From: an uncultured Actinomycetota bacterium | GTDB taxonomy: Bacteria; Actinomycetota; Humimicrobiia; Humimicrobiales; Humimicrobiaceae | Length of the DNA: 64,000 nt | Direction of reading: 5' to 3' | Assembly (NCBI GenBank): GCA_964603595.1 | Contig: CAZRVN010000003.1 | Span: 71,603 to 135,602 of the forward strand | Part shown: positions 1 through 64,000 of the stretch, piece after piece | How positions within the stretch are numbered: position 1 is the stretch's first letter | Layout: each line of letters starts with the position of its first letter | Made by a program: the position numbers and the translations under genes | Notes under the pieces: model-generated | Seen by the model: the letters and a program-made list of their open reading frames with translations, nothing else | Databases searched by the model: none | What the model was told of the DNA's origin: nothing

Positions 1-1392
1 AAGAGTATTAAGAATATTTCCGGACCGCTGCTTCTTGTGGAGGGTGTTGAAGGTGTAAAGTATGATGAAATGGTTGATATTAGACTTGATGACGGCACAA
101 GAAGAAATGGTAAAGTACTTGAAGTTGACAGAAATAATGCACTAATACAGGTGTTTGAAGGTACATCCGGGATTGATTCCAAAAGTACAAGTGTGCGCTT
201 TCTGGGTAGAGGTACCCATATATATCTTTCTCCCGATATACTTGGAAAAGTCTTTACCGGGCTTGGGAAACCAATGACCGAAAGTGACAGAATTATTCCT
301 GAAGAGAGCAGGGATATAAACGGGGCACCTATAAACCCCTATGCAAGAGATTATCCCAATGAATTTATACAGACCGGAATATCATCTCTGGATGGATTGA
401 ATACTCTTGTAAGGGGTCAGAAACTGCCTATATTTTCCGGCTTTGGATTACCCCACAACCGTATTGCTTCTCAGATTGCAAGGCAGGCAAAGGTTCTTTC
501 TGATGAGGAAGAATTTGCTGTAGTTTTTGTAGCCATCGGGATTACCTTTGAAGAATCTGAATATTTTATTAATGATTTTAAAAAAACAGGTGCAATAGAA
601 AGAGCAGTCCTGGTGCTAAATCTTGCTGGTGACCCGGCAATTGAGAGGGTTGCAACACCGAGGGTTGGACTTACCTGTGCTGAATATCTTGCTTTTAAAA
701 AAGACATGCATGTACTGGTAATATTAACTGATATGACAAACTACTGCGAAGCTTTAAAGGAAATTTCGGCTGCAAGGAAGGAGATTCCTGGAAGAAGAGG
801 ATACCCGGGATATCTATATACTGACCTTGCTACTATTTATGAGAGAGCCGGTAGGATCAAAGGAAAGAAAGGTTCAATAACACAGATTCCAATCCTTTCA
901 ATGCCGGAGGATGATAAGACCCATCCAATTCCGGATCTTACAGGGTATATAACTGAAGGGCAGATTATATTATCAAGATCCCTTCATAAGAAAAAAGTAT
1001 CTCCACCTATAGATGTGCTACCGTCGCTTTCCCGCCTTAAAGATAAAGGGATAGGACAGGGCAAAACAAGGGAAGATCATGCAGATATATTTAACCAGTT
1101 GTATGCAGCATATGCGCGGGGTAAAGAAGTGGAAGAGCTGGCAGTTATACTTGGCGAGGCAGCGCTCACCGATATGGATAAGTTGTATCTGAGATTTGCA
1201 GAAAAATTTGAAGCAGAGTATGTATCTCAGGATGAGTATGAAAACAGAACCATAGACCAGACACTTGATTTAGGATGGAAGCTTTTAAGCATGTTCCCCA
1301 GAGGGGAATTGAAAAGGGTAAGTACCAAGTATCTTGATAAATATTTTTCAAGATTCAAGACCGAGAAAAAAGAAGAAGATGAAGGTAATTAG
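1..1392 (+). CDS. atpB: V-type ATP synthase subunit B, 5' partial: reading frame is open to the window start (…[19 protein letters not shown]…)
   Basis: Full-length match to the V/A-ATPase B-subunit pattern (GPLxxVEGV N-terminal barrel, nucleotide-binding core, PSLSRL C-terminal region). The frame-1 ORF continues upstream of position 1. Confidence 0.9.
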
Positions 1393-2013
1393 ATGCTTTT
1401 AAATGTAAATGCTAACAGAATGGAGCTTTTACGCTTGAGGAGAAGGCTGAGTCTTGCCCGCAGGGGGCATAAACTTCTTAAAGATAAAAGGGACGAGCTG
1501 ATGAGACGATGGCTCGGGTTAATAGACGAAGTTAAAAGACTCCGTCTTGAAATAGAAAAAGAGTTCCAGTCCATACTGGAAAAGTTTGTACTGGCAAAAG
1601 CAAGTAAAGGTGGCTATCAAACAGAACAGGAATTACTGTTGCCTTCAAAAAAAATAAAGGTTTCCGTTAAAAAGAAAAATATTATGAGTGTTAATATACC
1701 GGAATATACCAGTGAAATAAGCAATAAGATTCTCCCTTATGGTTATGTAAATACTTCAGGGGAGATGGATATTGCTCTTAGTGATTTTGAGAAATTTATA
1801 GATAAACTGCTTGGTCTTGCCGAAAAAGAGAAAATGCTGCAGCTTATGGCTCTGGAAATTGAGGAAACAAGAAGAAGAGTTAATGCTCTGGAATATAAAT
1901 TAATGCCCAACATATCTGATACCATAAATGCTATAACCATGAAGCTGGATGAAACCGAGCGTTCTAACCAGGTACGACTTATGAGGATAAGAGATATTAT
2001 AAGGGAAACCTGA
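1393..2013 (+). CDS. atpD: V-type ATP synthase subunit D
   Basis: About 200 aa, coiled-coil, Arg/Leu-rich. The N-terminus (NRMELLRLRRRLSLARRGHKLLKDKRDEL) is typical of V/A-ATPase subunit D. It starts 1 nt after atpB, as in the A-B-D gene order. Confidence 0.85.
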   Translation: MLLNVNANRMELLRLRRRLSLARRGHKLLKDKRDELMRRWLGLIDEVKRLRLEIEKEFQSILEKFVLAKASKGGYQTEQELLLPSKKIKVSVKKKNIMSVNIPEYTSEISNKILPYGYVNTSGEMDIALSDFEKFIDKLLGLAEKEKMLQLMALEIEETRRRVNALEYKLMPNISDTINAITMKLDETERSNQVRLMRIRDIIRET

Positions 2014-2017
2014 TTCT

Positions 2018-3310
2018 TTATACTCTGGTATAAATCGGGAAATCCCCGGCAAGACTTTTAACCTTTTCTCTTATATCCTTAAGCTTTGATTCGTTATTCC
2101 TGTTTTTTAAGGCTGAAGAAATTAATTCGCCGATTTTATGCATTTCTTCTATGCCCATTCCCTGGGTGGTAACTGCAGGGGTACCAATTCTGATGCCGCT
2201 TGCTATTGTAGGAGGGAGCTTGTCAAAGGGTATTACATTTTTGTTAACTATTATTCCTACAGAAGTCAGTGTTTCCACTGCTTCAGAACCGGTTATTTTT
2301 TTACTGGTTAAATCCAGCAGGGATAGATGATTGTCGGTGCCACCAAATACAATTCTGAAGTCCTCATTTTCCATATGCTCACAGAGAGCTTTAGAGTTTT
2401 CTATTATACGCCTACTGTATTCCTTAAATGAATCTTTTAGAGCTTCATTAAAAGCTACCGCTTTTGCTGCAATTATATGCATTAGCGGTCCTCCCTGGAC
2501 ACCGGGGAAAACTGATTTATCTATAAGTTTTGAATATTTTTTATCAGCAATAATCAATCCGCCTCTGGGTCCCCTTAAGGTTTTATGGGTAGTGGCGGTT
2601 GTAAAATCTGCTACTTTTACAGAATCAGGATGATAACCGCTTACAACCAGTCCTGCGATATGGGCTATATCAGCCATGAAGTAAGCACCTACTTCATAAG
2701 CGATTTCTCTGAATTTCTTGAAATCTATTGTCCGGGAGTAAGAGCTGGCTCCTGCTATGATGAGCTTGGGCCTTACAGTCTTGGCAATTTTTTTAATATC
2801 CTCATAGTCCAGTATTTCTGTTTCAGGGTCAACTGAGTAGCTATGTGTCTCGTAATATTTTCCCGTGAGATTAAGCTTATGCCCGTGAGAGAGATGCCCG
2901 CCAGCTCTCAGGTTCATTCCGAGTATTTTATCTCCACAATTCAGCACACCTAAAAATATGGCAAAATTAGCGCACACTCCACTGTGGGGCTGCACATTAC
3001 AGTAATTGGAGCCAAACAGCTTATTGGCCCTGTCTATGGCTAATTGCTCGGCTTCATCAACATTCTCGCAACCTGCGTAATATCTTGCACCCGGGTAACC
3101 CTCTGCATATTTATTGGTAAGTACCGAGCCCATGGTCCTAATAACTTCCTGGGAAGCGAAATTTTCGGAAGCTATAAGAATAATCTGGCTTTTTTGCCGT
3201 TCTATTTCATTATTTATTATTCTTTTTATCTCTGCGTCTTCCTCTGTGCTGAAAGTGTGGTTTTTATGTTTTGCAGAATAAGTCATTGTAGGGTCAATTC
3301 CTTTCCTCAA
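2018..3310 (-). CDS. glyA: serine hydroxymethyltransferase
   Basis: Conserved SHMT motifs (ASENF, TTTTHKTLRGPRGG with the PLP lysine). The real start is probably the internal Met (MTYSAK…) at ~3286. Confidence 0.92.
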   Translation of the reverse strand: MRKGIDPTMTYSAKHKNHTFSTEEDAEIKRIINNEIERQKSQIILIASENFASQEVIRTMGSVLTNKYAEGYPGARYYAGCENVDEAEQLAIDRANKLFGSNYCNVQPHSGVCANFAIFLGVLNCGDKILGMNLRAGGHLSHGHKLNLTGKYYETHSYSVDPETEILDYEDIKKIAKTVRPKLIIAGASSYSRTIDFKKFREIAYEVGAYFMADIAHIAGLVVSGYHPDSVKVADFTTATTHKTLRGPRGGLIIADKKYSKLIDKSVFPGVQGGPLMHIIAAKAVAFNEALKDSFKEYSRRIIENSKALCEHMENEDFRIVFGGTDNHLSLLDLTSKKITGSEAVETLTSVGIIVNKNVIPFDKLPPTIASGIRIGTPAVTTQGMGIEEMHKIGELISSALKNRNNESKLKDIREKVKSLAGDFPIYTRV

Positions 3311-3740
3311 TTATTTTTATTTTATTAATTCTTCTTAAATGCCTTTCCTCACTGGCTGAAGGGGTTGCCAGAAAAGTTTTTGTTATTTCAATGCACTTTT
3401 CCAGTGGCAGCAGTCTTGTCCCTAAAGAAAGAACATTTGCACCGTTATGGGTTCTGGCAAGTTCTGCAGTTTCAACACTCCAGCAAGAGGCACACCTTAT
3501 ACCTTTTATTTTATTAGCGGCTATGTCCATACCAATGCCGGACCCGCATAGAAGTATTCCAATATCGGCCTGTCTCCCGGCTACAATTTTTGAGGCCTTT
3601 TCTGCAAAATCTGGATAGTCAACACTTTCGCTGCTGTTGGTCCCTACATCCAATACGCTGTGACCCATGGATTTAATTGCTTTAATTAAACCGGTTTTGT
3701 AAACAAAACCGGCATGGTCTGTACCTATAACAACTTTCAT
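3294..3740 (-). CDS. rpiB: ribose-5-phosphate isomerase B (RpiB/LacAB family)
   Basis: 148 aa with the RpiB signature N-terminus (MKVVIGTDHAGF…) and CGSGIGM. Lies upstream of glyA on the same strand. Confidence 0.85.
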   Translation of the reverse strand: MKVVIGTDHAGFVYKTGLIKAIKSMGHSVLDVGTNSSESVDYPDFAEKASKIVAGRQADIGILLCGSGIGMDIAANKIKGIRCASCWSVETAELARTHNGANVLSLGTRLLPLEKCIEITKTFLATPSASEERHLRRINKIKIIEERN

Positions 3741-3992
3741 TAAAATGCTCCCCTTTTAAAATTTTAAAATAATTTCCTTATTTATAAATGTTTATTGCCT
3801 GATGATTAACCTATATAACCTGTATTATTATATTCTAATTTGCAATATAATCAAAAAATGTCATTTTTTTATTTGATAGATTTGTCTTTATTTAAATCAT
3901 TTAAAATCCGGCATAAAAAGTAAAAAAATCCTTTAAAAATCCGGGTTATCAAATTTTTAAGCAATTATTTCTGGCCGGCCAATGACAGCTTC

Positions 3993-4643
3993 TTATTTTT
4001 TTGTTTTCCCGGCAATATCTGCAAACTTAATTTTACCTTCCCTTATCAAAACAGGACTGCCCCCTGTCACATTGATAATAGTTGATTCAACTCCCGGGAG
4101 GGCGGATTGGTAATCTACTACAAGGTCTACATTATTCCTAATTGAGGAAGGTATTTCCTCAACTTTTACGGGGTGCTTTTTTGTTCCTGAAATAGTGGCA
4201 CTTGTAGATACAACAGGACCGCAGATATTTATCAAATCCCTTAAGAATTTGAGTTCGGCCATTCTAAGGGCGATTGTGGGGCAGTCGCCGGTAATAAATT
4301 TTCTTAAATATTTTTTTTTATTAAAAACCAGGGTAAGCGGTTGCGGGTCTTTGATGTTCCAGAACCTGTTTATTATGCTTTCAGCAGCTGGGCTTATATC
4401 CCGGGTAAAGGTTTTTAAATCGTTAAGTTTTGAAATTAATATTATAAAGGGCAGTGTTCTATCCCTTTTTTTTATTCTGTAGATTCTTCTTATGGCGTCT
4501 CTGCTGTCGTATCTGCAGCTTATTCCATATACTGTTCCGGTGGGAAGAATTAATACTTTGTCTTCTGATATTGCTACAGCGATTTTCTTTATTAAAAAAG
4601 ACCTTTCAATTTTATGAAGATTGTTAATTTTTATCATGTCCAT
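3993..4643 (-). CDS. tsaC: L-threonylcarbamoyladenylate synthase, YrdC/TsaC type (single domain)
   Basis: 216 aa YrdC fold (…ILPTGTVYGISCRYDSRDAIRRIYRIKKR…). There is no Sua5 C-terminal domain. Confidence 0.7.
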   Translation of the reverse strand: MDMIKINNLHKIERSFLIKKIAVAISEDKVLILPTGTVYGISCRYDSRDAIRRIYRIKKRDRTLPFIILISKLNDLKTFTRDISPAAESIINRFWNIKDPQPLTLVFNKKKYLRKFITGDCPTIALRMAELKFLRDLINICGPVVSTSATISGTKKHPVKVEEIPSSIRNNVDLVVDYQSALPGVESTIINVTGGSPVLIREGKIKFADIAGKTKK

Positions 4644-4850
4644 AAATATATTCTCAATTTTTTTTAGTATATAACATTTTTTTTGCCATGAAAACGAGAG
4701 GCAAGCACAGGTACAGGCGGGGGTTTATTGAAACTACTTGGCATTTTAATAAATAAGATTTAGTATAGCATAGAAAGTCTATCATTATTTCAGTAAATAA
4801 TAGGGTAAGAAAGATAGTTTTTTTATAATTCATTTAGATAGAGTTAAAAA

Positions 4851-5306
4851 ATGGCAGACGCACGTCCATCCTGGAATGAATATTTTGCAACGATAACAAG
4901 GCAGGTAGCATCAAGGTCTACCTGTTTGAGAAGAAAAGTCGGTGCAATTATAGTAAAAGATAAGAGGATTCTTGCAACCGGTTATAATGGCGCCCCGAGG
5001 GGGGTAAGGAGCAGTCTTGAAATAGGAAAATGCCTGAGGGAAGAGCTTGGAATACCTTCCGGGGAAAGGCATGAAATTTGCCGCGGTCTTCATGCAGAAC
5101 AGAATGCAGTAATTCAAGCAGCATACTATGGAATACAGATTAAAGATTCTGTTATTTACACTACTCACCAGCCCTGTGTTTTGTGTGCAAAAATGATAAT
5201 AAATGCGGGGATTAAAAAAATATACTATTTTGAGGAATATCCTGATAAGCTTGCGGTAGAACTTCTCAATGAAGCAGGGGTTGAATTAATAAAGCTTGAT
5301 CTTTGA
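4851..5306 (+). CDS. dCMP deaminase (ComEB-like CMP/dCMP zinc deaminase)
   Basis: HAEQNA…PCVLCAKMI zinc-binding deaminase motifs. At 151 aa it is dCMP-deaminase size. Confidence 0.75.
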
Positions 5307-5585
5307 TTAAATTTTTCTTGATACCGCAATGTCAAAAGCAACAATTAAAGATCCTTTAAATTCCATGGTCTATATCCTCCCCGAGTCTAATTTATCTTAT
5401 ATTTCTTCTTTCTTTAATACCAGATGAAGTAATTCTATGCAAGCATTAATATATTGGATTTATCTCAGGGGTAAACGAATGTATCATTTACCTGGTATTA
5501 TTATAATTTTTAGAATAATTGGTAATGGTCTTTGATATTAGATTCCTCAATCATTATTGCCAGGGTGTGTTTTAAGGCAAAACCG

Positions 5586-5621
5586 CTGTTGTTTTTTAAT
5601 TAATCTTTATTTGTTATAATA
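5586..5621 (+). promoter_or_regulatory. candidate sigma-70-like promoter upstream of murA (TATAAT at 5615-5620)
   Basis: Perfect -10 hexamer about 35 nt upstream of the murA start. The -35 region is weak and AT-rich. Confidence 0.25.
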
Positions 5622-5654
5622 TCCCTTACTTTTTACTGGAGGTAATATTTTATA

Positions 5655-6935
5655 ATGGAAAAATTTGTTATAAATGGCGGAAAAACACTCTCAGGAAGGA
5701 TTAGAATAAGCGGTGCCAAAAATTCTGCCTTAAAATTAATAGCTGCTTCAATACTGGCTGATAGCAAGACCACATTGAGAAATATACCTGCAATCGAGGA
5801 TGTCAGTATTATGGTGGAAATGCTTAAAACCCTTGGGGCTAAGGTAGATGTTGACAGGGATAACAAAGTAATTGAAATTGGCCCTGAAAGTATCAATAGC
5901 CACGAGGCACCTTATGAACTGGTGAGGAAGATGAGGGCTTCAATACTGGTAGCAGGTCCGCTGTTAAGCAGGTACGGCAGGGTTAAAGTAGCTATTCCCG
6001 GCGGCTGCAATATTGGCTCCAGGCATATTGACCTGCACCTTAAAGGTTTTGAAGATTTAGGAGCAATATATTCAGTGGAGCATGGATATGTTAATTGCCA
6101 GACTGATAGTAATAAAGCAGGAGGAAGGCTTTCCGGAGCTACAATTAATCTTGAATTTCCTTCCAGGGGGGCTACTGAAAATATAATGATGGCATCAGCT
6201 TTAGCAGAGGGGCAGACAGTTATAAAAAATGCAGCAAGGGAACCCGAAATAATTGATCTTGCCTGTTTCCTGAATTCAATGGGCGCGGAAATTCAGGGAG
6301 CAGGAACTGAATGCATTACGATAAATGGTGTTAAATCCTTAAGAGGGACAGAGTACGAAGTCATGCCAGACAGTATTGAGGCAGGTACTTTTATAACTGC
6401 AGCAGTTTTATGCGGGGATGATATAGTAATAGAGAATGCAAGATGGAAAAATCTTGAAATATTTTATAATAAGTTGAAAGAAATCGGGGCGAACGTATCT
6501 GTAATTGATGAAAACAATATAAAAGCGGGGAGGCCATTGACTGAGTATAAGCCAACTAATATAAGTACTCTGCCATATCCCGGTTTCCCAACTGACCTGC
6601 AGCCAATAATTACTGTTCTCCTTTCCATTGTCCCCGGGGTATCTGTGGTAACGGAGAATGTTTTTGAAAACAGGTTTATGTATGTTGATGAGTTAAACAG
6701 GATGGGAGCTAATATAAAAATTGATGGGCATCATGCTGTAATAAAAGGAACTGATAAATTATCAAGTGCACCGGTCAGGTCATTTGACCTAAGGGCAGGA
6801 GCGGCTTTGGTGCTGGCGGGTCTTGTAGCCGAGGGATATACGGAAGTCAGCGATATATATCATATTAAAAGAGGTTATGAAGACATTGAGGTAAAACTGC
6901 GTTCAGTTGGAGCAGATATAAAGATAGAGAAGTAG
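5655..6935 (+). CDS. murA: UDP-N-acetylglucosamine 1-carboxyvinyltransferase
   Basis: 426 aa. MurA/EPSP-synthase fold with conserved GAKNSALK and the catalytic Cys loop (GGCNIGSRHIDLH). Confidence 0.92.
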   Translation: MEKFVINGGKTLSGRIRISGAKNSALKLIAASILADSKTTLRNIPAIEDVSIMVEMLKTLGAKVDVDRDNKVIEIGPESINSHEAPYELVRKMRASILVAGPLLSRYGRVKVAIPGGCNIGSRHIDLHLKGFEDLGAIYSVEHGYVNCQTDSNKAGGRLSGATINLEFPSRGATENIMMASALAEGQTVIKNAAREPEIIDLACFLNSMGAEIQGAGTECITINGVKSLRGTEYEVMPDSIEAGTFITAAVLCGDDIVIENARWKNLEIFYNKLKEIGANVSVIDENNIKAGRPLTEYKPTNISTLPYPGFPTDLQPIITVLLSIVPGVSVVTENVFENRFMYVDELNRMGANIKIDGHHAVIKGTDKLSSAPVRSFDLRAGAALVLAGLVAEGYTEVSDIYHIKRGYEDIEVKLRSVGADIKIEK

Positions 6936-6982
6936 GACAGCAGCAGGTATTATCACAGAATTTATTAGTGGAACTCGTATAA

Positions 6983-9031
6983 ATGAAAAAAACAAAGATG
7001 GAAAATAAAAGCAGTGCGGAAAATAGTACAGGGGGTAGAGCAGCAAGGAAGGGATTTAAGAAATTACCTTTATATCTGAGAATAATAATAATAGTTTTAT
7101 CTTCCATAATTATTATTAGTGGCGCAGGCGCAGGAGCTTTCTTTTTTTATATTAATTCAATGAACAGGAAGATAAACTCCGGTGCTGGGGCAGAAAGCCA
7201 GGATTTTCTTGCTCCCATAGAATCACCGGAGGAACCGGTTACAATCCTTGTGCTTGGAAGAGATACAAGGGATGTTGAGAATGAAGCAGGAAGGGCTGAT
7301 ATAATAATGCTTTTCTACCTGGACCCTGTAAAAGGTTCAAGCACCCTGCTCTCAATACCCAGGGATTGCCTGGTTGAAATACCAGGTTATGGAGAAGATA
7401 AGATAAATGCTGCTTATGCTTATGGCAGGGAAGAACTTATGATAAAAACAGTTAATTCTTTTCTGGGAGCTGAAATAAATCATTATGTAACTCTTGATTT
7501 TGATGGATTTATAGAACTGATTGATGCACTGGACGGGGTGGATATTACGATTGAAAGGCCCATGGTGGACCCTAAAACCGGTGCTAATTTTTCTCCCGGT
7601 AACCATCATCTTACTGGAGAGCAAGCACTTTCATATACAAGAAGCAGGTCTACCGAACTGGGGGATATTGGCAGGATTCAGAGGCAGCAGCAGTTGTTTA
7701 AAGAGATAATAAAACAGAAGCTGAATATCAAATATTTATCAAGCGTCCCCTACTATTTTAATATTCTGGCAGAAAACACAATTACGAATCTTGATATCTT
7801 AACTCTACTTAAATACTCAAAAGCAGTACTATCATTTGAATCTGAAAATTTTAAAACTGCAATTATACCCTCTCGTTCAGACTGGATAAAGGATAATACC
7901 ATAAGCGTGCAGATTCCAGATACCGAAGAGACAAGAGCCATGTGGCAGAGGGTTATAAATGGTGAGCCGGTAAGCAAATATAATGCAGAATATTCAGATG
8001 TAGATGAAATACCAGCTTCAATGACCCAGAACAATGAGTATAAATTTAAAATAAAAGTAAAGAATACGGGTGCACTTGATTGGAATAAAGATGGCGAGCA
8101 CCCGGTTTATCTCGGCTACCACTGGATAGATTTTAATAGCGGGAAAACAGTAGTTCTTGATGGCAAGAGAAGCATTATTCCACAGAGCGGGGTTAGTGCA
8201 GGAGATGAGGTAATATTTGACCTGACTGTAATATCCCCTTCAGAAGAAGGTGAATTTATTCTACAGGTAGACCTGGTGCATGAGGGCATAACATGGTTTT
8301 CTTCCCAAGGTGTTCCTGCCCTGGAGAGATATGTATCAATTGACCTATCCTATGGTGCTAAATATGATGATGGGGGTAATACCCCGAATTATCTGGACCC
8401 GGGCGAGGAGTTTGAAGTTACAGTTAAGATAAAAAATAATGGGTTTCTGGTATGGGAATCATCAGGAAGAGAAAGGGTGGACCTCGGAACTCACTGGATT
8501 GACAGGGATACGGGGGAAGTTGTTGTATGGGACGGCGAAAGGGGACTTATTTCTTCAGATGTCTCTCATGGAGAAGAGACAGAGGTTAAGATAACAATAA
8601 ATGCACCTGATAAGCCCGGTAATTATACACTGCAGTATGATATGGCGCACGAAAGAGTTACCTGGTTTTCGGATAAGGGTGTTATACCGCTTGAAGTTGA
8701 CATAGATGTAGGCAGGACTGTAGATGAAAGTATTGCCGGAGAAACAACAGTAAAATTATTTAATGGCAATGGGGTACCCGGTGCTGCAGGTGAAATTGAG
8801 GAATATCTGGAGAGTTATAGTTTTAAGGTATATTCTCTTTCCAACGCAGAGGACTTCAATTTTAAAGAGAGCATAATTATATATAATGAAGGATGCAAGG
8901 AAAAAGCCGAGGAGCTATCGTTTGCTTTTGATAATTTAAAAATTTATGAATATAATAAGACATGGGATTTTTACAGGACTGATGCGGATTTGATATTTAT
9001 AACAGGGAAAGATTACAGTGAAATAATGTAA
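6983..9031 (+). CDS. LytR-CpsA-Psr (LCP) family cell-wall polymer phosphotransferase with two internal beta-sandwich repeats and a C-terminal LytR_C domain
   Basis: Short cytoplasmic N-terminus and one TM. LCP core: ILVLGRDTRD…RADIIMLFYLDP…LLSIPRDCLVEIPGYG. Two ~105-aa tandem homologous repeats follow, then LytR_C (VKLFNGNGVPGAAGEIEEYL…). Confidence 0.8.
   Translation: MKKTKMENKSSAENSTGGRAARKGFKKLPLYLRIIIIVLSSIIIISGAGAGAFFFYINSMNRKINSGAGAESQDFLAPIESPEEPVTILVLGRDTRDVENEAGRADIIMLFYLDPVKGSSTLLSIPRDCLVEIPGYGEDKINAAYAYGREELMIKTVNSFLGAEINHYVTLDFDGFIELIDALDGVDITIERPMVDPKTGANFSPGNHHLTGEQALSYTRSRSTELGDIGRIQRQQQLFKEIIKQKLNIKYLSSVPYYFNILAENTITNLDILTLLKYSKAVLSFESENFKTAIIPSRSDWIKDNTISVQIPDTEETRAMWQRVINGEPVSKYNAEYSDVDEIPASMTQNNEYKFKIKVKNTGALDWNKDGEHPVYLGYHWIDFNSGKTVVLDGKRSIIPQSGVSAGDEVIFDLTVISPSEEGEFILQVDLVHEGITWFSSQGVPALERYVSIDLSYGAKYDDGGNTPNYLDPGEEFEVTVKIKNNGFLVWESSGRERVDLGTHWIDRDTGEVVVWDGERGLISSDVSHGEETEVKITINAPDKPGNYTLQYDMAHERVTWFSDKGVIPLEVDIDVGRTVDESIAGETTVKLFNGNGVPGAAGEIEEYLESYSFKVYSLSNAEDFNFKESIIIYNEGCKEKAEELSFAFDNLKIYEYNKTWDFYRTDADLIFITGKDYSEIM
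8033..8710 (+). other. two tandem ~105-aa NBR1/Ig-like beta-sandwich repeats encoded inside the LCP gene (≈8033-8347 and ≈8390-8710)
   Basis: Protein-level internal repeat. Compare KIKVKNTGALDWNKDGEHPVYLGYHWIDFNSGKTVVLDGKRSIIPQSGVSAGDEVIFDLTVISPSEEGEFILQVDLVHEGITWFS with VKIKNNGFLVWESSGRERVDLGTHWIDRDTGEVVVWDGERGLISSDVSHGEETEVKITINAPDKPGNYTLQYDMAHERVTWFS. Confidence 0.6.
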
Positions 9032-9071
9032 TAATTTTTATGTTTTTGCTTTTATACTTTGAAATGAGTCA

Positions 9072-10991
9072 ATGAAAAATACATCTGTTTTTAAAATAAT
9101 AAGACAAATTGCATTTGATGCATTAATAATATTTTCATCATTTGTAATATCCTTTTTTTTAAGAGGTCAGATAGGATTAATAGATACAGGTCTTTTTTCG
9201 CAATATTCAAATTCTATGATCTGGTATGTTATTATTGTTGTTATCGTCAAAGTCCTGATGCTATGGCTGTTCGGGACTTATAGAAGAGTATGGAAGTATG
9301 CTTCTTTAAAAGATATGGTAGCTATTGTTGAAGCTGCTACACTTGGTTCTATAGTTCTGGCAGTTATTTTTTATGTTTTGAGTTATCCAATATCTTTTTT
9401 TGGTCTTGAGATAAAATTTTCTTTACCCTTTTTCCCCAGAAGCATATTTGTTATTGATTACCTGCTTACCCTTATTCTTATAACCGTATCAAAATTTTCG
9501 GATAGGTTTTTTAATGAGTTGAAGTTTGGGAGTCCAGACACAAGAAAAAAGAGAGTGTTAATTATTGGAGCAGGTGATGCGGGAGAGATGATTGTCCGTG
9601 AAATGATAAGACAGAAAAACAGCGAATATATGCCTACAGGATTTCTGGATGATGATTATTCAAAGATAAAAAATAAGATACATGGAGTGAGTGTTCTGGG
9701 ACCCATAGCTAAAATGGAGAGTGTGATTAAGGATTATTCCATTGATGAGGTTATAATAGCAATGCCCTCGGCATCCGGTAGTGTGAGAAAAGAGGTAGCG
9801 GTAAGAGCAAGAGAATTGGGCGTAAACTGTAAAACTCTGCCAAGTCTCTATGAGGTAATTGACGGGAAGGTATATCTTTATCAGGTAAGAGATATAGAGA
9901 TTGAAGATATTCTTGGGAGAGAGGTAATAAATATAAAAATTCCCGAAGTGGTTTCTGAAATAAGAAATAAGGTCATGCTGGTCACGGGGGCAGGCGGGTC
10001 CATAGGTTCTGAAATATGCAGGCAGGTTATAAGATTTAAACCGGAGAAATTAATACTCGTGGATCATTCGGAAAATAATCTTTTTTTAATACTTGAGGAA
10101 CTTGGAAATAAATTCGCCTTTATTTCAACATTCCCTATAGTTATTGATATAAGAGATAAACAGGCGCTGAGGAGTGTTTTTAAAAAATATAAGCCGGATA
10201 TAGTTTTCCATGCTGCTGCATATAAGCATGTCCCGCTTATGCAGCTCAATCCAAAAGCTGCAATCCTAAATAATTATCTTGGAACAAAGCTGCTGGCAAA
10301 ATTTTCCATTGAATATGGGGTTAAAAGGTTTGTTATGCTCTCTACCGATAAGGCAGTTAAACCAAGTAATGTAATGGGGATATCAAAATTACTTTCAGAA
10401 AAATATTTACAGTCCCTGTCAAAGGTTAAAAATACCAGGTTTATAATTGTAAGGTTCGGCAACGTCCTGGGGAGCATGGGAAGTGTGGTTCCTCTTTTTA
10501 AGAAGCAAATACAATCCGGCGGGCCTGTAAGGGTTACCCACCCCAATATGAAAAGGTATTTTATGACCATCCCAGAGGCATCCCAGCTGGTTATTCAATC
10601 ATGTATAATGGGAAATGGAGGAGAGATATTTGTTCTTGATATGGGTGAGCCCATAAATATACTGGACTTGGCCAAGAATATGATAAGGATTTATGGCATG
10701 GAACCGGGAAAAGACATTGAAATAAAATATACAGGTCCCAGGGACGGGGAAAAAATGGATGAGGAGTTGGTAAACGAAGATGAGGAATTGACGCCAACGG
10801 ATTTCAAGCATATATATGAAGCAAAGAACAATAAAAAGAAAGGTAAATTCAACAGAGATGAGATAATCAATATATTGTTCAATATAGAAAAAGAGATCCA
10901 GATTGATGATTATGAAAATTTATTTAAGGAATTAAAGAAAATTGTCCCCCATTTTAATGCAAAAGAAATGTGGACAAAGTTATATGAATAA
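9072..10991 (+). CDS. membrane-bound UDP-HexNAc 4,6-dehydratase, CapD/PglF/WbpM family
   Basis: 639 aa. Four N-terminal TM helices, then two Rossmann motifs (LIIGAGDAGEM and VTGAGGSIGSEICRQV) and an SDR catalytic region. Confidence 0.85.
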   Translation: MKNTSVFKIIRQIAFDALIIFSSFVISFFLRGQIGLIDTGLFSQYSNSMIWYVIIVVIVKVLMLWLFGTYRRVWKYASLKDMVAIVEAATLGSIVLAVIFYVLSYPISFFGLEIKFSLPFFPRSIFVIDYLLTLILITVSKFSDRFFNELKFGSPDTRKKRVLIIGAGDAGEMIVREMIRQKNSEYMPTGFLDDDYSKIKNKIHGVSVLGPIAKMESVIKDYSIDEVIIAMPSASGSVRKEVAVRARELGVNCKTLPSLYEVIDGKVYLYQVRDIEIEDILGREVINIKIPEVVSEIRNKVMLVTGAGGSIGSEICRQVIRFKPEKLILVDHSENNLFLILEELGNKFAFISTFPIVIDIRDKQALRSVFKKYKPDIVFHAAAYKHVPLMQLNPKAAILNNYLGTKLLAKFSIEYGVKRFVMLSTDKAVKPSNVMGISKLLSEKYLQSLSKVKNTRFIIVRFGNVLGSMGSVVPLFKKQIQSGGPVRVTHPNMKRYFMTIPEASQLVIQSCIMGNGGEIFVLDMGEPINILDLAKNMIRIYGMEPGKDIEIKYTGPRDGEKMDEELVNEDEELTPTDFKHIYEAKNNKKKGKFNRDEIINILFNIEKEIQIDDYENLFKELKKIVPHFNAKEMWTKLYE

Positions 10992-11014
10992 CAGGACGCA
11001 GGTTTATACGTCAT

Positions 11015-11587
11015 ATGTCTTATAGAATCATAAAAATAATTTTAGATATGATGCTGTCGATTATCCTGATGATTCTTTTTATTCCCTTCTGGATTATTGT
11101 ACCTCTAATTATTAAAATTGATTCCCCGGGAAATGTAATATTCAAACAAAAAAGGGTGGGAATAAATAGCGAATATTTTTATATTTTAAAATTCAGGACT
11201 ATGAAAGAAGGGACTCCCGATATACCAACAGATAAATTTAACAATCAAAATCATCTCTATACCAGAACAGGTAAAATCTTGAGAAGGTGGAGCATTGATG
11301 AGTTTCCCCAGATTATAAACATATTAAAAGGAGAGATGAGCTTTGTAGGACCGAGGCCGGCACTGTATAATCAGGATCTTCTTATAAAACTTAGGAAGGG
11401 AAAAGGGGTAGACAGAGTAAAGCCGGGTGTAACCGGGCTTGCACAGGTAAATGGGAGGGACGATCTCTCAATTCCTGATAAAGTTGCCTATGACCATTTA
11501 TATATAAAAGATGCTTCTATATGGCTGGATTTAAAGATATTTTTAGTAACAGTTAAAGCTGCAATTACGGGTAGAGGCGCGCGATAG
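11015..11587 (+). CDS. small monotopic phosphoglycosyl transferase (PglC/WecP-like 'bacterial sugar transferase' domain only)
   Basis: 190 aa. One N-terminal re-entrant helix plus the conserved sugar-transferase core (…KFRTM…DEFPQIINILKGEMSFVGPRP…). Confidence 0.8.
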   Translation: MSYRIIKIILDMMLSIILMILFIPFWIIVPLIIKIDSPGNVIFKQKRVGINSEYFYILKFRTMKEGTPDIPTDKFNNQNHLYTRTGKILRRWSIDEFPQIINILKGEMSFVGPRPALYNQDLLIKLRKGKGVDRVKPGVTGLAQVNGRDDLSIPDKVAYDHLYIKDASIWLDLKIFLVTVKAAITGRGAR

Positions 11588-11624
11588 GGTAGTAATTTTC
11601 TAGTTATTCTTTTAATTCCACTGG

Positions 11625-12506
11625 TTATTTTAATTCTTTTATCAGTTTTTCTATACCTTCTTCAAAGCTTGTTGGAGAAAAGTTAAAATCATTTGAAGCT
11701 TTACGGTATGAATATACTTTATCTATGCCTGTTCTATCTATCTGGTCGGGGGTGAGAGCTGGGTTTCTGGAAATTCCTGCGTAAATAGAAATTAAAAATT
11801 TTCCTAATCCGGAAGGTACCTTTATTGATTTGAACTGTTTTTTTAATTTATGCCTGACAATTTCCAGCATATCATTATATTTTAATGGGTTTTTACCGGA
11901 TATATTATAAATCTGCTTAAAAGTTTTTTTATTGTTTAAAGTAGATACGATAGCGCTTGCAACATCTTCAATATATATGGGCTGTATCAAATTATTTCCG
12001 CTTCCAAAGGTTATAAAAAATCTCCTCTTCTTTATAAAATCAATCATACTTGAAAAATTGTTATCATCTTTTGAGCCATAAATCATAGAAGGCCTTAAAA
12101 TAGTATAGTCAAGTCCTGAATTTTTAATCAGGTTTTCAGATATTATTTTTTTAGTCTTTACCTTGCTTTCAAGGGGAATCAGCACTGTTGTAGAACTGAT
12201 GAAGACAGCACGTTTCAGGCCGGCCCTCTCAGATGCTTTAATAAAGTTTTCTAAAAGATTTGCATGTTCAAGGTCAACCATGTAAATTGCAATTTCTGCC
12301 TTTTTTAACGGGGTGATTATAGAGTCCGGACTCTGAAGCGTTCCTGTGCTGAAATCAACCTCTCCCCCGGTTTTCTTTGCCGTATCTTCCAGTTCTAAAG
12401 TACTGCTCGATGTTCTTATAAGGCAGCTGACTTTAAAACTTTTTTTTAATAGTTTTTCCAGTACCGGTTTCCCTAAAAAACCAGTGGCTCCAATAAGTAA
12501 TATCAT
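11625..12506 (-). CDS. NAD(P)-dependent epimerase/dehydratase family protein (atypical SDR; candidate 4-keto reductase)
   Basis: 293 aa with an N-terminal GATGFLG Rossmann motif and an NmrA/SDR-like fold. No clear YxxxK, so the exact activity is uncertain. Confidence 0.55.
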   Translation of the reverse strand: MILLIGATGFLGKPVLEKLLKKSFKVSCLIRTSSSTLELEDTAKKTGGEVDFSTGTLQSPDSIITPLKKAEIAIYMVDLEHANLLENFIKASERAGLKRAVFISSTTVLIPLESKVKTKKIISENLIKNSGLDYTILRPSMIYGSKDDNNFSSMIDFIKKRRFFITFGSGNNLIQPIYIEDVASAIVSTLNNKKTFKQIYNISGKNPLKYNDMLEIVRHKLKKQFKSIKVPSGLGKFLISIYAGISRNPALTPDQIDRTGIDKVYSYRKASNDFNFSPTSFEEGIEKLIKELK

Positions 12507-12875
12507 TTAAATCTCCTGCAGTTACTAAAATTATTAAGTTTAATTATTAACCAAAATAGAAAATATTATAAGACCTGTTTTATTTATGTAATTATTGCCC
12601 GGAATAAAAGACCTGTCTCCAGGCAATAAAATTTTTTATTTTAATATGTCAGGACAGTAAATTCTTTCTGGTGCAGTGAATTTTAATATTCTTTCCGCAA
12701 GTGTAAAAAAATTTTATATATGTGCAGTAATTATGTCAATTACCCTATAAGGGTTATCCATGTATTATTATGGTTTTGGAGTTAAATTATATATAATTTG
12801 TGTTATTATTTTATAGATCTGGGTTGATAAGCTTGGTATAAATTTCAGTAAAAATAGAGCAGAAAGAAAAGAATA

Positions 12876-13937
12876 ATGGTATGGATAATCTATGCGGTTC
12901 CTGCAGCGACTGTTTTGATTATAATACTGGTTTTATACATGTTCTGGTATGAACCGGCTAATTTTAAACTATCGGAAGTAGATATAGTTATAAGTGATAG
13001 TGGCCTTCAAAGCAAAAACAGGTCGGAGGGCAAGGTAGCAGAAGGTCCGGATAAGACCGGTGGCAGACCGCTTCTAACTATTCTGCATCTATCTGATTTT
13101 CACCTGAGGAAAAATTCTAAAGGCAGAAAGCTATTCCAGTTCGTAAGGAGTCTGGAGGAACTGAAGCCGGATTTTCTTTTTATTACCGGAGATTTGCTGG
13201 AAAGCGGCCGTAATATAGATTATCTTGCAGAAATGCTCTCGCCTTTACGCGCAAAGTTAGGCAAATATGCTGTTTTAGGTGCGCACGACCACTATGAAAA
13301 AGCATTTATAGAATTTACAAAAAATATGTTTAAAAAGAAAAGGTCATACAGGAAAGAAAATGATATTTTTTACCTTAAAAGGAAATTAAAGGATATCGGG
13401 ATTGGAACCCTTTTAAATGAGGGCAGATCATTTGAGCTGAAGCGAAATGGCATGGATACTGTTGAGGTTATAGGACTTGATGACCCGGTGATAGATAAAA
13501 TTGATATTGATGGGGCATTCTCCAATTATTCTTCCAGGGAAGGAAGAGAGCTTCAATTAAAAAATAAAAAGGATTACAAAAAAGCTTACAGGGATGTATT
13601 CAGTTTAAGCAGCAAAAAAGTGCATAGTTTAAATGAAAAAGGCAGATTACGCACGGTTCTTTTGCATACTCCGGATTCTGATTCAATAATAAACCTTGCC
13701 GGAAGGAAGACAGATATTATATTTTGCGGGCATACACATGGAGGCCAGGTAAGACTCCCGTTCATAGGAGCAATAATTTCAGGTTGTAAAATAAAGACAA
13801 AGTTCGCATCAGGCCTTTTCTATTTTAAAAATGTAGTACTATTCATTACACGAGGACTCGGGGAGGGTAAATATTCACAGTTCAGATTTTACTGCCAGCC
13901 GGAAGCCAACCTGATAAGGATATATAAAACTGATTAG
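12876..13937 (+). CDS. membrane-anchored calcineurin-like metallophosphoesterase (YkuE/YaeI-like)
   Basis: N-terminal TM. Metallophosphoesterase motifs LSDFHL, GDLLESG, GAHDH and GHTHGGQ. There is a long Lys-rich insertion between motifs III and V. Confidence 0.7.
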   Translation: MVWIIYAVPAATVLIIILVLYMFWYEPANFKLSEVDIVISDSGLQSKNRSEGKVAEGPDKTGGRPLLTILHLSDFHLRKNSKGRKLFQFVRSLEELKPDFLFITGDLLESGRNIDYLAEMLSPLRAKLGKYAVLGAHDHYEKAFIEFTKNMFKKKRSYRKENDIFYLKRKLKDIGIGTLLNEGRSFELKRNGMDTVEVIGLDDPVIDKIDIDGAFSNYSSREGRELQLKNKKDYKKAYRDVFSLSSKKVHSLNEKGRLRTVLLHTPDSDSIINLAGRKTDIIFCGHTHGGQVRLPFIGAIISGCKIKTKFASGLFYFKNVVLFITRGLGEGKYSQFRFYCQPEANLIRIYKTD

Positions 13938-14114
13938 AGATAATAACCTAAAGAATTATTGAGTTTGGATAAAGTCAGGCATATATTACCTCCGGTGAAT
14001 GTGTTATTTACAGGTGAGATTAAAAAGTAAAATAAGCTGTCAATTGAACTATCCAAGGGTTGTGTTTACAATAATATTAAGTTCATATATTAATAAGTTT
14101 AAATAAATATATTT

Positions 14115-14966
14115 ATGAAAGCCGATAACAGGAAAAGAAGCTTTAGTCCAATTTTAAAATTTACCATGATTGTAATCCTTTTGTTTCTGGTTGGTTTCTT
14201 TATATTTTACGGTATTGATAACCCCGGTTTTTTTAAGAATAAATTTCCCTCTATTTTTAGCAGGAACGGAGAAAACGGGATAGAAAATACGGGAGGTGTT
14301 GAAACAGCTGCCGGTAACGGAACAGGGGAAGATACATATGAGACAAACAATACTAATGCAGGTACAGATGTAAATGGGGCTGAGGGTGATATTATCGTGA
14401 GTGAGCTAGAGACAGATAGTGATGTTCCGGATGGAGACAGAGAGAATTCTACTGTTAGTTTATCTTTATGGCAGAAAATTAAAAATTTTATAGCAGGTTT
14501 TGCCGGCGGGGAGGATAACGTAGAAAATAACACGGTTTATCCTGCAAGTGTGGAGATAAATATTTATTTCTCCGGTACGGGAGAGGAGAAGAAGCTAGTT
14601 TCAGAGAAAAGAACTATAAATTCGGGAAACCCGGATGTTGCAGTTCAGAATGCAATGCAGGAGCTTCTCAAGGGTCCTGCTAAATCGTATCATTTCCCGT
14701 TAATACCTGCAGGGACGGAGTTAATTAGTGCAGAAACTAAAGACAACATAGCAAAAATTGACCTTTCACAGGAATTTCTTGAAGAAAGTCTGGATACAAG
14801 GATACTGGATGAATATATCATCTATTCAATAGTAAATACTCTAACAGAGATACCGGAGGTAGAAGGTGTTATTTTTTATATAGAAGGTATAAGAATTAAA
14901 GTTTATGGCAATATAGACCTTTCAATTCCGGCTATTAGAAACAAAGAATTGATAGGTGATGATTAA
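14115..14966 (+). CDS. GerMN-domain lipoprotein/membrane protein with acidic low-complexity linker
   Basis: N-terminal TM, a G/N/T/D/E-rich linker, then a GerMN domain (…VQNAMQELLKGP…YIIYSIVNTLTEIPEVEGV…). Confidence 0.7.
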   Translation: MKADNRKRSFSPILKFTMIVILLFLVGFFIFYGIDNPGFFKNKFPSIFSRNGENGIENTGGVETAAGNGTGEDTYETNNTNAGTDVNGAEGDIIVSELETDSDVPDGDRENSTVSLSLWQKIKNFIAGFAGGEDNVENNTVYPASVEINIYFSGTGEEKKLVSEKRTINSGNPDVAVQNAMQELLKGPAKSYHFPLIPAGTELISAETKDNIAKIDLSQEFLEESLDTRILDEYIIYSIVNTLTEIPEVEGVIFYIEGIRIKVYGNIDLSIPAIRNKELIGDD

Positions 14967-15097
14967 TCGATTAAGGGATTTAATTAAATGGCTAAAATAA
15001 TGTGAAAAGCTGAAAAGGAGCAAAAAGGTCCTGAATGTAAGAGAAACGGCTGAAGATATAAAGTATGGAGCGATATTTTAGCAGGAGGTGAATTTTA

Positions 15098-17155
15098 TTG
15101 TACAGTGTTGGCGTTGATGTTGGGGGAACCTTTACAGATTTTATAGTTTATAATGAAAAAGAAGAAAAAATTGATGTTTTTAAAATTCCTTCTGATAAAA
15201 AAACTCCCTGGCTTAAGGTAATAAAGGGGCTTAAAAAGGGGATAAAAGAAAAAGATGAAATATCTGATATACGCCACGGGTCAACTACCGGGATTAATGC
15301 AGTGATCGAAGGCCGGGGAAGTTTGACTGCCCTTCTTACCACAAAAGGTTTTAAGGATTTGCTTGAGATTGGCAGACAGAAGCGTCCTCATCTTTATAAT
15401 CTGCACATGAAGAAACATAACCCTTTAATACCGGGTTATCTCAGGATAGCAGTAAACGAAAGAATGGATAACGAGGGAAAAAGTATAATTCAAATTGATA
15501 GAGATGAAATTTTAAAAATTGCAGAAAGGTTGAAAAAAGAAAAAATAAGAGCAGTAGCAGTTTTATTCTTAAATTCCTATATTAATGGCGAAAATGAGGA
15601 TGAAGCTGCGAAAATATTAAGTAAAAACTTGCCGGGAGTCTATATTTCCGTATCATCCAGGATAATTCCCGAGTTCAGGGAGTATGAAAGATTATCCACG
15701 ACAGTTTTGAATGCTTATCTGGGCCCCATTTTTAAAGGTTATCTTGAGAGTCTTATCTCTGAACTCAAAAAAAATAAAATAAAAGCGCCTTTATATATAT
15801 CCCAGTCTGACGGGGGCTTAATATCTCCTGAAAGTGCTATAGAGATACCTGTAAGAACTTTATTTTCAGGTCCTGCAGCAGGGGTTCTGGGGGCATCTTT
15901 TTTATATGGTAGTAGCAGTAATAGAAATAATGATGATATCGTGACTCTGGATATGGGCGGTACCAGTACGGATGTGGCAATAATTTCAGGGTCAAAACCT
16001 GTAAAGACAACAGAAAAAAGAGTTATGGAATACCCGGTTAAACTTCCTGCCGTGGATGTTTTTACAATTGGTGCCGGCGGCGGAAGTATAGCTGCTGTTG
16101 ATGAAGGAGGGTTTTTAAAGGTTGGTCCGGAGAGTTCAGGAGCCATACCCGGTCCTGCATGTTATGACAGGGGTGGAAATGAACCTACAGTAACCGATGC
16201 AAATCTGGTTATCGGTACCCTTGGGGTAAGGACCATGCTTGGTGGGGGGATGGAGCTTAATCCGGAGAAAGCAGAGAAGGCAATTGAAAGCCAGGTCTCA
16301 AAACCGTTAAAAATTTCTTTGATTGAAGGAGCATGGGCAGTAATACGTCTTGTAACATCAGATATATCAGAAGCAATAAGAAAAATATCGATATCGAAAG
16401 GTTTTCATCCCCGGGATTTAAAACTTATAGCTTATGGTGGTGCGGGCCCAATGCACGCTGCCCTGGTTACAGAGGAGCTTGGAATAGGTGAGATTATAGT
16501 TCCGAAAGCACCGGGAGCTTTTTCTGCGCAGGGTCTTCTTTACGGTAATGCCACAATGGATTTTGTAAAAACAATAAAGGGGATAAAAAAGAGTGACATA
16601 TCCAGTATTATTATGGATTTTAAAAATAAGGCAGGAGACTGGTTTAAAAAAGAAAATATCTCTTATGGTAAACAAAGGCTGGAGTGGTCCCTTGATATGA
16701 GGTATAAAGGGCAAAATTACGAGATAAACATACCTGTTTCAAAAAGGGACATAGATGATTTGGAGAAGTATAGAATAGATAAGATAAAAAAGGTTTTCTA
16801 TAAGAAACATGAAGATTTCTATGGCTACGTACTTGATGGCGTTGAAGTAGAGTTAGTAAATTTAAGGTTAAGATGTATTGGAAATATATCATTAAAAGCC
16901 AATCATAGTTTCTATAAAGGTGGGGAGAATAAGAATGTTTCCGGGAAGAAACCTGAAAAAGAAATAAGGGAGGTTTATTTTAACAGGAAAAAGAGATCTA
17001 TAAAAACCCCTGTGTATAAAAGAAGCAGCCTTGGTTGTGGATTTAAGATAGAAGGACCGGTAATAATAGAGCAACTGGATTCGACAATAGTTATTCCTCC
17101 GGGATATAAGGGGAAGGTCAGCGAAGATGGTAGTTTTATTATTAAAACCGGTTAG
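15098..17155 (+). CDS. hyuA: hydantoinase/oxoprolinase family protein, A subunit (HyuA-like, ATP-binding)
   Basis: 685 aa, TTG start behind AGGAGG. N-terminal MYSVGVDVGGTFTDF actin-fold ATPase signature of the Hydantoinase_A family. Confidence 0.85.
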   Translation: MYSVGVDVGGTFTDFIVYNEKEEKIDVFKIPSDKKTPWLKVIKGLKKGIKEKDEISDIRHGSTTGINAVIEGRGSLTALLTTKGFKDLLEIGRQKRPHLYNLHMKKHNPLIPGYLRIAVNERMDNEGKSIIQIDRDEILKIAERLKKEKIRAVAVLFLNSYINGENEDEAAKILSKNLPGVYISVSSRIIPEFREYERLSTTVLNAYLGPIFKGYLESLISELKKNKIKAPLYISQSDGGLISPESAIEIPVRTLFSGPAAGVLGASFLYGSSSNRNNDDIVTLDMGGTSTDVAIISGSKPVKTTEKRVMEYPVKLPAVDVFTIGAGGGSIAAVDEGGFLKVGPESSGAIPGPACYDRGGNEPTVTDANLVIGTLGVRTMLGGGMELNPEKAEKAIESQVSKPLKISLIEGAWAVIRLVTSDISEAIRKISISKGFHPRDLKLIAYGGAGPMHAALVTEELGIGEIIVPKAPGAFSAQGLLYGNATMDFVKTIKGIKKSDISSIIMDFKNKAGDWFKKENISYGKQRLEWSLDMRYKGQNYEINIPVSKRDIDDLEKYRIDKIKKVFYKKHEDFYGYVLDGVEVELVNLRLRCIGNISLKANHSFYKGGENKNVSGKKPEKEIREVYFNRKKRSIKTPVYKRSSLGCGFKIEGPVIIEQLDSTIVIPPGYKGKVSEDGSFIIKTG

Positions 17156-17254
17156 GACGTTTTTTGTAAGATCGGCAGTAGCATCAGAAAGAGGTTAAAC
17201 AGATATATAAAAAATATGGAAAAGTTATAGGTTGAAAAAGGAAAAATCTCTGTC

Positions 17255-18871
17255 ATGGGTAACATAGATATAATAACTGCAAAAGTGATAGGAAACCGCC
17301 TTAAGAGCATATCTGAGCTTATGGGTGAGGTGCTGGTAAGAAGTGCTTTTTCATCCAATATAAAGGAAAGAAGAGATTGCTCAACTGCGGTATTTGATGG
17401 AAGGGGCAGACTTATAGCACAGGCAGAACATATACCTCTTCACCTGGGATCCATGATGGGGATAGTAAGGGAAGTAATCGGACAATTTGGAAAAGATATA
17501 AATCCTGAAGATGTGTTTATAGCAAATGACCCTTACTTCGGTGGGACTCACCTTCCTGACGTAACTGTCGTTTCTCCATTTTTTAAAGGTAAAAAGCTCA
17601 TTAATTTTACTGCCAATATAGCTCACCACTCGGATATCGGTGGAGTGAGACCTGGAGGAATTGCGGGCGATGCAGGCTCAATATATGAGGAGGGCTTAAG
17701 AATTCCTCCTGTCAAGCTTGTTAAGGCCGGGAAGACTGATAAAAATTTATTCAACTTTATAGTTAAGAATTGCAGGGTTCCCCTTGAAAGGGAAACTGAT
17801 TTAAAAGCTCAAATAGCTACAAATAAAATTGGTATCAGGTATCTTAATGAACTTTATGGCAAGTATAGTATAAAGATTGTCGAAGATGCAGTTGAAAAGC
17901 TACTATCCTATACCGAGAAAAGACTCAGGGCAAAAATTAAAAAAATCCCGGATGGCAGGTATTTGTTTGAAGATAAATTAGATGATGACGGAATATTGGA
18001 TAAACCTGTTCCTATAAAAGTGTGCATAGAAGTAAGAGATGAGAATTTAGAAATTGATTTCTCAGGAACAGGCAATCAGAGCAGAGGCGCAATAAATGTG
18101 GTGAGGTCTGCTCTTCTTGCTACCATTTATTATTCAATTAAAGCTTTTCTGGACCCCGGTTTACCTGCAAATGAGGGATTGGGAAGGGTTTTAAGTATAA
18201 AAACGACTCCCGGAAGTATAGTTAATCCATTGGAGCCGGCAGCGGTGGGGGCAAGAACTGATACCTGCCAGAGAGTAGCAGGTGTATTAATAGGAGCTTT
18301 TAATAAGGCGATGCCGGGGAAGGCGGTTTCTGGTTCTAATGATGCAAGTACTGCTATTGTGCTGTCAAAAGAAGATAATTTTGTTTATGTTGAAGCCGTA
18401 GGTGGCGGGTCCGGAGCTTCTGAAAGCGGGGATGGTCTTGATGGTGTGCAGGTTCATGTTACTAATACTTCAAATCTCCCCATAGAAGTCTTGGAGTCGG
18501 AGTTTCCAATAAGGGTTTTAAGTTATGAACTTATACCTGATTCCGGGGGAAAGGGTAAATACAGGGGAGGACTTGGTATCAGGAGAAAAATTGAAATACT
18601 TGAGGATAATGTTCTATTTTCTTCTCATGGAGATAGACATAAATTTCCTCCTTGGGGATGGAATGGTGGTGAAAGCGGCAGGACCGGCAGATTCCTGATT
18701 AATGGAAAACGTATTTCTTCTAAATGTTCCGGCATAGTTCTAAATAAGGGTGATGTTATTGTTATAGAGACTCCCGGGGGCGGGGGTTTTGGCGACAAAA
18801 AGGGAAGACCTAAAGAGCTTATGGAAAAAGATGTAAGGGATGGAAAAATGGGCTGGTATGCTAAATCATAA
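17255..18871 (+). CDS. hyuB: hydantoinase B/oxoprolinase family protein (HyuB-like)
   Basis: 538 aa, clear Hydantoinase_B family pattern (…DPYFGGTHLPD…). Immediately downstream of hyuA. Confidence 0.85.
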   Translation: MGNIDIITAKVIGNRLKSISELMGEVLVRSAFSSNIKERRDCSTAVFDGRGRLIAQAEHIPLHLGSMMGIVREVIGQFGKDINPEDVFIANDPYFGGTHLPDVTVVSPFFKGKKLINFTANIAHHSDIGGVRPGGIAGDAGSIYEEGLRIPPVKLVKAGKTDKNLFNFIVKNCRVPLERETDLKAQIATNKIGIRYLNELYGKYSIKIVEDAVEKLLSYTEKRLRAKIKKIPDGRYLFEDKLDDDGILDKPVPIKVCIEVRDENLEIDFSGTGNQSRGAINVVRSALLATIYYSIKAFLDPGLPANEGLGRVLSIKTTPGSIVNPLEPAAVGARTDTCQRVAGVLIGAFNKAMPGKAVSGSNDASTAIVLSKEDNFVYVEAVGGGSGASESGDGLDGVQVHVTNTSNLPIEVLESEFPIRVLSYELIPDSGGKGKYRGGLGIRRKIEILEDNVLFSSHGDRHKFPPWGWNGGESGRTGRFLINGKRISSKCSGIVLNKGDVIVIETPGGGGFGDKKGRPKELMEKDVRDGKMGWYAKS

Positions 18872-18957
18872 ACTGATTTAACTTATGGAAACTTTATGTA
18901 ATTTTATTTATTATTAAATTAGATTTTTAAATAAGTCCGGCAAGAAAGGGAGGAAGC

Positions 18958-19902
18958 TTGAAAGTACTTATAACAGGCGGAGCAGGATTCATAGGTTCAA
19001 ATGTTGCAGAAGGTCTTCTTGAGAAAAACTATAATGTGGTTATTATAGATGACCTGTCAAATGGGAAAAAAGAGAATATTCCGGGAGAGGCAAAGTTTTA
19101 TCGTTGTGATATAAGGGATAAAGGAATGTATAAGATTTTTAAAGATGAAAGCCCGGACATTGTAATTCATAATGCAGCCCAGTTAAGCGTAAGGGTATCA
19201 GTTGAAAACCCTGTGTTTGATGCTGATATAAATATAATGGGCGGTCTTAATGTAATAAACACCTGTAATATTTTAAGGATAAAAAAAATAATATTTGCTT
19301 CTTCGGGAGGTACAGTATACGGGGAACAGAAATATTTTCCAGCTGATGAAAAACATCCCACCAATCCGGTATCTCCTTACGGTGTGGCAAAACTGGCCAC
19401 CGAAAATTATCTATATTATTTTTATAAAACCTATGGCCTTGAATACATATCTTTAAGATACGGCAACATTTATGGACCCAGGCAGGACCCCTGCGGGGAA
19501 GCTGGAGTAGTTGCCATATTTTCGAGCAGGGTGCTTGAGGATAAAAATCCTACAATTAACGGAGACGGACTTCAGACCAGAGATTATGTTTATGTAAAAG
19601 ATGCCGTGGATGCGAATATTAGAGCTATTAACAGTAATTTTGTGGGTCCATTAAACATAGGGTCTGAAAAAGAAACCAATGTGGTAGAGCTGTTTAAAAT
19701 TTTAAAAGAAATTTCAGGAAAGAGCGGTATAGAAGAAGTCCACGGCCCTCCTAAAGAAGGAGAGCAAAAAAGATGCCAGCTTTCATACCGGCTGGCTAAA
19801 GAGGTGCTTGGCTGGAAGCCGGATGTAGCTTTTAAGGAGGGGCTTGAACTAACCTATAAGTGGTTTAAAGATAATCAGGCCGGATTTAAGATAGGCGGTT
19901 AA
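18958..19902 (+). CDS. NAD-dependent nucleotide-sugar epimerase (GalE/UDP-glucose 4-epimerase family)
   Basis: TTG start behind GGAGG. GGAGFIGS Rossmann motif and SYG…YxxxK extended-SDR architecture. 314 aa. Confidence 0.75.
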   Translation: MKVLITGGAGFIGSNVAEGLLEKNYNVVIIDDLSNGKKENIPGEAKFYRCDIRDKGMYKIFKDESPDIVIHNAAQLSVRVSVENPVFDADINIMGGLNVINTCNILRIKKIIFASSGGTVYGEQKYFPADEKHPTNPVSPYGVAKLATENYLYYFYKTYGLEYISLRYGNIYGPRQDPCGEAGVVAIFSSRVLEDKNPTINGDGLQTRDYVYVKDAVDANIRAINSNFVGPLNIGSEKETNVVELFKILKEISGKSGIEEVHGPPKEGEQKRCQLSYRLAKEVLGWKPDVAFKEGLELTYKWFKDNQAGFKIGG

Positions 19903-20003
19903 TATGGAGAATAAAATAAATTGCAATCTTACTGTCTTATTATTTACATTAACATAATGGTAAGTTAGACTTTTTTATTACATGAAGTAGTATAAAAGCG
20001 GTT

Positions 20004-21260
20004 ATGCTGATTGGTTATCGTAATACGGGCAGGTTTTTAAGGATGAAAGAAAGAAAAAATATAAAAGTGCTTAATATAGTCCCCACACCCTTTTTTGCTG
20101 ACAGGGGCTGTCATATGAGAATACTGGGAGAGATGAAAGCGCTGGCGGATTATGGATTTACAAATATTATTGTAACCTATCACATCGGACGGGACTTGGA
20201 GGGCCTAGATATTAGAAGAATTATAAATATTCCCTGGTACAGGAAACTGGAAGCAGGTCCCTCAATACAGAAGTTCTATATTGATATATTACTGTTTTTC
20301 AAGGCAGCAGGCGTATATATAAGGGAAAAACCTGATATTATATACGGGCATCTCCATGAGGGTGCATTCGTTGGCGGATTAATAAAGTATATTCTGACCC
20401 TGGGGAAGGTCCCTCTTGCGTTTGATGTTCAGGGAAGTTTGACTTCAGAGCTGGATACTTTTAACTGGATAAAAGGAAGAAAAGTAATAAGATGGTTTTT
20501 TCATACCCTGGAGAAATTCGTCTGCAAGATGTCTGATTTTTTTATATGCAGCTCGGTATCAAATGGCGATATTATAAAAAATAGATTTCATATAAATCCT
20601 GATAAAGTAAGAGTTGTAATAGATGGGGTTCATACAGATTTTTTTAGCAATCCTCCGCCGGAAAGATTGCGCGGGGAGCTGGGGGTACCTGAAAATGCCC
20701 CGCTTATAATATTTACCGGCGCTCTTCTTGCTGCCAAGGGAATATGGAATCTTGTATCGGCTATCCCCATGGTATTAAAGGAAAGGAAGGATGCCCATTT
20801 CTTGATAGTAGGTTATCCTGTCAAAGAGACAGCTGCAAGAGTAAAGGAGCTGGGAGTAGAAGATAATGTCCACTTTACCGGTATGGTAGATTATTTTAAA
20901 CTTCCTGAGTATCTTTTAATAAGCGACATAGCAGTTGAGCCCAAAGTTGACAGGGCGGGGGAAGCCAGCGGGAAAGTTATAAATTATATGGGTGCAGGGC
21001 TTCCTGTAGTTTGTTTTGAAGGGAAAAATAACAGGAGGTTTATGGGGCAAAATGGTATTTATGCTGCTGATAATAAAATAGAAAACCTCGCTGCTAAAAT
21101 AATATGGGCAATTGAAAATCCTGATAAAGCAAAAAAGACAGGTGAACTGAATAAAAAGAGAGTAGAAGAAATATTTTCCTGGAATAACAGCATAAAAAAA
21201 ACGGTAGAAGCTTTTAAGATACTTACTGCAAGGAGACAACCTGCGAAAAAAGCTCTTTAA
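20004..21260 (+). CDS. glycosyltransferase family 4 (GT-B, retaining)
   Basis: Two-domain GT4 pattern with a C-terminal E-x7-E-like region (…EPKVDRAGEASGKVINYMGAGLPVV…). The true start is probably the internal Met at ~20043. Confidence 0.75.
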   Translation: MLIGYRNTGRFLRMKERKNIKVLNIVPTPFFADRGCHMRILGEMKALADYGFTNIIVTYHIGRDLEGLDIRRIINIPWYRKLEAGPSIQKFYIDILLFFKAAGVYIREKPDIIYGHLHEGAFVGGLIKYILTLGKVPLAFDVQGSLTSELDTFNWIKGRKVIRWFFHTLEKFVCKMSDFFICSSVSNGDIIKNRFHINPDKVRVVIDGVHTDFFSNPPPERLRGELGVPENAPLIIFTGALLAAKGIWNLVSAIPMVLKERKDAHFLIVGYPVKETAARVKELGVEDNVHFTGMVDYFKLPEYLLISDIAVEPKVDRAGEASGKVINYMGAGLPVVCFEGKNNRRFMGQNGIYAADNKIENLAAKIIWAIENPDKAKKTGELNKKRVEEIFSWNNSIKKTVEAFKILTARRQPAKKAL

Positions 21261-21578
21261 TAATTTATGATTATGACTCTTTGAAACTTTTAGTTTCACC
21301 AACACAGGAAAGGCGTGAATATTATTATTCTTTTATAGATATATTAAATTTTTTTTATATTAGAATATAGTCTGCAATATTGCTTTGGGGCTTTATTGTT
21401 GCTATTATTAAGCATTAAGATGCCAATATCTAATCCAGTTAGCCAGGATTATAAGAGTATAAACATTTAAAGATTGGTGAAAGTAAGAATCTGGAGTTGT
21501 GACTTAAGGTAAGGTCAAATAATTTAAAGCAAATTTTAATTATAAATAAAGAGTTAGAAACTACAGGGCTAAATAAAG

Positions 21579-23192
21579 TTGGACAATATACAAAATAATA
21601 CAAATAAGTATATATTTAATTTTATAATCCCGCTTTTTATCTTTCTCTCAATAGCGTATTTAATCTCAAAAAGTATATTTTCTATAAATGCATTTAATCC
21701 TGTTTTTATTATATCTGTTATTTTGATAGTTTTACTTTTAAATATTTCCACCTTTAGTTTTGAAGGCGGTCTTCTTACACTGTTATTTTTATCCTGTGTA
21801 ATAAATTCTGTACCCGTTATAATAATTAAGACGTATATGTTTTATCCTGTTATTTTGTTTTCTTTTCTGGGATTTACACTCGGGGGAGTATTCAGAACTT
21901 CCAGGATGGAAATGAGCCAGTTCTATAAGGATATTAAATTTAAAATCTTAAGTATTTTTATAATCTTATTTACAATAACCATAACGATTTCTGTTTTTTT
22001 TACCATACTAAATAATTTTAACCTGTTTAGTTTAAAAAATTCGGGGATTCATATATATAATATAGATGTTGCTGGCGGAACCTCAATTGATTCGCTTCTG
22101 TTCTCTTTGGAGATGTATCTAAATTATATAATTACCTTTATTTTATTGTTCCTTCTGGTTAAAAGATTAAAAATTTCTAAATTGTTCCTGGTAAAACTAT
22201 TTTATACTTTATTAAGTGCAAATATAGTAGTTTTTATTGTTTTTCTCTATCAGGTTTTTATTGACCACAGCTTTGGCAACCAGCCGCACTATGTAGATAT
22301 GAACCAGTTAAATTCTACTATGATAGGCCCAAACTCTTATGGCTTTTTCTTAGTCTTGAATATTGGCATATTTACTGCATTCCTTTTCTATCTGGATAAA
22401 AGAAAGCACAAAGTTCTATGTATGATTATGTTATTCATTTTACCTTTCCAAATCCTCTACTCCGGCTCAAGAACAAGTCTTATAGGGCTGGCTATTTTTG
22501 TAGCCCTTGTTATATCTTACTTCTTAGTTTCGTTTTTAGTAGATTTAATCAAAAAGAGAAAAAAGGATAAGAATTATATACTGGTTATGGTTGCTGTGAT
22601 GGTATTGCTTGTTATCATACCATCACTATTTTCATTATTTGAACTTAAAACGGATGTGCTTGATGATAAAGATATCCTTGAGCCATCTATGTTAAAGAGA
22701 CTGAGCAGGAATGCAGAACAGGTGCAGCAAGAAGGTTCCCTGACTAAATTAGTATCATCCCGGAATATTATAATACCGCAGTCAATAGAAATGATAAAAG
22801 ATTATCCACTTGTAGGAGTTGGCATAGGAACCTTTCCGCTTGAGCTGTCCAATTATCTTAAGCTTTCCGGCATTGATTTAAAAATAGTTGATTATACATT
22901 AAACACATATCTTCAAATACTTTCGGAAAATGGTATATTCTCATTTATTTTCTTTGTTGGCTTCTATATTACACTATTTGTAATTATATTTAAAAACTTA
23001 AAAGAAATTGGTGTGGTAAGAAATAGAGAATTTCTTATTATAATAATATTTATTATTTTTAGCTGTCTGGTTATGTTTAATTTCATCCCCGGAACAAATT
23101 ATTATGAAGGTCAGATAATTTATTCATTTGTTTTAATTCTATTATTATTATTGTCATATGATTTCAAGAAAATAGAGCATGAAAAAAAATAG
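21579..23192 (+). CDS. Wzy_C-domain (O-antigen ligase/polymerase family) polytopic membrane protein
   Basis: 537 aa, at least 10 TMs. Conserved Wzy_C region YSGSRTSLIGLAIF…, a large extracytoplasmic loop, then …NTYLQILSENGIFS. Confidence 0.65.
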   Translation: MDNIQNNTNKYIFNFIIPLFIFLSIAYLISKSIFSINAFNPVFIISVILIVLLLNISTFSFEGGLLTLLFLSCVINSVPVIIIKTYMFYPVILFSFLGFTLGGVFRTSRMEMSQFYKDIKFKILSIFIILFTITITISVFFTILNNFNLFSLKNSGIHIYNIDVAGGTSIDSLLFSLEMYLNYIITFILLFLLVKRLKISKLFLVKLFYTLLSANIVVFIVFLYQVFIDHSFGNQPHYVDMNQLNSTMIGPNSYGFFLVLNIGIFTAFLFYLDKRKHKVLCMIMLFILPFQILYSGSRTSLIGLAIFVALVISYFLVSFLVDLIKKRKKDKNYILVMVAVMVLLVIIPSLFSLFELKTDVLDDKDILEPSMLKRLSRNAEQVQQEGSLTKLVSSRNIIIPQSIEMIKDYPLVGVGIGTFPLELSNYLKLSGIDLKIVDYTLNTYLQILSENGIFSFIFFVGFYITLFVIIFKNLKEIGVVRNREFLIIIIFIIFSCLVMFNFIPGTNYYEGQIIYSFVLILLLLLSYDFKKIEHEKK

Positions 23193-23688
23193 AAAAATCA
23201 GTAAATACAACTTACTGATTATTGCAATTATAATATTTCTGGTGTTTCTCCTGATAGTTAATATATATGTATCGATTAATTATCTAACGGTTGAAAAAAA
23301 AGTTAAGAGATTCGGACTGGAAAACCTTTATGGCTTTTATGAAACCGGGCAGGAAGATAATATTACATATAGCTGGACAGGGAAAGAAGCTGTTAAGATT
23401 GTAGAAAGGAAGGGAGAGATAGTCTGTATACCTGTGGGGAATGACAGGCCGGATATTAAAGAGGCAGGTGTTGATTTAAAAATTACTGTAAACAATAAAA
23501 TAAAATACAGTGATATAATAAATTCTAATGAGTGGCAGGTAATTTCAATAAATGTCGGGGAAATGAAAGATGATTATATCAGAATAAAATTCAGTGTTGG
23601 GGATACCTGGAAGCCGGTAGATTTAATTGAGGGCTCTACAGATAGTAGAGCTTTAGGGGTTAAAGTTGGCAGGATTTATTGGGAATAA
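23179..23688 (+). CDS. hypothetical signal-anchored extracytoplasmic protein
   Basis: 169 aa: one N-terminal TM then a soluble beta-rich domain. Overlaps the preceding Wzy_C gene by 14 nt, which suggests translational coupling. Confidence 0.4.
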   Translation: MKKNRKISKYNLLIIAIIIFLVFLLIVNIYVSINYLTVEKKVKRFGLENLYGFYETGQEDNITYSWTGKEAVKIVERKGEIVCIPVGNDRPDIKEAGVDLKITVNNKIKYSDIINSNEWQVISINVGEMKDDYIRIKFSVGDTWKPVDLIEGSTDSRALGVKVGRIYWE

Positions 23689-23822
23689 ACATATAAGCTA
23701 AATAATTGTGTGAAAATTTGTTTACTGGTATTATAATCTAAAGCTATGCTCTTTAAGGATATTATTTTTTACTTAAGTAATTTAAAGATTAAAATTTATA
23801 ATTATTATCTAGGAATGCAATA

Positions 23823-25169
23823 ATGAAAGTATGTGTAATAGGTACAGGATATGTAGGGCTTGTTACAGGTGTTTGTCTTTCTGAGATTGGTAACAGAGTA
23901 TTATGCGTTGATAAGGATAAAGAAAAGATAGCTATGCTGAAAAGCGGGAAGGTACCGATATACGAAGAAGGACTTGAGGAACTTATTAAAAAGAATTCCG
24001 CCAGCGGAAATCTTGTTTTTAGCGAAGATACCGGCTATGGAGTCAGGGAAAGTGACATAATATTTATATGCGTTGGCACACCCCCATTGTCAACAGGAAG
24101 GCCGGACCTGTCAGCAATTGATGAAGTAGCAAGATTAATTGGTCAGTCCATTAACGGCTATAAAATTATTTCAAATAAAAGCACTGTCCCGATTGGAACT
24201 GCAAAAAGGATAAGGAAGATAATAAAAGAGAATCAGAATAATGCAGACAGTGCTCATAAGTTTGATATAGTTTCCAATCCTGAATTCTTAAAGGAAGGCG
24301 AAGCAGTAAAGGATGCATTTTTCCCTGAAAGAATTGTAATAGGCGCTAAGAGCAAAAAGGCGGCAGAGTTGATGAAAGAACTTTACAGGCCTATTATAGA
24401 ACAGGATTTTGATTATGCTTTAAACAATACACATAAAAAAGATAAGATACCTGTCCTTATAACTGATTCTACAAGCTCTGAGCTTATAAAATATGCGTCC
24501 AATGCCTTTCTTGCTACCAAGATTTCTTTTGTTAATGAGATTGCAAACATATGTGAGAGAGTAGGCGCCAATATCCTTGATGTAACCTATGGAATGGGGC
24601 TGGATAGTAGAATTGGCTCAAGGTTTATGAAAGCAGGTATTGGTTGGGGAGGTTCATGTTTTCCAAAGGATGTAAGGGCGTTAAGCTATACTGCAGAAGA
24701 ATACGGCTCACCGGCAAGTATCCTGAACGCAGTGATTCAGGTTAATAATCACCAGAGATTTAAGGTGATACAGAAGGCTGTAAATATGCTGGGAATTATT
24801 GAAGATAAAATTATCGGGATACTGGGCCTGTCTTTTAAACCAAATACTGATGATACAAGGGAAACACCTTCTATTGCAATAATTAATAAGTTTCTGGAGC
24901 TCGGAGCAGAAGTAAGGGTTTATGACCCTGTTGTAAAAAAATATCCAGAGGACATGGACAGAGGCGCTGTTATGGTCCCCACACCTTATAAGGCAGTAGA
25001 TAAGGCGCATTTGATGGTTCTGGCTACAGAATGGGATCAGTTCCATAATCTTGATTTCGAAAAAATAAAAAAACTTATGGCCAGCTTAAATATTATAGAC
25101 GGCAGGAACATCTTTGATAGAGACAAGCTCACCGCTATGGGTTTTAATTATACAGGCATTGGATATTAG
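23823..25169 (+). CDS. ugd: UDP-glucose 6-dehydrogenase
   Basis: 448 aa. N-terminal GTGYVGLVTGVCLSEIGN and the catalytic Cys region (GWGGSCFPKD). Confidence 0.9.
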   Translation: MKVCVIGTGYVGLVTGVCLSEIGNRVLCVDKDKEKIAMLKSGKVPIYEEGLEELIKKNSASGNLVFSEDTGYGVRESDIIFICVGTPPLSTGRPDLSAIDEVARLIGQSINGYKIISNKSTVPIGTAKRIRKIIKENQNNADSAHKFDIVSNPEFLKEGEAVKDAFFPERIVIGAKSKKAAELMKELYRPIIEQDFDYALNNTHKKDKIPVLITDSTSSELIKYASNAFLATKISFVNEIANICERVGANILDVTYGMGLDSRIGSRFMKAGIGWGGSCFPKDVRALSYTAEEYGSPASILNAVIQVNNHQRFKVIQKAVNMLGIIEDKIIGILGLSFKPNTDDTRETPSIAIINKFLELGAEVRVYDPVVKKYPEDMDRGAVMVPTPYKAVDKAHLMVLATEWDQFHNLDFEKIKKLMASLNIIDGRNIFDRDKLTAMGFNYTGIGY

Positions 25170-25208
25170 TTTTTGTTAAAAATCTTTACTGGATGAGGAG
25201 GATTTATT

Positions 25209-25664
25209 TTGATAGAAGGAGTTAAAGTAAAAAAACTTAGGGTTATATCTGATGAAAGAGGAAGACTTATGGAAATGCTCCGCTCGGATGACGACCTGTT
25301 TAAAAAGTTTGGGCAGGTTTATATGACAACCGCCTATCCGGGTGTTGTTAAAGGATGGCATTATCATAAAAAGCAGACGGATAATATGGTTGTGGTTAGA
25401 GGTATGATGAAAATTGTTTTATATGACAGCAGGAAAGATTCACCAACATATAAGGAAGTAAACGAATTTTTTATGGGTGTGCATAGTCCCATGCTTCTTC
25501 AGATTCCAAAATATGTTTATCATGGCTTTAAATGCATTACGGATTATGAAGCGATATGCATAAATGTTGTTACCGAACCTTACAACTATGACGACCCTGA
25601 TGAATTCAGGGCAGACCCTCACAGTAGTGAAATACCTTATGACTGGGATAGAAAAGACGGATAG
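25209..25664 (+). CDS. rfbC: short dTDP-4-dehydrorhamnose 3,5-epimerase-like cupin (RmlC family)
   Basis: 151 aa with the RmlC-type pattern VKGWHYHKKQ…SPTY…IPKYVYHGF. TTG start behind GGAGG. Confidence 0.6.
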   Translation: MIEGVKVKKLRVISDERGRLMEMLRSDDDLFKKFGQVYMTTAYPGVVKGWHYHKKQTDNMVVVRGMMKIVLYDSRKDSPTYKEVNEFFMGVHSPMLLQIPKYVYHGFKCITDYEAICINVVTEPYNYDDPDEFRADPHSSEIPYDWDRKDG

Positions 25665-25673
25665 GAGGAACAG

Positions 25674-26660
25674 TTGGAAGAAAGAAATTTTGGAACTCTT
25701 CTTGTAACCGGCGGAGCAGGTTTTATCGGGAGTAACTTTATACATTACATGATAAAAAAATATCCGGAGTATAAAGTAATAAATCTTGATAAATTAACTT
25801 ATGCGGGAAATCTGGAAAACCTTAAGGATATTGAGAATAATCCCAATTATAATTTTATAAGGGGAGATATTGCCGATAGGAAGATTATAGATGAGATTTT
25901 TGATTCCAGAAGGGTTGATGCTGTAATAAATTTTGCTGCAGAATCACATGTAGACAGGTCGATAGAAGACCCCGGGATTTTTATACAAACTGATGTTTTT
26001 GGTACTTATATCCTGCTGGAAGCTGTAAAAAAATATGGCGGCATGTTCCTTCAGATAAGTACCGATGAAGTTTATGGCTCAATAGAAAAGGGCTCATTTG
26101 AGGAAAAAGCTCCCCTTAAACCAAACAGCCCCTACTCTGCTTCAAAAGCCGGTGCGGAGATGATTGTAAGGTCTTTTTATAGGACCTATGGTACACCGGT
26201 AATTATAACAAGGACTTCCAATAATTTTGGCCCCTATCAGTATCCTGAGAAAATAATTCCCTTGTTCGTCACCAATCTTATTAATAATAAGAAAGTCCCG
26301 CTTTACGGAGATGGAATGAATGTAAGAGACTGGATTTACGTGGAGGATAATTGTAATGCTCTGGACAGGGTTCTTCATGAGGGAAGAATTGGCGAAGTGT
26401 ACAATATAGGTGCAGGGAATGAGAAACCGAATATCTGGATTACCAGGGAAGTAATAAAAATTCTGGGTAAATCGGAAGATATGATTGAGCCGGTTAAAGA
26501 CAGGTTAGGGCATGACCGCAGGTATTCAATTGACTGTTCAAAAATAAAAAAAGAGCTTAACTGGAAGACTTCTTACAATTTTAAAGAGGCACTAGAAAAA
26601 ACCGTTAACTGGTATGTAAATAATGAAGACTGGTGGAGACCCCTTAAGGGAAAGGCATAA
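25674..26660 (+). CDS. rfbB: dTDP-glucose 4,6-dehydratase
   Basis: 328 aa, LVTGGAGFIGSNF…, strong RmlB pattern throughout. Confidence 0.9.
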   Translation: MEERNFGTLLVTGGAGFIGSNFIHYMIKKYPEYKVINLDKLTYAGNLENLKDIENNPNYNFIRGDIADRKIIDEIFDSRRVDAVINFAAESHVDRSIEDPGIFIQTDVFGTYILLEAVKKYGGMFLQISTDEVYGSIEKGSFEEKAPLKPNSPYSASKAGAEMIVRSFYRTYGTPVIITRTSNNFGPYQYPEKIIPLFVTNLINNKKVPLYGDGMNVRDWIYVEDNCNALDRVLHEGRIGEVYNIGAGNEKPNIWITREVIKILGKSEDMIEPVKDRLGHDRRYSIDCSKIKKELNWKTSYNFKEALEKTVNWYVNNEDWWRPLKGKA

Positions 26661-26800
26661 ACATTTCAGGCAGAATTAAATATATACACCCGGTTTATGA
26701 CTGTATAAACATTATTTATAAAGATAAAGCGGATATTTACATTTCTCGAATTGTTATTTTGAATATTTTTGAGTAGTGTTACCATAAATATATAAAATAA

Positions 26801-28138
26801 ATGAAAATAGTAACATTTATAAAAGGATTCTGGCGTAAAGTCAGGACTAGCTCCTTAATCCGTGATTCAGCAAGTACTACTTTTTTTAATACTGCCGGTA
26901 AAGCAGTAGGATTTTTAATCCCCTTTTTTATAGCAGCCTGGTTTGGAGTAACTAGGGCGACCGATGCCTTTTTCTTTGCCTATGGCATAATTATTTTTAT
27001 CTCAGCAATTTTTTACCCCGTAATGGAAAAAGTTATTGTGCCATTTATTGCTAAAGTAAGATCTGATGGCGGGGATGTAGGGAGATTTATAGGCAGTGTA
27101 TCAGTAATAATAACCGCGGTGCTTATTGCTTTATCCCTGATTATTATACTGGTAATTAAACCGGTGCTTTCAATAATTACCAGATTTGATGAGAAGTCTT
27201 TAGAGTTAATTTTTATAATAATACTGGAAACCATACCCCTTATATTTTTTCTTACCTGGACCAGTATGCTGGCAGGGGCTATAAATGCGCATAAAAGATT
27301 TATACTGCCTGCACTATCACCTGCTTTCCGTGCGGTAGTATGCTTATTAATTATTTATTTTTTAAAGGACTTATGGGGTGTGCATGTTATAGCTCTGGGG
27401 TATGTTATTGGGGAGATTATAAGGTTTTTAATATTATTTATTTTTGTTTTTAAAAAGAATCTCTTTAAAATAAGATTATCTTTTAAAATTAATAAGGAAA
27501 ATAAAAGATTTTTAAGGGTTTCCTCTTATCAGGTTCTGGGAATGCTGGTTGTTGGTCTGACTCCTATAATAGATAAAACCATGGCATCCTGGCTCGAAAT
27601 TGGAAGTGTTTCTATTTTAGAGTATGCAGACAGACTTTATATGATTCCCACAACCTTTTTATCTACAGGAGTTATGGTTGTACTTCTTTCTTACTGGAGC
27701 GAGAGGTATTTTAAACTGGGTAAACAAAGGTTAAAGGAAGATATGAAGAAGGCACTGATAGTGGTGACCCTTATAGCGATATTTATAGCTGCAATACTGA
27801 TTGTTTTTAGCAGGTGGATTGCTTTACTTGCTTTTGGTAGGGGAGAGTTTGATATGGAAAAAATTCCTGAAGTAAGTTTGGTGTTTATATTTTATCTTGC
27901 AGGGTTTTTCCCCTATATAGCAGGTAGAATTTTTGTTCAGGCGCATCTTGTTTTAAGCAATACAAAAGCTCTGCTTAAATGCGGGATATATATTAGTATA
28001 TTAAATATTATACTTAATTATATTTTTATGAAATTTTTTGGTGTGGCCGGTATTGCACTGGCCACATCTTTTACTTCCATATTCAGTTTGTGTTATCTTG
28101 GTATTGTTTTTTTTAAAAAACTAGGGAAAGAGGGCTAA
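26801..28138 (+). CDS. polysaccharide flippase (Wzx/MurJ-like MOP-superfamily transporter)
   Basis: 445 aa, about 12 predicted TMs, MOP-family N-terminus. Located in the glycan locus. Confidence 0.65.
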   Translation: MKIVTFIKGFWRKVRTSSLIRDSASTTFFNTAGKAVGFLIPFFIAAWFGVTRATDAFFFAYGIIIFISAIFYPVMEKVIVPFIAKVRSDGGDVGRFIGSVSVIITAVLIALSLIIILVIKPVLSIITRFDEKSLELIFIIILETIPLIFFLTWTSMLAGAINAHKRFILPALSPAFRAVVCLLIIYFLKDLWGVHVIALGYVIGEIIRFLILFIFVFKKNLFKIRLSFKINKENKRFLRVSSYQVLGMLVVGLTPIIDKTMASWLEIGSVSILEYADRLYMIPTTFLSTGVMVVLLSYWSERYFKLGKQRLKEDMKKALIVVTLIAIFIAAILIVFSRWIALLAFGRGEFDMEKIPEVSLVFIFYLAGFFPYIAGRIFVQAHLVLSNTKALLKCGIYISILNIILNYIFMKFFGVAGIALATSFTSIFSLCYLGIVFFKKLGKEG

Positions 28139-28142
28139 TATA

Positions 28143-28916
28143 ATGGATAAGGATAATTACCGTAATAGGTGTTACGATAGCTTTGTAAGCAAACACTGGA
28201 AATATACCCACGAATTATCCAAAAGGGAATATGTTTTTTTAAAAAAGGTTTATAGAAAAAGGTATGGTCCTTTTTTACCTGCCGACTTAAATGCTAAAAT
28301 TCTTGATATTGCATGCGGGGCCGGGCATTTTTTATATTTTATTCAAAGTGAGGGCTATAAAAATTCATATGGTATAGATATCAGTAAAGAACAGATAAAT
28401 TTAGCAAAGAAAATGGGGGTAAAGAATGTTGAGGAGTCGGATTTTATGGAGTATTTACCGTGCTATAAAAAAAGTTTTGATGTGATTACAGCCAACGATA
28501 TTATGGAGCATTTAAAGAAAGATGAATTAATGAATTTTCTGGACCTGTTATACAGGTGTTTGAAGAAAGAGGGCATATTAATAGTAACTGTTCCAAATGC
28601 AATGTCGCTTTTTGGGGCAAGTGCCGTTTTTGCAGATTTTACCCATGAAATAGGATTTACACCCGGTAGCCTTGCGCAGGTTTTACACGCATGCAATTTT
28701 ACCAATGTAAGAGTATATGGAGAGAAACCTGTTGCCCATGATTTTATGAGTGCTGTAAGAAAAGTTATATGGTCCATTTTTAAATTTGGTTTAAAAATTT
28801 GCATCCTTGCAGAAAGAGGAACCGGCCGGGGATTCAGGAAGTACAAGTATATATTTGAACCAAGAATGTATGCGGTGGTAGAAAAGAAAGACATGGAAGT
28901 GCAGGGTAATGAATAA
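28143..28916 (+). CDS. class I SAM-dependent methyltransferase
   Basis: LDIACGAGHF Rossmann motif I and a downstream DVI…ND motif. 257 aa. Confidence 0.7.
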   Translation: MDKDNYRNRCYDSFVSKHWKYTHELSKREYVFLKKVYRKRYGPFLPADLNAKILDIACGAGHFLYFIQSEGYKNSYGIDISKEQINLAKKMGVKNVEESDFMEYLPCYKKSFDVITANDIMEHLKKDELMNFLDLLYRCLKKEGILIVTVPNAMSLFGASAVFADFTHEIGFTPGSLAQVLHACNFTNVRVYGEKPVAHDFMSAVRKVIWSIFKFGLKICILAERGTGRGFRKYKYIFEPRMYAVVEKKDMEVQGNE

Positions 28917-30027
28917 AAAAAGGATTCTTTTTATGGTACCCTCTCTGGCGGGAGGGGGAGCTGAGAGAATATGTGTTAGCATAATCAGAAATATTGACAG
29001 GAAAAAATTTGAGCCCGGTATTATTCTATTTGAAAAGAGGGGGAGTTACCTGCAGGAAATACGGGAAGATGTAGTTATATATGACTTAAAGAAAAAAAAT
29101 AGGTTTGATTTTCTAAAATTGTTAAGGTTATCTGTAAGAATTTTTTCTGAGCTAAAACCGGATATTGTTATCAGTTTTTTAAGTTATGCAAATTTTATTA
29201 ATGTTCTTTCAAAAATTTTAAGCTTCCCTAAAATTCCCGGTAAAATCATTATTAGTGAGCGTAATTATTCTTCTATATATTTAAAGTACGAAAGAATGAG
29301 AAAAATAAAAGAAATTCTTTTAAGAGTGCTTTACAGGAGAGCTGGTAAGGTTGTTGTTATAGCTGAAGGAATTAAAGAGGATTTGATTAATACATTCAGG
29401 ATTCCACATGAGAAAATAATAGTAATTTATAATGGTATAGATGTTAATGAAATTGAAAAGCTTGGCAGCGAACCTGTAAATAGCGTGCTATTTAATGACA
29501 GTGTTCCGATAGTAATTGCCTGTGGCAGTCTGACATTTAAAAAGAATTTCTCGTTTTTACTTTATGCTTTTTCTGAAGTTTTGAAGGTACTTGATGCAAA
29601 GCTTATAATTATGGGAGAAGGAGAGGAAAAAGAAAAGCTTACAGGTCTGTCTGAAAAATTAAAAATAGGTAGCAGAGTATTTTTCCCGGGCTTCCAGAAA
29701 AATCCATTTAAATTTATAAAGAGCGCTGATGTATTTGCTCTGTCATCAAGATGGGAAGGATTTGGCAATGTGATTGTTGAGGCAATGGCATGCGGAGTTC
29801 CTGTTGTATCAACAAATTGTCCCTCGGGTCCAGGTGAGATTATAACTGATGGAAAAAACGGGCTTCTTGTTGATGTTGCGGATGTAAAGGGCATGTCTGA
29901 AGCAATATTGAAGTTATTAAGAGACAGGAAGCTTGCCGGGAAAATAGCCCGGGAAGGAAAGAGGAGAGCAGAGGATTTCAGAGTTGAGAAAATGGTAAGA
30001 GAATATGAGAAACTATTTGAAAAGTAG
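28909..30027 (+). CDS. glycosyltransferase family 4
   Basis: GT4 two-domain architecture. C-terminal EGFGNVIVEAMACGVPVV is the E-x7-E motif. Confidence 0.8.
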   Translation: MNKKRILFMVPSLAGGGAERICVSIIRNIDRKKFEPGIILFEKRGSYLQEIREDVVIYDLKKKNRFDFLKLLRLSVRIFSELKPDIVISFLSYANFINVLSKILSFPKIPGKIIISERNYSSIYLKYERMRKIKEILLRVLYRRAGKVVVIAEGIKEDLINTFRIPHEKIIVIYNGIDVNEIEKLGSEPVNSVLFNDSVPIVIACGSLTFKKNFSFLLYAFSEVLKVLDAKLIIMGEGEEKEKLTGLSEKLKIGSRVFFPGFQKNPFKFIKSADVFALSSRWEGFGNVIVEAMACGVPVVSTNCPSGPGEIITDGKNGLLVDVADVKGMSEAILKLLRDRKLAGKIAREGKRRAEDFRVEKMVREYEKLFEK

Positions 30028-30085
30028 AATTTTTAATTCATATTAATAATGGCTGTCTTTCATGGAATATTTTTGGTGATAGAAA

Positions 30086-31312
30086 ATGAAGGTTCTTTTA
30101 ATAAATAAATATTTATATCCGAAAGGCGGAGATGCCGTAAGCACTCTTGAAACAGGAAAACTACTTTATTCAAGGGATAATGAGGTTGTATTATGGGGGA
30201 TGGATAGCCCTGAAAATTTAGATTTACCCTATAAAAAATACTTTGTTTCTTATATTGATTACAACAAACCACTGGGTATTTTTAAGAAATTAAAGGTTTC
30301 CATGAAAATTTTGTATTCATTAGAGGCGAAGCGTAAAATAAGTGAGCTTTTAAAAAACTGGATGCCTGACATTGTACATCTAAACAATTTTGCCCACCAG
30401 ATTTCGCCATCAATACTGGATGTGTTTAAGAAATACAGGATACCTACCGTGATGACCATGCGTGATTATAAGATGGTCTGCCCTGCATATTCAATGCTAT
30501 TGAATGGAAAGCCATGCGAGAAGTGTAAAAATGGTAAATATTATTATTGCTTTAAAAATAAGTGCAACAAAAATTGCAGAGCTAAAAGCTTTATCAGCAT
30601 GCTTGAAATGTATCTTCATCATAAAGTCTTAAAAATATATGAAAGTATTGATTATTTTATTGCACCAAGTAAGTTTTTAATGAATAAAGTAAAGGAAATG
30701 GGGTTTAATAAGAGGGTTGTTTATCTACCAAACTTTGTTGACCTGGATGTATATAAACCCGATTATAATTCTAGCGAAGACTCTATTGTTTATTTTGGCA
30801 GGCTTTCTGAAGAAAAGGGGTTAGAAACTCTTATAGATGCTGTTAAGAATTTAAATACTAACCTTAAGATTATTGGGAGCGGCCCGTATAAAGATAGACT
30901 GAATAATAAGGTTATTATAGAGAAAATAAAAAATGTGTTTTTTTTAGGATATAAAAAGGGAGAAGAATTAAGGAAGATAGTAGGAGAATCGTTAATAGTG
31001 GTTGTTCCATCTGAATGTTATGAGAATTGCCCCCGCTCAATACTAGAATCTTTTGCACTTGGAAAACCAGTTATTGGCTCAAGGATAGGGGGTATCCCGG
31101 AGTTAGTAATTGATGGTGAAACCGGATATACATTTAAAGCCGGGGATAGTAAAGATCTGGGAGGAAAGATAGAATATATGCTTAGTAATACTGATGAAGT
31201 AAAAAAGCTTGGAAAAAATGCAAGAAAATTTGTTGAAGAAAAATTTAACCCTGAAAGGCATTATAGAAAATTAATTGATATTTATAATAATGTAATAAAA
31301 AACAATAGATAA
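30086..31312 (+). CDS. glycosyltransferase family 4 with a Cys-rich insertion in the N-domain
   Basis: GT4 with a C-terminal E-x7-E region (ENCPRSILESFALGKPVIGSRIGGIPELV). It has a six-cysteine segment, CPAYSMLLNGKPCEKCKNGKYYYCFKNKCNKNC (≈30479-30580). Confidence 0.8.
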   Translation: MKVLLINKYLYPKGGDAVSTLETGKLLYSRDNEVVLWGMDSPENLDLPYKKYFVSYIDYNKPLGIFKKLKVSMKILYSLEAKRKISELLKNWMPDIVHLNNFAHQISPSILDVFKKYRIPTVMTMRDYKMVCPAYSMLLNGKPCEKCKNGKYYYCFKNKCNKNCRAKSFISMLEMYLHHKVLKIYESIDYFIAPSKFLMNKVKEMGFNKRVVYLPNFVDLDVYKPDYNSSEDSIVYFGRLSEEKGLETLIDAVKNLNTNLKIIGSGPYKDRLNNKVIIEKIKNVFFLGYKKGEELRKIVGESLIVVVPSECYENCPRSILESFALGKPVIGSRIGGIPELVIDGETGYTFKAGDSKDLGGKIEYMLSNTDEVKKLGKNARKFVEEKFNPERHYRKLIDIYNNVIKNNR

Positions 31313-31346
31313 TATAGGAAAAATAGGTATAAAAGGCGGTTGATTT

Positions 31347-32324
31347 ATGGAAGCTTCAATAATAGTGACTTACAGGTGCAATTTTAAATGTTATATGTGC
31401 AAAATATGGAAATATCCTACAAGTGTTGAGGAAGAGTTTAAACCTGAGCTACTGGATAGGCTCCCGGAGCTTGATTTTTGCAATATAACAGGTGGTGAGC
31501 CCTTTTTAAGGGATGATATAAGCGAAATTGTAGGGATTCTTAAGCAGAAGTCCAGGAGAATAGTTATCAGCACAAATGGTTATTTTACCGAACGTATTAT
31601 AGAGGTTGTAAAAAATAATAAAGATATTGGAATAAGAATAAGCATAGAGGGCTTGCCCAAAATCAATGATAGGTTGAGAGGGGTGAGGGATAGCTTTGAC
31701 CATGGACTGCGTACATTATTAAACCTTAAAAAAATGGGACTGAAAGATATAGGATTCGGGATAACAGTATCTGACAGGAATGCTGAAGACATGCTTGAAT
31801 TATATGACCTGGCAAGGTTTTTAGGTGTGGAGTTTGCTACTGCAGCAGTGCATAATGGATACTATTTTCATTCTTATAATAATAAAATCAGGGACAGGCA
31901 AAAAGTAATTGATAGTTTTAAAAAATTAATTTTTGAGTTATTAAAATCAAAAAGGCCGAAGGACTGGTTTAGAGCTTATTTTAACTATGGTCTTATAAAT
32001 TATATAAGAGGTAAAAAAAGATTGCTTCCATGTGAAGCGGGAACGGAAAATTTCTTTATGGACCCCTGGGGAGAAATAAGGCCGTGCAATGCAATGGAGG
32101 ATAAATTCTGGTTTGAAAGCATGGGAAATTTAAAAGAAAAAAAATTTAATGAAATCTGGAACAGCAAAAAAGCAGAGGAAATAAGAGAAGAGGTTAAAAA
32201 CTGCCCAAAAAACTGCTGGATGATTGGAACAGCAGCACCGGTAATGAAAAAATATATTAAGATACCTTTAAAATGGGTTATAGACGCTAAATTTTTAAAA
32301 AAGATTAAGGTGGAGGACCTATAA
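31347..32324 (+). CDS. radical SAM enzyme with C-terminal Cys-rich auxiliary (SPASM/twitch-like) domain
   Basis: N-terminal CNFKCYMC is the CxxxCxxC motif. C-terminal Cys residues at 229, 247, 286 and 290 (…LLPCEAG…RPCNAM…NCPKNCWMIG). 325 aa. Confidence 0.8.
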   Translation: MEASIIVTYRCNFKCYMCKIWKYPTSVEEEFKPELLDRLPELDFCNITGGEPFLRDDISEIVGILKQKSRRIVISTNGYFTERIIEVVKNNKDIGIRISIEGLPKINDRLRGVRDSFDHGLRTLLNLKKMGLKDIGFGITVSDRNAEDMLELYDLARFLGVEFATAAVHNGYYFHSYNNKIRDRQKVIDSFKKLIFELLKSKRPKDWFRAYFNYGLINYIRGKKRLLPCEAGTENFFMDPWGEIRPCNAMEDKFWFESMGNLKEKKFNEIWNSKKAEEIREEVKNCPKNCWMIGTAAPVMKKYIKIPLKWVIDAKFLKKIKVEDL

Positions 32325-32326
32325 GA

Positions 32327-33469
32327 ATGAAAATTGGTTTCGTCGGGCAGAAAGGGATTCCAGCAGTTTGGGGAGGTGTTGAAACGCATGTAGAAGAGCT
32401 ATCGGCCAGACTGGCAAAGAGGGGGCATAAGACAACAGTTTATGTTAGAAATTGGTATACCCCATTGGATAAGACCAGGTATAGAGGTGTTGAGCTAAAA
32501 CACATGCCCAGCATCCATACAAAATATTTTGATGCTATAACCCATAGTTTTAGTTCCAGTATTAATTCCTTATTTAAGTCATTTGACATAATTCATTATC
32601 AGGCAATGGGACCGGCCCTGCTTTCGTGGATTCCAAAAGTTTTTCGTAAAAAGGTTGTTGTTACAATTCACAGGTTTGATTATGATTCAGCAAAATGGGG
32701 ATATTTTTCAGGGAAGATTCTTAAACTCTCAGAGAGATTTGCACTTTCGGTGCCCGATAAAACTATTGTAGTGGCCAGATATCAAGAAGAAATATATAAG
32801 AATAGAGGTTATAATCCTGTATATGTTCCTAATGGCGTTAATATTCCTGATTTTAGGAAGGCAAAAATTATCAAAGGAGAGTATGGGCTGCAAGGGAAAG
32901 ATTATATTTTATATATAGGGAGATTAGTTCCTGAAAAGAGATGTGATTGGCTAATAAATGCTTTTAAAAAATTAGATTCTAATGGCGAAAATAGTTTAAG
33001 ACTTGTTATTGCAGGAGGGTCAAGTTCCACAGACGAATATGTTAATAATTTAAAGAATATGAGTAAGGATAATAATAAAATCATTTTTACAGGATATGTT
33101 ACTGGAAGAAAAAAAGAGGAGCTTTACAGCAATGCACTTTTATTTGTTCTGCCTTCTTATTTAGAAGGATTACCCATTTCAGTTCTTGAGGCATCAAGTT
33201 ATGGCCTGCCTTGCCTGGTTAGTGATATTATTCCGCATAAAGAAGTTATTACTGATGGAGTTAATGGTTTTTTCTTCGGGAGCAGCGGTTATGGCGATCT
33301 TGAGGATAAACTAAAGAAAACATTGCTTTTACCACAGAATAAATTAGAGAGAGTGGGAAAGGCGGCAAAAGAGAATGTCAGGAGAAATTATGATTGGGAC
33401 CACGTGGCTGATAGCACCGAGAATATATATTTTAAGGTTTTAAAAGGAGTAAAAAGAAATTCAAAGTAA
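32327..33469 (+). CDS. glycosyltransferase family 4
   Basis: GT4 pattern. …EGLPISVLEASSYGLPCLVSDI… is the E-x7-E motif. Starts 2 nt after the radical-SAM stop. Confidence 0.8.
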   Translation: MKIGFVGQKGIPAVWGGVETHVEELSARLAKRGHKTTVYVRNWYTPLDKTRYRGVELKHMPSIHTKYFDAITHSFSSSINSLFKSFDIIHYQAMGPALLSWIPKVFRKKVVVTIHRFDYDSAKWGYFSGKILKLSERFALSVPDKTIVVARYQEEIYKNRGYNPVYVPNGVNIPDFRKAKIIKGEYGLQGKDYILYIGRLVPEKRCDWLINAFKKLDSNGENSLRLVIAGGSSSTDEYVNNLKNMSKDNNKIIFTGYVTGRKKEELYSNALLFVLPSYLEGLPISVLEASSYGLPCLVSDIIPHKEVITDGVNGFFFGSSGYGDLEDKLKKTLLLPQNKLERVGKAAKENVRRNYDWDHVADSTENIYFKVLKGVKRNSK

Positions 33470-33566
33470 TACTGGTATGAAGATATTATAATATTTACTA
33501 AAATTAGATATGTTAATAAAGGAGCAGGCTGCATTTTAATTATTTATGACGGCTGACATGTAAATT

Positions 33567-35030
33567 ATGGTTTTGGAATTTATAAAAAACCTCCCCAGGA
33601 GGAAGCAAAAACTAATATACGGAATAATCCTGTTTTTAAGTGATACGATATTTCTGGCTATAAGCTTTTCTCTGTCATATTCTCTCAGGTTCTATACCAC
33701 GCTCTTTAGCTTTATGGAATCAGGGCCAATTTATACCATTGATATTCATTATGTTTTCTATTCAGTAATTTTCACTCTCCTGACTTTGTTATTACTGGAT
33801 ATTTATCAGTTATATAACCGGGATCAGATATATGAGGGTTCAGGCTATTATAACAGGATATTTAAAGCAGTAAGTATAAATATAGTAATTATAATAATTG
33901 CAGGTTATCTGTACGAGACTTTTTCTTTTTCAAGAATATGGGTAGCTCTTTTATATTTCTTCAGTGTCCTCTTTCTTTTTACTGGAAGGTTTCTAATTTC
34001 GGTTATAACTAACTATTTTATTAAGAAATTAAAATTATCATCAAGGACTTTAATAGTTGGTATAGGGGAGAATGCAAGAAGGATAAAAAATGCCCTTGAA
34101 AATTACAGGATGGAAAGTTTTGAGGTAGTGGGTTATGTGGAGAAAGAGGAAAAAATTAAGAGCAGTAAAAAGTATAGCGATGAATTTAATGTTTTAGGGT
34201 ATTTGAAGAATCTTAAAGAAATAGTGAAAAAAAACGATGTCCAGAAGGTTATTATTTCAGGAAAGGAATATAAATATTATGAGATACTGAACATGCTTGA
34301 AAAAATAAAAGGTATGGATGTTTTAATACTTATGTTCCCGGGATTTTTTGAATTTTCAATAAAGAGAATGAAAATGAGGGAAGTAGGTAGAATTCCTTTA
34401 GTCCAGATATCAAATGTGGGATTTTTCGGGATTGATTTATTTTATAAAATTTTAATTGATTATGTCCTGGGGGGAGTGCTATTTTTAATATTTGTTCCTA
34501 TATATTTGATAGTAGGGTTTCTAATAAAAGTGGATTCCAGGGGACCGGTTTTGTACAAACAAAAAAGATACACGAAGGGCATGAAACCATTTTACATGTA
34601 TAAATTCAGGACCATGTATACCGGTGCAGACAAAAGGCTTGCCGGCTTGAAGGATAAGAGTGGGGTAAATGGTCCGATATTTAAAATGAGAAATGACCCG
34701 AGAATAACAAGAGTAGGAAAATATTTCAGGAGGTTTTCTATAGATGAGCTTCCGCAGATAATAAATGTTTTAAAAGGGGAAATGAGTCTGGTTGGCCCGA
34801 GGCCCCCCATACCCGGTGAGGTAAAAAGATATGAGGAGTGGCATAAGAAAAGATTAAATGTAAAGCAGGGTATAACAGGGCTCTGGCAGGTTAGCGGGAG
34901 AAGCGAGCTAAGTTTTGACGAGATGGTGAGACTTGACCTTTATTATATACAGAACTGGTCTATTGGAATGGATATAGAAATAATAATAAAGACTATGCCG
35001 ACTGTATTATTCGGGAGAGGCGCATATTAA
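33567..35030 (+). CDS. full-length polyprenyl-phosphate hexose-1-phosphate transferase (WbaP/WcaJ/TuaA-like priming PGT)
   Basis: 487 aa. Four or five N-terminal TMs, a CoA-binding-like middle domain, and the C-terminal sugar-transferase core (…KFRTM…DELPQIINVLKGEMSLVGPRP…). Confidence 0.85.
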   Translation: MVLEFIKNLPRRKQKLIYGIILFLSDTIFLAISFSLSYSLRFYTTLFSFMESGPIYTIDIHYVFYSVIFTLLTLLLLDIYQLYNRDQIYEGSGYYNRIFKAVSINIVIIIIAGYLYETFSFSRIWVALLYFFSVLFLFTGRFLISVITNYFIKKLKLSSRTLIVGIGENARRIKNALENYRMESFEVVGYVEKEEKIKSSKKYSDEFNVLGYLKNLKEIVKKNDVQKVIISGKEYKYYEILNMLEKIKGMDVLILMFPGFFEFSIKRMKMREVGRIPLVQISNVGFFGIDLFYKILIDYVLGGVLFLIFVPIYLIVGFLIKVDSRGPVLYKQKRYTKGMKPFYMYKFRTMYTGADKRLAGLKDKSGVNGPIFKMRNDPRITRVGKYFRRFSIDELPQIINVLKGEMSLVGPRPPIPGEVKRYEEWHKKRLNVKQGITGLWQVSGRSELSFDEMVRLDLYYIQNWSIGMDIEIIIKTMPTVLFGRGAY

Positions 35031-35077
35031 GTATTTGCTTTTATTTATTGAAGAAAATTATTTATCTTTTTTATTTT

Positions 35078-35833
35078 TTACTTTATTCCGCAGTGGTTCT
35101 TAAATAAAATATTTGCCTTAAGCAGTTCTTCATAATCATTTATGTTGATATTGTAACCGTTAAGAAAATAACCGTAAGCTTTTCCTTTGCTGGCTACATT
35201 ATTTATAACGGATGTTATGTCTTTTTCTTTCCTTACGGAATACGGTGGTGTGTTACGTATAAAATTAAATATTTCAGTTTTGAATAAATAAATCCCGCAT
35301 CCCCTTATCATATAAGGAGGGCTGTCAGGTTTCTCTATTATTTCCAGTATCCTGCCATCTTTATCTATATTTGCCGAGCATGTCTGCCTTAAAATATCTA
35401 TGTCTTTTTCTTTTACTACTACCTCGGTAGCGATTGATCCGGTGCTGGAGAATAAATCAATCATTGGCTCCAGTGAGTCGGCAATAATACACTCATCGCT
35501 TAAAATAACCATAAACGGCTGTTTTTTTGTATATTTTTCGGTCAGGAGGATTGCATTGGCAAGGCCATCCAGTTTTTTTTGTTCTATAAAATGGATTTTT
35601 GCCTTAAGGCCTGTTTTTATATTTTTGTAATACTCTTTTATTTTTTCTTTATGGTAATTGACAATAATATATATGTCCTCTATTCCCAGTGATTCCATAA
35701 GGTCAATTATATGGTGTAATATGGGACGGTCATAAATAGGAAATAATGTTTTTGGGAGAAGGTTCGAAAGGTAACCAAGCCTTGAGCCGGCCCCGGCAGC
35801 CGGGACAACTCCTATTTTAATTCTTTTTTGCAT
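35078..35833 (-). CDS. sugar-1-phosphate nucleotidyltransferase (RmlA/GlmU-N-terminal-like)
   Basis: The N-terminus (GVVPAAGAGSRL) is the nucleotidyltransferase signature. At 251 aa it is shorter than classical RmlA. Only minus-strand gene inside the main locus. Confidence 0.7.
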   Translation of the reverse strand: MQKRIKIGVVPAAGAGSRLGYLSNLLPKTLFPIYDRPILHHIIDLMESLGIEDIYIIVNYHKEKIKEYYKNIKTGLKAKIHFIEQKKLDGLANAILLTEKYTKKQPFMVILSDECIIADSLEPMIDLFSSTGSIATEVVVKEKDIDILRQTCSANIDKDGRILEIIEKPDSPPYMIRGCGIYLFKTEIFNFIRNTPPYSVRKEKDITSVINNVASKGKAYGYFLNGYNININDYEELLKANILFKNHCGIK

Positions 35834-36010
35834 TTATTATTAAATATACAGTTAAATTGTAAGATTTTAAAAAATTTTGTCTTAAATTTTATTTCCAGAA
35901 TGCTTTTTTATCATAGTTAAAATTTGTGAATTACTAAAATTGTTTAAAATGTCTTTATATTAATATATAATTTCAATAAATTTCGTATTATTAAGAGAGT
36001 AATTTGAGGT

Positions 36011-37699
36011 ATGAATTTTACCAGAAACATGTCTGAAAGTAAAAGATTTAAAGGTTTTTTAAAGAATAATTTATTTTTTGTAGTCGCACTGGCGATATGT
36101 ATCTTCCTTGTTTTTTATAATCTGGGGGAGATAGAATTCTGGGGAGAAGACGAGGCGCAGACGCTGCTTTATGCTTCCAGGTTTATTATAGGTATAAAAA
36201 ATCATTCCCTGTCAAATGCCACTTCCATATACTCAAATAACACTTTATCTTTTGTAATGTTAATCCAGGTACCATTTATATTACTGTTCGGCGTATGCGA
36301 GCTGGCTTCAAGGATGCCTGCAGCAATAGTTACTATCCTTACTCTTTTTATAATTTATAAGATAGGGCTATTGTTTCTGGACAGGAAGTCTGCCAATTTT
36401 CTGGCATTGCTTTATGCGGTATCGGGCGCAGTGGGCTTATTTAAAAGTTCAATAGGTGTCGGTTTTTATCTATTTTTTATTCTTCTCGGATTTTATAACA
36501 TTGAAAAATTCCTGTACGCCCCGGATGAAGGAGAGAGGGGCAGGTTTTTAAACCTGCAGGCAGGTTTAATTTTTATTGTTTTTGCCCTTATTTCAGTTCT
36601 TGACGGGTACTTTTTTATTCCATTTTTTATAATTATTTTGCTTATTAATATAAGGAAGATAGGAGTCAGGAGGTTTTTACTGAGTCTTATAGCGCCGGTA
36701 GTAATTTTTTTATCTTTTATTTACTTTGAGTTTTTTCTTGCAAGAAAATTAACCGGGATGAATAATGCCACATACAAGCATTTTCTTGGAAGGCGGGGTA
36801 GCCTGGAATTAACTTTTAATTTTACGGAGTTCATCCAGGGGCTTATAACAAGTTATTCTATTTATTTTGTAATTTTATTTCTGGTTTCACTGGTAATTTT
36901 AATTGTTTTGCTGGCTGCTAGAAAAATAAGAATTCCGGGTCCACTGGGGCGCATCGCACTTCTTTTTTCTTTTCATTTTTTTGTGTGGATATTTCTTATG
37001 GAAAAAGAGAATGGGCATTCGTTGAATAGTTATCCGGTAATGCTGCTTGTAGTTGCCTTTGCTTTTATGGTTGTGAATGGGCTAATTGAGGAAAATAAGT
37101 TTTTAAGGAGAGGCACCAGGGTGACAGTTAAAACATTTCTTACTGTTTTACTGGCTGCAGCTATATGTTTTAATCTTTATCATACTTTTATAGTCTTTAA
37201 TAATTTATCTATTGAAAAGGAAAAGTACCCCGGTATCTATATGCCGGGGAATATACCGGCTGGATACGTATGGGGGCATAAGGTAGGTATAAAAAGTGCT
37301 GCGTACCTTTTGAGGAAAGACAACTTTTTTACTGGTGGAATGGTTTCCCACTATGGCTCTGCCTTTAATTTCATTTATATGGGCGGAGAGATAATAGTAT
37401 ATAATTCAAGCAATGCTATTGAATATAGGATGGAAGGAGAAGATATTACTGAAAAATATAAAATAAGGTACATAGCAATTTCCCCAGGTTTTTTTAACAA
37501 GGAGTATCTGGATTATATAGATTCGCAGGGCTTTAAAAAGATAGTTATTACTCATAGGGGTAAGGAAATTTATTACGTATATGATGTCCTGACAGCAAGC
37601 GACGAGGTTGTAGTAATTGGAAGAGACCAGTATGATAGAGAGTATAATAAAGAGTATGCAAATATTAATGTTGCGCTGCCTTATTTTAATAGTTTTTAA
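36011..37699 (+). CDS. GT-C fold polytopic glycosyltransferase (ArnT/PMT_2-like, GT39/GT83-type)
   Basis: 562 aa, more than 10 TMs. First extracytoplasmic loop has WGEDEAQT (the DE motif of polyprenyl-P-sugar-dependent GT-C enzymes), followed by the ArnT-like segment ELASRMPAAIV. Confidence 0.55.
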   Translation: MNFTRNMSESKRFKGFLKNNLFFVVALAICIFLVFYNLGEIEFWGEDEAQTLLYASRFIIGIKNHSLSNATSIYSNNTLSFVMLIQVPFILLFGVCELASRMPAAIVTILTLFIIYKIGLLFLDRKSANFLALLYAVSGAVGLFKSSIGVGFYLFFILLGFYNIEKFLYAPDEGERGRFLNLQAGLIFIVFALISVLDGYFFIPFFIIILLINIRKIGVRRFLLSLIAPVVIFLSFIYFEFFLARKLTGMNNATYKHFLGRRGSLELTFNFTEFIQGLITSYSIYFVILFLVSLVILIVLLAARKIRIPGPLGRIALLFSFHFFVWIFLMEKENGHSLNSYPVMLLVVAFAFMVVNGLIEENKFLRRGTRVTVKTFLTVLLAAAICFNLYHTFIVFNNLSIEKEKYPGIYMPGNIPAGYVWGHKVGIKSAAYLLRKDNFFTGGMVSHYGSAFNFIYMGGEIIVYNSSNAIEYRMEGEDITEKYKIRYIAISPGFFNKEYLDYIDSQGFKKIVITHRGKEIYYVYDVLTASDEVVVIGRDQYDREYNKEYANINVALPYFNSF

Positions 37700-37774
37700 A
37701 TTTAAAAATAGGGTTTTTAATCATTGAAATTTGATGACAACAGGAATAATAAATAGTTACAAAAGGGTAAAATA

Positions 37775-38635
37775 ATGAATAAAAATAACAAGGGAAATAG
37801 CTCAAAAAATTCAATAAAAATAAGGGACCTGATATTAATATTTGTAAAGAGAAAATGGTTTTTTATAATTTTTTTTATGGCAGTTCTTGTAGCAGGATTA
37901 CTTTTTACTTTTATTAAGACTCCACAGTATGAAACATACTCTGTTCTGAAATTAAAAGGTGTGTATTATGATGAAAATCTTTATAAGTATTTCCCCGGGG
38001 AAGCCAGTGAGCTGGGGTTTTTTGCCCCGGAGATGGATGTAAAAGAATTAGAAGGCTCGGTGCTCAAGGGCATCGCTGAAGGTATCCGGGATGACGGCTT
38101 ATTGGAAGAGGTATCGGGCAGGCTGGATTTTGAGATAAGTAAAGAGGAACTCGGACAGATAGTAAGCATACTTACGGATAGCGGTAATAAAGTGGTAAGA
38201 GTTACAACAACTTATGATAACGCAGATGAGGTATATCAGATAAATAATACTTTAATCAGTGTATATCTGGAAAGCAATAGAAATAAGAAATCAGAGATAG
38301 CGGATGATGTTATCCTTGAGATTAATAATAAGGTAGCCGCGTTGCAGGGCAAGTGCGAGGAAAGCAATGCCGGGAATGAGCTTTCAGGTGATACTGATGC
38401 CGGGCCGGATTCGGCTGAAAGCATAATTGATGACCTGAATAAAATAAAATATAACCTGGAAAGCAATAGGGAAACTTACATTAATAATGTGGGGATGCAG
38501 GAAGAACCTTTTATCCCCTCAGAAGCTATGAATATGGACATTTTAAAAAGTCTCTTAGTTGCTGTTTTTGCAGCAGTAGCAGCCGGTCTTATAGCGGTAT
38601 ATTTGCCCGGTGTTTTTAATTCATTCAGGGAATAA
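37775..38635 (+). CDS. Wzz-like polysaccharide chain-length determinant (PCP family)
   Basis: N-terminal TM followed by the PQYETYSV motif, a coiled extracytoplasmic domain and a C-terminal TM. Confidence 0.6.
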   Translation: MNKNNKGNSSKNSIKIRDLILIFVKRKWFFIIFFMAVLVAGLLFTFIKTPQYETYSVLKLKGVYYDENLYKYFPGEASELGFFAPEMDVKELEGSVLKGIAEGIRDDGLLEEVSGRLDFEISKEELGQIVSILTDSGNKVVRVTTTYDNADEVYQINNTLISVYLESNRNKKSEIADDVILEINNKVAALQGKCEESNAGNELSGDTDAGPDSAESIIDDLNKIKYNLESNRETYINNVGMQEEPFIPSEAMNMDILKSLLVAVFAAVAAGLIAVYLPGVFNSFRE

Positions 38636-38680
38636 TTAAATATTTAAGGTGTTATTTTTAAAGCAGACGCTTTTTTATTT

Positions 38681-39658
38681 ATGGATGAAATTTCAACAAA
38701 AGTTAGTATAGTGATGAGTGCATATGGTTACCGTGAATATATAGATAGCTCAATTAAAAGCATACTGGACCAGACACTGTGTGACTTTGAATTTATAATT
38801 ATTGATGACGGCTGTGATTATGACCTGTTTAAAATAGTCAGGCAGTTTAACGATAAGAGGATTATTTATATCAGGAACCCCCGGAATATTGGGCTGACAG
38901 TTTCACTGGTAAAAGCTATGGAAAAATCAAAAGGGAAATATATAGCCAGGCATGATGCTGGAAATATATCCCTTAAAAACAGACTTGAAAAACAGTATAA
39001 ATTTCTGGAAGAGAATAGCCGGTATTATCTTGTAGGATCTTCAGTGGAGCTTATCGATGAAGACGGCGATACCATTTGCAATTTGATTGCAAATGATGAC
39101 CCGGATTATATAAAGAAGAAATTGCCTGCATACAATTGTATTAATCATTCCACAATCATGTTTAGAAATACAGGTGAGGCAGGTTACCGTAAAAAATTTA
39201 AATACTCGCAGGATTATGATTTTTACCTTAATTTATTATCAAGGAATCTTATGCTGGTAAATATTGGAGAGGTACTGTTAAAAGAGAGAATAATAAAGTC
39301 GTCAATAACTTACTCAAGAAGAGAAGAGCAGGAATTTTATAAAAAACTGGCACAGAGATTTTATAATGAAAGAATAAAATCAGGCAGTGACAGTTATTCT
39401 TTGTTTGATGAAAAAAATTTACCCGGCAGAATAAAGGCAGGTGGAGTAATAAAAAGCGGAGACGGTAAAAGCTATTTTTATGAAAGGCAGAAAATATACT
39501 ATTTATTGTTTTCAGGAAGAACCGGGAGGGCAAGAAAAAAAATACTTGGTTTGTTAAAAAAGAGATTTAACCTGAAGCTATTTGTATATCTTATAACCAG
39601 TTTTTTCCCTTTTGCAATTAAAATAAGGAATAAAATTAAAGGTCTTGAATACAAGTAA
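38681..39658 (+). CDS. glycosyltransferase family 2
   Basis: VSIVMSAYGY…DQT…FEFIIIDDGCD is the GT2 DxD-type N-terminal domain. Confidence 0.8.
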   Translation: MDEISTKVSIVMSAYGYREYIDSSIKSILDQTLCDFEFIIIDDGCDYDLFKIVRQFNDKRIIYIRNPRNIGLTVSLVKAMEKSKGKYIARHDAGNISLKNRLEKQYKFLEENSRYYLVGSSVELIDEDGDTICNLIANDDPDYIKKKLPAYNCINHSTIMFRNTGEAGYRKKFKYSQDYDFYLNLLSRNLMLVNIGEVLLKERIIKSSITYSRREEQEFYKKLAQRFYNERIKSGSDSYSLFDEKNLPGRIKAGGVIKSGDGKSYFYERQKIYYLLFSGRTGRARKKILGLLKKRFNLKLFVYLITSFFPFAIKIRNKIKGLEYK

Positions 39659-39678
39659 GAAATAAAAAAGATAAAAAA

Positions 39679-40857
39679 ATGAAGAAAAAGACAAATATAC
39701 TTTATATGTCGAGGACATCAAAATTAACCGGTCCTGAAAATATATTGATTGATGTAATAAGAAAGCTGGATAAAAGAAAGTTCTTTCCTGTAGTTGTTCT
39801 TCCGGATGATAAAGGTCCTTTTTTTAAGAAGCTTAAATTATACGGGATAGATGTAATAGTCAGAAGAATGCCCTTTTTAAGAGTAACCCGTAACCCTTTT
39901 TTAATCCTGTGGTTTTTTATAAATATTGTTGTATTAAATATTAATTTTTCTTTTTTATTAAAAAAACAGGATATAGATATAACCGTCTGTAATTCAGTCC
40001 AGGAAGCACTTTTTTTATTTCTGGCTGTAAAATTTTTAAGGAAAAAACTTATAATTTGTTTTAAGAATATACTGGACAGGGAATGGAAGAAGAAATTAAG
40101 AGCAAGGTTCTGTGATATTTTTGCGGGAAGTATAGTGGCAGTATCAGATAAAGCACTTGAAGATTATATATTGTTTGCTGATAAAGGCAGGGCTAAAAAT
40201 AAAATTATAGAAACAATATATGATGGTGTTGACTGCAGGGAATTTAAGAGAGATTTTGCGGAAAGAGATGCCATAAAAAAGTACAGGAATAGCAGTACTG
40301 AAATTATTATTTTAAATATTGGAAATTTAACTGAATTAAAAGGGCAGATGCTCCTGCTGGAAGCGTTAAACTCCGACAGGATTAGAAATTTAGCAGTAAA
40401 AACCCTGCTGCTTGGTGATGTCTATCATAAAAGTGAATTACCATATAAAGAGAGAATTGAAAAATATATCCTTGAAAATAACCTTGAAGGGAAAGTTTTT
40501 ATGATGGGATACAGGGAAGATGTCAGATATTATTTAAACGAATCGGATATCATTGTTCACTGCCCCGTGAAGGACGATGCTTTCCCCAGGGTGATTCTTG
40601 AAGCTTTTTGCTTTGGAAAAATTGTAATTGCAACCCGGGTAGGCGGAATACCAGAAATGATAAAGGAGAATTATAATGGATTCCTTTGTGGTGTGGATAA
40701 AGAAAAATTGGCGGATAAGATCCTTTATGTATGCAGCAACATTGACAAACTGGGCTATATCGGAAGGAATGCCCGGGATATGGTAGGAAGAAAATTTAGT
40801 GTAAAAGAGCAGGTAGTGGAAACTGAAGGGGTATATAATAAAATATTAAAAATCTAA
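39679..40857 (+). CDS. glycosyltransferase family 4
   Basis: C-terminal …FPRVILEAFCFGKIVIATRVGGIPEMI…, two-domain GT-B. Confidence 0.75.
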   Translation: MKKKTNILYMSRTSKLTGPENILIDVIRKLDKRKFFPVVVLPDDKGPFFKKLKLYGIDVIVRRMPFLRVTRNPFLILWFFINIVVLNINFSFLLKKQDIDITVCNSVQEALFLFLAVKFLRKKLIICFKNILDREWKKKLRARFCDIFAGSIVAVSDKALEDYILFADKGRAKNKIIETIYDGVDCREFKRDFAERDAIKKYRNSSTEIIILNIGNLTELKGQMLLLEALNSDRIRNLAVKTLLLGDVYHKSELPYKERIEKYILENNLEGKVFMMGYREDVRYYLNESDIIVHCPVKDDAFPRVILEAFCFGKIVIATRVGGIPEMIKENYNGFLCGVDKEKLADKILYVCSNIDKLGYIGRNARDMVGRKFSVKEQVVETEGVYNKILKI

Positions 40858-40882
40858 AGATTTTAAAATGGGTATATAAAAA

Positions 40883-41761
40883 ATGAAAAAAATTGGCATG
40901 ATAACTATAAACTATAATACCGAGGATTTGCTTGAAAAGCTTATCAGCTGTCTTATAAGGCAGAGTTATAAGAACTGGGTTCTGCTTATTGTAAATAATA
41001 GCCCGGATAATACTGAAATCAGCAGGGTAATAAAATCCTTTAATGACAGCAGAATAATGCTTGGCGGCAATAATAAAAATCTGGGTTACTCGAGGGGCAA
41101 TAACCTTGGCTTCAAATATCTTATGGATAATAAAATAATTGGAAGTGATGATTTAGTTTTATTTACCAATGAAGATATTGTAATCAAGGATAGAGATTTC
41201 CTGGCTAAATCCATAAATTCAATGGACAAATTAAAAGGTGGTTTTCTGGGGCCAAAGATTATAAATAATGACGGGTCATTGATGCTTCCACATGTAAGGA
41301 AAGCAGGTTTTTTAAAATGCCTTCTTCATATGGGTAATAATGGGAAAGTTGATAATATTTTTAAAATAAACAGGAGCTTAAAAAACATTACCAGGCCAAG
41401 GAAAGTATTTCTACTTAATGGTGCATGTTTTTTCTGTAAAGCTGAAGATTTTATTAAAATCGGGATGTTTGATACCAATACTTTCATATATTATGAAGAA
41501 GAGCTATTATTCCGAAGGGTTTTTGATGCCGGAATAGATGTTTTTTATAACCCGGAAATCATCGTCTATCATGAGCACTCGGCTTCTGTCAAAAAAAGCT
41601 TTTCTATCGTAAATAAAAAAAAGTTTGTATATGATGGGGAATTATATTTTTTAACCAGAATACTAAAAGCCAGCAGGTTTTTGTTGTTGTTGTTTAAATC
41701 TGAGCGGGCAGCAGAGTTTGTACTTCTCAGAATATGGCTGTTTTTAAGACCTGTTGGATAG
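40883..41761 (+). CDS. glycosyltransferase family 2
   Basis: MITINYNTEDLLEKLISCLIRQSY…VNNSPD… is a GT2 (rhamnosyltransferase-like) N-domain. Confidence 0.75.
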   Translation: MKKIGMITINYNTEDLLEKLISCLIRQSYKNWVLLIVNNSPDNTEISRVIKSFNDSRIMLGGNNKNLGYSRGNNLGFKYLMDNKIIGSDDLVLFTNEDIVIKDRDFLAKSINSMDKLKGGFLGPKIINNDGSLMLPHVRKAGFLKCLLHMGNNGKVDNIFKINRSLKNITRPRKVFLLNGACFFCKAEDFIKIGMFDTNTFIYYEEELLFRRVFDAGIDVFYNPEIIVYHEHSASVKKSFSIVNKKKFVYDGELYFLTRILKASRFLLLLFKSERAAEFVLLRIWLFLRPVG

Positions 41762-41795
41762 GTAGCAAGTAGATTTAAAGTAGCAATTTGTAATT

Positions 41796-43109
41796 ATGGA
41801 AAATATGCTTTTAAGTAAAAATAAAATAATGAATATAGAAGCAAGGGAACTGGTTTATGTCCTGTTTGCTCTCCTTCCGGTGTTTATTCTTATGAATAAA
41901 TTCCCGTTCTTTACTATATTTTCAATTATTGCCCTGCTTTTATTAAGTATCTATTATTTTATAAAAAATAAAAAAATCTCAGAGCAGCATTTAAGAGCTG
42001 ATATTTTACTCGGGATTTTAGCTTTATATCTGCTGCTGAGCTATTTTATATCAGGGCAGCCCCTTATTAATTTATTTAATTACTGGTTTATAAGATACGA
42101 TGGAAACTTCTTTTTTAGCTATTCTCCTTTTATTATTCTTGCCATACCTTTTATTAGCTACAGGAAAGCAGCAAAAATCTATTTCCAGTTTTTATTTATT
42201 GCATTTACTTTTTTTGCAGTGCTGGGTTTTTTTGAGTATATAAATGATATAAGCTCTTTTATGGTAAGGATTGATGATGTATATGTTGGTCCTATGTTTA
42301 TTGCACTTAATAATTCTCATAACGCCACTGGCTCTGTGTATTCCATAGCAAGTATATTTGCATTTGCTTTTTTCCTTGAATCATATAAAAAAGAAAAAAT
42401 TGCTTATGGTTTTATCTCTATTCTGTGCTTTATTGCACTTATTATTACCAAGAGCAGAGGTAGTATGGTAGCATTTGCCATAGGTATATTTTTCCTGCTC
42501 TTGTTCGGGAGTGGTTCTTTCTTAAAGTTTTTAAGAAACTTTTTTATTCTTATAGTGGTGTTAGTTCCTTTAGTTTTTATAACCGGAACTTTTGGGAGGG
42601 TAATGCAGATATTCCATATTTATGACCTGAGTGCCCTGACAAGATTTTCATTGTGGGATAAAGCGATTCTTTTATATAAACAGAGCCCAATTGTCGGTAT
42701 TGGTTTCGCAAGATACAATGATGTTCCGTGGAATTTCGATAAGGTTCCCCTGAGTGGAAATCCGGGTATATTTTCAATGTATACTTCAGCCAATTATATT
42801 TTTAATGATACCAATGCCCACAGTTCCTACCTCCACTTTCTGGCCGAAACAGGTGTTATTGGATTAATTCTGGCAATGGCATTCTGGATTTTCTGTTTTG
42901 TTATAATATATAAAGCTTACAGAAGAACCGGGGATAATTTTTCAAGGAAAATTTATTTATCAGTAGCGGGAGGAATTATAACCCTTTTTATGCTATCGGT
43001 AACCGAAAATTATATGACTGCTCCTACAGTTATGATCTGTCTTTCGCTGGCCACTTCGCTGGCAATAGGCCTGTCTGGGAGAAAAGAGGTGGGTACCCGT
43101 GGGTTATAA
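41796..43109 (+). CDS. Wzy_C-domain (O-antigen polymerase/ligase family) membrane protein, second copy
   Basis: 437 aa, about 10 TMs. …ITKSRGSMVAFAIGIFF… and …NAHSSYLHFLAETGVIG… are Wzy_C signatures. Confidence 0.65.
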   Translation: MENMLLSKNKIMNIEARELVYVLFALLPVFILMNKFPFFTIFSIIALLLLSIYYFIKNKKISEQHLRADILLGILALYLLLSYFISGQPLINLFNYWFIRYDGNFFFSYSPFIILAIPFISYRKAAKIYFQFLFIAFTFFAVLGFFEYINDISSFMVRIDDVYVGPMFIALNNSHNATGSVYSIASIFAFAFFLESYKKEKIAYGFISILCFIALIITKSRGSMVAFAIGIFFLLLFGSGSFLKFLRNFFILIVVLVPLVFITGTFGRVMQIFHIYDLSALTRFSLWDKAILLYKQSPIVGIGFARYNDVPWNFDKVPLSGNPGIFSMYTSANYIFNDTNAHSSYLHFLAETGVIGLILAMAFWIFCFVIIYKAYRRTGDNFSRKIYLSVAGGIITLFMLSVTENYMTAPTVMICLSLATSLAIGLSGRKEVGTRGL

Positions 43110-44184
43110 GATTTCAATCGGGTCAAATATTATTAAAGGTCCCTGGGGCGGAGGGAATCAGTTTGCCATCAGTCTTTCAAGGTATTTAAAAAAAAAGGGA
43201 TGGGAGGTAGCTGCAGGTCTTGATGATAGGGATATAGATATAATAGTTATGACAGAACCTCGTATAACGTCGGAATCAGGAGCATATAACCAGAAGCAGA
43301 TATCGTGGTATCTAATAAAAAAACCGGATACGGTCGTGGTGCACAGGATAAATGAATGTGATGAGAGGAAGGGGACCAGAGGGGTTAATAAATATTTAAT
43401 GAGGGCGAATAAAGTTGCAGATTATACTATATTTATAAGCAAATTTTTGAAAAGTCTGTTCATAAAAAAAGGGTTTTTTAAAGGAAGAAACTCATCTGCT
43501 GTTAAAAATGGTGCGGATAAGGCAGTTTTTAACCGAAAAGGTTTAAGGAAATGGGATGGGCAATCTCCCATAAGAATAGTTACCCACCACTGGGGTTATA
43601 GCTTTAAAAAAGGTTTTGATATCTATAAAAAGTTTGCTGCCCTGGGCTCTGTAAAAGGGGTAAAAATTCAGTTTAGTTATATAGGTAAAATTCCGGAAAG
43701 TGTCAAATCCGGCGGTATGAAGGTAATACCTCCTCTTTCAGGCAGGAAACTGACAGAAGAACTTAAAAAAAATCATATTTATGTTACCGGCTCTGTTAGT
43801 GAGCCGGCAGGGATGCATCATATAGAAGGGGCAATGTGCGGTCTTCCGCTCCTGTATAGAAACAGCGGGGCACTTCCAGAATATTGCAGTAGTTTTGGAG
43901 TCATGTTCGAAGGAGCAGGTGATGTTGAAGACAGGCTGGGGGATTTGATGGATAATTATGATTATTACTTTAGTAAGATGGAAGGGTATCCTTATAATTC
44001 AGAGCTTATGTGCAGGGGTTATGAAAAAATATTTTTAAATTTACTAAAGGATAAAGATAAGCTTGGCGGGAGTAAAAGGCGCTTGAGATACACGGCGCTT
44101 TTTGTAAAGGAATCTTTTTTTTATGTACTGGAAATAATTTCTCTAAATTTTAAAAAAGTCATTAAAAAGGTCAGGGGCATGTAG
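43099..44184 (+). CDS. divergent GT-B-like protein (putative glycosyltransferase, GT4-like C-domain only)
   Basis: The C-terminal region …EPAGMHHIEGAMCGLPLLYRNSGALPEY… resembles the GT4 E-x7-E sugar-donor domain. The N-domain is not recognisable. Overlaps the Wzy_C gene by 11 nt. Confidence 0.4.
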   Translation: MGYKISIGSNIIKGPWGGGNQFAISLSRYLKKKGWEVAAGLDDRDIDIIVMTEPRITSESGAYNQKQISWYLIKKPDTVVVHRINECDERKGTRGVNKYLMRANKVADYTIFISKFLKSLFIKKGFFKGRNSSAVKNGADKAVFNRKGLRKWDGQSPIRIVTHHWGYSFKKGFDIYKKFAALGSVKGVKIQFSYIGKIPESVKSGGMKVIPPLSGRKLTEELKKNHIYVTGSVSEPAGMHHIEGAMCGLPLLYRNSGALPEYCSSFGVMFEGAGDVEDRLGDLMDNYDYYFSKMEGYPYNSELMCRGYEKIFLNLLKDKDKLGGSKRRLRYTALFVKESFFYVLEIISLNFKKVIKKVRGM

Positions 44185-44706
44185 ATGGCCGATAAGAAAA
44201 GAATTAAAATTATCTCTTCTGAATGTGATGTTTCCCTCAGGACTATTACGAAGGAGGATATAGAAATAATAAGGAGATGGAGAAACGAAAACCGACGGTA
44301 CTTCTTTTATAAAGGGATAATAAAACCCGCCCAGCAAATGGAGTGGTTTAAATATTATATTAATAATGAAAACGAAAATATTTTTGTTGTTGAATATGAA
44401 GGTATCAGGATAGGATGTATTGGTTTTAGATTTATAAATAATACCATTGATGTGTATAATGTAATTCTTGGTGATAAAAAATTTGGCGGCAGGGGCATAA
44501 TGGGTAGAGCTTTAAAATTAATGTGCAGTTATATTATGGATAATTACGGAAGGGAAATTACACTTATGGTTCTGCCGGAAAATAAGGCAAAATTGTGGTA
44601 TATAAAAAATGGTTTCAAGGAGACCGACAGAGAAGATGATCATATTCCCATGAAATTAGACATTAACAAATTTGAGTATTTAAAATATAATCTTGAAGTT
44701 AATTAG
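44185..44706 (+). CDS. GNAT-family N-acetyltransferase
   Basis: 173 aa with the GNAT motif A region (…GGRGIMGRALKLMCSYIMDNYG…). Starts 1 nt after the preceding stop. Confidence 0.7.
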   Translation: MADKKRIKIISSECDVSLRTITKEDIEIIRRWRNENRRYFFYKGIIKPAQQMEWFKYYINNENENIFVVEYEGIRIGCIGFRFINNTIDVYNVILGDKKFGGRGIMGRALKLMCSYIMDNYGREITLMVLPENKAKLWYIKNGFKETDREDDHIPMKLDINKFEYLKYNLEVN

Positions 44707-44725
44707 AACTTGAGGGAGGGTTAAC

Positions 44726-45844
44726 ATGATATCAGTTTTCGGTTCCAAGGTCGGGAAGGAAGAGATTGAAGAAATAAGGACCAGTATAGAAAATCAGTGG
44801 ATTGGTATTGGGCCAAAAACAAAATTATTTGAAGAAAAATTTGCAAAGAGGCTGGAACTTAAGGATTTTGTGATGCTTGATAGCGGCTCTAACAGCATAT
44901 ATCTGGCAATGAAATTACTTGACCTTCCTGCCGGTTCCGAAGTTATATTGCCTACCCTTACCTGGATTTCCTGTGCTACAGCGATAATACTTAATAACTG
45001 CAAGCCGGTATTTGTGGATGTGGATTTTGATTCCCAGAATATTACGGCAGAAACAATTGAGCCGGCAATAACAGATAAAACCAGGGCTATAATGGTGGTT
45101 CACTATGGAGGTAAACCGGTAAAGTTAGATAAAATTATGGAGATGGGTTTTCCTGTTATAGAGGATGCAGCCCATGCAGTTGATTCAAAAATAGGAGGCA
45201 GGTACTGCGGCTCTATAGGGGATATAGGTATTTATAGCTTTGATGGAGTTAAGAACCTGGCAATAGGTGAGGCAGGAGGCCTGACCTCCGGAAATATTGA
45301 GATAATGAAAAAAGCAAGGGCACTGAGATACTGTGGTATTGAAAAGTCAGGGTTTGAGGCCTCTGTGACAAAAAAAAGATGGTGGGAATATAATGTTGTG
45401 GATTTTTTCCCCAAAATGATTCCTGATGATATAAGTGCTTCTATTGGACTGGCACAACTAAAAAAATTGGACGGTCACCAGAAGTATAGAAAATATATGT
45501 GGGATATATACCAGGAGGAATTCAGCAGGGTAGGATGGTTGGAAACACCTCTGAATGCGGAAGAAAATGAGACTCATTCCTATTTCACTTATTTTCTTAG
45601 ATTGAATAATGATAAGAGAGATGAACTTGCCCATTACATGTATGAAAAAGGCATATATACTACCTTGAGGTATCAGCCGCTTCATATGATACCAATTTAT
45701 AACTCAACTCATCTAAAGTTAAAGAATTCCGAGCTACTAAACGAGGTTGGTTTAAATATACCTCTGCATCCGAATTTAAGTCAGGATGATATTGAATATG
45801 TCGTAAAGACAATCAAAGAGTTTGGTAAAAAAAATAATTTATAA
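44726..45844 (+). CDS. DegT/DnrJ/EryC1/StrS-family PLP-dependent sugar aminotransferase
   Basis: 372 aa. …VIEDAAHAV…DIGIYSFDGVKNLAIGEAGGL… carries the PLP-lysine motif. Confidence 0.85.
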   Translation: MISVFGSKVGKEEIEEIRTSIENQWIGIGPKTKLFEEKFAKRLELKDFVMLDSGSNSIYLAMKLLDLPAGSEVILPTLTWISCATAIILNNCKPVFVDVDFDSQNITAETIEPAITDKTRAIMVVHYGGKPVKLDKIMEMGFPVIEDAAHAVDSKIGGRYCGSIGDIGIYSFDGVKNLAIGEAGGLTSGNIEIMKKARALRYCGIEKSGFEASVTKKRWWEYNVVDFFPKMIPDDISASIGLAQLKKLDGHQKYRKYMWDIYQEEFSRVGWLETPLNAEENETHSYFTYFLRLNNDKRDELAHYMYEKGIYTTLRYQPLHMIPIYNSTHLKLKNSELLNEVGLNIPLHPNLSQDDIEYVVKTIKEFGKKNNL

Positions 45845-45877
45845 TTCATTTTCTTAAAATATTCATAAGGAGAAATT

Positions 45878-47254
45878 TTGTCCGAAAAGAAAATAGTAAT
45901 AATAGGGGGCGGTGTTGCAGGACTGGCTGCCGGTATGCACCTTGCAAGGAGAAACTTTGATGTAAGCATTTTTGAAAGAGGGGATAATTGCGGAGGACTG
46001 GCGTCGGGAAAGATTATTGACGGTAATATATACGAGTACGGGCCTCACTTCTTTCATACAAATAACCCCCATATTCTTAATGAAGTAAAGGAGATCGCCG
46101 GCAGCGAGCTTATTGATTTTAAAAGGACAATTCTAATTAAGTTTATGGATGATTACTTTGTATATCCCCTGTCTATTTTTGAGGTTTTAAAGAAGCTACC
46201 CAAGAAGATGGTTTTTGCTGCTGCTGAAAGTCTTATTAAAAATAATATTAAAAGGATATTTAAAAAGCCGGCAGAAGAAAATTCAGAGACATTACTACTG
46301 AAGTATTACGGGGATATTCTTTACGAATTGTTTTTTAAAAATTATATTTATCATGTGTGGGGGATATACCCTGATGAATTTTCACCTGAATTTGCCATGG
46401 AAAGAATACCCCGGATTTCAGGGAGCATATTCTTGAATAAGATAATCTCGCCGGTAAGAGCAAAGCTTACCCGTCAGTCAGCCGATCATTTCGTTGAGAA
46501 TGTGGACGGCCAGCTTTTTACTACCAGAATTGGTTACAGGGGTATTATAAATAAGATGGCAGAAGATATTAAGAGAAATGGCGGCAGGATATACCTGAAT
46601 TCAGAAGTGGTTGGAATAAAAGTTAATGATAAGAGCGTTAAGGAGATTTCAGTAAATTCGGGAAAAACCTGTGACTATAAGGCCGATGCTTTAATAAGTA
46701 CAATTCCCATAAATAAGACAATTACGATTATTTCTCCTCCTGTAAGTAAGACTCTAAGGGAGTCATCGGAATCACTTGAATTCAGGGCGCTTGTTTTTGT
46801 TGGGGTTCTGGTTGACAGGCCAAAGGTGCTCCCGGTATCTTTTATGTATTTCAGGGAACATGCTTTTAATCGTATTTATGATTCTTCATATTTCAGCCAT
46901 GATACAATTAAGCCCGATACCACGATACTGGTTGCGGAAATAAGCAGCGGTAAAAAAGACAGGTGGTGGAATGATGACCAGTATTGTAAGGAAATGGTTT
47001 TAAAAGACCTTTTGAGAGAAGATATTGTAAAGAAAGAAGATATTATGGATATGAATGTCTACAGGTATGAGTATGGATATCCTGTATATAAGTTAGGTTA
47101 TGAGAAACATCTGGGTAATTTATTGAGTTACATAGAGAATATGGAGAATTTTGAAACGGCAGGAAGGCAGGGTAAATTTAATTATATAAATGGCCATGTT
47201 GCCATGCAGATGGGATTTGAAGCTGCAGAGAATATAATTAAAAAAACAGGATAG
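45878..47254 (+). CDS. FAD-dependent oxidoreductase, UDP-galactopyranose-mutase-like
   Basis: GGGVAGLAAG dinucleotide motif. YGPHFFHTNNPHILNEV closely resembles the UGM YGAHIFHTND segment. At 458 aa it is longer than canonical Glf. TTG start behind AAGGAG. Confidence 0.55.
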   Translation: MSEKKIVIIGGGVAGLAAGMHLARRNFDVSIFERGDNCGGLASGKIIDGNIYEYGPHFFHTNNPHILNEVKEIAGSELIDFKRTILIKFMDDYFVYPLSIFEVLKKLPKKMVFAAAESLIKNNIKRIFKKPAEENSETLLLKYYGDILYELFFKNYIYHVWGIYPDEFSPEFAMERIPRISGSIFLNKIISPVRAKLTRQSADHFVENVDGQLFTTRIGYRGIINKMAEDIKRNGGRIYLNSEVVGIKVNDKSVKEISVNSGKTCDYKADALISTIPINKTITIISPPVSKTLRESSESLEFRALVFVGVLVDRPKVLPVSFMYFREHAFNRIYDSSYFSHDTIKPDTTILVAEISSGKKDRWWNDDQYCKEMVLKDLLREDIVKKEDIMDMNVYRYEYGYPVYKLGYEKHLGNLLSYIENMENFETAGRQGKFNYINGHVAMQMGFEAAENIIKKTG

Positions 47255-47312
47255 GTAGATTTGAATAGATTAATAAACCATGGTAGTTTTTAAGGAAAAT
47301 TAAGAAAATCTT

Positions 47313-48632
47313 ATGAAAAATACTTGTCTATCAGGCAATAAGCTTATTTCTATTTCTTTAAAATATTTTATTATTTTGATTGCCGTAGTTTTTTTAATTG
47401 GCTATTTTTCTATATCACCCGGCGGGTATCATATCTACAGGGGTGAACAAATCCCGATTATAACCGGGGATGGGTATGGCTATTATTTTTATCTTCCATA
47501 TTATTTAATAAACTACAGAGATATACATTTTGAAAGGCTTTTAAGCCCTTCCGAGTTTGAGCAATTCTGGGATCATTACCAGGTGGGCGAGTCCATTATG
47601 ATTCTGCCCTTCTTTATGATAGGGCACTTATTATCAATTATTTTTAAATATCCTCTGGATGGGCACTCTTTTATTTATCAGCATGCTGCCGGACTATCGG
47701 GTCTATTTTATGCAGTAGCTGGAATTTATGTATTAAAAAAAGTCCTGGAGAGATATTTTTCTAAAAAAGTAACACTAATTACTTTACTGGCAATAATATT
47801 TGGTACCAATCTATATCATTACGGGACGCTTGGCAGTTTATTAAGCCATTCTTTTTCTTTTTTCTTATGTTCTCTGATTATTTACCTCATCCCCTTATGG
47901 TTTGAAAATCCCGGGTCAAAAAAGATAACTTTAATTCTTGGCATTGTGGCAGGATTGGTAATGGTGGTCAGATTGCCCAACATACTTATACTATTGTTTT
48001 TATTATTCTATAGGGTTCACAGCACAGGAGATTTAAAAAAAAGATTTATCTTTTTCTGGCACAACTATAAAAGCATTTTACTAATTGCCATTGTGATAGC
48101 TGTTATTTTTATACCGCAAATAATAACCTGGAAATTAACTTTCAATCAATGGCTGGTTTATTCATACGGAGAAGCAAAATTCCATTTTGACCAGTTGTAT
48201 ATAGCGAGTGTCCTTTTTTCTATCAGGAGAGGGCTTCTGTTCTGGTCTCCAATTCTCTGTTTTGCAATAGCTGGCTTCTGGTTTATGAGAGAAAAAATGA
48301 ATGATTATTTTACAGCTTCCCTTTTATTTATTCCTTTGATTATTTTTATAAATTCAAGTTTTGCCAGGTGGTGGTTTGGTTCGTCTTTCGGTCATAGAGG
48401 TTTTACAGAGTTTTTACCGGTATTTGCACTGGCAACTGCAGCGTTTTATTCATCATTAAAGAATAAGAGAATTAAAATAATCATTTATATATTAACTACT
48501 GTATTTATCGTTTATTCTATATTACAGATGATTCTCTGGTGGAAGGGGTGGGTACCGCATGATTTAGTGACATTATTATCATATAGAGAATTTTTTATGA
48601 GAATATGTTCTTTCTTGAAATCCATTATGTAA
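47313..48632 (+). CDS. polytopic membrane protein, possible GT-C-like glycosyltransferase
   Basis: 439 aa, about 10-11 TMs. First loop contains ITGDGYGYYFYLPYY. No characterised family recognised. Confidence 0.3.
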   Translation: MKNTCLSGNKLISISLKYFIILIAVVFLIGYFSISPGGYHIYRGEQIPIITGDGYGYYFYLPYYLINYRDIHFERLLSPSEFEQFWDHYQVGESIMILPFFMIGHLLSIIFKYPLDGHSFIYQHAAGLSGLFYAVAGIYVLKKVLERYFSKKVTLITLLAIIFGTNLYHYGTLGSLLSHSFSFFLCSLIIYLIPLWFENPGSKKITLILGIVAGLVMVVRLPNILILLFLLFYRVHSTGDLKKRFIFFWHNYKSILLIAIVIAVIFIPQIITWKLTFNQWLVYSYGEAKFHFDQLYIASVLFSIRRGLLFWSPILCFAIAGFWFMREKMNDYFTASLLFIPLIIFINSSFARWWFGSSFGHRGFTEFLPVFALATAAFYSSLKNKRIKIIIYILTTVFIVYSILQMILWWKGWVPHDLVTLLSYREFFMRICSFLKSIM

Positions 48633-48661
48633 AAATTGAAATATAAAAAACAACTTGAATT

Positions 48662-49537
48662 ATGAACAGGATGAAAAATAAAATATTAAACTTAATAGTA
48701 ATTATATCAACATTAATTTTGTGTATTTTTATACAATATGTTTTATATTTCCTGGATAAATCAATCTATCTGGGTAGTTTTTTGATGCTGATAGTAAGTG
48801 TCTTCTTTGTTTATATAGGTTTTTTTGATAAAGAGTTATTGATTTTAGATGGACTATTTATTATAGTCTGTCCTCTTTTGTTTATATTTAGTAAATTTGA
48901 TTTTTCTAATTATATCGCATTAAATCTAATTACCCTTTCTTTTCTGGCTGTGGCTATTTATTTATTAAAGGAAAAATTAATTTCGGGCTACCATAGATCA
49001 GGAAAAATTAATTTTAAGAAAAAGATTGGATATACCCTGGCTTGCCTGGGAATACTTTTTATTGTTTTATCTGTATTTAATAATCGGGAGGAAACAGCAA
49101 ATGCATTGCTTAAGTTCTTTCAGCCGGAAAAATATTATAAAGAAATAGATAAAGTAGAGTTAAATGGAGTTGAATATACAAATGAAATAAAAGTTGTTAT
49201 TAATAAACCGGAAAGCGGTGACAGCGTAAGTGGATTATTTGAACTGAAGGGCTGGGCAGCGGATTTGAGTGATATAGAAGATGCCTCCATAGATAAGATA
49301 TATGTATTTCTGAATAGTAAGCCGCAGGATGGAGGTATTTTTCTTGAGAGGGTTGATACCAAGATACGAAGGGAAGATATAGCTGAAGAATATGGTGAAA
49401 AATATAAAGATGCCGGGTATTATATGGTAATTAACTCCCGGAGACTTAAAGATGGGTTAAATAAAATTTATGTTTATGTGCATAGCAATTATTCTGGATG
49501 GGGATATGCTAAAGTAGAAGTTTATGTAAATAATTAG
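48662..49537 (+). CDS. membrane protein with C-terminal extracytoplasmic beta-rich domain (paralogue of the 57384-58733 C-terminal domain)
   Basis: About five N-terminal TMs, then a ~125-aa domain (…GLFELKGWAADLSDIEDASIDKIYVFLNSKP…RREDIAEEYGEKYKDAGYYMVINSRRLKDGLNKIYVYVHSNYSGWGYAKVEVYVNN). Confidence 0.4.
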   Translation: MNRMKNKILNLIVIISTLILCIFIQYVLYFLDKSIYLGSFLMLIVSVFFVYIGFFDKELLILDGLFIIVCPLLFIFSKFDFSNYIALNLITLSFLAVAIYLLKEKLISGYHRSGKINFKKKIGYTLACLGILFIVLSVFNNREETANALLKFFQPEKYYKEIDKVELNGVEYTNEIKVVINKPESGDSVSGLFELKGWAADLSDIEDASIDKIYVFLNSKPQDGGIFLERVDTKIRREDIAEEYGEKYKDAGYYMVINSRRLKDGLNKIYVYVHSNYSGWGYAKVEVYVNN

Positions 49538-49561
49538 AAGAAAAATAGCTTATATTTTATT

Positions 49562-50287
49562 TCAGCCTTCTTTCTTTAATACAATTATCATTGACATCTC
49601 TATTTTCTTAAACAATATATATTTTTCAAAGATTTTTAATAAAGGAACTAATTTGTTATATAAACTTAAAAATTTTTCATTGATAACGCTTCTCCTCAGG
49701 ATAAAACCGTTTAAAATCCATCCAAAAATTGCCGTAAAATTAAAATAATGTGATTCTATTAATTTAAATTCTGTATTTTTTAATATCCTGTCTATATCTT
49801 TTTTATTATATCTTCTCAGGTGGCCAACGCTTTTATCAATAATATTATACAGGTATTTATGGGCAGGAATCAGAAGGATAAGGTTTCCATTTGCGTTTAA
49901 GACATTATGTATATTCTGTATGACTTTAATATCATCTTTAATATGTTCTAAAACATTAATTGCAATGCATGTGTCAATATGAAAGTTACCGTCTGAAGAA
50001 TTCTTTATATTCTCCAGGTTAAAGTTTTCAACATAAACATTTTTAAAAGTTTTGTATCTGGATGATAATTTTTCCACGAAGGTTTCGTCAATATCAGATA
50101 AAATAACGCTGTTATTCCCGTTCTGGCTGATCAAGATTTTAGAAAAGCTGCCCAGACCCGAACCGATTTCAAGTACATCACCCTTTATAAAGGGCTTTAT
50201 TTCTTCATATATCCAGTCATAGAACCTGTTTGCTCTTTCTGAAAAAATCAGCTGGTTGTCTTTGCCTTCCGGTGAATATTCACTCAT
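49562..50287 (-). CDS. class I SAM-dependent methyltransferase
   Basis: VLEIGSGLGSFS motif I and VLEHIKD motif. 241 aa. Transcribed divergently from the ATP-grasp gene. Confidence 0.75.
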   Translation of the reverse strand: MSEYSPEGKDNQLIFSERANRFYDWIYEEIKPFIKGDVLEIGSGLGSFSKILISQNGNNSVILSDIDETFVEKLSSRYKTFKNVYVENFNLENIKNSSDGNFHIDTCIAINVLEHIKDDIKVIQNIHNVLNANGNLILLIPAHKYLYNIIDKSVGHLRRYNKKDIDRILKNTEFKLIESHYFNFTAIFGWILNGFILRRSVINEKFLSLYNKLVPLLKIFEKYILFKKIEMSMIIVLKKEG

Positions 50288-50726
50288 TTTTTTTAATTTA
50301 AATTAATTCTATATATTTTTACTTAAAATGGGCCTTAAATTCCTTGAGCCGATTTATTAATAAATAGATTTCTATCATTTTACCATTGTTTTTTGGTTTC
50401 ACAATAGAACTAATAAATTTTCGGAAAGATATTTTTATATAAAAAAATATATATAATATTTTATTGTGGCGGCAGCTAGTGATAGAATTTATAATATTAT
50501 TTTATTGCTAAATCAGGAAAAGTATCCGCGCCTGAATGAAAAAATGGATGCTTCTCATATTGCGGATTGCTGTTTTGGTTTTAAGCGAGGTTTTTTAATC
50601 TAAAGAGCTGATTTTACCTGCTTGTATATAATTATTTACCTTAGTTTTTAAAGGTTTAGTTTAATATTAATGCAGTAAGTGGCTATAATAGTAAGTATTA
50701 TGAATAGTTAGTTTATAAATAATTTA

Positions 50727-51878
50727 ATGGAATCTAAAAAAGTACTTATACTTGGGGTTACCCACCCCCAGATTGATGCGATATTATACTGCAGGAGAAT
50801 GGGATATGAAGTCCATGGCTTGAGTTATCACCGTGAAGGTATGGGTATACCTTATCTTGATTTTTTTGACAGGATTGATATAGCAGATAAAGATGGGGTT
50901 TTGGATTATGCCAGAGAGAATAAAGTAGACCTGATTTATTCAACCGGTTCGGATGTCGCTTTACCAACTGTTGCTTATGTGTCCAAAAAATTGAGTTTGC
51001 CCCGGGATATAACCTGTGACCAGGCAATGCTTTTAATTGATAAAAGCAACTTTAGAAGTTTTGCCCTTAAAAATGGCTTGAGCCCTGTTAAATTTAAAGT
51101 GGTTGAAAAACCAGGTGATTTTGAGGACTGGGATTATTTTCCAGCAATAATAAAGCCGGTTGACAGTCAGGGACAGCGGGGAGTCAGGAAGGTAGATAAC
51201 AGAAGGGAGATTGAAAAATATTTTCCCGTTGCCTTAGGGGAATCATTTAGCAAAAAGATAATAATCGAAGAATTTTTAGAGGGTAAGGAAATTAATATTT
51301 TAATATATATGTATAACGGGGAAGCCAGGTATAGTTTTGTAATTGACCGTGTACTGGTGGAAGAAACCATACCAGGGGGATATTCTGCCGGCATGCCGGT
51401 TGGTGTGGTAAAAAAACATATAGTTCCATCTTTTATACCGGAAGAGGACCAGAAAAAGATACGGAGGATTGCAGTTGAATTTATAAAGATGGCGGGCGTA
51501 AAATACGGTCCTGTTTATATACAGGGAAAATACAGGGATGGTGATTTTAAGCTTATTGAGGTTGCCCCAAGGTTAGATGGCGGGCATATCTGGAAAATAA
51601 TTAAATATAAATATGGTATTGATTTAATAAAAATTTGCTTTGACCGGCTCTTGGGAAAAATTAATTCAGGTGATGTATTCCCTCCAATAAGTGAAAAAGA
51701 TAATAAAAGGTATCAGATTGAATTCTTTCATCAGAAACCCGGCGAGGTTTTTAGGATACCCCCAGACTTTAAAAAAGATGAGTATCTCGAGTACAGTTTT
51801 TATTACAGGAATGGCGAAAAAGTGAAAATCTCAAATGGCCATTTTGAAAAAACCGGTTTCCGGATTACTGAAATATAA
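50727..51878 (+). CDS. ATP-grasp family ligase (carboxylate-amine ligase-like), copy 1
   Basis: Pre-ATP-grasp N-domain plus ATP-grasp core (…FPAIIKPVDSQGQRGVRKV…IIIEEFLEGKEINI…). 383 aa. Confidence 0.75.
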   Translation: MESKKVLILGVTHPQIDAILYCRRMGYEVHGLSYHREGMGIPYLDFFDRIDIADKDGVLDYARENKVDLIYSTGSDVALPTVAYVSKKLSLPRDITCDQAMLLIDKSNFRSFALKNGLSPVKFKVVEKPGDFEDWDYFPAIIKPVDSQGQRGVRKVDNRREIEKYFPVALGESFSKKIIIEEFLEGKEINILIYMYNGEARYSFVIDRVLVEETIPGGYSAGMPVGVVKKHIVPSFIPEEDQKKIRRIAVEFIKMAGVKYGPVYIQGKYRDGDFKLIEVAPRLDGGHIWKIIKYKYGIDLIKICFDRLLGKINSGDVFPPISEKDNKRYQIEFFHQKPGEVFRIPPDFKKDEYLEYSFYYRNGEKVKISNGHFEKTGFRITEI

Positions 51879-51971
51879 TATTTTTATTATAAAATTTAAA
51901 AAATATTATATAATTAAGTACTAATAAATTAATATAAAATCTAAAACTTTAAAAATAGGAGGGACTGCAAT

Positions 51972-52949
51972 ATGAAAAAATCGTTTGTTTTATTAGTTAT
52001 CGTAGCTGTATTTTCTATGTTTATATTCGGGGGTTGTGCTGGAAGTTCTCCGGAATCAAAAAAAGTAGTTGTTGCCCAGCAGTATGGCCTGGGGTATGCA
52101 CCTATTATGGTGATCCAGGAGAAAAAGCTGATTGAAAAGTATTATGAAGGTGCAGAGGTAGAGTGGGTTCAGCTTGGTTCAGGCGGTGCCATAAGAGAAG
52201 CTATGGCTGCAGGAACAGTGGATATAGGCAGTATGGGAGTCCCGCCTTTCCTTATATCATGGGATAAAGAATTGGGGTTCAGGGTTATATCGGCTCTCTG
52301 CAGGATGCCTCTTGGGCTTCAAACATACCATGAAGAGATAGAAACACTTGGTGACATAACACCTGATATGAAGATTGCCCTGCCGTCTCCGGGCAGCATC
52401 CAGCATATTCTTCTTTCTATGGCATGCGAGAAACAGCTGGGTGACCCGACTGCGCTGGATGACCAGATTATTGCCATGACTCACCCGGATGGTGCCAATG
52501 CGCTAATTAATAAAATTGAAATTGATGCCCATTATACTTCGCCGCCATATATTTTTATGGAATTAGAAACTGAAGGTATTCACCAGGTACTGGATGCAGA
52601 GGAAGACTGTTTTGAGGGACCTTTCACCTTCCTTGTAACCATAAGTACGGAAAAATTTAAGGAATCAAATCCTGAGCTTTTTACGGCAGTGGCAGATGCA
52701 CTGGATGAAGCAATTGTCTGGATAAACGAAAACCCTGATGAAGCTTCAGAGCTGCTGGCGGAAGGTATGGATATGGAAAAGGATGAAGTTTACAAACAGC
52801 TTACATGGACAGGAGTAGAATTTTCTAAAAATCCGGAAGGGATGCTTGAGTTTCTAGATTTCATGAAGGAATCTGGATATGTAGCGAAAACGACAGATGA
52901 TGTCTCCGAGCTTATCTGGGATAACCTTGATTACAAGGAAGCAAATTAA
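51972..52949 (+). CDS. ABC transporter substrate-binding lipoprotein, NMT1/SsuA/TauA-like (NitT/TauT family)
   Basis: Lipoprotein signal ending FGGC. Type-II periplasmic binding fold resembling sulfonate/nitrate/taurine binding proteins. Confidence 0.7.
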   Translation: MKKSFVLLVIVAVFSMFIFGGCAGSSPESKKVVVAQQYGLGYAPIMVIQEKKLIEKYYEGAEVEWVQLGSGGAIREAMAAGTVDIGSMGVPPFLISWDKELGFRVISALCRMPLGLQTYHEEIETLGDITPDMKIALPSPGSIQHILLSMACEKQLGDPTALDDQIIAMTHPDGANALINKIEIDAHYTSPPYIFMELETEGIHQVLDAEEDCFEGPFTFLVTISTEKFKESNPELFTAVADALDEAIVWINENPDEASELLAEGMDMEKDEVYKQLTWTGVEFSKNPEGMLEFLDFMKESGYVAKTTDDVSELIWDNLDYKEAN

Positions 52950-52977
52950 TATATAAGTAAAAGTAAAAAAGATAAAT

Positions 52978-53811
52978 ATGAAAGAAATAAATCCGGATTA
53001 TAAAAACCATAGTAAAATACGGCTGGCATTATCCAGTAAAAATTTAAGGGAGCTATGGATAAAAATAGGATTTATAGTAGGTGTTATGATTATATGGGAA
53101 GTAATTGCCCGTTTTGGCAGAGTTTCTTCTACACTGTTCCCACCGATATCTACTATTGGCATAGCCCTGTGGGATAATATTATAACAGGGGAGATTCTGG
53201 AGCATCTTTTATATTCGCTTTACCTTATTTTTATAGGAATAGGCATAGGGATTGTGCTAACCTTTATCCTGACTGTGCTTTATATGATCTATAAACCATT
53301 TGCGAATATACTGGATATAGTTATATCTATTATGCACCCCCTGCCAGGAATTGCGCTGCTGCCTATTATTATGTTGATAGTCGGTCTGGGGGCTAAGGCC
53401 ATAGTAATAGTAATTATACAGTCTGTAATATGGCCTGTTATGGTTAATTCAATTGCAGGATTCCGGTCTATACCAATTACCCAGGTAGAGTTGGGAAGAA
53501 ATATCGGTATGTCTGAATTACGGCTGGTATGTTCCGTTATGATTCCAAATGCTTTTCCACATATTTTTGCAGGTTTAAAGATTGCATGGTCAAGGAGCTG
53601 GAGAGCACTTATTGGTGCAGAAATGATTTTCGGCGCCACCGGGCTGGTAGGAGGACTTGGCTGGTATATTTATAAAAAAAGATATTTTTTGGAAATACCT
53701 GATGTTTTTGCGGGGCTTCTGGTAATCGTGGCTATTGGAATTATTGTAGAAGAAGTAGTAATGAAACAAATTGAAAAGAGGACCATAGTAAAATGGGGAG
53801 TAACTGTTTGA
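52978..53811 (+). CDS. ABC transporter permease (NitT/TauT family, BPD_transp_1)
   Basis: Six TMs with an EAA-like loop (…AWSRSWRALIGAEMIF…). Confidence 0.8.
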   Translation: MKEINPDYKNHSKIRLALSSKNLRELWIKIGFIVGVMIIWEVIARFGRVSSTLFPPISTIGIALWDNIITGEILEHLLYSLYLIFIGIGIGIVLTFILTVLYMIYKPFANILDIVISIMHPLPGIALLPIIMLIVGLGAKAIVIVIIQSVIWPVMVNSIAGFRSIPITQVELGRNIGMSELRLVCSVMIPNAFPHIFAGLKIAWSRSWRALIGAEMIFGATGLVGGLGWYIYKKRYFLEIPDVFAGLLVIVAIGIIVEEVVMKQIEKRTIVKWGVTV

Positions 53812-53812
53812 A

Positions 53813-54577
53813 ATGCGTAAGGTTTTGGAAGTTGAAGGTTTAAATAAAAGCTTCAGGATGAATAAAAAGAATATTCATGTATTGAATAATATATCTTTGT
53901 CACTTATAAAAAGAGACTTTTTAACCGTACTGGGCCCTTCGGGATGCGGGAAATCAACTCTTATAAGATGTATCTGTTGTTTCGAAAAGATTGACGGCGG
54001 TGTAATTAAAGTTGATGGAATGCTGGTAACCAGGCCCGGACCTGACCGGCTAATGGTTTTTCAGGAGTTTAATCAGCTTTTTCACTGGAAAACTGTCTGG
54101 GAGAATATTATTTATCCGCTTAATTTGAATCACAGGAATAAAACAAAAAAAGAAAGAGAAGAGATTGCCAGTAAATTTCTGGAGATGGTTAATTTAAAGG
54201 ATTTTAAAAATGCTTATCCCAGGCAGCTCTCCGGAGGAATGTGCCAGAGGGTTGCCATTGCAAGGGCTCTTGCAATCGGGCCTAAGATTCTGCTGATGGA
54301 TGAACCGTTCGGCGCACTGGATGCCCAGACAAGGAGCATTCTGCAGAAAGAACTGATGGATATATGGAATAAGACAGATATAACAATTATATTTATTACC
54401 CATAATATCCAGGAATCTATCCTTCTGGGAAATAAGATAATGGTACTTTCGCGGATTCCTGCGGCTATCAAGGTATTGGTTGATAATACCATACCATTTC
54501 CAAGAATGCCGGAAACCCCTGAATTTATGGATTTATGGAAGGAGCTTTATTCTACACTGGATGTTAAGAGATTTTAA
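53813..54577 (+). CDS. ABC transporter ATP-binding protein (SsuB/TauB-like)
   Basis: Walker A GPSGCGKST, signature LSGGMCQRVAIARAL and Walker B LLMDEP. Starts 2 nt after the permease. Confidence 0.9.
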   Translation: MRKVLEVEGLNKSFRMNKKNIHVLNNISLSLIKRDFLTVLGPSGCGKSTLIRCICCFEKIDGGVIKVDGMLVTRPGPDRLMVFQEFNQLFHWKTVWENIIYPLNLNHRNKTKKEREEIASKFLEMVNLKDFKNAYPRQLSGGMCQRVAIARALAIGPKILLMDEPFGALDAQTRSILQKELMDIWNKTDITIIFITHNIQESILLGNKIMVLSRIPAAIKVLVDNTIPFPRMPETPEFMDLWKELYSTLDVKRF

Positions 54578-54652
54578 TTAATATGGATTAATTTATAAAA
54601 ATTATTATTTGATAAGCAATATGTCTTTAAAGATAAATTAAATATAAGTCTT

Positions 54653-55618
54653 TTGGTTGGGAGTCAAGAGAATAGAATGTGTGATTTAAGTATTATTGTT
54701 CCTGTTTATAATTCAGAAAAAACAATAGGTGAAGTTGCCAGGCAGATTAAGAAAGCGCTGGATAGTAAGCTTGAATTTGAATTAATAATGGTAAATGATG
54801 GAAGTGCTGATTCCAGCTATAGAAAATGCAGAGAGCTTTTAGAATCAAATAATTTTATAAAATTTATAGATCTTTCCAAGAATTTTGGTCAGCACAATGC
54901 CATACTTGCAGGCCTTGGCTTTGCCAGGGGGGAATTTATAGCTGTTATGGATGATGACCTCCAGTCTCCTCCTGATAAAATATGGAAGTTAATAAATAAA
55001 ATAAGGGAGGGGTATGATGTTGTCTATGCTAATTACATTTACAAAAAACACAATCCGTTGAGGAACCTCGGAAGTAAAATTAATGGCCTGATGGAAACAA
55101 TTTTGCTTAAAAAACCAAAGGGTATAAAAACTTCCAGTTATTTTATAATAAGGAAATATATAGCAAAAGAGGTAATTAAATATAAGGGTCCTTATCCCTA
55201 TTTGGCCGGGTTGATTTTAAGGATTACAAATAATATAGGGATTGTTAATGTCGATCATAAAGAAAGACCATACGGAAAGTCTAATTACAGTTTTATAAAG
55301 CTATTAAAATTATGGGTCAACGGGTTTACTAATTTTTCTGTAAAACCACTGAGGATAGCATTGTTTATGGGCATGTTCCTGGCTTTTGCTGGATTTGCAT
55401 TATCTATCTTTTTTATAATAAGGAAGTTTATGAATCCAGAAATAGCAATTGGTTGGACTTCAATTATTGTAGCGGTATTTTTATTTTCCGGGATTCAATT
55501 AATCTCGGTAGGTTTGATTGGGGAATATGTGGGAAGGAGTTTTTTGTCCCTAAACAAGCAGCCGCAGTATGTGATTAAAGAAAAATATAACGTAGAAGAG
55601 CAAAAAAAAATTAAATAA
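54653..55618 (+). CDS. GT2 polyprenyl-phosphate sugar synthase (GtrB/ArnC/DPM1-like) with C-terminal TM pair
   Basis: LSIIVPVYNSEKTI…LIMVNDGSADSS is the GT2 domain. Two C-terminal TMs (…ALFMGMFLAFAGFALSIFFII… and …IIVAVFLFSGIQLISVGLIGEYVGR) are typical of GtrB/ArnC. Confidence 0.8.
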   Translation: MVGSQENRMCDLSIIVPVYNSEKTIGEVARQIKKALDSKLEFELIMVNDGSADSSYRKCRELLESNNFIKFIDLSKNFGQHNAILAGLGFARGEFIAVMDDDLQSPPDKIWKLINKIREGYDVVYANYIYKKHNPLRNLGSKINGLMETILLKKPKGIKTSSYFIIRKYIAKEVIKYKGPYPYLAGLILRITNNIGIVNVDHKERPYGKSNYSFIKLLKLWVNGFTNFSVKPLRIALFMGMFLAFAGFALSIFFIIRKFMNPEIAIGWTSIIVAVFLFSGIQLISVGLIGEYVGRSFLSLNKQPQYVIKEKYNVEEQKKIK

Positions 55619-55699
55619 TAGAGATAAAATAGATGGAAATCTTCACCCTAATATGATTTTTAAATGTCTATAAGAATTATAATTACATAAGCTATAATT

Positions 55700-57403
55700 A
55701 TGACATCTACCAAAAATGATAGTTTAAAGCCAGAGAATACTGGTAAAAAACTATCAAATTTTTTTTCAAAACCAATTTATGTCTTTATCATATCTATAAT
55801 TATTAATTCGTTATTATTTGCTTTATTTTTTTGTTTTGTTACGCCAAGGTTCCGGACTAATGATGATATTGCTATGATGGAATTTGCATCGGGCAGGATA
55901 AGCGGGCAACCCGGTGAATACCTGATTTATATCAATATTATAATAGGGAAATTACTTTCGTTTTTGTATTTGAGCTTTCCGGAGATTAACTGGTATCCGG
56001 TACTTTTTTATTTTATTCATTTTTTATCAATGACAGTTATATTTTATTGCCTGCTGCTAAAGAAAAAAAATATTTACGCTGTCCCAATTTATCTTTTATT
56101 ATTTTGCTTTTTAGAACTATACATGCTTGCGAATCTGCATTTTACAACAACAGCTTTCATTGCAGGACTGGCAGGTATTATCCTATTTTTTAAATATATT
56201 GATACAAAAGGGGCAAAATTTTACACTGCAATAGCAGGAAGTATCTTACTGCTGGCAGTTTCCGGGCTTATTAGAAAAAATGTATTCTATCTGGTGCTGG
56301 GGCTGTCTGCAGGGATGCTTGCATTAAAGTTTATAAAGAGGAAATCCTGGAAAATACCGGCGATACTGGTAATTATGCTGCTGGTGTTTGGCTTATTTAA
56401 TTTAATTAATGATTATTATTACCAGAAAGACGAGGACTGGAGTTTTTACCAGGAATATAATAAGTATATTGGAAAAATTTGCGGTTACCCTGATTTTAAT
56501 TACAGTGACAGAAATAGCAACGTCTATAATAGCGTGGGCTGGAGCAAAAATGATGTTAGTATGCTCAGGTCATGGTTTTTTTGTGACCTTGAGCTGTATT
56601 CTATGGAGAAGCTTGATTATGTAGTATCCAATATTAAGGTAGACAGGGGGGCAGGAGAGGTCTTTGGAATCCTCGGAAGAGAATTTGCTAAATTAGATAT
56701 AAAAGTTAAGTGGTTTACCGGTTTTTTTCTGGCCATTGCCCTTTTGCTATCCGACAGAAAAAAGAATAAATATATTTTTTCAGTAATATTTTGTTCTTTT
56801 ATAATGTCAGTTTATCTTTCTTATACGGGAAGACTTACGGACTGGGTTTTTTCTCCAATATTCATTTTTAATTGTGTTATAGCTGCTTTTTTTATTTGTA
56901 ATGAAAATGCAGACAGGAGTTTTAAAGTATTAAACAAAACAATTTTCCGGTTAATAGTGCTGGCAATATGCCTGGTGCTTGTCATCTTTACATTTATATC
57001 AGTATCAAAATACAGCAAAATAAATGAGGTAAAGCAGCAGCAACTGGAGCAGGTAATTGAGAAATTAAAAGGAGAAGACGACAGGATATATGTGAGCTGG
57101 GGAGCTACAGGCCTCCGTGATAAAGTTATATTTTTCTCTACTGATGAGTTAAAGAATTATCCTGGTACGATACAGCTTGGCTGGAGGGTTCATACTCCTT
57201 ATTACAACAGTACACTGGAAGGATATTCCGTTGATAACATATATACAGCAATCGTTGAAAGGGATGATATCTTTATGATTTGCAGAGAAGGCGGGGTTAA
57301 TATATTTAGTACTTTTATGTCCGAGCATTACGATAGAACTGTATCGGCTTCTCTTGTTTATGAAGTGGAGGACTTTCCGGTAAATGTGTATAAATTTAAA
57401 TGA
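55700..57403 (+). CDS. polytopic membrane protein with C-terminal soluble domain, possible GT-C-like transferase
   Basis: 567 aa, about 10 TMs. First loop has the acidic motif PRFRTNDDIAMMEF. C-terminal ~150 aa are hydrophilic. Confidence 0.35.
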   Translation: MTSTKNDSLKPENTGKKLSNFFSKPIYVFIISIIINSLLFALFFCFVTPRFRTNDDIAMMEFASGRISGQPGEYLIYINIIIGKLLSFLYLSFPEINWYPVLFYFIHFLSMTVIFYCLLLKKKNIYAVPIYLLLFCFLELYMLANLHFTTTAFIAGLAGIILFFKYIDTKGAKFYTAIAGSILLLAVSGLIRKNVFYLVLGLSAGMLALKFIKRKSWKIPAILVIMLLVFGLFNLINDYYYQKDEDWSFYQEYNKYIGKICGYPDFNYSDRNSNVYNSVGWSKNDVSMLRSWFFCDLELYSMEKLDYVVSNIKVDRGAGEVFGILGREFAKLDIKVKWFTGFFLAIALLLSDRKKNKYIFSVIFCSFIMSVYLSYTGRLTDWVFSPIFIFNCVIAAFFICNENADRSFKVLNKTIFRLIVLAICLVLVIFTFISVSKYSKINEVKQQQLEQVIEKLKGEDDRIYVSWGATGLRDKVIFFSTDELKNYPGTIQLGWRVHTPYYNSTLEGYSVDNIYTAIVERDDIFMICREGGVNIFSTFMSEHYDRTVSASLVYEVEDFPVNVYKFK

Positions 57404-58733
57404 AACAGCAGCGGATTTCATGCATATTTTTAAAAAAGAAATGAATAAAAAGGATAATATTATAAGAAATATAAGAAAAAATTTTATAGGCAGGAAGTTA
57501 AAAATATCTGCTATATTTTTATTTTTTGCTTTGCTGGTTGCTTCAATTGTTCTAAAGAATTTTTTAAATGTTGAAGCCTATTATTACCCGGCTTTTTTTG
57601 TTATTTTAATCTTTTTTTTATACCTCTGTTTTGAATTCGGATATAAAATATTTATATGGTTTTCCCTTATTTTAATGTTACTGGTTTTTCTTTTTATTTT
57701 AATTGATGAAAATCCTCTGTCAGAATTATCCGGGATATATGCTTATATTTTCCTGGGCTTAGGGGTGGCCGGTCTTCTTTTAGACTATGTAAGGGAAAAA
57801 GTTAAAAAAAATAGTCTTCATTTTAAGAATTATAAATTAATTTTATTATTTATTTTAATACTGGTAGTAATATCCCCATTTATTTTATATAGAAGTTATC
57901 TGCCCCATCTACCGGGTATTATTAAAAATATAAGTTACTATTATAAAAGGGATAGTATAAAGTTAGATGGCATTGAATTATCGGAGAATATAATAATTAA
58001 TGTAGAGTATCCTGAAAAAGATGTGATACATAAAGGGATAGCTAGAATTTCCGGATGGGCGGTCGGGGGCAATTCATCGGACGGTCCCGGTATAGATGAA
58101 ATTGAAGTTTTTATTGATGGCAAGCCCGGTATAGGAAAGCGTATTAATTTAGATTCTATCACTATAGAAGAGGGCCCGCCGGCTCGTGAGCTGGTAGAAA
58201 AATTTTACAGTGGTTGCTATGGCAGTAGTCCTGATGAAGAGACACTGGATTACTGGGTTGCAGAAATAGAATCAGGCAATGCCTCTTTTGATGATATGTT
58301 TAAAGATTTTATTTTAGATGAGGAATTTAAAAATAAAAATTTAAGTGATGAGGAATACGTAAATTTGCTGTACGGGTTACTGCTGAATAGAGAAGCTGAT
58401 AAAAATGGTCTCAATTACTGGCTAAATGAATTGAATGAAGAGAAGGATAGGGATATCATATTATATGATTTCTTGAATTCATTTGAGTATAGGGGTTTAT
58501 GCAGGAGATATTATAATGATATATCTGAATATCTTGTTTATGCGAACACAGGCATTAATTTAAAAAAGGAAGATATCGGCGATGAGTATGGAGAACAATT
58601 TGAAATGAGCGGGTTTAATTTCCTGTTTGATAGCAGGGAATTTAAAAATGGAAAGCATACCCTGTATATCTATGCACATTCCCCTGAGTTTGGGTGGGAT
58701 TATGAGATGGTGGAGATAAATATCGAAAATTAA
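57384..58733 (+). CDS. membrane protein with extracytoplasmic domain split by an inserted DUF4214 module
   Basis: About five TMs. The N-half of the shared domain is …ARISGWAVGG…IDEIEVFIDGKPG…. The DUF4214-like segment (FYSGCYG…DYWV…GLNYWLNEL…) lies at ≈58175-58520. The C-half of the domain is …DIGDEYGEQFEMSGFNFLFDSREFKNGKHTLYIYAHSPEFGWDYEMVEINIEN. Confidence 0.5.
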   Translation: MCINLNETAADFMHIFKKEMNKKDNIIRNIRKNFIGRKLKISAIFLFFALLVASIVLKNFLNVEAYYYPAFFVILIFFLYLCFEFGYKIFIWFSLILMLLVFLFILIDENPLSELSGIYAYIFLGLGVAGLLLDYVREKVKKNSLHFKNYKLILLFILILVVISPFILYRSYLPHLPGIIKNISYYYKRDSIKLDGIELSENIIINVEYPEKDVIHKGIARISGWAVGGNSSDGPGIDEIEVFIDGKPGIGKRINLDSITIEEGPPARELVEKFYSGCYGSSPDEETLDYWVAEIESGNASFDDMFKDFILDEEFKNKNLSDEEYVNLLYGLLLNREADKNGLNYWLNELNEEKDRDIILYDFLNSFEYRGLCRRYYNDISEYLVYANTGINLKKEDIGDEYGEQFEMSGFNFLFDSREFKNGKHTLYIYAHSPEFGWDYEMVEINIEN

Positions 58734-58740
58734 ATTAAAG

Positions 58741-59619
58741 GTGAATATGAATAAGAAGATTATTGATAAAAAAATATTCAGGTGTCCTGCCTGCGGGGAC
58801 GAAAACTTATTATTTGAAAAAAGCATAATAAAATGTGGTAAATGTGGTGCTTTTTATAAATTTAATAGCGGCAGATACTTTTTTGTAGATGGAGCCGTCT
58901 TACCTGATGATTTCGTTGATAAACTTAAATACAGATTTAAAAAATTCAGTGTTTTTTACACTTTTCTGATAAGAGTTATAAGTCCAGTTTTTACAGGTAA
59001 CCAGCTGGTTAGATTCGTTAAAGCTTACGTTACCGGGAGGGCTGGCACATTCCTTAATCTTGGCAGCGGGAACAGGTTGCTTTCACCTGAAATAATAAAT
59101 GTTGATATCTTCCCTTATAATAATGTCGATATCGTCGCAGATATCCAGAAGCTTCCTGTAGCAGATGAAAAAATCGATACTGTCATATGTTCTGCAGTTC
59201 TTGAACATGTAAAAAATCCTTATAGCGTGGTAAATGAAATTTACAGGGTATTGAAAGAAGGTGGCCGGACGTATTGTTATATGCCGTTTATATGCGGATT
59301 CCATGCAAGCCCGGATGACTATACAAGATTAACATATGAGGGCATGAAAGTTTTATTTAAGGACTTTAAGATTATTGAACTGGGAGTTGGCGGAGGTCCT
59401 ACAAGTGGATTATTGTGGGTGCTTCAGGAGTGGCTTGCAACATTGCTGTCTTTTGGATTAAAAAAGCTTCATTTCGTATTTTATGTTTTTTTTATGTTAA
59501 TAACCTTTCCATTAAAGTACTTTGATATTATTCTTTCAAAGTTTCCAACGGCAAGAAACATTGCCAGCGGGTTTTATATAATTGCAAGAAAAAAGAAGAA
59601 GGTTGGTAATAATATATGA
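58741..59619 (+). CDS. class I SAM methyltransferase with N-terminal Cys4 zinc-ribbon
   Basis: The N-terminal Cys4 segment is a C-x2-C…C-x2-C ribbon at ≈58783-58845. Methyltransf_11-like core (FLNLGSG…DTVICSAVLEHVKNP…LKEGG). Confidence 0.7.
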   Translation: MNMNKKIIDKKIFRCPACGDENLLFEKSIIKCGKCGAFYKFNSGRYFFVDGAVLPDDFVDKLKYRFKKFSVFYTFLIRVISPVFTGNQLVRFVKAYVTGRAGTFLNLGSGNRLLSPEIINVDIFPYNNVDIVADIQKLPVADEKIDTVICSAVLEHVKNPYSVVNEIYRVLKEGGRTYCYMPFICGFHASPDDYTRLTYEGMKVLFKDFKIIELGVGGGPTSGLLWVLQEWLATLLSFGLKKLHFVFYVFFMLITFPLKYFDIILSKFPTARNIASGFYIIARKKKKVGNNI

Positions 59620-59699
59620 AAAATTTTTATATATCTGTCAGGAATTAATAAGGACTAGTTTTTTATAATTAATTTAAGCTCGTTATAGCAGGTATTAAA

Positions 59700-60407
59700 A
59701 TGAAAAATATATACAGTAAAAGTTTTTTTGAAAGTAACACTGCATGGAAACTGGTTAAGAAATACGAAGTAGATAAATTAATAAGATATTCAATAGACGA
59801 CCGGAATGTGATGGAGATAGGACTTGGAAACGGCTTTACGACAGAATTATTATCAGATCATTTTCAAAAGGTTATTGCTGTTGATATCTCAGGAGGAGTG
59901 ATTGAATATGTAAAGAAAAAATTGGTTACAAGAAAGAATATTGTATATATAAATAGTCCTATTGATAAACTGGATTTTAATTTTACGGTTTATAATTTTT
60001 ATTTGGGGCACATTTTAGAGCACCTGGAATTTCCAGTAAAGTTATTGCTCAATATAAAAAAAATAATAAAAAGCGAAACTATAGGTTATATATCTGTACC
60101 AAATAGTAATTCAATACACAGACAAATAGGGGTGGAGATGGGACTGCTTGAGAGCGTGAATACCCTGAATGAAAATGATATAAAATTTGGGCACAGGAGA
60201 TTATACAATTTGAAAAAAATTAAAAATCATATAAAAAAAGCGGGATTTAATATATTAAAGATTGGCGGTTGTTTTTTAAAGACGATGACTTATGAACAGA
60301 TCAACAGGTTTTGCAGTGAAGAGCTTATAAAAGGGTTCATAGAGATAGCCGATAAGTACCCGGAAATAAGTGGAGATATTTATGCAATTGTTAAAAAAGG
60401 TAATTAA
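59700..60407 (+). CDS. class I SAM-dependent methyltransferase
   Basis: MEIGLGNGFTTE motif I and HILEHLEFP motif. 235 aa. Confidence 0.7.
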   Translation: MKNIYSKSFFESNTAWKLVKKYEVDKLIRYSIDDRNVMEIGLGNGFTTELLSDHFQKVIAVDISGGVIEYVKKKLVTRKNIVYINSPIDKLDFNFTVYNFYLGHILEHLEFPVKLLLNIKKIIKSETIGYISVPNSNSIHRQIGVEMGLLESVNTLNENDIKFGHRRLYNLKKIKNHIKKAGFNILKIGGCFLKTMTYEQINRFCSEELIKGFIEIADKYPEISGDIYAIVKKGN

Positions 60408-61590
60408 TTCTTATACAGGTAAAATTCTAATTTTAGGTGCAGGAGTTTACCAGATCCCTTTAATAAAAAAAGCAAAGGAAATGGGGCTGAAAACAATTGT
60501 TGTAAGTTGCAGGGGTAATTACCCAGGATTTAATATAGCAGATAAGAATTATTATGTAGATACGACCAGTTCTGAGGAGGTACTTGATATTGCCAGAAAA
60601 GAGCATATTAGTGGAATATGTACAACGGGCTCAGATGTGCCTATGGTGACACTGGGGAAAGTTGCTGATGAATTAAAACTGGTGGGTATTACTGAAAAAT
60701 CGGGGATTTTAAGTACCAATAAAGTAAGAATGAAGGAAAGATTTAAAAAATATAATGTGAGAGCGGCTAATTTTATGAAGGCAAGCAGTGCCAGAAACAC
60801 TAAAGAAGCAGTTAATGTTTTTAAACTGCCTGTAGTTTTTAAAGTCGTGGATAGCTCCGGCAGCAGGGGGGTATTTATTGTCAGTAAAATTAAAGAGATA
60901 GATAATATAATTAAGGCAGCGCGTTCCGAAACAAAGAAAAATTATTTCATTGTTGAGGAGTTTCTGGAAGGTAGGGAGTTTGGAGCGCAGGCACTTGTTT
61001 ATAATAATGAGGTCAAGTTTATTCTCCCTCATGGTGATTTTGTTTTCAAGGCAAATACGAATATTCCTGTGGGCCATTTTGTACCGATTAAATTGAAAAA
61101 AAATATTGTTAGAGATTTATATACACAATTAAAAAGGTCGATAAGGTCATTAGAGCTAAATAATTGCGCAATTAATGCAGACTTTATTTTAAAGGATAAT
61201 AAAGTCTTCGTCCTGGAAATTGGAGCAAGGGCAGGAGCAACCTGCCTTTCAGAACTGGTTTCTATTTATTTTGGCTTTAATTATTACCAGTTGATTATAA
61301 ATATGGCTCTGGGTAAAGAACCTGATTTTCGTTTTAGGAGAAAGCTGCCAAATGCAAGCATGCTTCTTTTTTCTAATAAGTCTGGGAATATCAGGAAGAT
61401 AATAGATAAAAATATACCTGATGAAGATATAGTCGAGATTAAGTTTGATTATGGTGTGGGGGACAGGGTTAAAAAGTTTAGGGTCGGGTCAGATAGGATA
61501 GGGCATATAATTGTTAAGGGGAATACTTTAAAAGATGCCTTAAATTTACTGAGAAAAGTTAGAAAAAATATTTTCATTCAAGTTGAATGA
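60370..61590 (+). CDS. ATP-grasp family ligase, copy 2 (paralogue of 50727-51878)
   Basis: …FKLPVVFKVVDSSGSRGVFIV…YFIVEEFLEGREFGAQ… has the same architecture as copy 1. Overlaps the upstream methyltransferase by 38 nt and the downstream aminotransferase by 8 nt. Confidence 0.75.
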   Translation: MEIFMQLLKKVINSYTGKILILGAGVYQIPLIKKAKEMGLKTIVVSCRGNYPGFNIADKNYYVDTTSSEEVLDIARKEHISGICTTGSDVPMVTLGKVADELKLVGITEKSGILSTNKVRMKERFKKYNVRAANFMKASSARNTKEAVNVFKLPVVFKVVDSSGSRGVFIVSKIKEIDNIIKAARSETKKNYFIVEEFLEGREFGAQALVYNNEVKFILPHGDFVFKANTNIPVGHFVPIKLKKNIVRDLYTQLKRSIRSLELNNCAINADFILKDNKVFVLEIGARAGATCLSELVSIYFGFNYYQLIINMALGKEPDFRFRRKLPNASMLLFSNKSGNIRKIIDKNIPDEDIVEIKFDYGVGDRVKKFRVGSDRIGHIIVKGNTLKDALNLLRKVRKNIFIQVE

Positions 61591-62803
61591 TTTTTGGTTG
61601 AAAAGCGAATTTTATAGAAATTCATTAAAGAAAGAGATTTTTAGTATGGATAATATAAATATTCCATTTAACAGGCCTTCCATACTGGGGAAGGAATTGG
61701 AGTATATAAGACAGGCGGTAGAAAGCGGGAAGATTAGCGGGGATGGGATTTTTAGCAGAAAATGTGCAGAAATGATGCATGAAAGATATGGGGTGAAAAA
61801 AGTGCTGCTGACAACATCCTGCTCGACTGCCCTGGATATGTCTTCTATTTTAATAAATATTAAACATGGAGATGAGGTTATTTTACCTTCATATACCTTT
61901 GTTTCTACGGCAAATTCGTTTTATTCAAGAGGTGCGAAATTAAAGTTCGTAGATATAAGAGAAGATACTTTAAATATTGATGAAAGTAAAATTAAAGAAG
62001 CCATAACGCCACAAACCAGAGCTATAGCAGTTGTTCATTATGCGGGGGTATCCTGTGAGATGGATAGAATTTTAAAGATTGCGAGGAAATATGATTTATA
62101 TGTTATCGAGGATGCTGCACAGGGTATCGGATCAAAGTATAAAAAAAATTACCTTGGAACCATGGGGGATATTGGATGCATGAGTTTTCATGAAACCAAA
62201 AATATTACCTGTGGAGAGGGAGGGGCAATCCTTATAAACAACAAAAAATTTTTCGAAAGAGCCGAGATTATAAGAGAGAAAGGAACTGATAGAAGTAAAT
62301 TCTTCAGGGGTGAGGTTGATAAATATACTTGGGTGGATGTCGGCTCTTCATATTTACCATCTGAGATTTTATCGGCTTTTTTATATGCACAGCTTGAAAA
62401 TATAGGGTTGATTATAAACAGCAGGAAAGAATTATGGAGATATTATTATGATAATCTTGAAGGGCTGGAAAAAGAAGGTTTTATTAGAAGGCCTATCGTC
62501 CCCCGGGATTGCAGCCATAACGGGCACCTTTTTTATATTATTGTTAATAGTGAGGTTACAAGAGACCGGCTGCTTGAATATCTTAAAAATAAGGGAATAC
62601 TTGCGATTTTCCATTATCTGCCACTGCATCTCTCATCAATGGGCAGGAGAATGGGATACAGGGAAGGCCAGCTTCCTGTTACCGAAAAAATTTCTTCACG
62701 GCTGGTCAGGCTACCACTATTTTATGGCCTAACCAGGGGCGAGCAGGATACAGTGCTCGGTAATCTGGAAGATTTTTTTAAAAATAAAAATCCGGGTTAT
62801 TAA
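61583..62803 (+). CDS. DegT-family PLP-dependent aminotransferase, WecE-like (dTDP-4-keto-6-deoxyhexose 4-aminotransferase-type)
   Basis: …VIEDAAQGIGSKY…DIGCMSFHETKNITCGEGGAILINN… is the SFHETKN-type PLP-lysine motif, as in WecE/ArnB-like enzymes. Confidence 0.85.
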   Translation: MNDFWLKSEFYRNSLKKEIFSMDNINIPFNRPSILGKELEYIRQAVESGKISGDGIFSRKCAEMMHERYGVKKVLLTTSCSTALDMSSILINIKHGDEVILPSYTFVSTANSFYSRGAKLKFVDIREDTLNIDESKIKEAITPQTRAIAVVHYAGVSCEMDRILKIARKYDLYVIEDAAQGIGSKYKKNYLGTMGDIGCMSFHETKNITCGEGGAILINNKKFFERAEIIREKGTDRSKFFRGEVDKYTWVDVGSSYLPSEILSAFLYAQLENIGLIINSRKELWRYYYDNLEGLEKEGFIRRPIVPRDCSHNGHLFYIIVNSEVTRDRLLEYLKNKGILAIFHYLPLHLSSMGRRMGYREGQLPVTEKISSRLVRLPLFYGLTRGEQDTVLGNLEDFFKNKNPGY

Positions 62804-62838
62804 TTACAGAAGGATTTACTATCCGGGGGAAGGTAATT

Positions 62839-63597
62839 TTGAAAGACGGGGATATATACAGATATATTCTGGAAAATAAAATACCGGAAAAGCACTGGTG
62901 GTACAGGGTCAGGAATAATCTTATATATATGGTATTTAAAAAAATATTAAAATTCAGGGAAGAAAAAAATAAAAAAATACTTGATGTGGGAAGCGGTTAC
63001 GGCCAGGCATTTCATGTATTACAGAAATTTGGAGATATTTACAGCGTGGATAGTAATAAGAGTTGCACGGATTACCAGAAAAAAATCTATAAGAATGTTG
63101 TTGTATGGAACAGTGAATTCCCTGACAGCAATTCTTCAAATTATACTTATGATATAATTTGCATGTTTGATTTTCTTGAACATGTAAAGGACCCCGGCAG
63201 GATATTAGAATATTCCTACAAAATATTAAAAAAGGGAGGCTTTTTATTAATAACTGTTCCGGCATATCAATGGATGTGGACGGATTATGACGTTAAAGCG
63301 GGGCATTTTAAAAGATATTTAAGGGGCGGTTTAATATCGGAAGTTAAGAGGGCTGGTTTTAAGAGCATATATTCAACTTATTTTATGAGTCTCCTGTTTA
63401 TTTCTGCTGTAATAGTTAGAAAGATTATTGATCCCATTAGAAAGAAAAGTAAAAAGTCGCCAGTTCCTGAATTAGAGAGCCCCCCGGGTTTTTTAAATGA
63501 AACTCTATACCATATTTTTAATCTGGAAGCTCCACTAATTGGGAATAAAATATTTATACCCTTTGGTCTATCGATCCTGGGGACATTTAAGAAATGA
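62839..63597 (+). CDS. class I SAM-dependent methyltransferase
   Basis: ILDVGSGYGQ motif I and FDFLEHVKDPGRIL…LKKGG motifs. TTG start. Confidence 0.7.
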   Translation: MKDGDIYRYILENKIPEKHWWYRVRNNLIYMVFKKILKFREEKNKKILDVGSGYGQAFHVLQKFGDIYSVDSNKSCTDYQKKIYKNVVVWNSEFPDSNSSNYTYDIICMFDFLEHVKDPGRILEYSYKILKKGGFLLITVPAYQWMWTDYDVKAGHFKRYLRGGLISEVKRAGFKSIYSTYFMSLLFISAVIVRKIIDPIRKKSKKSPVPELESPPGFLNETLYHIFNLEAPLIGNKIFIPFGLSILGTFKK

Positions 63598-63634
63598 TTT
63601 GTGTAATTGATTAAGATGAAGGCGGGGTTATAGA

Positions 63635-64000
63635 ATGAAGAGTTTTAATAATCTATTTATTTTAGAAAAAAAAAGTGATTTAAAAGATTATTTTCTAATA
63701 AATTTAATCACCTTAATTATATCATTTACTTTTGCTTCCACTTTTATATTTTTAAGAGCTGGCCTGGAAGATAAGAATATATTTCTGACTCTCAAGGTTC
63801 TAATTGTCAGCTATTTTATAATTTTATTACCGCTTTTTTTATCAGGTGTATTGGGTTTTATCCGGAAAAAAGATATATCAAGTTTTATACGATATGAACC
63901 ATTCTTTTTACTGGCAGGTTTATTATTTGTAATTTTTATTTCTTTTGTATCACCTGTTATAAATTTGATAATATTTATTGAAGCTTCTGGTCTTATTTTC
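63635..64000 (+). CDS. hypothetical polytopic membrane protein, 3' partial (runs off the window; absent from the ORF track because no stop is reached)
   Basis: ATG at 63635, then 122 sense codons with no stop to position 64000. Three or more hydrophobic helices (MKSFNNLFILEKK…). Confidence 0.4.
   Translation, partial: MKSFNNLFILEKKSDLKDYFLINLITLIISFTFASTFIFLRAGLEDKNIFLTLKVLIVSYFIILLPLFLSGVLGFIRKKDISSFIRYEPFFLLAGLLFVIFISFVSPVINLIIFIEASGLIF

Follow-up and report, generated by a model that had tools for sequence, protein, structure and literature searches.

What does a radical SAM enzyme do between two glycosyltransferase genes of a surface-polysaccharide locus? The question is raised by a 64,000-nucleotide stretch of DNA from an uncultured Actinomycetota bacterium (here, the window; contig CAZRVN010000003.1, positions 71,603 to 135,602), in which a mechanical ORF list and Pfam domains place a radical SAM gene (31347..32324, forward strand; here, rSAM) at the center of a three-gene cassette, between the GT4 genes GT4up and GT4dn. 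The gene starts with ATG, encodes 325 amino acids, and reads free of stop codons; its reverse strand is stop-rich. Antisense ORFs within it (32000-32389, reverse strand; ORF clusters 3, 4, 5, and 7) were rejected as shadows of conserved coding sequence and are not counted as genes.

The Radical_SAM Pfam domain covers residues 5-155 (E=1.1e-19; 71.7 bits, cutoff 29.5), and a profile score over the curated threshold, a CX3CX2C motif, and a GGE SAM-binding motif together place the protein in the PF04055 superfamily. A sequence-only reading of the window, made from the letters without database searches, had described a radical SAM ORF with CxxxCxxC and four further cysteines at 229, 247, 286, and 290, and the translation has exactly these residues. 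The first motif reads C11-N-F-K-C15-Y-M-C18 (CNFKCYMC; codons at 31377..31400, forward strand), and its three cysteines are predicted ligands that should hold the SAM-cleaving [4Fe-4S] cluster. When 46 homologues (61-82% identity) were aligned, CX3CX2C proved invariant (46/46), as did the GGE motif (T48-G49-G50-E51) and eight Arg/Lys residues. The family ranges from 317 to 353 amino acids in length and has conserved motifs of its own (AAVHNxYYFH and WFRAYFNxG). An AlphaFold2 model of rSAM has a mean pLDDT of 88.6. An amphipathic membrane anchor in the conserved C-terminal helices was considered and dropped, since these helices do not rank with the protein's most amphipathic segments; no membrane-binding feature was detected in rSAM.

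Toward the C terminus, Pfam SPASM (PF13186) matches residues 229-290 (E=2e-10; 41.2 bits, cutoff 21.5), and this match and the invariance of the cysteines delimit an auxiliary-cluster region at 32031..32216 (forward strand), with the pattern C229-X12-G242-X4-C247 ... C286-X3-C290. All four of these cysteines and G242 are invariant across the 46 homologues, so that, counting C11, C15, and C18, the seven cluster cysteines are invariant throughout (n=46); the sole additional cysteine, C45, varies and is A, T, or V in homologues. The full SPASM motif, CX9-15GX4C ... CX2CX5CX3C ... C, has seven cysteines, of which rSAM has four. In the alignment with CteB, C286 and C290 fall on the first CX2C of the CteB SPASM motif, and no cysteine follows C290 to the rSAM C terminus, either there or in the 46-sequence alignment. 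The four C-terminal cysteines of rSAM suffice to ligate fully no more than one auxiliary cluster. The twitch region of BtrN is matched by the rSAM family profile (E=1.3e-6), and the structural model predicts a beta-hairpin at 235-245 (strands E235-238 and E243-245) followed by helices at 267-283. By these comparisons the C-terminal domain is twitch-like, with room for one predicted auxiliary cluster, as in BtrN. The earlier label, SPASM/twitch-like, thus stands as to twitch; a full SPASM domain is not what the protein has, with four of seven cysteines, though the Pfam SPASM threshold is passed. The lack of a free invariant cysteine, C45 being substituted in homologues, makes a classical epimerase with a cysteine donor less likely. 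Our analysis shows that the radical SAM enzyme encoded by 31347..32324 is intact and has one extra four-cysteine site of the twitch type.

Both flanking genes are GT4 by Pfam, as had been read from the sequence. Upstream, GT4up (30086..31312, forward strand; 408 aa; Glycos_transf_1 2.9e-34) carries an insertion in its N-terminal domain with four invariant cysteines (C132, C144, C147, and C160; 58 orthologues); its best NCBIfam match is BshA (92 bits, cutoff 274). Downstream, GT4dn (32327..33469, forward strand; 380 aa; Pfam GT4 domains, 5.2e-35) has a DUF1972-like N terminus (GxxGIPxxWGGVETH) and no conserved cysteine. The spacing is as tight as first noted. GT4up ends with its stop at 31312, 34 nt ahead of the rSAM ATG at 31347, and the gap holds a ribosome-binding site, AAGGCGG; between the end of rSAM at 32324 (stop codon included) and the GT4dn ATG at 32327 there are 2 nt, with GGTGGAGGA lying within the rSAM 3' end. 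In related loci, the GT4dn start often overlaps the rSAM stop codon by 4 nt. The sequence-only reading had concluded from the spacing that the genes are co-transcribed; spacing and conserved synteny make this plausible. A signal scan adds nothing to the argument, because the number of promoter-like sites in the window is only slightly above the shuffle expectation (65 versus 54.2, sd 6.1) and no terminator-like site occurs in either cassette gap. An Rfam scan of the window gave no match. Median identity among homologues is 63.7% for rSAM versus 48.4% and 37.6% for the GT partners, making rSAM the most conserved of the three.

The cassette lies in a locus of the Wzx/Wzy type, in which an initiating transferase, a flippase, a polymerase, and a chain-length regulator are all present. 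Behind GT4dn follows a gene for a polyprenyl-phosphate hexose-1-phosphate transferase of the WcaJ/WbaP type (here, PGT; 33567..35030, forward strand; Bac_transf 4.5e-65; TIGR03025 421.8 bits, cutoff 295.55), which probably supplies the lipid-linked acceptor. Two Wzy_C proteins are encoded, at 21579 and 41796, and a Wzz-like protein at 37775. The variable rest of the locus (21579..30027, forward strand) comprises the first of these Wzy_C proteins, a UDP-glucose dehydrogenase, a small cupin (RmlC/FdtA-like), a dTDP-glucose 4,6-dehydratase, a MurJ/Wzx-like flippase (2.6e-57), a methyltransferase, and a PglJ-like GT4. None of these genes is kept beside rSAM in other loci, as judged from 80 species-level loci.

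The rSAM family was found in at least 447 of 185,579 GTDB species representatives, spread over more than 15 phyla of bacteria and some archaea, with top matches at about 57-82% identity. Its neighborhood was surveyed in the 80 species-level loci, of which 51 are complete (at least 3 kb on both sides); orthologues of GT4up were counted from 200 bits (other GT4s score 25-70 bits) and those of GT4dn from 180 bits. A GT4dn orthologue is present in 72/80 loci and a GT4up orthologue in 61/80; both occur in 54/80 and neither in 1/80. Where the locus is complete, GT4dn adjoins rSAM in 47/51 cases (92%) and GT4up in 41/51 (80%), and the order GT4up-rSAM-GT4dn seen in the window recurs in 35/51 (69%). 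One partner is absent from about nine complete loci that keep only rSAM-GT4dn and from three that keep only GT4up-rSAM. PGT is found within the locus in 21/80 cases, usually directly after GT4dn. Besides the GT4s and PGT (about 20 loci), no cluster of ORFs (at least 90 aa) occurs in more than 10/80 loci, and this includes any nucleotide-sugar, reductase, aminotransferase, or deacetylase gene that might reveal the substrate. Brocadia, Jettenia, Hodarchaeota, Edwardsbacteria, and Nitrospinota carry the same cassette with other genes around it, as does Segatella copri DSM 18205 (rSAM accession WP_050758626); in Brocadia, Jettenia, and S. copri the gene order of the window, GT4up-rSAM-GT4dn, is kept. 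Human gut commensals are also among the carriers, with S. copri and Coprococcus-like Firmicutes as examples. The two GT4 orthologue groups are thus the only conserved neighbors of rSAM across the 80 loci, and the family is genetically locked to them in otherwise variable surface-polysaccharide loci. Radical SAM enzymes had been called rare in Wzx/Wzy loci; the pairing is instead a widespread mobile cassette. Nor does an anaerobic or microaerobic synthesis of the glycan follow from radical SAM chemistry alone, as the sequence-only reading had it, because aerobes also run radical SAM enzymes (BioB, LipA, and MiaB). The carriers observed are mostly anaerobes, though.

In other lineages, natural fusions join rSAM to either partner. 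GT4dn is fused at the C-terminal side of rSAM in L049, L062, and P0121-P0125 (in P0121, DUF1972 reaches 41.2 bits, with the cutoff at 25), and GT4up is fused N-terminally to rSAM in P0193 and P0164, with many such fusions in gut Firmicutes; a Coprococcus-like locus has the order PGT, DUF1972 GT4dn, acyltransferase, and GT4up-rSAM fusion. From GT-B topology we infer that both types of fusion would attach rSAM beside the acceptor-binding N-terminal GT domain. Other fusions point to electron transfer: an FNR-like reductase domain is fused to rSAM in P0152 and about 30 other clusters, a subfamily that is 56-60% identical in the rSAM domain and is not adjacent to the two GT4s. Cys-rich C-terminal tails occur in some gut and Desulfovibrio-type forms (P0193 and P0164), although not all tail cysteines are conserved. 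An rSAM-LicD fusion also exists.

Our analysis shows that rSAM belongs to a large, highly conserved, unnamed family. No curated NCBIfam family is reached, the best matches scoring about 80 bits against cutoffs of 300-650 (AhbC, 82 bits; PTO1314 family, 80; NirJ1/NirJ, 75; AhbD, 73), so that no assignment to a noncarbohydrate class results; neither this outcome nor the invariant CX3CX2C speaks against the sequence-only reading. The best full-length alignment is with the archaeal PTO1314 family (TIGR03961; rSAM 7-292 against 29-304 of 332; 80 bits, cutoff 306), for which no function was located in the literature. Weak matches also extend to AlbA, MftC, PapB, and others, and the Foldseek neighbors are SuiB, anSME, SkfB, CteB, BlsE, MoaA, and ChlB, at 12-19% identity. 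No specific name is given to the homologues at NCBI or JGI, and a look-up of exact-sequence clusters returned neither names nor taxonomy for the three cassette proteins of the window. Some JGI records (P0055, P0132, P0143, and P0157) carry the label "Fe-coproporphyrin III synthase." A literature search on radical SAM enzymes in glycan and polysaccharide assembly found no paper on the family and no member with biochemical or genetic data, so the earlier description of such enzymes as uncharacterized appears right. A radical SAM gene on a Brachyspira plasmid, met in that literature, is not a homologue, as no Brachyspira is among the rSAM matches.

Among characterized enzymes, the closest in design is BtrN (2-deoxy-scyllo-inosamine dehydrogenase of butirosin biosynthesis; PDB 4M7S/4M7T), the archetypal twitch radical SAM enzyme, which acts on a carbohydrate-like substrate. 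Like rSAM, it is a small single-polypeptide radical SAM enzyme with one auxiliary [4Fe-4S] site of four cysteines, the close pair coming last, and its first two auxiliary cysteines are presumably spaced CX17C, as in rSAM. However, the match is confined to the C-terminal domain (BtrN residues 155-225), overall identity is very low, and BtrN, of 250-270 aa as against 317-353 aa, belongs to an aminoglycoside cluster and has a free small-molecule substrate, whereas rSAM has its own motifs and, within polysaccharide loci, is bound up with two GT4s. BlsE (cytosylglucuronate decarboxylase of blasticidin S biosynthesis; PDB 7VOB/7VOC), a radical SAM enzyme whose substrate is a nucleotide-like glycoside, gives the best mutual TM-score among solved structures (0.65/0.65) and a core sequence match (E=7e-8), but the latter is limited to rSAM residues 10-132 and identity is 17%. 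Also in line with BlsE, the UDP-glucose dehydrogenase gene in the window locus makes a glucuronic acid residue available there; the gene is not kept beside the cassette in other loci.

The SPASM maturases (anSME, SuiB, CteB, SkfB, AlbA, MftC, and PqqE) share with rSAM a partial TIM barrel and a C-terminal Cys-rich domain beginning CX9-15GX4C, and they are the top Foldseek matches (E down to 7e-12), with 15-19% identity. Most of them have two auxiliary clusters held by the seven-cysteine motif, in contrast to the four cysteines of rSAM. In many of them the N terminus forms a peptide-recognition domain, and a precursor or a sulfatase serves as partner; rSAM has neither the domain nor such a partner. 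AhbC/AhbD/NirJ equivalogs and the PTO1314 family are the closest curated families by score, yet rSAM falls far under their cutoffs (500-650 and 306, respectively). Calditol synthase Cds, HpnJ, and PtmC share the pathway logic proposed for rSAM, namely, glycosyltransfer followed by radical editing of the attached sugar on a lipid or carrier (PMC13459092; PMC9092360). Their targets are the head groups of membrane lipids or an intermediate of an antibiotic rather than Wzx/Wzy repeat units, and neither GT fusions nor a second GT downstream are reported for any of them.

Taken together with the conserved partners, these comparisons suggest that rSAM most likely makes a modified sugar in cell-surface glycans. 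We lean toward the view that it would do so in the cytoplasm, as a glycan-tailoring enzyme that works with two dedicated GT4s during Wzx/Wzy repeat-unit assembly, the cassette being a portable module that would install and extend one nonstandard sugar. The order of steps is more tentative, and we hold it with slightly less than even confidence: PGT would prime undecaprenyl phosphate, the DUF1972-like GT4dn would add the second sugar, rSAM would edit this diphosphate-linked sugar, and GT4up, with the four-cysteine insertion in its acceptor-side domain, would add the next sugar onto the edited residue. Against a strict partnership, the FNR-fused subfamily lies away from both GT4s, and either GT is absent from some loci.

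The specific chemistry can be sketched, and the sketch is rather unlikely to hold in full. A reduced [4Fe-4S] cluster on C11, C15, and C18 would cleave SAM to the 5'-deoxyadenosyl radical, which would abstract hydrogen from one of the C-H bonds of the sugar; the resulting sugar radical would then gain an electron from, or lose one to, the auxiliary cluster, whose ligands would all be cysteines. The product might be a keto sugar, as in BtrN, or might arise by decarboxylation, as in BlsE, by dehydration, or by rearrangement. The FNR-like reductase fusion would fit an electron-consuming reaction better than a self-recycling dehydrogenation. We know of no characterized radical SAM enzyme that acts on an undecaprenyl-diphosphate-linked glycan. 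In its boldest form, which we regard as doubtful, the proposal would make rSAM the first such enzyme to edit an undecaprenyl-diphosphate-linked sugar in the midst of Wzx/Wzy assembly, in an obligate GT-rSAM-GT line that yields an undescribed residue (keto, carbocyclic, or otherwise rearranged), with a cassette spread horizontally through more than 15 phyla, abundant human gut bacteria included, and a dedicated electron path formed by the GT4up four-cysteine site, the FNR-like fusions, and the Cys-rich tails.

There are other plausible explanations, of which the weightiest, a real possibility though one we do not favor, is that rSAM converts a common nucleotide sugar (e.g., UDP-Glc, UDP-GlcNAc, or UDP-GlcA), which one GT4 then transfers and the other extends, leaving the lipid-linked intermediate untouched. 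Those nearest neighbors that have small-molecule substrates use nucleotide-linked ones (BlsE, MoaA, AbmM, and viperins), rSAM is far more conserved than either GT, it shows no membrane-association signal, and its eight invariant Arg/Lys residues would suit a diphosphate. Moreover, rSAM is found without one or both GT4s, also as a stand-alone FNR fusion; a partner is therefore not strictly needed, which favors a soluble substrate. On the other hand, rSAM sits between the GTs and not with the nucleotide-sugar genes of the locus, its fusions would tether it beside GT acceptor domains, and no nucleotide-sugar gene covaries with it, though a housekeeping precursor would need none. It is quite improbable that rSAM carries out a ring contraction or carbocycle-forming rearrangement on a glycosidically linked hexose, by analogy with Cds, HpnJ, or PtmC, and so turns an acid-labile glycosidic bond into an ether-linked cyclitol of the glycan. 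In the pathways that serve as precedent, a GT attaches the sugar first, and its rearrangement by a radical SAM enzyme follows while it is on the lipid or carrier (PMC13459092; PMC9092360). A GT-rSAM-GT order would agree with this, and the archaeal PTO1314 family as best full-length NCBIfam alignment (80 bits) also counts in its favor. However, none of the carriers is known to make a polysaccharide containing a residue of this kind, and the cyclitol ether would have to stay a competent acceptor for GT4up. HpnJ, moreover, is a B12-binding radical SAM enzyme and so of a different class.

A maturase of peptides or proteins (SPASM class, of the sactipeptide or anSME type), which might modify a peptide or a neighbor such as the Cys-rich loop of GT4up, is very unlikely. 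The top Foldseek matches are peptide-modifying enzymes (SuiB, anSME, SkfB, CteB, and ChlB), NCBIfam adds the weak matches to AlbA, MftC, PapB, and others, and the GT4up insertion with its four invariant cysteines is fused to rSAM in many gut Firmicutes; yet all of those matches (12-19% identity) score far under the cutoffs of their families, rSAM is linked more tightly to GT4dn, which lacks a conserved cysteine, than to GT4up, and rSAM has one auxiliary-cluster site, not two. An N-terminal RRE or other peptide-binding domain is absent, the radical SAM motif beginning at residue 11; the gaps of 34 and 2 nt leave no space for a precursor ORF, and among ORFs of 90 aa or longer in the related loci only the GTs and the antisense shadows are conserved. 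An anSME goes with a cognate sulfatase that bears a C/S-x-P-x-R motif, and no sulfatase is nearby, either around the cassette in the window or in the conserved neighborhood. The sequence-only reading had likewise preferred a carbohydrate role to a RiPP maturase, having seen no precursor-peptide ORF, and the GT4 orthologues as only conserved neighbors, with natural fusions to each, bear this out. That rSAM is one of the AhbC/AhbD/NirJ-type tetrapyrrole enzymes and stands in a glycan locus by chance is hardly credible: AhbC, NirJ1/NirJ, and AhbD are among its best NCBIfam scores and the label on the four JGI records agrees with them, but the scores lie 7-9 times under the cutoffs of 500-650 and come mostly from the generic radical SAM core (residues 7-160), such enzymes carry full SPASM domains, heme genes are absent from the window neighborhood, and GT4 synteny in more than 90% of loci, together with GT4 gene fusions, argues against it.

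To our knowledge, nearly all radical SAM enzymes known to tailor carbohydrates belong to antibiotic pathways or modify the head groups of membrane lipids. If the family works as we propose, a glycan-tailoring enzyme allied with two GT4s would bring radical chemistry into mainstream surface-polysaccharide assembly, and the O-antigens, capsules, and exopolysaccharides of many anaerobes would contain an unrecognized sugar modification. The carriers concerned include wastewater anammox bacteria and the gut commensals Segatella copri and Coprococcus or Lachnospiraceae relatives, and the surface glycans of such organisms shape phage susceptibility and immune recognition. What is new here is the comparative linkage of the rSAM family to two GT4 groups, including fusions. 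The system is tractable, offering a three-gene cassette, a small enzyme, a cultured type strain as carrier, and natural GT fusions that may ease reconstitution; the same three-gene cassette is present in Segatella copri DSM 18205.

The radical SAM gene (rSAM; positions 31347 to 32324, plus strand) begins with ATG and encodes 325 residues in a mechanical ORF listing; its translation is clean, and the opposite strand is rich in stops. The motif CNFKCYMC occupies residues 11 to 18, and the other cysteines are C45, C229, C247, C286, and C290, as a sequence-only reading had stated. Pfam places a Radical_SAM domain at residues 5 to 155 (E=1.1e-19) and a SPASM domain at residues 229 to 290 (E=2e-10), both above the gathering threshold. 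The claim that the gene is sandwiched by GT4 genes also holds, with glycosyltransferase GT4up (30086 to 31312) upstream and GT4dn (32327 to 33469) downstream. The intergenic gaps measure 34 nt (GT4up side) and 2 nt (GT4dn side); a ribosome-binding site accompanies both, and no terminator-like hairpin lies in either. A minus-strand ORF of 129 residues (32000 to 32389) lies inside rSAM. Antisense ORFs within the gene recur in 14 to 43 related loci (ORF clusters 3, 4, 5, and 7) and were rejected as genes, being shadows of the strongly conserved rSAM coding sequence.

rSAM reaches no curated NCBIfam family; its top scores are 82 bits (AhbC), 80 bits (PTO1314), and 73 to 75 bits (NirJ and AhbD) against cutoffs of 300 to 650. 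A heme enzyme can practically be dismissed, given scores 7 to 9 times below cutoff and a synteny that is with glycosyltransferases. In an alignment of 46 homologues, 61 to 82% identical to the window protein, C11, C15, C18, C229, C247, C286, and C290 are invariant, as are G242 and the GGE motif G49-G50-E51, and C45 varies. The C-terminal pattern, C-X12-G-X4-C ... C-X3-C, corresponds to the opening half of the SPASM motif followed by a single close pair of cysteines, so that at most one fully ligated auxiliary cluster can form, versus two in canonical SPASM proteins. The family profile matches the BtrN twitch domain (E=1.3e-6) and puts C286/C290 on the first CX2C of the CteB SPASM motif, beyond which rSAM has no cysteine. 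A confident AlphaFold2 model (mean pLDDT, 88.6; pTM, 0.88) has the expected hairpin-then-helix past C229. Foldseek matches in the PDB, at 12 to 19% identity, are SuiB, anSME, SkfB, CteB, BlsE, ChlB, MoaA, AbmM, and PqqE, among which the sugar-acid decarboxylase BlsE gives the best mutual TM-score (0.65). Taken together, the four-cysteine pattern, profile match, model, and structural neighbours identify rSAM as a twitch-type member of the SPASM/twitch group that falls in no characterised family. Assignment as an anSME was rejected, as no sulfatase lies in the neighbourhood and the number of cysteines does not fit.

The family has many members and an unusually high degree of conservation. The best 120 of at least 8,000 candidate homologues in a protein search are 63 to 82% identical and 307 to 353 residues long, and the only names that databases give them are “radical SAM protein” and, in error, “Fe-coproporphyrin III synthase.” No characterised member, nor any mention of the family, was found in the literature searched, and curated libraries give the family no name. 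A survey of one genome per GTDB species, using two family-specific peptide patterns, confirmed a relative in at least 447 species. The best 80 of these include Nitrospirota, Nitrospinota, anammox Planctomycetota, Thermodesulfobacteriota, Aminicenantes, Elusimicrobia, Stahlbacteria, Zixibacteria, Omnitrophota, Spirochaetes, Verrucomicrobiota, Clostridia, Bacteroidota (Prevotella sp. CAG:1031), Zetaproteobacteria, the cultured Thermosulfurimonas dismutans, and a Nanoarchaeia archaeon; a separate look-up added a Hodarchaeota archaeon.

ORFs called in these best 80 species loci were scored against the window proteins, and orthologues of the flanking GT4s separated cleanly from other GT4s (180 to 630 versus 25 to 70 bits). 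GT4dn is present in 72 of the 80 loci and GT4up in 61, both in 54 and neither in 1. Many of the loci end early at contig edges; in a stricter set of 51 loci, each extending 3 kb or more to either side of rSAM, the order GT4up-rSAM-GT4dn occurs in 35, and rSAM accompanies GT4dn in 47 (92%) and GT4up in 41 (80%). The next real conserved ORF cluster is the initiating phosphoglycosyltransferase (PGT; 33567 to 35030 in the window, plus strand), found in 18 of the 80 loci by clustering and 21 by phmmer; it lies directly past GT4dn in the window, as it does in about a quarter of related loci. When all ORFs were clustered, no nucleotide-sugar enzyme, reductase, aminotransferase, or deacetylase was present in more than 10 of the 80 loci, nor did any ORF of at least 90 residues recur in more than 10, apart from the GT4s, PGT, and antisense shadows. 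The same cassette stands amid unrelated genes in Brocadia, Jettenia, Edwardsbacteria, a Nitrospinota genome, and a Hodarchaeota archaeon. The pairing of this enzyme with GT4 genes is widespread, and not rare as the sequence-only reading had taken radical SAM chemistry in Wzx/Wzy loci to be. Twitch radical SAM enzymes acting on carbohydrates are already known as a class; a radical SAM enzyme at the centre of a conserved, mobile GT-rSAM-GT cassette in Wzx/Wzy loci is not known.

rSAM is the most conserved of the three proteins, with a median identity to the window protein of 63.7%, versus 48.4% for GT4up and 37.6% for GT4dn (55 loci having all three genes). In an annotated plasmid collection, Segatella copri DSM 18205 has a glycosyltransferase, a radical SAM protein, and a GT4 in this order, with respective identities to the window proteins of 35%, 53%, and 36%. 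The rSAMs of this gut Bacteroidota species (locus L094, 11986 to 13197) and of the rumen Bacillota species Pseudobutyrivibrio xylanivorans (pNP95; locus L095, 11986 to 13158) are 85% identical, and both are close to a Coprococcus-type fusion, which indicates a recent transfer between phyla within gut ecosystems. These three forms have a C-terminal extension of about 70 residues; a CX2CX2C-type cysteine group is present in P. xylanivorans and the Coprococcus fusion P0193 and partly kept in S. copri.

In two Zixibacteria genomes, rSAM and GT4dn form a single ORF of 732 to 735 residues; a shared assembly error was rejected because the two sequences differ substantially. A protein search with this fusion, confirmed by sequence reading and Pfam, revealed further architectures. 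rSAM-GT4dn fusions span 700 to 760 residues (P0121: Radical_SAM, SPASM, DUF1972 at 41.2 bits, and Glycos_transf_1). GT4up-rSAM fusions span 790 to 880 residues (e.g., P0193 from Coprococcus sp. OM04-5BH) and are common in gut Firmicutes, as some clusters reach 1,075 member sequences. The Coprococcus-like locus runs in the order PGT, a DUF1972 GT4dn orthologue (42% identical), an acyltransferase, and the GT4up-rSAM fusion, after which come additional tailoring genes and a flippase. That rSAM occurs fused to either partner is classic Rosetta-stone evidence for joint action of the three proteins. A LicD-family phosphotransferase domain (147 bits) in the 696-residue fusion P0240 would link rSAM to phospho-substituent glycan decoration in some Firmicutes. 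Roughly 30 clusters consist of fusions about 590 residues long in which rSAM is joined to an FNR-like domain binding FAD/NAD(P); one example, from Kiritimatiellae, is listed in 239 index blocks of the collection searched. In this FNR-fused subfamily (P0152, P0143-P0183; L096-L098, L102-L104), the rSAM domain is 56 to 60% identical and adjoins neither GT4; it lies in an operon with a 557-residue PIG-L-family deacetylase and DinB, or near GT9/MBOAT/AlgX genes or a Poly_export gene. In the same homologue set, P0126, P0128, and P0131 (741 to 761 residues) each contain two tandem GT4dn-type (DUF1972) units.

GT4dn starts with GxxGIPxxWGGVETH, a DUF1972-type N terminus, and gives a weak full-length match (64 bits, well under cutoff) to the Cps2T/WchF rhamnosyltransferase model. 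DUF1972-type GT4s such as WchF/Cps2T and GacB serve as the second enzyme, acting on Und-PP-Glc or Und-PP-GlcNAc. GT4up has four cysteines (C132, C144, C147, and C160; CX11CX2CX12C), invariant in 58 orthologues, within an insertion (residues 132 to 160) of the N-terminal, acceptor-side domain, which has no sequence counterpart among solved GT4 structures. The pattern suggests a Zn or Fe site, which may serve a structural purpose or exchange electrons with rSAM.

rSAM is an intact enzyme whose genetic coupling to two particular GT4s looks obligate, even though the polysaccharide loci around them vary, and recurrent electron-transfer add-ons accompany it. The three-protein module would install and extend one non-standard sugar. 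In the order that we prefer, at just short of even confidence, PGT would be followed by GT4dn, rSAM, and GT4up, and rSAM would edit a sugar still diphosphate linked to the lipid carrier. This order is drawn from the position of rSAM between glycosyltransferase genes and away from nucleotide-sugar genes, and from the fusions, in which the rSAM C terminus runs nearly linkerless into the first acceptor-domain strand of GT4dn or rSAM comes after the C-terminal helix of GT4up. In GT-B folds this helix packs back onto the acceptor domain, as it presumably does in GT4up-rSAM. A nucleotide-sugar substrate is credible at a rather lower level of confidence: stand-alone rSAM-FNR fusions exist, some loci lack one GT4, rSAM is conserved above its GT4 partners, it has structural neighbours that use nucleotides, and no membrane-binding signal was found in it. 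RiPP or protein maturation is very improbable, as rSAM has no RRE, no precursor gene in the 34-nt and 2-nt gaps or among recurrent neighbouring ORFs of at least 90 residues, and only one auxiliary site, and its tighter partner, GT4dn, lacks a conserved cysteine. The carbohydrate role proposed from sequence alone is supported with two corrections, concerning rarity and the anaerobic glycan synthesis that it took to be implied, which radical SAM chemistry alone does not imply. The cassette is a well-defined, experimentally tractable, and ecologically widespread module.

The fully cysteine-ligated twitch cluster of BtrN moves an electron away from the substrate radical, and rSAM offers no free invariant cysteine as hydrogen donor for epimerisation. 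From these two points, dehydrogenation to a keto sugar would rank first, decarboxylation or dehydration second, rearrangement or ring contraction, with Cds/HpnJ/PtmC as precedent (PMC13459092, PMC9092360), third, and epimerisation with a tyrosine as donor fourth. Judging from the FNR-like fusions and the Cys-rich tails, the rSAM cycle would include electron exchange with a partner outside the enzyme. Such exchange suits reactions that consume electrons no less than it suits dehydrogenation, and the specific chemistry is therefore assigned with low confidence only.

The genes around the cassette form a Wzx/Wzy-type locus in a genome of low GC content (about 35%). PGT is of the WcaJ/WbaP type and scores 421.8 bits with TIGR03025 (cutoff, 295.55). 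The locus also encodes two Wzy_C proteins, one Wzz-like protein, and a flippase resembling MurJ/Wzx, besides UDP-glucose dehydrogenase, a methyltransferase, and additional glycosyltransferases. At 25209 to 26660 and 35078 to 35833 it has a dTDP-glucose 4,6-dehydratase (487 bits, exceeding the cutoff), a short cupin (151 residues) resembling RmlC/FdtA/WbuC, and, on the opposite strand, a nucleotidyltransferase of RmlA-like type; no RmlD-type reductase was seen between positions 21.5 and 43 kb of the window. The whole 64 kb is free of Rfam families, tRNA and rRNA included. Directly past the divergently oriented nucleotidyltransferase, a 562-residue protein (36011 to 37699, plus strand) has no Pfam or NCBIfam match; it may be an outer-membrane protein of Wzi-like type that has diverged, and a 562-residue Caps_assemb_Wzi protein holds the equivalent position after PGT in Edwardsbacteria (L011). 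A second glycan gene set adjoins at 36000 to 50000 and beyond (Wzz-like, GT2, GT4, GT2, the second Wzy_C at 41796 to 43109, and more ORFs), so that the window has at least two neighbouring polysaccharide loci.

Follow-up and report, generated by a model that had tools for sequence, protein, structure and literature searches.

The locus analysed here lies in a window of 64,000 nucleotides from an uncultured Actinomycetota bacterium and raises the question of which domain two of its membrane proteins share, what interrupts that domain in one of them, and what the pair contributes next to the large polytopic proteins encoded beside it. The locus is a Wzx/Wzy polysaccharide gene cluster, in agreement with its earlier reading as a glycan locus, and also encodes a MurJ/Wzx-type flippase and, at 37775-38635, a separate Wzz-domain gene. 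Both open reading frames, whose products are here called P1 (48662-49537, 291 aa) and P2 (57384-58733, 449 aa), are present within it on the forward (+) strand, as are all features described below. The longest P2 reading frame overlaps the gene upstream by 20 nt, and homologues point to Met20, at 57441, as the possible true start.

P1 and P2 are paralogous over their full length, each consisting of about five transmembrane (TM) helices followed by a C-terminal extracytoplasmic domain, a topology on which AlphaFold models and hydropathy agree for both proteins, as had been proposed from the sequence. In the P1 model (pLDDT 80.5), helices occupy residues 2-153 and a beta-sandwich follows, the N-terminal membrane anchor (aa 1-141, 48662-49084) comprising H2-30, H35-52, H56-75, H79-101, and H116-140; the P2 model has a pLDDT of 79.9. 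K/R-rich stretches at the N-terminus and in the loop that leads into the last TM helix (residues 102-119 in P1) give the anchor an N-in orientation and put the C-terminal domain on the outside. Composition-adjusted BLASTP of P1 against P2 yields two collinear HSPs, pairing P1 158-224 with P2 185-251 (E 1e-8) and P1 about 235-291 with P2 393-449 (E 1e-13), and with residues 258-387 taken out of P2 a single HSP of 134 columns is obtained, with zero gaps and 32% identity (E 4e-27). The local alignment score of the two domains is 235, compared with 33 +/- 6 for shuffles (n=2000; z = 34). The relationship claimed in the original prediction, two paralogues with one domain common to both, thus keeps its significance under composition correction. 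The likeness reaches into the TM region as well in a MAFFT alignment, this region being kept between the P1 family (10 close relatives) and the P2 family, including an R/K-E-K motif after TM4.

The shared domain had been described as novel, and this part of the prediction is refuted. In P1 the domain is contiguous (aa 158-291, 49133-49534, profile positions 1-130), and a profile of the P1/P2 domain, searched for the wider family as had been suggested, retrieves 2323 cluster representatives, 914 of them at E<=1e-10. Most matches are repeats arrayed in tandem in proteins such as amidases and S8 peptidases, the partner domains being Amidase_3, Glucosaminidase, and Peptidase_S8, all of cell-envelope enzymes. 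Pfam Big_7 (PF17957) is matched by 20 of 24 repeats sampled from the profile matches (best E 3e-11), and hhalign of the P1/P2 profile with the Big_7-positive repeats gives a probability of 99.95% over 125 columns (E 7.6e-38). Direct Big_7 matches within the P1/P2 family are weak, occurring in 10/23 members with a best E of 6e-4, and the Pfam scan of P1 and P2 themselves gives no Big_7 match at E<=1. The AlphaFold model of the P1 C-terminal domain (pLDDT 88-95) has E-set/Ig-like beta-sandwiches as its top Foldseek matches, among them the 6tn6 Ig domain, the sulfite oxidase C-domain, 9kvu (TMt 0.78), CopC, and SOR. The shared domain thus belongs to the Big_7 family of bacterial Ig-like domains, P1 and P2 being called divergent members because both fall short of the Pfam threshold. 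Like Big_7, it has an Ig-like beta-sandwich fold and occurs in extracytoplasmic envelope proteins, and its nearest kin is a Big_7 subfamily with the pattern '...GWA...G(T)G(I/V)D...V...DG...YG..R.DV...(Y)G..F..SG(F/Y)...G.H.L.VYAHS..GW'. Elsewhere Big_7 forms tandem arrays on secreted enzymes, whereas P1 and P2 each carry a single domain on a five-TM anchor. The main outcome of the analysis is therefore a correction: the seemingly unrecognised domain sits in a very large known family, so that it is neither a new fold nor a new family.

In P2, a tandem DUF4214 cassette is nested in a loop of this Big_7-type Ig domain. The N-terminal half of the domain (aa 185-257, 57936-58154) covers profile positions 1-73 and the C-terminal half (aa 388-449, 58545-58730) positions 69-130, with local hmmsearch i-E values of 2.1e-25 and 2.7e-29, respectively. 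Between them, in the loop joining the strand '...GKPGIGKRINL' and the segment '(T)GINLKKEDIGDEYG', lies an insert of eight helices (aa 258-387, 58155-58544), whose assignment to DUF4214 had been foreseen correctly, its length being about 130 aa instead of the ~115 aa first given. Pfam DUF4214 (PF13946) matches full P2 at E 1.9e-19 (69.9 bits against a cut-off of 23.2) and the excised insert at E 3.4e-21, and resolves two repeats, a marginal one at aa 269-318 (22.5 bits) and one at aa 308-371 (64 bits). The predicted helices of the insert (H266-387) reach a pLDDT of 90-95, and their top Foldseek matches are phycobilisome-linker PF00427 domains such as 3nph (TMt 0.59); one family member also matches PBS_linker_poly (4.9e-5). 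In the AlphaFold models, the P2 Ig halves match the uninterrupted domain exactly in register and in secondary-structure elements: the strands of the N-terminal half map one-to-one onto P1 with an offset of +27, the helix and three strands of the C-terminal half do so with an offset of +158, and strand and helix order is equal in both models at a pLDDT of 80-95 in both halves, although the alignment behind the P2 model contained P1-family sequences and the fold shared with P1 is thus not an independent result.

The insert is kept in 13/13 full-length P2 relatives and the nested form is found in about 16 proteins overall, all from uncultured Actinomycetota, in which it constitutes a conserved lineage-specific family; the 130-aa nested insertion is absent from other architectures among the 150 best profile hits. 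Within the P2 clade, P0062 cleanly lacks the insert and aligns full-length to P1 (E 4e-29), so the host Ig domain tolerates the cassette being present or absent. Together with the uninterrupted P1, P0062 provides a control for this clean natural case of domain nesting, in which a pair of DUF4214 repeats sits in an Ig-sandwich loop. Elsewhere the cassette stands alone at the C-terminus of other proteins, and many secreted and surface proteins contain DUF4214. An RTX-DUF4214 protein of Pseudomonas putida, Psh, has been reported to bind the LPS O-antigen (bioRxiv 10.64898/2026.09.02.748959). The P2 insert is like it a clear Pfam match with a PF00427-like helical fold in a surface-glycan context, but in Psh and most other proteins DUF4214 is terminal, whereas P2 has a tandem pair inside another domain, and Psh is exported by a type I secretion system, whereas P2 is membrane-anchored.

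The genes around P1 and P2 follow a conserved order. Directly upstream of P1 lies the gene for a 439-aa polytopic membrane protein (47313-48632), which matches the NCBIfam LA_3751/LA_3752 putative glycosyltransferase NF047440 at E 1.3e-10 but, at 40.7 bits, below the cut-off of 200; the same gene pair occurs in related loci L001, L003, L004/5, and L006. P2 is preceded by a 567-aa polytopic membrane protein (55700-57403) of an orphan family that has no sequence match in Pfam, NCBIfam, or the PDB and is paired with P2 in L001 and L003 as well. A GT2 glycosyltransferase of 321 aa (54653-55618, Pfam Glycos_transf_2 E 5.7e-31) heads this cassette, and the order GT2, membrane protein, P2 is repeated in L001, L003, and L008. 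In all loci examined, the gene immediately before a member of the P1 or P2 family encodes a large polytopic membrane protein, an arrangement kept across 32-100% identity and across differing upstream families; in L002, which holds a 32%-identity relative, base 8001 is both the last of the called upstream gene and the first of the P2-type gene. The upstream protein is a GT-C_AftD match in L008 (47 bits against a cut-off of 26) and in L002 a PMT_2/DUF2142 protein (PMT_2 33.3 bits against 26.1) with a Laminin_G_3 lectin domain. The expectation that P1 and P2 neighbour GT-C-like proteins is thus borne out for two P2 relatives, while in the window itself one neighbour is sub-threshold and the other matchless. 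By BLAST, the proteins that precede the various P2 relatives share no homology with one another, so what is conserved is adjacency to a type of membrane protein rather than to a single family. The 567-aa protein has a homologue, P0188, that carries the DUF4214 cassette as a C-terminal fusion, and there is no P2-type gene in the P0188 locus; in L001, L003, and L006 the same cassette closes proteins of roughly 830 aa that contain at least 12 hydrophobic segments. Through conserved adjacency and two independent fusion architectures, the widespread DUF4214 is thereby tied genomically to polytopic membrane proteins of glycan loci, at their outer face.

The best explanation of this arrangement, to which a probability of about 0.5 may be given, is that the Ig-bearing paralogues are outward-facing glycan-binding accessory subunits of the membrane proteins upstream. 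The upstream proteins would be enzymes, those of at least two related loci being glycosyltransferases of the GT-C type, and the TM anchor of P1 or P2 would dock next to them. Nascent or acceptor surface polysaccharide would be bound by the Ig domain, in P2 together with the DUF4214 cassette that it displays, and the polymer would be held or positioned during modification from a polyprenyl-phosphate-sugar donor, itself presumably made by the GT2 that heads the cassette. This reading draws on the conserved adjacency with polytopic membrane proteins, including those matching GT-C_AftD and PMT_2, on the fusion of the DUF4214 cassette to such proteins elsewhere (a Rosetta-stone argument), on the O-antigen binding of Psh, reported in one preprint for a distant protein, and on the cell-envelope enzymes that are the partners of the Ig repeat elsewhere. 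Of the two roles first suggested for the domain, glycan binding is plausible, and no support emerged for chain termination. Ig-like domains are often mere spacers rather than binders, which counts against the glycan-binding part, and the sub-threshold match of the 439-aa protein, the orphan status of the 567-aa protein, and the lack of homology among the upstream proteins of P2 relatives count against the GT-C partnership.

Mycobacterial EmbC and AftD are GT-C glycosyltransferases with built-in extracytoplasmic carbohydrate-binding domains. As in these enzymes and in the PMT_2 and Laminin_G_3 protein of L002, an outward-facing beta-sandwich or lectin module is here associated with a polytopic glycosyltransferase, or a candidate for one, in an envelope-glycan locus; the binding module is fused in EmbC and AftD, whereas P1 and P2 would supply it as a separate small membrane protein to a putative GT-C partner. 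A broader proposal, tentative and on balance doubtful, is that P1 and P2 represent an undescribed class of membrane-anchored acceptor-glycan-binding subunits for GT-C envelope glycosyltransferases in uncultured Actinomycetota, with DUF4214 as a portable glycan-recognition cassette placed interchangeably at the enzyme C-terminus or in the Ig loop of its partner. If this were true, a biochemical role of general scope could be assigned to DUF4214, and GT-C enzymes would have specificity subunits of a new kind. Taken with the O-antigen report, the genomic link already offers a testable idea of what DUF4214 does and of how some GT-C-like enzymes of uncultured Actinomycetota might recognise their polymer.

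P1 and P2 might instead be stand-alone envelope anchors or spacers, membrane-tethered and gripping peptidoglycan, the S-layer, or finished polysaccharide, with their adjacency to polytopic proteins arising only from a glycan or envelope operon in common. Such a role, which we consider unlikely though worth weighing, would fit the presence of the same Ig repeat on cell-wall hydrolases and proteases, most plausibly as a wall-targeting module, as well as the lack of one homologous family among the upstream partners and the frequency of DUF4214 on secreted and surface proteins. It sits poorly, however, with a direct-downstream position retained at 32-100% identity, with genes that overlap (P2) or abut (L002), and with DUF4214 cassettes fused straight to such membrane proteins elsewhere.

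More improbable is that function resides in the TM domain with its five helices, acting for example as a flippase or carrier, like GtrA or GacK, for the polyprenyl-phosphate sugar from the upstream GT2, and that the ectodomain is an auxiliary. The order of GT2, polytopic membrane protein, and P2 recalls GtrB/GtrC-type cassettes, Pfam-scanned ORFs around the cassette include no GtrA-like gene, and the TM region with its R/K-E-K motif is conserved between the two families. Against this, none of the 23 family members has any Pfam or NCBIfam likeness to GtrA, Wzx/MurJ, or any transporter even at E<=1, conserved polar residues within the helices are few, no GT2 lies directly upstream of P1, and the locus already encodes a MurJ/Wzx-type flippase. 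Three-component glycan-modification cassettes include GtrA/GtrB/GtrC, CsbB/YfhO, and GacI/GacJ/GacL, in which GacJ is a small membrane accessory. These cassettes resemble the present one in lying within a polysaccharide locus and in running from a GT2 through a large polytopic protein to a small membrane protein; P1 and P2 differ from their small proteins in having a large ectodomain and are without sequence similarity to GtrA or GacJ. A Gtr-type three-component system was considered and rejected, a GT2 being present and P1, P2, and their neighbours giving no GtrA-family match. Membership of the Wzz or polysaccharide co-polymerase group was likewise dismissed, as P1 and P2 give no PF02706 match and combine five TM helices with a beta-sandwich, not two TM helices with a periplasmic coiled coil.

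The possibility that P1 and P2 resemble each other by chance or composition, as AT-rich DNA (29-34% GC) and low-complexity membrane regions might suggest by raising similarity, or that P2 is a mis-assembled or chimeric ORF, is negligible and refuted by the composition-adjusted E of 4e-27 and shuffle z of 34, by the identical P2 protein found on three contigs of independent origin, and by an architecture kept in 16 proteins, down to 32% identity.

Two paralogous membrane proteins are encoded on the + strand at the positions first claimed for them, P1 (48662-49537, 291 aa) and P2 (57384-58733, 449 aa), each carrying an anchor of roughly five helices. Composition-adjusted BLASTP returns two collinear matches between them, P1 158-224 with P2 185-251 (E 1e-8) and P1 ~235-291 with P2 393-449 (E 1e-13), and the paralogy put forward in the original prediction thus keeps its significance under such statistics. 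When residues 258-387 are left out of P2, the two proteins align over one C-terminal segment of 134 columns with zero gaps and 32% identity (E 4e-27), at a score 34 standard deviations over 2000 shuffles. The similarity had been described as C-terminal, which holds for the domain; the membrane region, however, is alignable across both families as well, with a conserved (R/K)EK motif past the fourth helix in the joint alignment. The N-terminus and the loop before the last helix are K/R-rich in both proteins, and the C-terminal domain is therefore placed outside the cell.

The original prediction took the shared domain to be novel. A domain profile, into which P2 was entered as two separate halves, nevertheless recovered 2323 cluster representatives at E<=1e-3 (914 of these reaching E<=1e-10) in an exhaustive HMMER search, most of the matches being large proteins with 2-8 tandem copies in regions that correspond to Pfam Big_7 (PF17957, "Bacterial Ig domain"), accompanied by domains such as Amidase_3, Glucosaminidase, Peptidase_S8, FG-GAP, and NHL. 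Repeats cut from different matches score as Big_7 by themselves in 20 of 24 cases (best E 3e-11), and the P1/P2 profile matches these repeats over 125 columns in profile-profile comparison (probability 99.95%, E 7.6e-38). Direct matches to Big_7 are weak and confined to 10 of the 23 P1/P2 family members (best E 6e-4), and Pfam gives no match on P1; sequence comparison nonetheless assigns the domain to the Big_7 homology group, though P1 and P2 themselves score under the Pfam threshold. AlphaFold models P1 (mean pLDDT 80.5, domain 88-95) with a beta-sandwich following the helices, for which Foldseek finds Ig-like/E-set sandwiches in the PDB, including the Ig domain of mannanase 6tn6, the sulfite-oxidase C-terminal domain, 9kvu, superoxide reductase, and CopC. 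Taken together, the profile matches, the Big_7 repeats, and the modelled fold place the shared domain, as a divergent member, in an Ig-like family that is already named and very common, rather than in a new one. PDB sequence searches with the P1 domain and the Big_7-like repeat profile gave nothing significant; the best match, 8c4d (E 0.017), was rejected as a structural reference because the crystal lacks the matched part, the protein's C-terminal domain (PMC10167349).

The insertion proposed for P2 does lie within this domain, though its length is about 130 aa (residues 258-387) and not ~115. The Pfam DUF4214 model matches P2 at E 1.9e-19 with 69.9 bits, where the cut-off is 23.2, and the excised insert resolves into two units, a marginal one at aa 269-318 and a strong one at aa 308-371; these profile scores make it a genuine DUF4214. 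The P2 structure predicted by AlphaFold (mean pLDDT 79.9) repeats, in its two halves, the strands and short helix of P1 one for one, P1 164-167, 170-173, 176-182, 192-201, and 210-217 corresponding to P2 191-194, 197-200, 203-209, 219-228, and 239-244 in the N-terminal half (offset +27), and P1 helix 238-244 and strands 252-258, 265-275, and 279-289 to P2 helix 396-402 and strands 410-416, 423-433, and 437-447 in the C-terminal half (offset +158). Eight helices (P2 266-387, pLDDT 90-95) separate the halves, so that both predicted structures keep the same element order, interrupted in P2 by the helical insert. For these helices, Foldseek finds phycobilisome-linker domains of PF00427 as matches (3nph, TMt 0.59, E 0.01), and both a PBS_linker_poly match in one family member and the CATH assignment given in a recent preprint (bioRxiv 10.64898/2026.09.02.748959) agree with this. 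The P2 ectodomain is predicted to be a Big_7-type Ig sandwich, with two DUF4214 units displayed as a cassette on one of its loops.

The word-indexed search, which returned small families only (10 proteins for P1 and 13 full-length relatives for P2), shows the insert in all 13 of the latter, and among the 150 best profile matches the split form is limited to the P2 family, with 16 proteins. One P2-clade protein of 297 aa, P0062, lacks the cassette, with the gap falling precisely at the junction. Against the insert-bearing P0021 it is 52% identical from the anchor through the N-terminal half (E 3e-85) and 49% identical in the C-terminal half; a neighbour-joining tree places it within the insert-bearing sequences, and it aligns end to end with P1 (30% identity, E 4e-29). 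The host domain therefore occurs naturally with and without the insert, P0062 being either a natural excision or a pre-insertion variant. Two further homologues from the exhaustive search, P0046 and P0064, combine a P2-like membrane anchor with two tandem uninterrupted Ig domains, and the anchor-plus-Ig family thus varies its ectodomain in several ways. P2-type genes were found in three uncultured Actinomycetota MAGs only in a scan of species-representative genomes, two gammaproteobacterial matches having been rejected as ordinary Big_7-like repeats. P1 and P2 make up a previously undescribed family, limited to one lineage and built from known parts in a clean nested-domain arrangement.

Both genes lie, as had been claimed, inside one polysaccharide locus, which runs on the + strand from ~23.8 kb to the window end and encodes UDP-glucose dehydrogenase, a dehydratase/epimerase, a MurJ/Wzx-type flippase, several GT4 enzymes, a radical-SAM/SPASM enzyme, an initiating Bac_transf transferase, Wzz, GT2 enzymes, Wzy, GNAT, DegT aminotransferases, an FAD oxidoreductase, ATP-grasp ligases, many methyltransferases, and an NMT1-type ABC importer. 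P1 is directly preceded by a 439-aa polytopic membrane protein (47313-48632) whose match to the putative glycosyltransferase family LA_3751/LA_3752 of NCBIfam is sub-threshold; the pair is repeated in the related loci L001, L003, and L006. P2 follows a GT2 gene and a 567-aa polytopic membrane protein (55700-57403), in a triplet that recurs in L001 and L003. The 567-aa gene overlaps the longest P2 reading frame, which starts at 57384, 20 nt inside it (stop 57403; region 57368-57441), with GGAGG 11 nt upstream; P2 homologues start at the equivalent of Met20 (57441), and the true start is ambiguous between the two. The two upstream proteins are not detectable paralogues. In more distant relatives of P2 the upstream gene is different yet of the same kind: at L008 (45% identity) it encodes an 892-aa protein that matches GT-C_AftD with 47 bits (cut-off 26), and at L002 (32% identity) a PMT_2/DUF2142 protein of 705 aa that also carries a Laminin_G_3 lectin domain, the called end of this gene sharing base 8001 with the start of the P2-type gene. 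The description of P1 and P2 as neighbours of GT-C-like proteins is accordingly borne out beside these relatives; in the window, the 439-aa match stays sub-threshold and the 567-aa protein, with ten relatives, has no family in Pfam, NCBIfam, or PDB sequence searches, so that the window's neighbours are not callable as GT-C. No relationship between the 567-aa protein and the L002 GT-C is detectable, and weak DUF6057 and DUF4131 matches to its family were judged noise.

Direct fusions of DUF4214 to membrane proteins of this kind also occur. P0188 (L012 8001-10013), which is homologous to the 567-aa protein with 44% identity, bears the cassette on its own C-terminus, and no P2-type gene occurs anywhere in its 18-kb locus; it is a Rosetta-stone link between membrane protein and DUF4214. 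Searching with the P2-insert profile also picks out proteins of ~830 aa that have at least twelve hydrophobic segments and end in the same cassette (L001 16164-18671; L006 4156-6642; L003 1803-4277 and 11325-13820), in which Pfam matches nothing else. Since the window stops at 64000, an equivalent gene may lie just past its end.

With a probability of about one half, P1 and P2 are outward-facing accessory subunits of the upstream membrane proteins, which are probably extracytoplasmic glycosyltransferases. Each would partner with the polytopic protein encoded just upstream, and the Ig domain, together with DUF4214 in P2, would bind the acceptor or nascent polysaccharide. This reading draws on adjacency conserved across different upstream families, on two fusion architectures, on the company of envelope-targeting domains that the Ig repeat keeps elsewhere, and on the reported binding of LPS O-antigen by Psh, an RTX-DUF4214 protein of Pseudomonas putida (preprint, bioRxiv 10.64898/2026.09.02.748959); it is weakened by the putative GT-C status of the window's partners. 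Of the roles originally suggested, glycan binding is plausible and chain termination finds no support. Comparable arrangements are GT-C enzymes to which carbohydrate-binding modules are fused, and cassettes of the Gtr/Gac type that include small membrane accessories, but the system lacks the tested membership features of Gtr-type systems and of Wzz. That P1 and P2 act instead as stand-alone surface anchors or spacers is rather unlikely, and a GtrA-like transport role of the membrane domain is doubtful indeed, as no transporter similarity appears across 23 family members, the P1/P2 transmembrane region matching neither GtrA, Wzz, Wzx, nor any transporter, and a Wzx/MurJ flippase is already present in the locus. 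A chance or artefactual resemblance is refuted almost to the point of certainty by the E value of 4e-27, the 34 standard deviations, and the 16 split proteins.

Besides the subunit reading, several features of the locus were recorded. Around P1 and P2, two ATP-grasp ligases, two DegT aminotransferases, and five class-I methyltransferases (with pairs at 50727-51878 and 60370-61590, and at 44726-45844 and 61583-62803) suggest two partly duplicated sugar-decoration modules. The NMT1/THI5-type importer (binding protein, permease, and ATPase; 51972-54577), which in two related loci (L001 4521-7125 and L012 3676-6247) again lies beside the same membrane-protein genes, may supply a substrate for nearby ATP-grasp ligases decorating the glycan; its stretch has the window's highest GC (0.40 against about 0.33). 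The radical-SAM/SPASM enzyme (31347-32324) sits amid GT4 glycosyltransferases, and a 562-aa ORF (36011-37699) with no Pfam/NCBIfam match lies between a nucleotidyl-transferase and a Wzz-domain gene. The + strand carries nearly all long ORFs of the window, and GC skew over 1-64000 is positive in all 2-kb bins except 2001-4000; the GC content is low (29-40%), even though the sole named relatives are labelled Actinomycetota MAGs.

Follow-up and report, generated by a model that had tools for sequence, protein, structure and literature searches.

What do two ATP-grasp ligases do in a locus that also encodes a sugar aminotransferase and several methyltransferases? The original prediction was that they belong to duplicated methyltransferase–ligase modules which attach an amino acid or amine to a sugar. 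The features considered here, in the coordinates of the window (the whole analysed stretch of 64,000 nucleotides), are as follows:

23823-25169: Ugd.
25674-26660, plus strand: RmlB, dTDP-glucose 4,6-dehydratase (NCBIfam TIGR01181), outside the coordinates of the original prediction.
49562-50287, minus strand: MT1, class I SAM methyltransferase divergent from AG1 (Pfam Methyltransf_12/23).
50727-51878, plus strand: AG1, ATP-grasp carboxylate-amine ligase, LAL/PurT-like fold (Pfam ATP-grasp_4, Dala_Dala_lig_C).
51972-52949, plus strand: lipoprotein substrate-binding protein (SBP) of a NitT/TauT (SsuA/TauA-like) ABC importer (Pfam NMT1_2, NMT1).
52978-53811, plus strand: ABC importer permease (Pfam BPD_transp_1; SsuC/TauC/SaoP-like, under cut-offs).
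53813-54577, plus strand: ABC importer ATPase (Pfam ABC_tran; SaoA/NtrCD/TauB-like, under cut-offs).
54677-55618, plus strand: ArnC/GtrB/PgfS-like GT2, predicted polyprenyl-phosphate glycosyltransferase with two C-terminal TM helices.
55700-57403, plus strand: MEM567, polytopic membrane protein with a GT-C glycosyltransferase fold.
57384-58733, plus strand: membrane-anchored DUF4214 protein (Pfam DUF4214), overlapping MEM567 by 20 nt.
58747-59619, plus strand: MTz, zinc-ribbon plus class I methyltransferase (Pfam Methyltransf_11).
59700-60407, plus strand: MT2, class I methyltransferase overlapping the AG2 start (Pfam Methyltransf_23/11).
60382-61590, plus strand: AG2, L-amino-acid-ligase-type ATP-grasp (Pfam LAL_C2, ATP-grasp_3/4, PylC-like_N).
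61646-62803, plus strand: WecE-type dTDP-4-keto-6-deoxyhexose 4-aminotransferase (NCBIfam PRK11706, TIGR02379).
62839-63597, plus strand: MT3, class I methyltransferase (Pfam Methyltransf_23).
63635-64000, plus strand: 5' part of a large DUF4214 protein (833 aa) that continues past the window (gene call L001 13254-15755).

The open reading frame coordinates originally given were all correct, and the Ugd, second sugar aminotransferase (DegT) and GNAT proposed for the locus were found in the window; a second Ugd lies just downstream of it. With regard to the methyltransferases, three (49562-50287, 59700-60407 and 62839-63597) had been recognized, but the fourth, at about 58741-59619, had been missed. 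The 8 kb separating the ligases had also been passed over, and it is here that their conserved partners, the ABC importer, GT2 and GT-C genes, are located.

Several gene starts were revised. A GGAG sits 6 nt 5' of ATG 60382, which is most likely the start of AG2 (database protein P0001, 402 aa); the overlap between MT2 and AG2 is therefore 26 nt and not 38 nt as first proposed, and it is unavoidable. The 8-nt overlap proposed between AG2 and the WecE-type gene requires a TTG at 61583 without a Shine-Dalgarno sequence and is an artefact of longest-ORF calling. Homology to WecE begins at residue 27 of the ORF 61583-62803 and public gene calls begin at ATG 61646, the likely start, which leaves a 55-nt gap after AG2. 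For the GT2, the start at 54677 was taken from the public gene call, the longest ORF beginning at 54653.

Both proposed ATP-grasp enzymes (50727-51878 and 60370-61590) have ATP-grasp domains scoring above the Pfam cut-offs, and both are L-amino-acid-ligase/PurT-like in sequence and fold. In AG1, every family-invariant residue (K143, Q148-G152, E181, E188, Q266, E278 and R282) is present, and its AF2 model (pLDDT 92.9) matched 4DIM (4e-28), the L-amino-acid ligase 3VOT (TM 0.83), BacD and PurT in Foldseek. The family-invariant ATP-grasp residues of AG2 are likewise intact; this protein matches LAL_C2 (42.7 bits; cut-off 29.4), PylC-like_N (25.9) and ATP-grasp_3/4, and shares about 50% identity (E 6e-92) with 4DIM, a structure without an assigned function. 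The name under which 4DIM was deposited, 'phosphoribosylglycinamide synthetase', finds no support in the PurD score of AG2, its relative (61 vs a cut-off of 288). More than 2,100 AG2 homologues were found, and a relative is encoded in 308 GTDB species genomes. Assignment to the housekeeping families PurK, PurT, PurD, Ddl or biotin carboxylase was discarded, as every equivalog score was far under its cut-off; the synteny of both ligases, moreover, is glycan-related. The proposed duplication of a methyltransferase–ligase module did not hold. AG1 and AG2 are members of separate, old families (26% identity across ~320 residues, E 3e-20). MT1 resembles MT2 only as class I enzymes do in general (25% identity, E 2e-5), and its similarity to MT3 is greater.

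The neighbourhoods of related loci point to sugar-modifying partners for both families, which adjoin WecE or DegT across phyla. Among 82 loci with AG2 relatives, a GT2 was directly adjacent in 50 (ORFs overlapping in 32) and a DegT aminotransferase in 21 (overlapping in 18), the overlaps being counted on longest-ORF calls; one or the other adjoined the ligase in 70. Within 10 kb of the ligase, DegT was found in 45 of these loci, GT2 in 59 and Ugd in only 2. YfhO GT-C genes, Wzx-like flippases, RmlA and RmlB-like genes were also found near AG2 relatives, and in 18 Firmicutes loci YfhO genes accompanied the GT2-AG2 pair. Among cultured organisms, Anaerobutyricum hallii DSM 3353 (L081) carries this pair. 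AG1 homologues at 40% identity adjoin WecE orthologues: one locus (L089) reads MEM567-like, WecE (55%), reductase, AG1-like, MEM567-like, GT2, and another, from Labilibacter (L091), reads AG1-like, WecE (53%), WecF-type Fuc4NAc transferase (Pfam Glyco_transf_56). The gene order of the window is kept in L007 and, over the covered part (ATPase to MT3), in L009. The order is shuffled in L008 (AG2-SBP-PERM-ATPase-GT2-AG1-WecE-DUF4214), where AG1, AG2, importer, GT2 and WecE are still together. The conserved cassette is not the methyltransferase–ATP-grasp–aminotransferase–methyltransferase array of the original prediction, since adjacency of MT2 and AG2 was found only in four close relatives (the window, L007, L009 and L008). 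Instead, the recurrent units are GT2(ArnC-like)–ATP-grasp, DegT–ATP-grasp and WecE–GT2–ATP-grasp–ABC importer. The core cassette is present in hundreds of genomes, and no paper describing it was found in a literature search.

The importer has a comparable linkage. Of 60 metagenomic loci encoding importer relatives, 41 have an ATP-grasp gene of one type or another no more than 3 kb from the ABC operon; these loci range in GC from 0.30 to 0.56, and the usual gene order is WecE–GT2–ATP-grasp–ABC. The SBP is directly preceded by an ATP-grasp gene in 30 of 55 loci; in 24 of 26 of these, that gene in turn has a GT2 upstream. One locus (L159) carries the full cassette set with a PMT_2 GT-C. Most Firmicutes loci of the AG2 family have no such importer, and import is thus not intrinsic to that family. 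The SBP, with the lipobox FGGC, matched SsuA (2X26, 2e-07) and TauA (6SSY, 5.5e-07) in the PDB; the NCBIfam scores of the importer, including those of the SBP for SsuA_fam (89 bits) and TauA (49 bits), were under every equivalog cut-off.

As predicted, the ORF 61583-62803 encodes a WecE-type transaminase (PRK11706, 584 bits, cut-off 375; TIGR02379, 558 bits, cut-off 435). RmlB scored 487 bits against TIGR01181 (cut-off 365), and homologues at 56-58% identity are present in WecE–GT2–ATP-grasp–ABC cassette loci. The GT2 matched ArnC (9HWJ, 3e-46) and GtrB (5EKP, 4.5e-46) over its full length, its best NCBIfam scores being PgfS (187 bits) and ArnC (171 bits), both below the equivalog cut-offs. 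The MEM567 model is of moderate confidence, with pLDDT <50 in the catalytic loop (residues 51-59), and one homologue (P0253) is fused to DUF4214. The DUF4214 protein at 57384-58733, MTz and MT3 are all kept in L007 and L009, and an 811-aa counterpart of the 833-aa DUF4214 protein follows WecE in L008. The divergent MT1/AG1 layout is retained in the close relative L092 and absent in L008, and a role for MT1 in the pathway is uncertain. In the PDB, MT2 best matched the hypothetical protein 2P7H (7e-22), and MT3 showed weak similarity to small-amine N-methyltransferases. No gene for a flippase was found within the module.

With moderate confidence, we interpret the region from 50727 to beyond 64000 as an Arn-like, lipid-carrier-mediated pathway for the decoration of a surface glycan or glycoprotein, a reading based, beyond family and fold, on gene neighbourhood. 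The place of the ligases in such an ArnC/ArnT-type route, importer included, had been overlooked. According to family membership, RmlB would form dTDP-4-keto-6-deoxyglucose, and the WecE-type transaminase would convert it into a dTDP-4-amino-4,6-dideoxyhexose. Conserved synteny and fold suggest that AG1 and AG2 each form amide bonds by way of an acyl phosphate made from a carboxylate, and that one of them acylates the 4-amino group of the sugar; the other may lengthen this acyl or aminoacyl substituent, giving for example a dipeptidyl-amido sugar, or produce a different acyl form. The SsuA/TauA-type importer would take up one of the ligase substrates from the surroundings; as a weak guess at family level, this could be a sulfonate- or amine-bearing acid. 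The three or four methyltransferases might then N- or O-methylate the product. The ArnC/GtrB-like GT2 is predicted to load the modified sugar onto undecaprenyl phosphate and, after flipping, the GT-C MEM567, probably with the DUF4214 protein, would pass it to an acceptor outside the membrane.

Of the two substrates originally considered, acylation of a 4-amino-4,6-dideoxyhexose is backed by WecE or DegT beside both ligase families, whereas amidation of a uronic acid is not sustained. In the latter case, one or both ligases would activate the C6 carboxylate of Ugd-derived GlcA, present in a nucleotide sugar or a growing glycan, and amidate it with an amine, possibly one taken up by the taurine/sulfonate-type importer. 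Ugd in the window and just downstream of it, the taurine-type similarity of the SBP, which would suit an amine nucleophile, and the precedent of Cj1438C (PMC11800379) are consistent with this, but the rarity of Ugd near AG2 relatives compared with DegT and GT2 argues against it, as do the WecE orthologues flanking AG1 relatives, once along with a WecF-type Fuc4NAc transferase. Furthermore, a scan that included a Ugd query never found a match with the WecE–GT2–ATP-grasp–ABC cassette, and neither ligase is TupA-like; we consider uronate amidation quite unlikely.

AG1 and AG2 resemble PurT and PurK just as closely as they do L-amino-acid ligases, so that a small acid could take the place of an amino acid as the acyl donor. 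Formate, acetate, bicarbonate or some other small acid would then be joined to the sugar amine, only to suit the ArnC-like GT2, in an ATP-driven equivalent of the formyltransferase reaction of ArnA. PurT indeed appears next to amino-acid ligases among the Foldseek matches of AG1 (TM 0.77-0.78), and, judging by the names of the families matched, the ligands of NitT/TauT SBPs include small anions, for instance nitrate; bicarbonate binders also belong to this family. ArnC, for its part, requires an N-formylated sugar (PMC12690121). We nevertheless regard this donor as unlikely, given the LAL_C2 domain of AG2, typical of L-amino-acid ligases, the low PurT, PurK and PurD scores, and the two different ligases with three or four methyltransferases, which point to an acyl group of greater complexity in this lineage. 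Finally, the ligases might act off the sugar, making a free dipeptide, modifying the imported solute or joining residues to a protein or polymer acceptor (e.g., the DUF4214 proteins), their link to sugar genes reflecting co-regulation only. Free dipeptides are the products of their closest characterized structural relatives (BacD, RizA and BL00235), and the importer is also linked to ATP-grasps of other kinds (ATPgrasp_Ter-like, PylC-like), beside which no WecE/GT2 match was found. However, the overlap or short gap with GT2 or DegT in 70 of 82 AG2 loci, the WecE–GT2–ATP-grasp–SBP order fixed over loci of such varied GC, and a linkage of AG1 and AG2 to WecE and GT2 that survives rearrangement in L008 make this very improbable.

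The proposed decoration pathway can be compared with several known systems. The Arn pathway (PmrHFIJKLM; ArnB, ArnA, ArnC, ArnT) modifies lipid A with L-Ara4N, and an N-acylated (formylated) 4-amino sugar is the substrate of ArnC (PMC12690121). There the sugar is UDP-Ara4N and the acylating enzyme a formyltransferase, whereas here they are a dTDP-6-deoxyhexose (WecE/RmlB) and ATP-grasp ligases, two of them. Methyltransferases and an ABC importer are additions, no deformylase or ArnE/F was seen in this locus, the GT2 score of 171 falls short of the ArnC equivalog cut-off of 529, and the host is probably a monoderm without lipid A. By gene content, the locus can be likened to the C. difficile 'sulfonated peptidylamido-glycan' cluster (CDR20291_0244-0247), where an ATP-grasp gene (PF13535) is also clustered with a DegT-family aminotransferase. 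In the type B flagellin glycan, Fuc3N is N-acylated by a taurine-containing Ala-Gly unit; when the ATP-grasp gene CDR20291_0245, located two genes away from the DegT-type gene of this cluster, is lost, so is the taurine-containing moiety (PMC5207245, PMC5207246). The N-acyl group of that amino-dideoxyhexose is built of amino acids, with optional methylation and a taurine-like unit, and the ligases here adjoin a taurine/sulfonate-family importer. C. difficile employs a 3-aminotransferase (FdtB-like, Fuc3N), FemAB-like and ornithine cyclodeaminase-like proteins and cytoplasmic GTs acting on flagellin; this contrasts with the 4-aminotransferase, two ATP-grasps, lack of FemAB and OCD, and Und-P/GT-C route of the present locus.

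A GtrB-like GT2 is also paired with a GT-C in the three-component systems of GtrB/CsbB, flippase and GT-C (YfhO, GtrC, PgfM), which glycosylate teichoic acids, O-antigens and surface proteins (PMC5836110, PMC7389260). Those known transfer unmodified Glc, GlcNAc or Gal, with UDP-sugars as donors, and in the literature they were not found co-mentioned with an aminotransferase, ATP-grasp ligase or importer of their own. The C-terminal amidoligase Cj1438 (C. jejuni HS:2 capsule), the analogue first proposed, shares the theme of ATP-grasp amide formation on a surface-glycan sugar; however, Cj1438C is a TupA-like ATP-grasp of another subfamily, fused to a GT2, that works by activating the carboxylate of GlcA and attaching serinol-P or ethanolamine-P to it (PMC11800379). 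AG1 and AG2, with no such Pfam match, are stand-alone, LAL/PurT-like and WecE-associated. Lastly, LALs (BacD/YwfE, RizA, BL00235) and 4DIM have fold and domain order in common with both ligases, the AG1 model superposing on BL00235 with a TM of 0.83. LALs couple two free amino acids in secondary metabolism, whereas the conserved partners here are sugar-modifying enzymes.

Every ORF named in the original prediction was recovered where it had been placed, and both proposed ATP-grasp enzymes, AG1 and AG2, proved to be such, with Pfam scores above the cut-offs. The methyltransferases it had named were also found, although the region holds four class I enzymes rather than three, and the genes between the two ligases, which had been passed over, encode an importer, a glycosyltransferase (GT2), a polytopic membrane protein (MEM567) and a DUF4214 protein. 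The genes on which the analysis is based are as follows.

25674-26660: dTDP-glucose 4,6-dehydratase, RmlB (TIGR01181 487, cut-off 365)
49562-50287, minus strand: MT1, class I SAM methyltransferase
50727-51878, plus strand: AG1, ATP-grasp ligase of 383 aa
51972-52949: importer substrate-binding protein (SBP), a lipoprotein, NitT/TauT (SsuA/TauA-like)
52978-53811: importer permease, NitT/TauT-type
53813-54577: importer ATPase, NitT/TauT-type
54677-55618: GT2, matching solved ArnC and GtrB structures over its full length, including the TM hairpin
55700-57403: MEM567, 567-aa polytopic membrane protein, GT-C fold by fold search
57384-58733: DUF4214 membrane protein, overlapping the MEM567 gene by 20 nt
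58747-59619: MTz, class I methyltransferase
59700-60407: MT2, class I methyltransferase
60370-61590 (long ORF), plus strand: AG2, ATP-grasp ligase with LAL_C2 domain
61646-62803: WecE-type aminotransferase
62839-63597: MT3, class I methyltransferase
63635-64000, extending past the window end: second DUF4214 protein (locus L001, 13254-15755)

With regard to the domain content of the ligases, AG1 scored 41.5 against PF13535 (cut-off 27) and 36 against PF07478 (cut-off 24), while AG2 exceeded every cut-off for PF02655 (42.9), PF13535 (41.9) and PF07478 (41.1). Moreover, AG2 matched LAL_C2, the C-terminal domain of L-amino-acid ligases (LALs), with a score of 42.7 (cut-off 29.4), and fell slightly short of the Pfam cut-off for PylC-like_N (25.9, cut-off 27). 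AG1 has no LAL_C2 Pfam match; a fold search with its whole-chain model (pLDDT 92.9) returned PDB entry 4DIM as the nearest structure (4e-28), followed by the L-amino-acid ligases BL00235 (TM 0.83), BacD/YwfE and RizA and by PurT (TM 0.77-0.78). Pairwise alignment of AG1 and AG2 gave 26% identity over approximately 320 residues (E 3e-20); judged by sequence, they are homologous, old paralogues rather than products of a recent duplication. Each possesses all invariant columns of its own family alignment, namely K154, E192, E193, N265, D267, E279 and R283 in AG2 and K143, E181, E188, Q266, E278 and R282 in AG1, which are putative ATP/Mg-binding residues.

A housekeeping assignment (PurT, PurK, PurD, Ddl or biotin carboxylase) was rejected, as both ligases remained below the NCBIfam equivalog cut-offs; for AG2 the scores were 48.8 vs 502 (purT), 48.2 vs 318 (purK), 61.3 vs 288 (purD) and 53 vs 246 (Ddl), and those of AG1 were even lower. 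The non-housekeeping character originally proposed was thus borne out. The structure 4DIM, from Anaerococcus prevotii, is approximately 50% identical to AG2 (E 6e-92) and was deposited under the name 'phosphoribosylglycinamide synthetase'. Because AG2 scores only 61 against the PurD cut-off of 288, this PurD-type name is unsupported for the AG2 family, and it looks wrong, with AG2-family members adjoining ArnC-like GT2 or DegT genes.

The most likely start of AG2 is the ATG at 60382, which has a GGAG motif 6 nt 5' of it and corresponds to an identical database protein of 402 aa (P0001). The 406-aa ORF had no exact database match, the database protein beginning at M5. From this start, the overlap between MT2 and AG2 is 26 nt and not the 38 nt initially described, but the overlap itself is real, since no start codon lies 3' of the MT2 stop. 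On the other hand, the 8-nt overlap claimed between AG2 and the WecE-type gene would need a TTG at 61583, whereas homology is seen only from residue 27 onward and public gene calls place the WecE start at ATG 61646, which leaves a 55-nt gap after AG2; fusion by overlap was therefore ruled out. The WecE-type assignment itself held, with scores of 584.1 for PRK11706 (cut-off 375) and 557.7 for TIGR02379 (cut-off 434.85) over residues 27-399 of the long ORF, and by these models the 61646-62803 product is clearly a dTDP-4-amino-4,6-dideoxyhexose transaminase, of the Gal or Glc form. Given RmlB and an RmlA-like nucleotidyltransferase, both encoded in the window, its substrate can be made.

In contrast to the duplicated methyltransferase and ATP-grasp module that had been envisaged, the resemblance between MT1 and MT2 is no more than generic (25% identity, E 2e-5), MT1 being nearer to MT3, and the adjacency of methyltransferases to the ligases is lineage-restricted. 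When 82 AG2-family loci were examined, MT2 adjoined AG2 relatives in close relatives only, so the arrangement methyltransferase, ATP-grasp, aminotransferase, methyltransferase did not recur as a wider cassette. PDB searches with MT1, MT2 and MT3 yielded no informative relatives and no sugar N-methyltransferase of the TylM1/DesVI type.

The closest relatives of the window are metagenome-assembled genomes labelled uncultured Actinomycetota. Two close relatives of the locus (L007 and L009) keep its gene order at 62-89% identity, and L092 keeps MT1 (minus strand), AG1, SBP, permease and ATPase. A rearranged and compact locus, L008 (55-71% identity), has the order MT2, AG2, SBP, permease, ATPase, GT2, AG1, WecE and DUF4214, which indicates that both ligases, the importer, GT2, WecE and the large DUF4214 protein stay together despite rearrangement; MT1, MTz and MT3 are absent from its 10-kb contig.

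Beyond this lineage, the AG2 family comprises more than 2,100 database homologues, with relatives in at least 308 GTDB species genomes, and it is also found in cultured organisms, among them Anaerobutyricum hallii DSM 3353 and several Paenibacillus species. An ArnC-like GT2 was present in 59 of the 82 AG2-family loci and was the immediate same-strand neighbour in 50, with overlapping ORFs in 32 of these 50 pairs (longest-ORF calls). DegT aminotransferase genes occurred in 45/82 loci and were adjacent in 21, chiefly in Paenibacillus and Cohnella; either GT2 or DegT was adjacent in 70/82. YfhO-type GT-C genes, Wzx-like flippases, RmlA and RmlB-like genes were also recurrent near AG2 relatives. 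Three Clostridia loci (L065, L075 and L078) carry two or three GT2/ATP-grasp pairs each, the extra ATP-grasps being 26-39% identical to AG2, which suggests acyl-group diversification inside one genome.

AG1-like ligases appear in comparable company. In a gut metagenome locus (L089), an AG1-like gene (41%) lies with WecE (55%), a reductase, two MEM567-like genes, one on either side of it, and GT2 (38%), the order being MEM567-like, WecE, reductase, AG1-like, MEM567-like and GT2. In Labilibacter sediminis (L091), an AG1-like gene (40%) and WecE (53%) are followed by Glyco_transf_56, a WecF-type Fuc4NAc transferase. In the pathway of enterobacterial common antigen (ECA), the acetyltransferase WecD comes after WecE, and WecF after WecD. 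Of the hints that N-acylation of the 4-amino group may be the task of these ligases, the most direct is the finding of an ATP-grasp enzyme where WecD would stand.

The importer was followed separately in a metagenome scan with SBP as seed, which found 249 relatives, the best 80 of which were examined. A recurrent operon among them, well exemplified by L159, consists of RmlB-like, WecE, a short ArnC-like GT2, an LAL-type ATP-grasp, SBP, permease and ATPase, sometimes with a LysR regulator between RmlB-like and WecE and often with a PMT_2 GT-C gene close by. The ATP-grasp of this operon represents a third family, which shares 25-30% identity with AG1 and AG2. An ATP-grasp gene lies immediately 5' of SBP in 30 of the 55 loci having enough upstream sequence; where this is so, GT2 precedes it in 24/26, and WecE precedes GT2 in 11/16. 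ATP-grasps of any type lie within 3 kb of the ABC operon in 41/60 loci. These counts make the SBP subfamily a habitual partner of ATP-grasp ligases, in diverse organisms, as the GC range of the loci (0.30-0.56) shows. Some SBP relatives lacking an LAL-type ligase (L097 7994-10506, L124 6792-7841 and L099 5517-7946) are flanked by other ATP-grasps, either ATPgrasp_Ter-like and followed by a DUF7033 protein or PylC-like, and one such group also has a large PTPS_related membrane protein; the link between importer and ATP-grasp thus extends past the sugar cassette.

In the window, the importer lies under every NCBIfam equivalog cut-off (for SBP, SsuA_fam 89.2 vs 163.5 and TauA 48.7 vs 304), and on these scores it is assigned at NitT/TauT family level only, not as TauABC or SsuABC. 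The G+C content of the importer genes (window 52001-54000) is 0.40 compared with 0.29-0.34 in the flanks, a difference that may be due to stronger conservation or to separate acquisition. GT2 aligned with ArnC 9HWJ over residues 12-310 (E 3e-46) and with GtrB 5EKP over residues 5-315 (E 4.5e-46), and belongs to the broad GtrB/ArnC-like polyprenyl-phosphate family, with a catalytic domain and a C-terminal TM hairpin. Orthology to ArnC or PgfS, its best NCBIfam matches, was rejected (171.3 vs 529 and 186.6 vs 500, respectively).

No Pfam, NCBIfam or PDB-sequence match was obtained for MEM567, even with a 10-sequence profile. Its AlphaFold2 model (14-sequence alignment; pLDDT 72.7, pTM 0.76) has the predicted fold of a GT-C glycosyltransferase, which only the fold search identified. 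Immediately after TM1, in a poorly modelled loop (pLDDT <50), residues D55-D56 are retained without exception, even by homologues with only 20% identity; the pair is a candidate for the acidic catalytic motif that GT-C enzymes have in their first extracytoplasmic loop. A homologue of 670 aa (P0253) is a fusion of GT-C with DUF4214, and all close relatives have DUF4214 proteins beside the module (e.g., L008 7415-9850). DUF4214 may take part in the GT-C step, either as an accessory domain or by binding the acceptor. Promoter and terminator scans over 49-64 kb gave background levels. A promoter-like site lies 5' of AG1 (50661-50689), such sites occurring at chance frequency in the region, and a 45-aa ORF is publicly annotated at 50466-50603 in the 439-nt MT1/AG1 intergenic region.

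Just upstream, window 43099-49537 holds a second, parallel amino-sugar decoration set.

Within 43099-49537: GT1-like protein
44185-44706: PseH-like GNAT
44726-45844: second DegT
45878-47254: FAD oxidoreductase, PRK07208/UDP-galactopyranose-mutase-like
47313-48632: 439-aa membrane protein, weak match to the LA_3751/LA_3752 putative glycosyltransferase family

At the end of the set is a protein of 291 aa, similar in its C-terminal domain to the corresponding domain of the DUF4214 protein encoded at 57384-58733 (33% over 108 aa, E 1e-13). Elsewhere, a hydantoinase/oxoprolinase A and B pair (15098-18871; Hydant_A_N, Hydantoinase_A and Hydantoinase_B), an unusual neighbour for glycan genes, is flanked by a Germane-domain protein and an epimerase, and a radical SAM/SPASM protein (31347-32324) lies amid GT4 glycosyltransferases. 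The 64-kb region probably assembles more than one glycan, as it contains two Wzy_C-type polymerase or ligase genes (21579-23192 and 41796-43109), two initiating Bac_transf genes (11015-11587 and 33567-35030) and a MurJ-like flippase.

From the observed families, folds and conserved neighbourhoods we infer the following scheme, including every substrate in it, the sequence in which the ligases act, what the methyltransferases do, the importer ligand and the acceptor. RmlB would convert dTDP-Glc to the 4-keto sugar and WecE would aminate it to dTDP-4-amino-4,6-dideoxyhexose, whose amine an ATP-grasp ligase would acylate via an acyl-phosphate intermediate; synteny points to an amino sugar as acceptor of AG1 and AG2, instead of the second free L-amino acid used by LALs. 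The importer probably provides one ligase substrate, which might be an acid that is sulfonated or unusual in some other way. In this lineage, the second ligase would form an additional amide bond and the several methyltransferases would alter the product, the outcome possibly being a methylated amido sugar of the peptidyl or sulfo-acyl kind. GT2 would then move the sugar onto undecaprenyl phosphate, it would be flipped across the membrane (no flippase for it was identified in the module), and MEM567 with the DUF4214 protein would pass it to an acceptor. That this represents an undescribed, widespread decoration, in which an imported solute is joined by LAL-type ATP-grasps to the 4-amino group and displayed on the envelope through ArnC-like and GT-C enzymes, is a possibility that we advance tentatively.

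Amidation of a uronate by one or both ligases, as originally suggested, is conceivable for one of them, given that the locus contains Ugd, but Ugd almost never lies beside such ligases elsewhere (2/82 AG2-family loci), and we consider it quite improbable. That the ligases use a PurT-like small-acid donor we regard as rather doubtful. A sugar-independent role is unlikely because the ligase ORFs often overlap GT2 or DegT genes.

The elements of the scheme have precedents, namely N-acylated amino sugars, carrier routes of the Arn or Gtr kind and, in C. difficile, the participation of an ATP-grasp. Amino-acylated amino sugars are known from a flagellin glycan (PMC5207245), and the roles of the enzymes making them are still undetermined (PMC5207246). 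The 2009 amidoligase survey of Iyer et al. aside, no description of GT2-ATPgrasp, DegT-ATPgrasp or WecE-GT2-ATPgrasp-ABC importer cassettes was found in the searchable literature. Two or three LAL-type ATP-grasp families, one with a crystal structure (4DIM), are candidate acylating enzymes tied to an ArnC/ArnT-like lipid-carrier pathway, and the prediction is directly testable since carriers include cultured gut commensals (Anaerobutyricum hallii) and Paenibacillus. The frequent importer suggests that scavenged solutes supply part of the surface structures, which would bear on host-microbe recognition, phage receptors and cationic-antimicrobial resistance; if so, many uncultured bacteria and gut Firmicutes would have a surface chemistry that hinges directly on imports.

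Regarding known systems, the analogy drawn to Cj1438 did not carry over: Cj1438C, the C. jejuni GlcA amidoligase, is a TupA-like ATP-grasp (PMC11800379), a family absent among the AG1 and AG2 Pfam matches at E <= 0.01. Genetic precedent comes from the type B flagellin of C. difficile, in which Fuc3N is N-acylated by Gly-Ala and bears a taurine-like N-substituent, with optional methylation (PMC5207245); disruption of the ATP-grasp gene CDR20291_0245, which shares its cluster with a DegT-type gene lying two genes away, abolishes this moiety (PMC5207246). Of that set (ATP-grasp, DegT, FemAB-like and OCD-like), the window shares ATP-grasp and DegT, with no FemAB or OCD domains in window 43-64 kb. 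The scheme as a whole parallels the Arn pathway, in which a DegT-family 4-aminotransferase and N-acylation precede transfer by ArnC onto undecaprenyl phosphate, the ArnC substrate being the N-formylated sugar (PMC12690121), and the GT-C enzyme ArnT completes the transfer outside.
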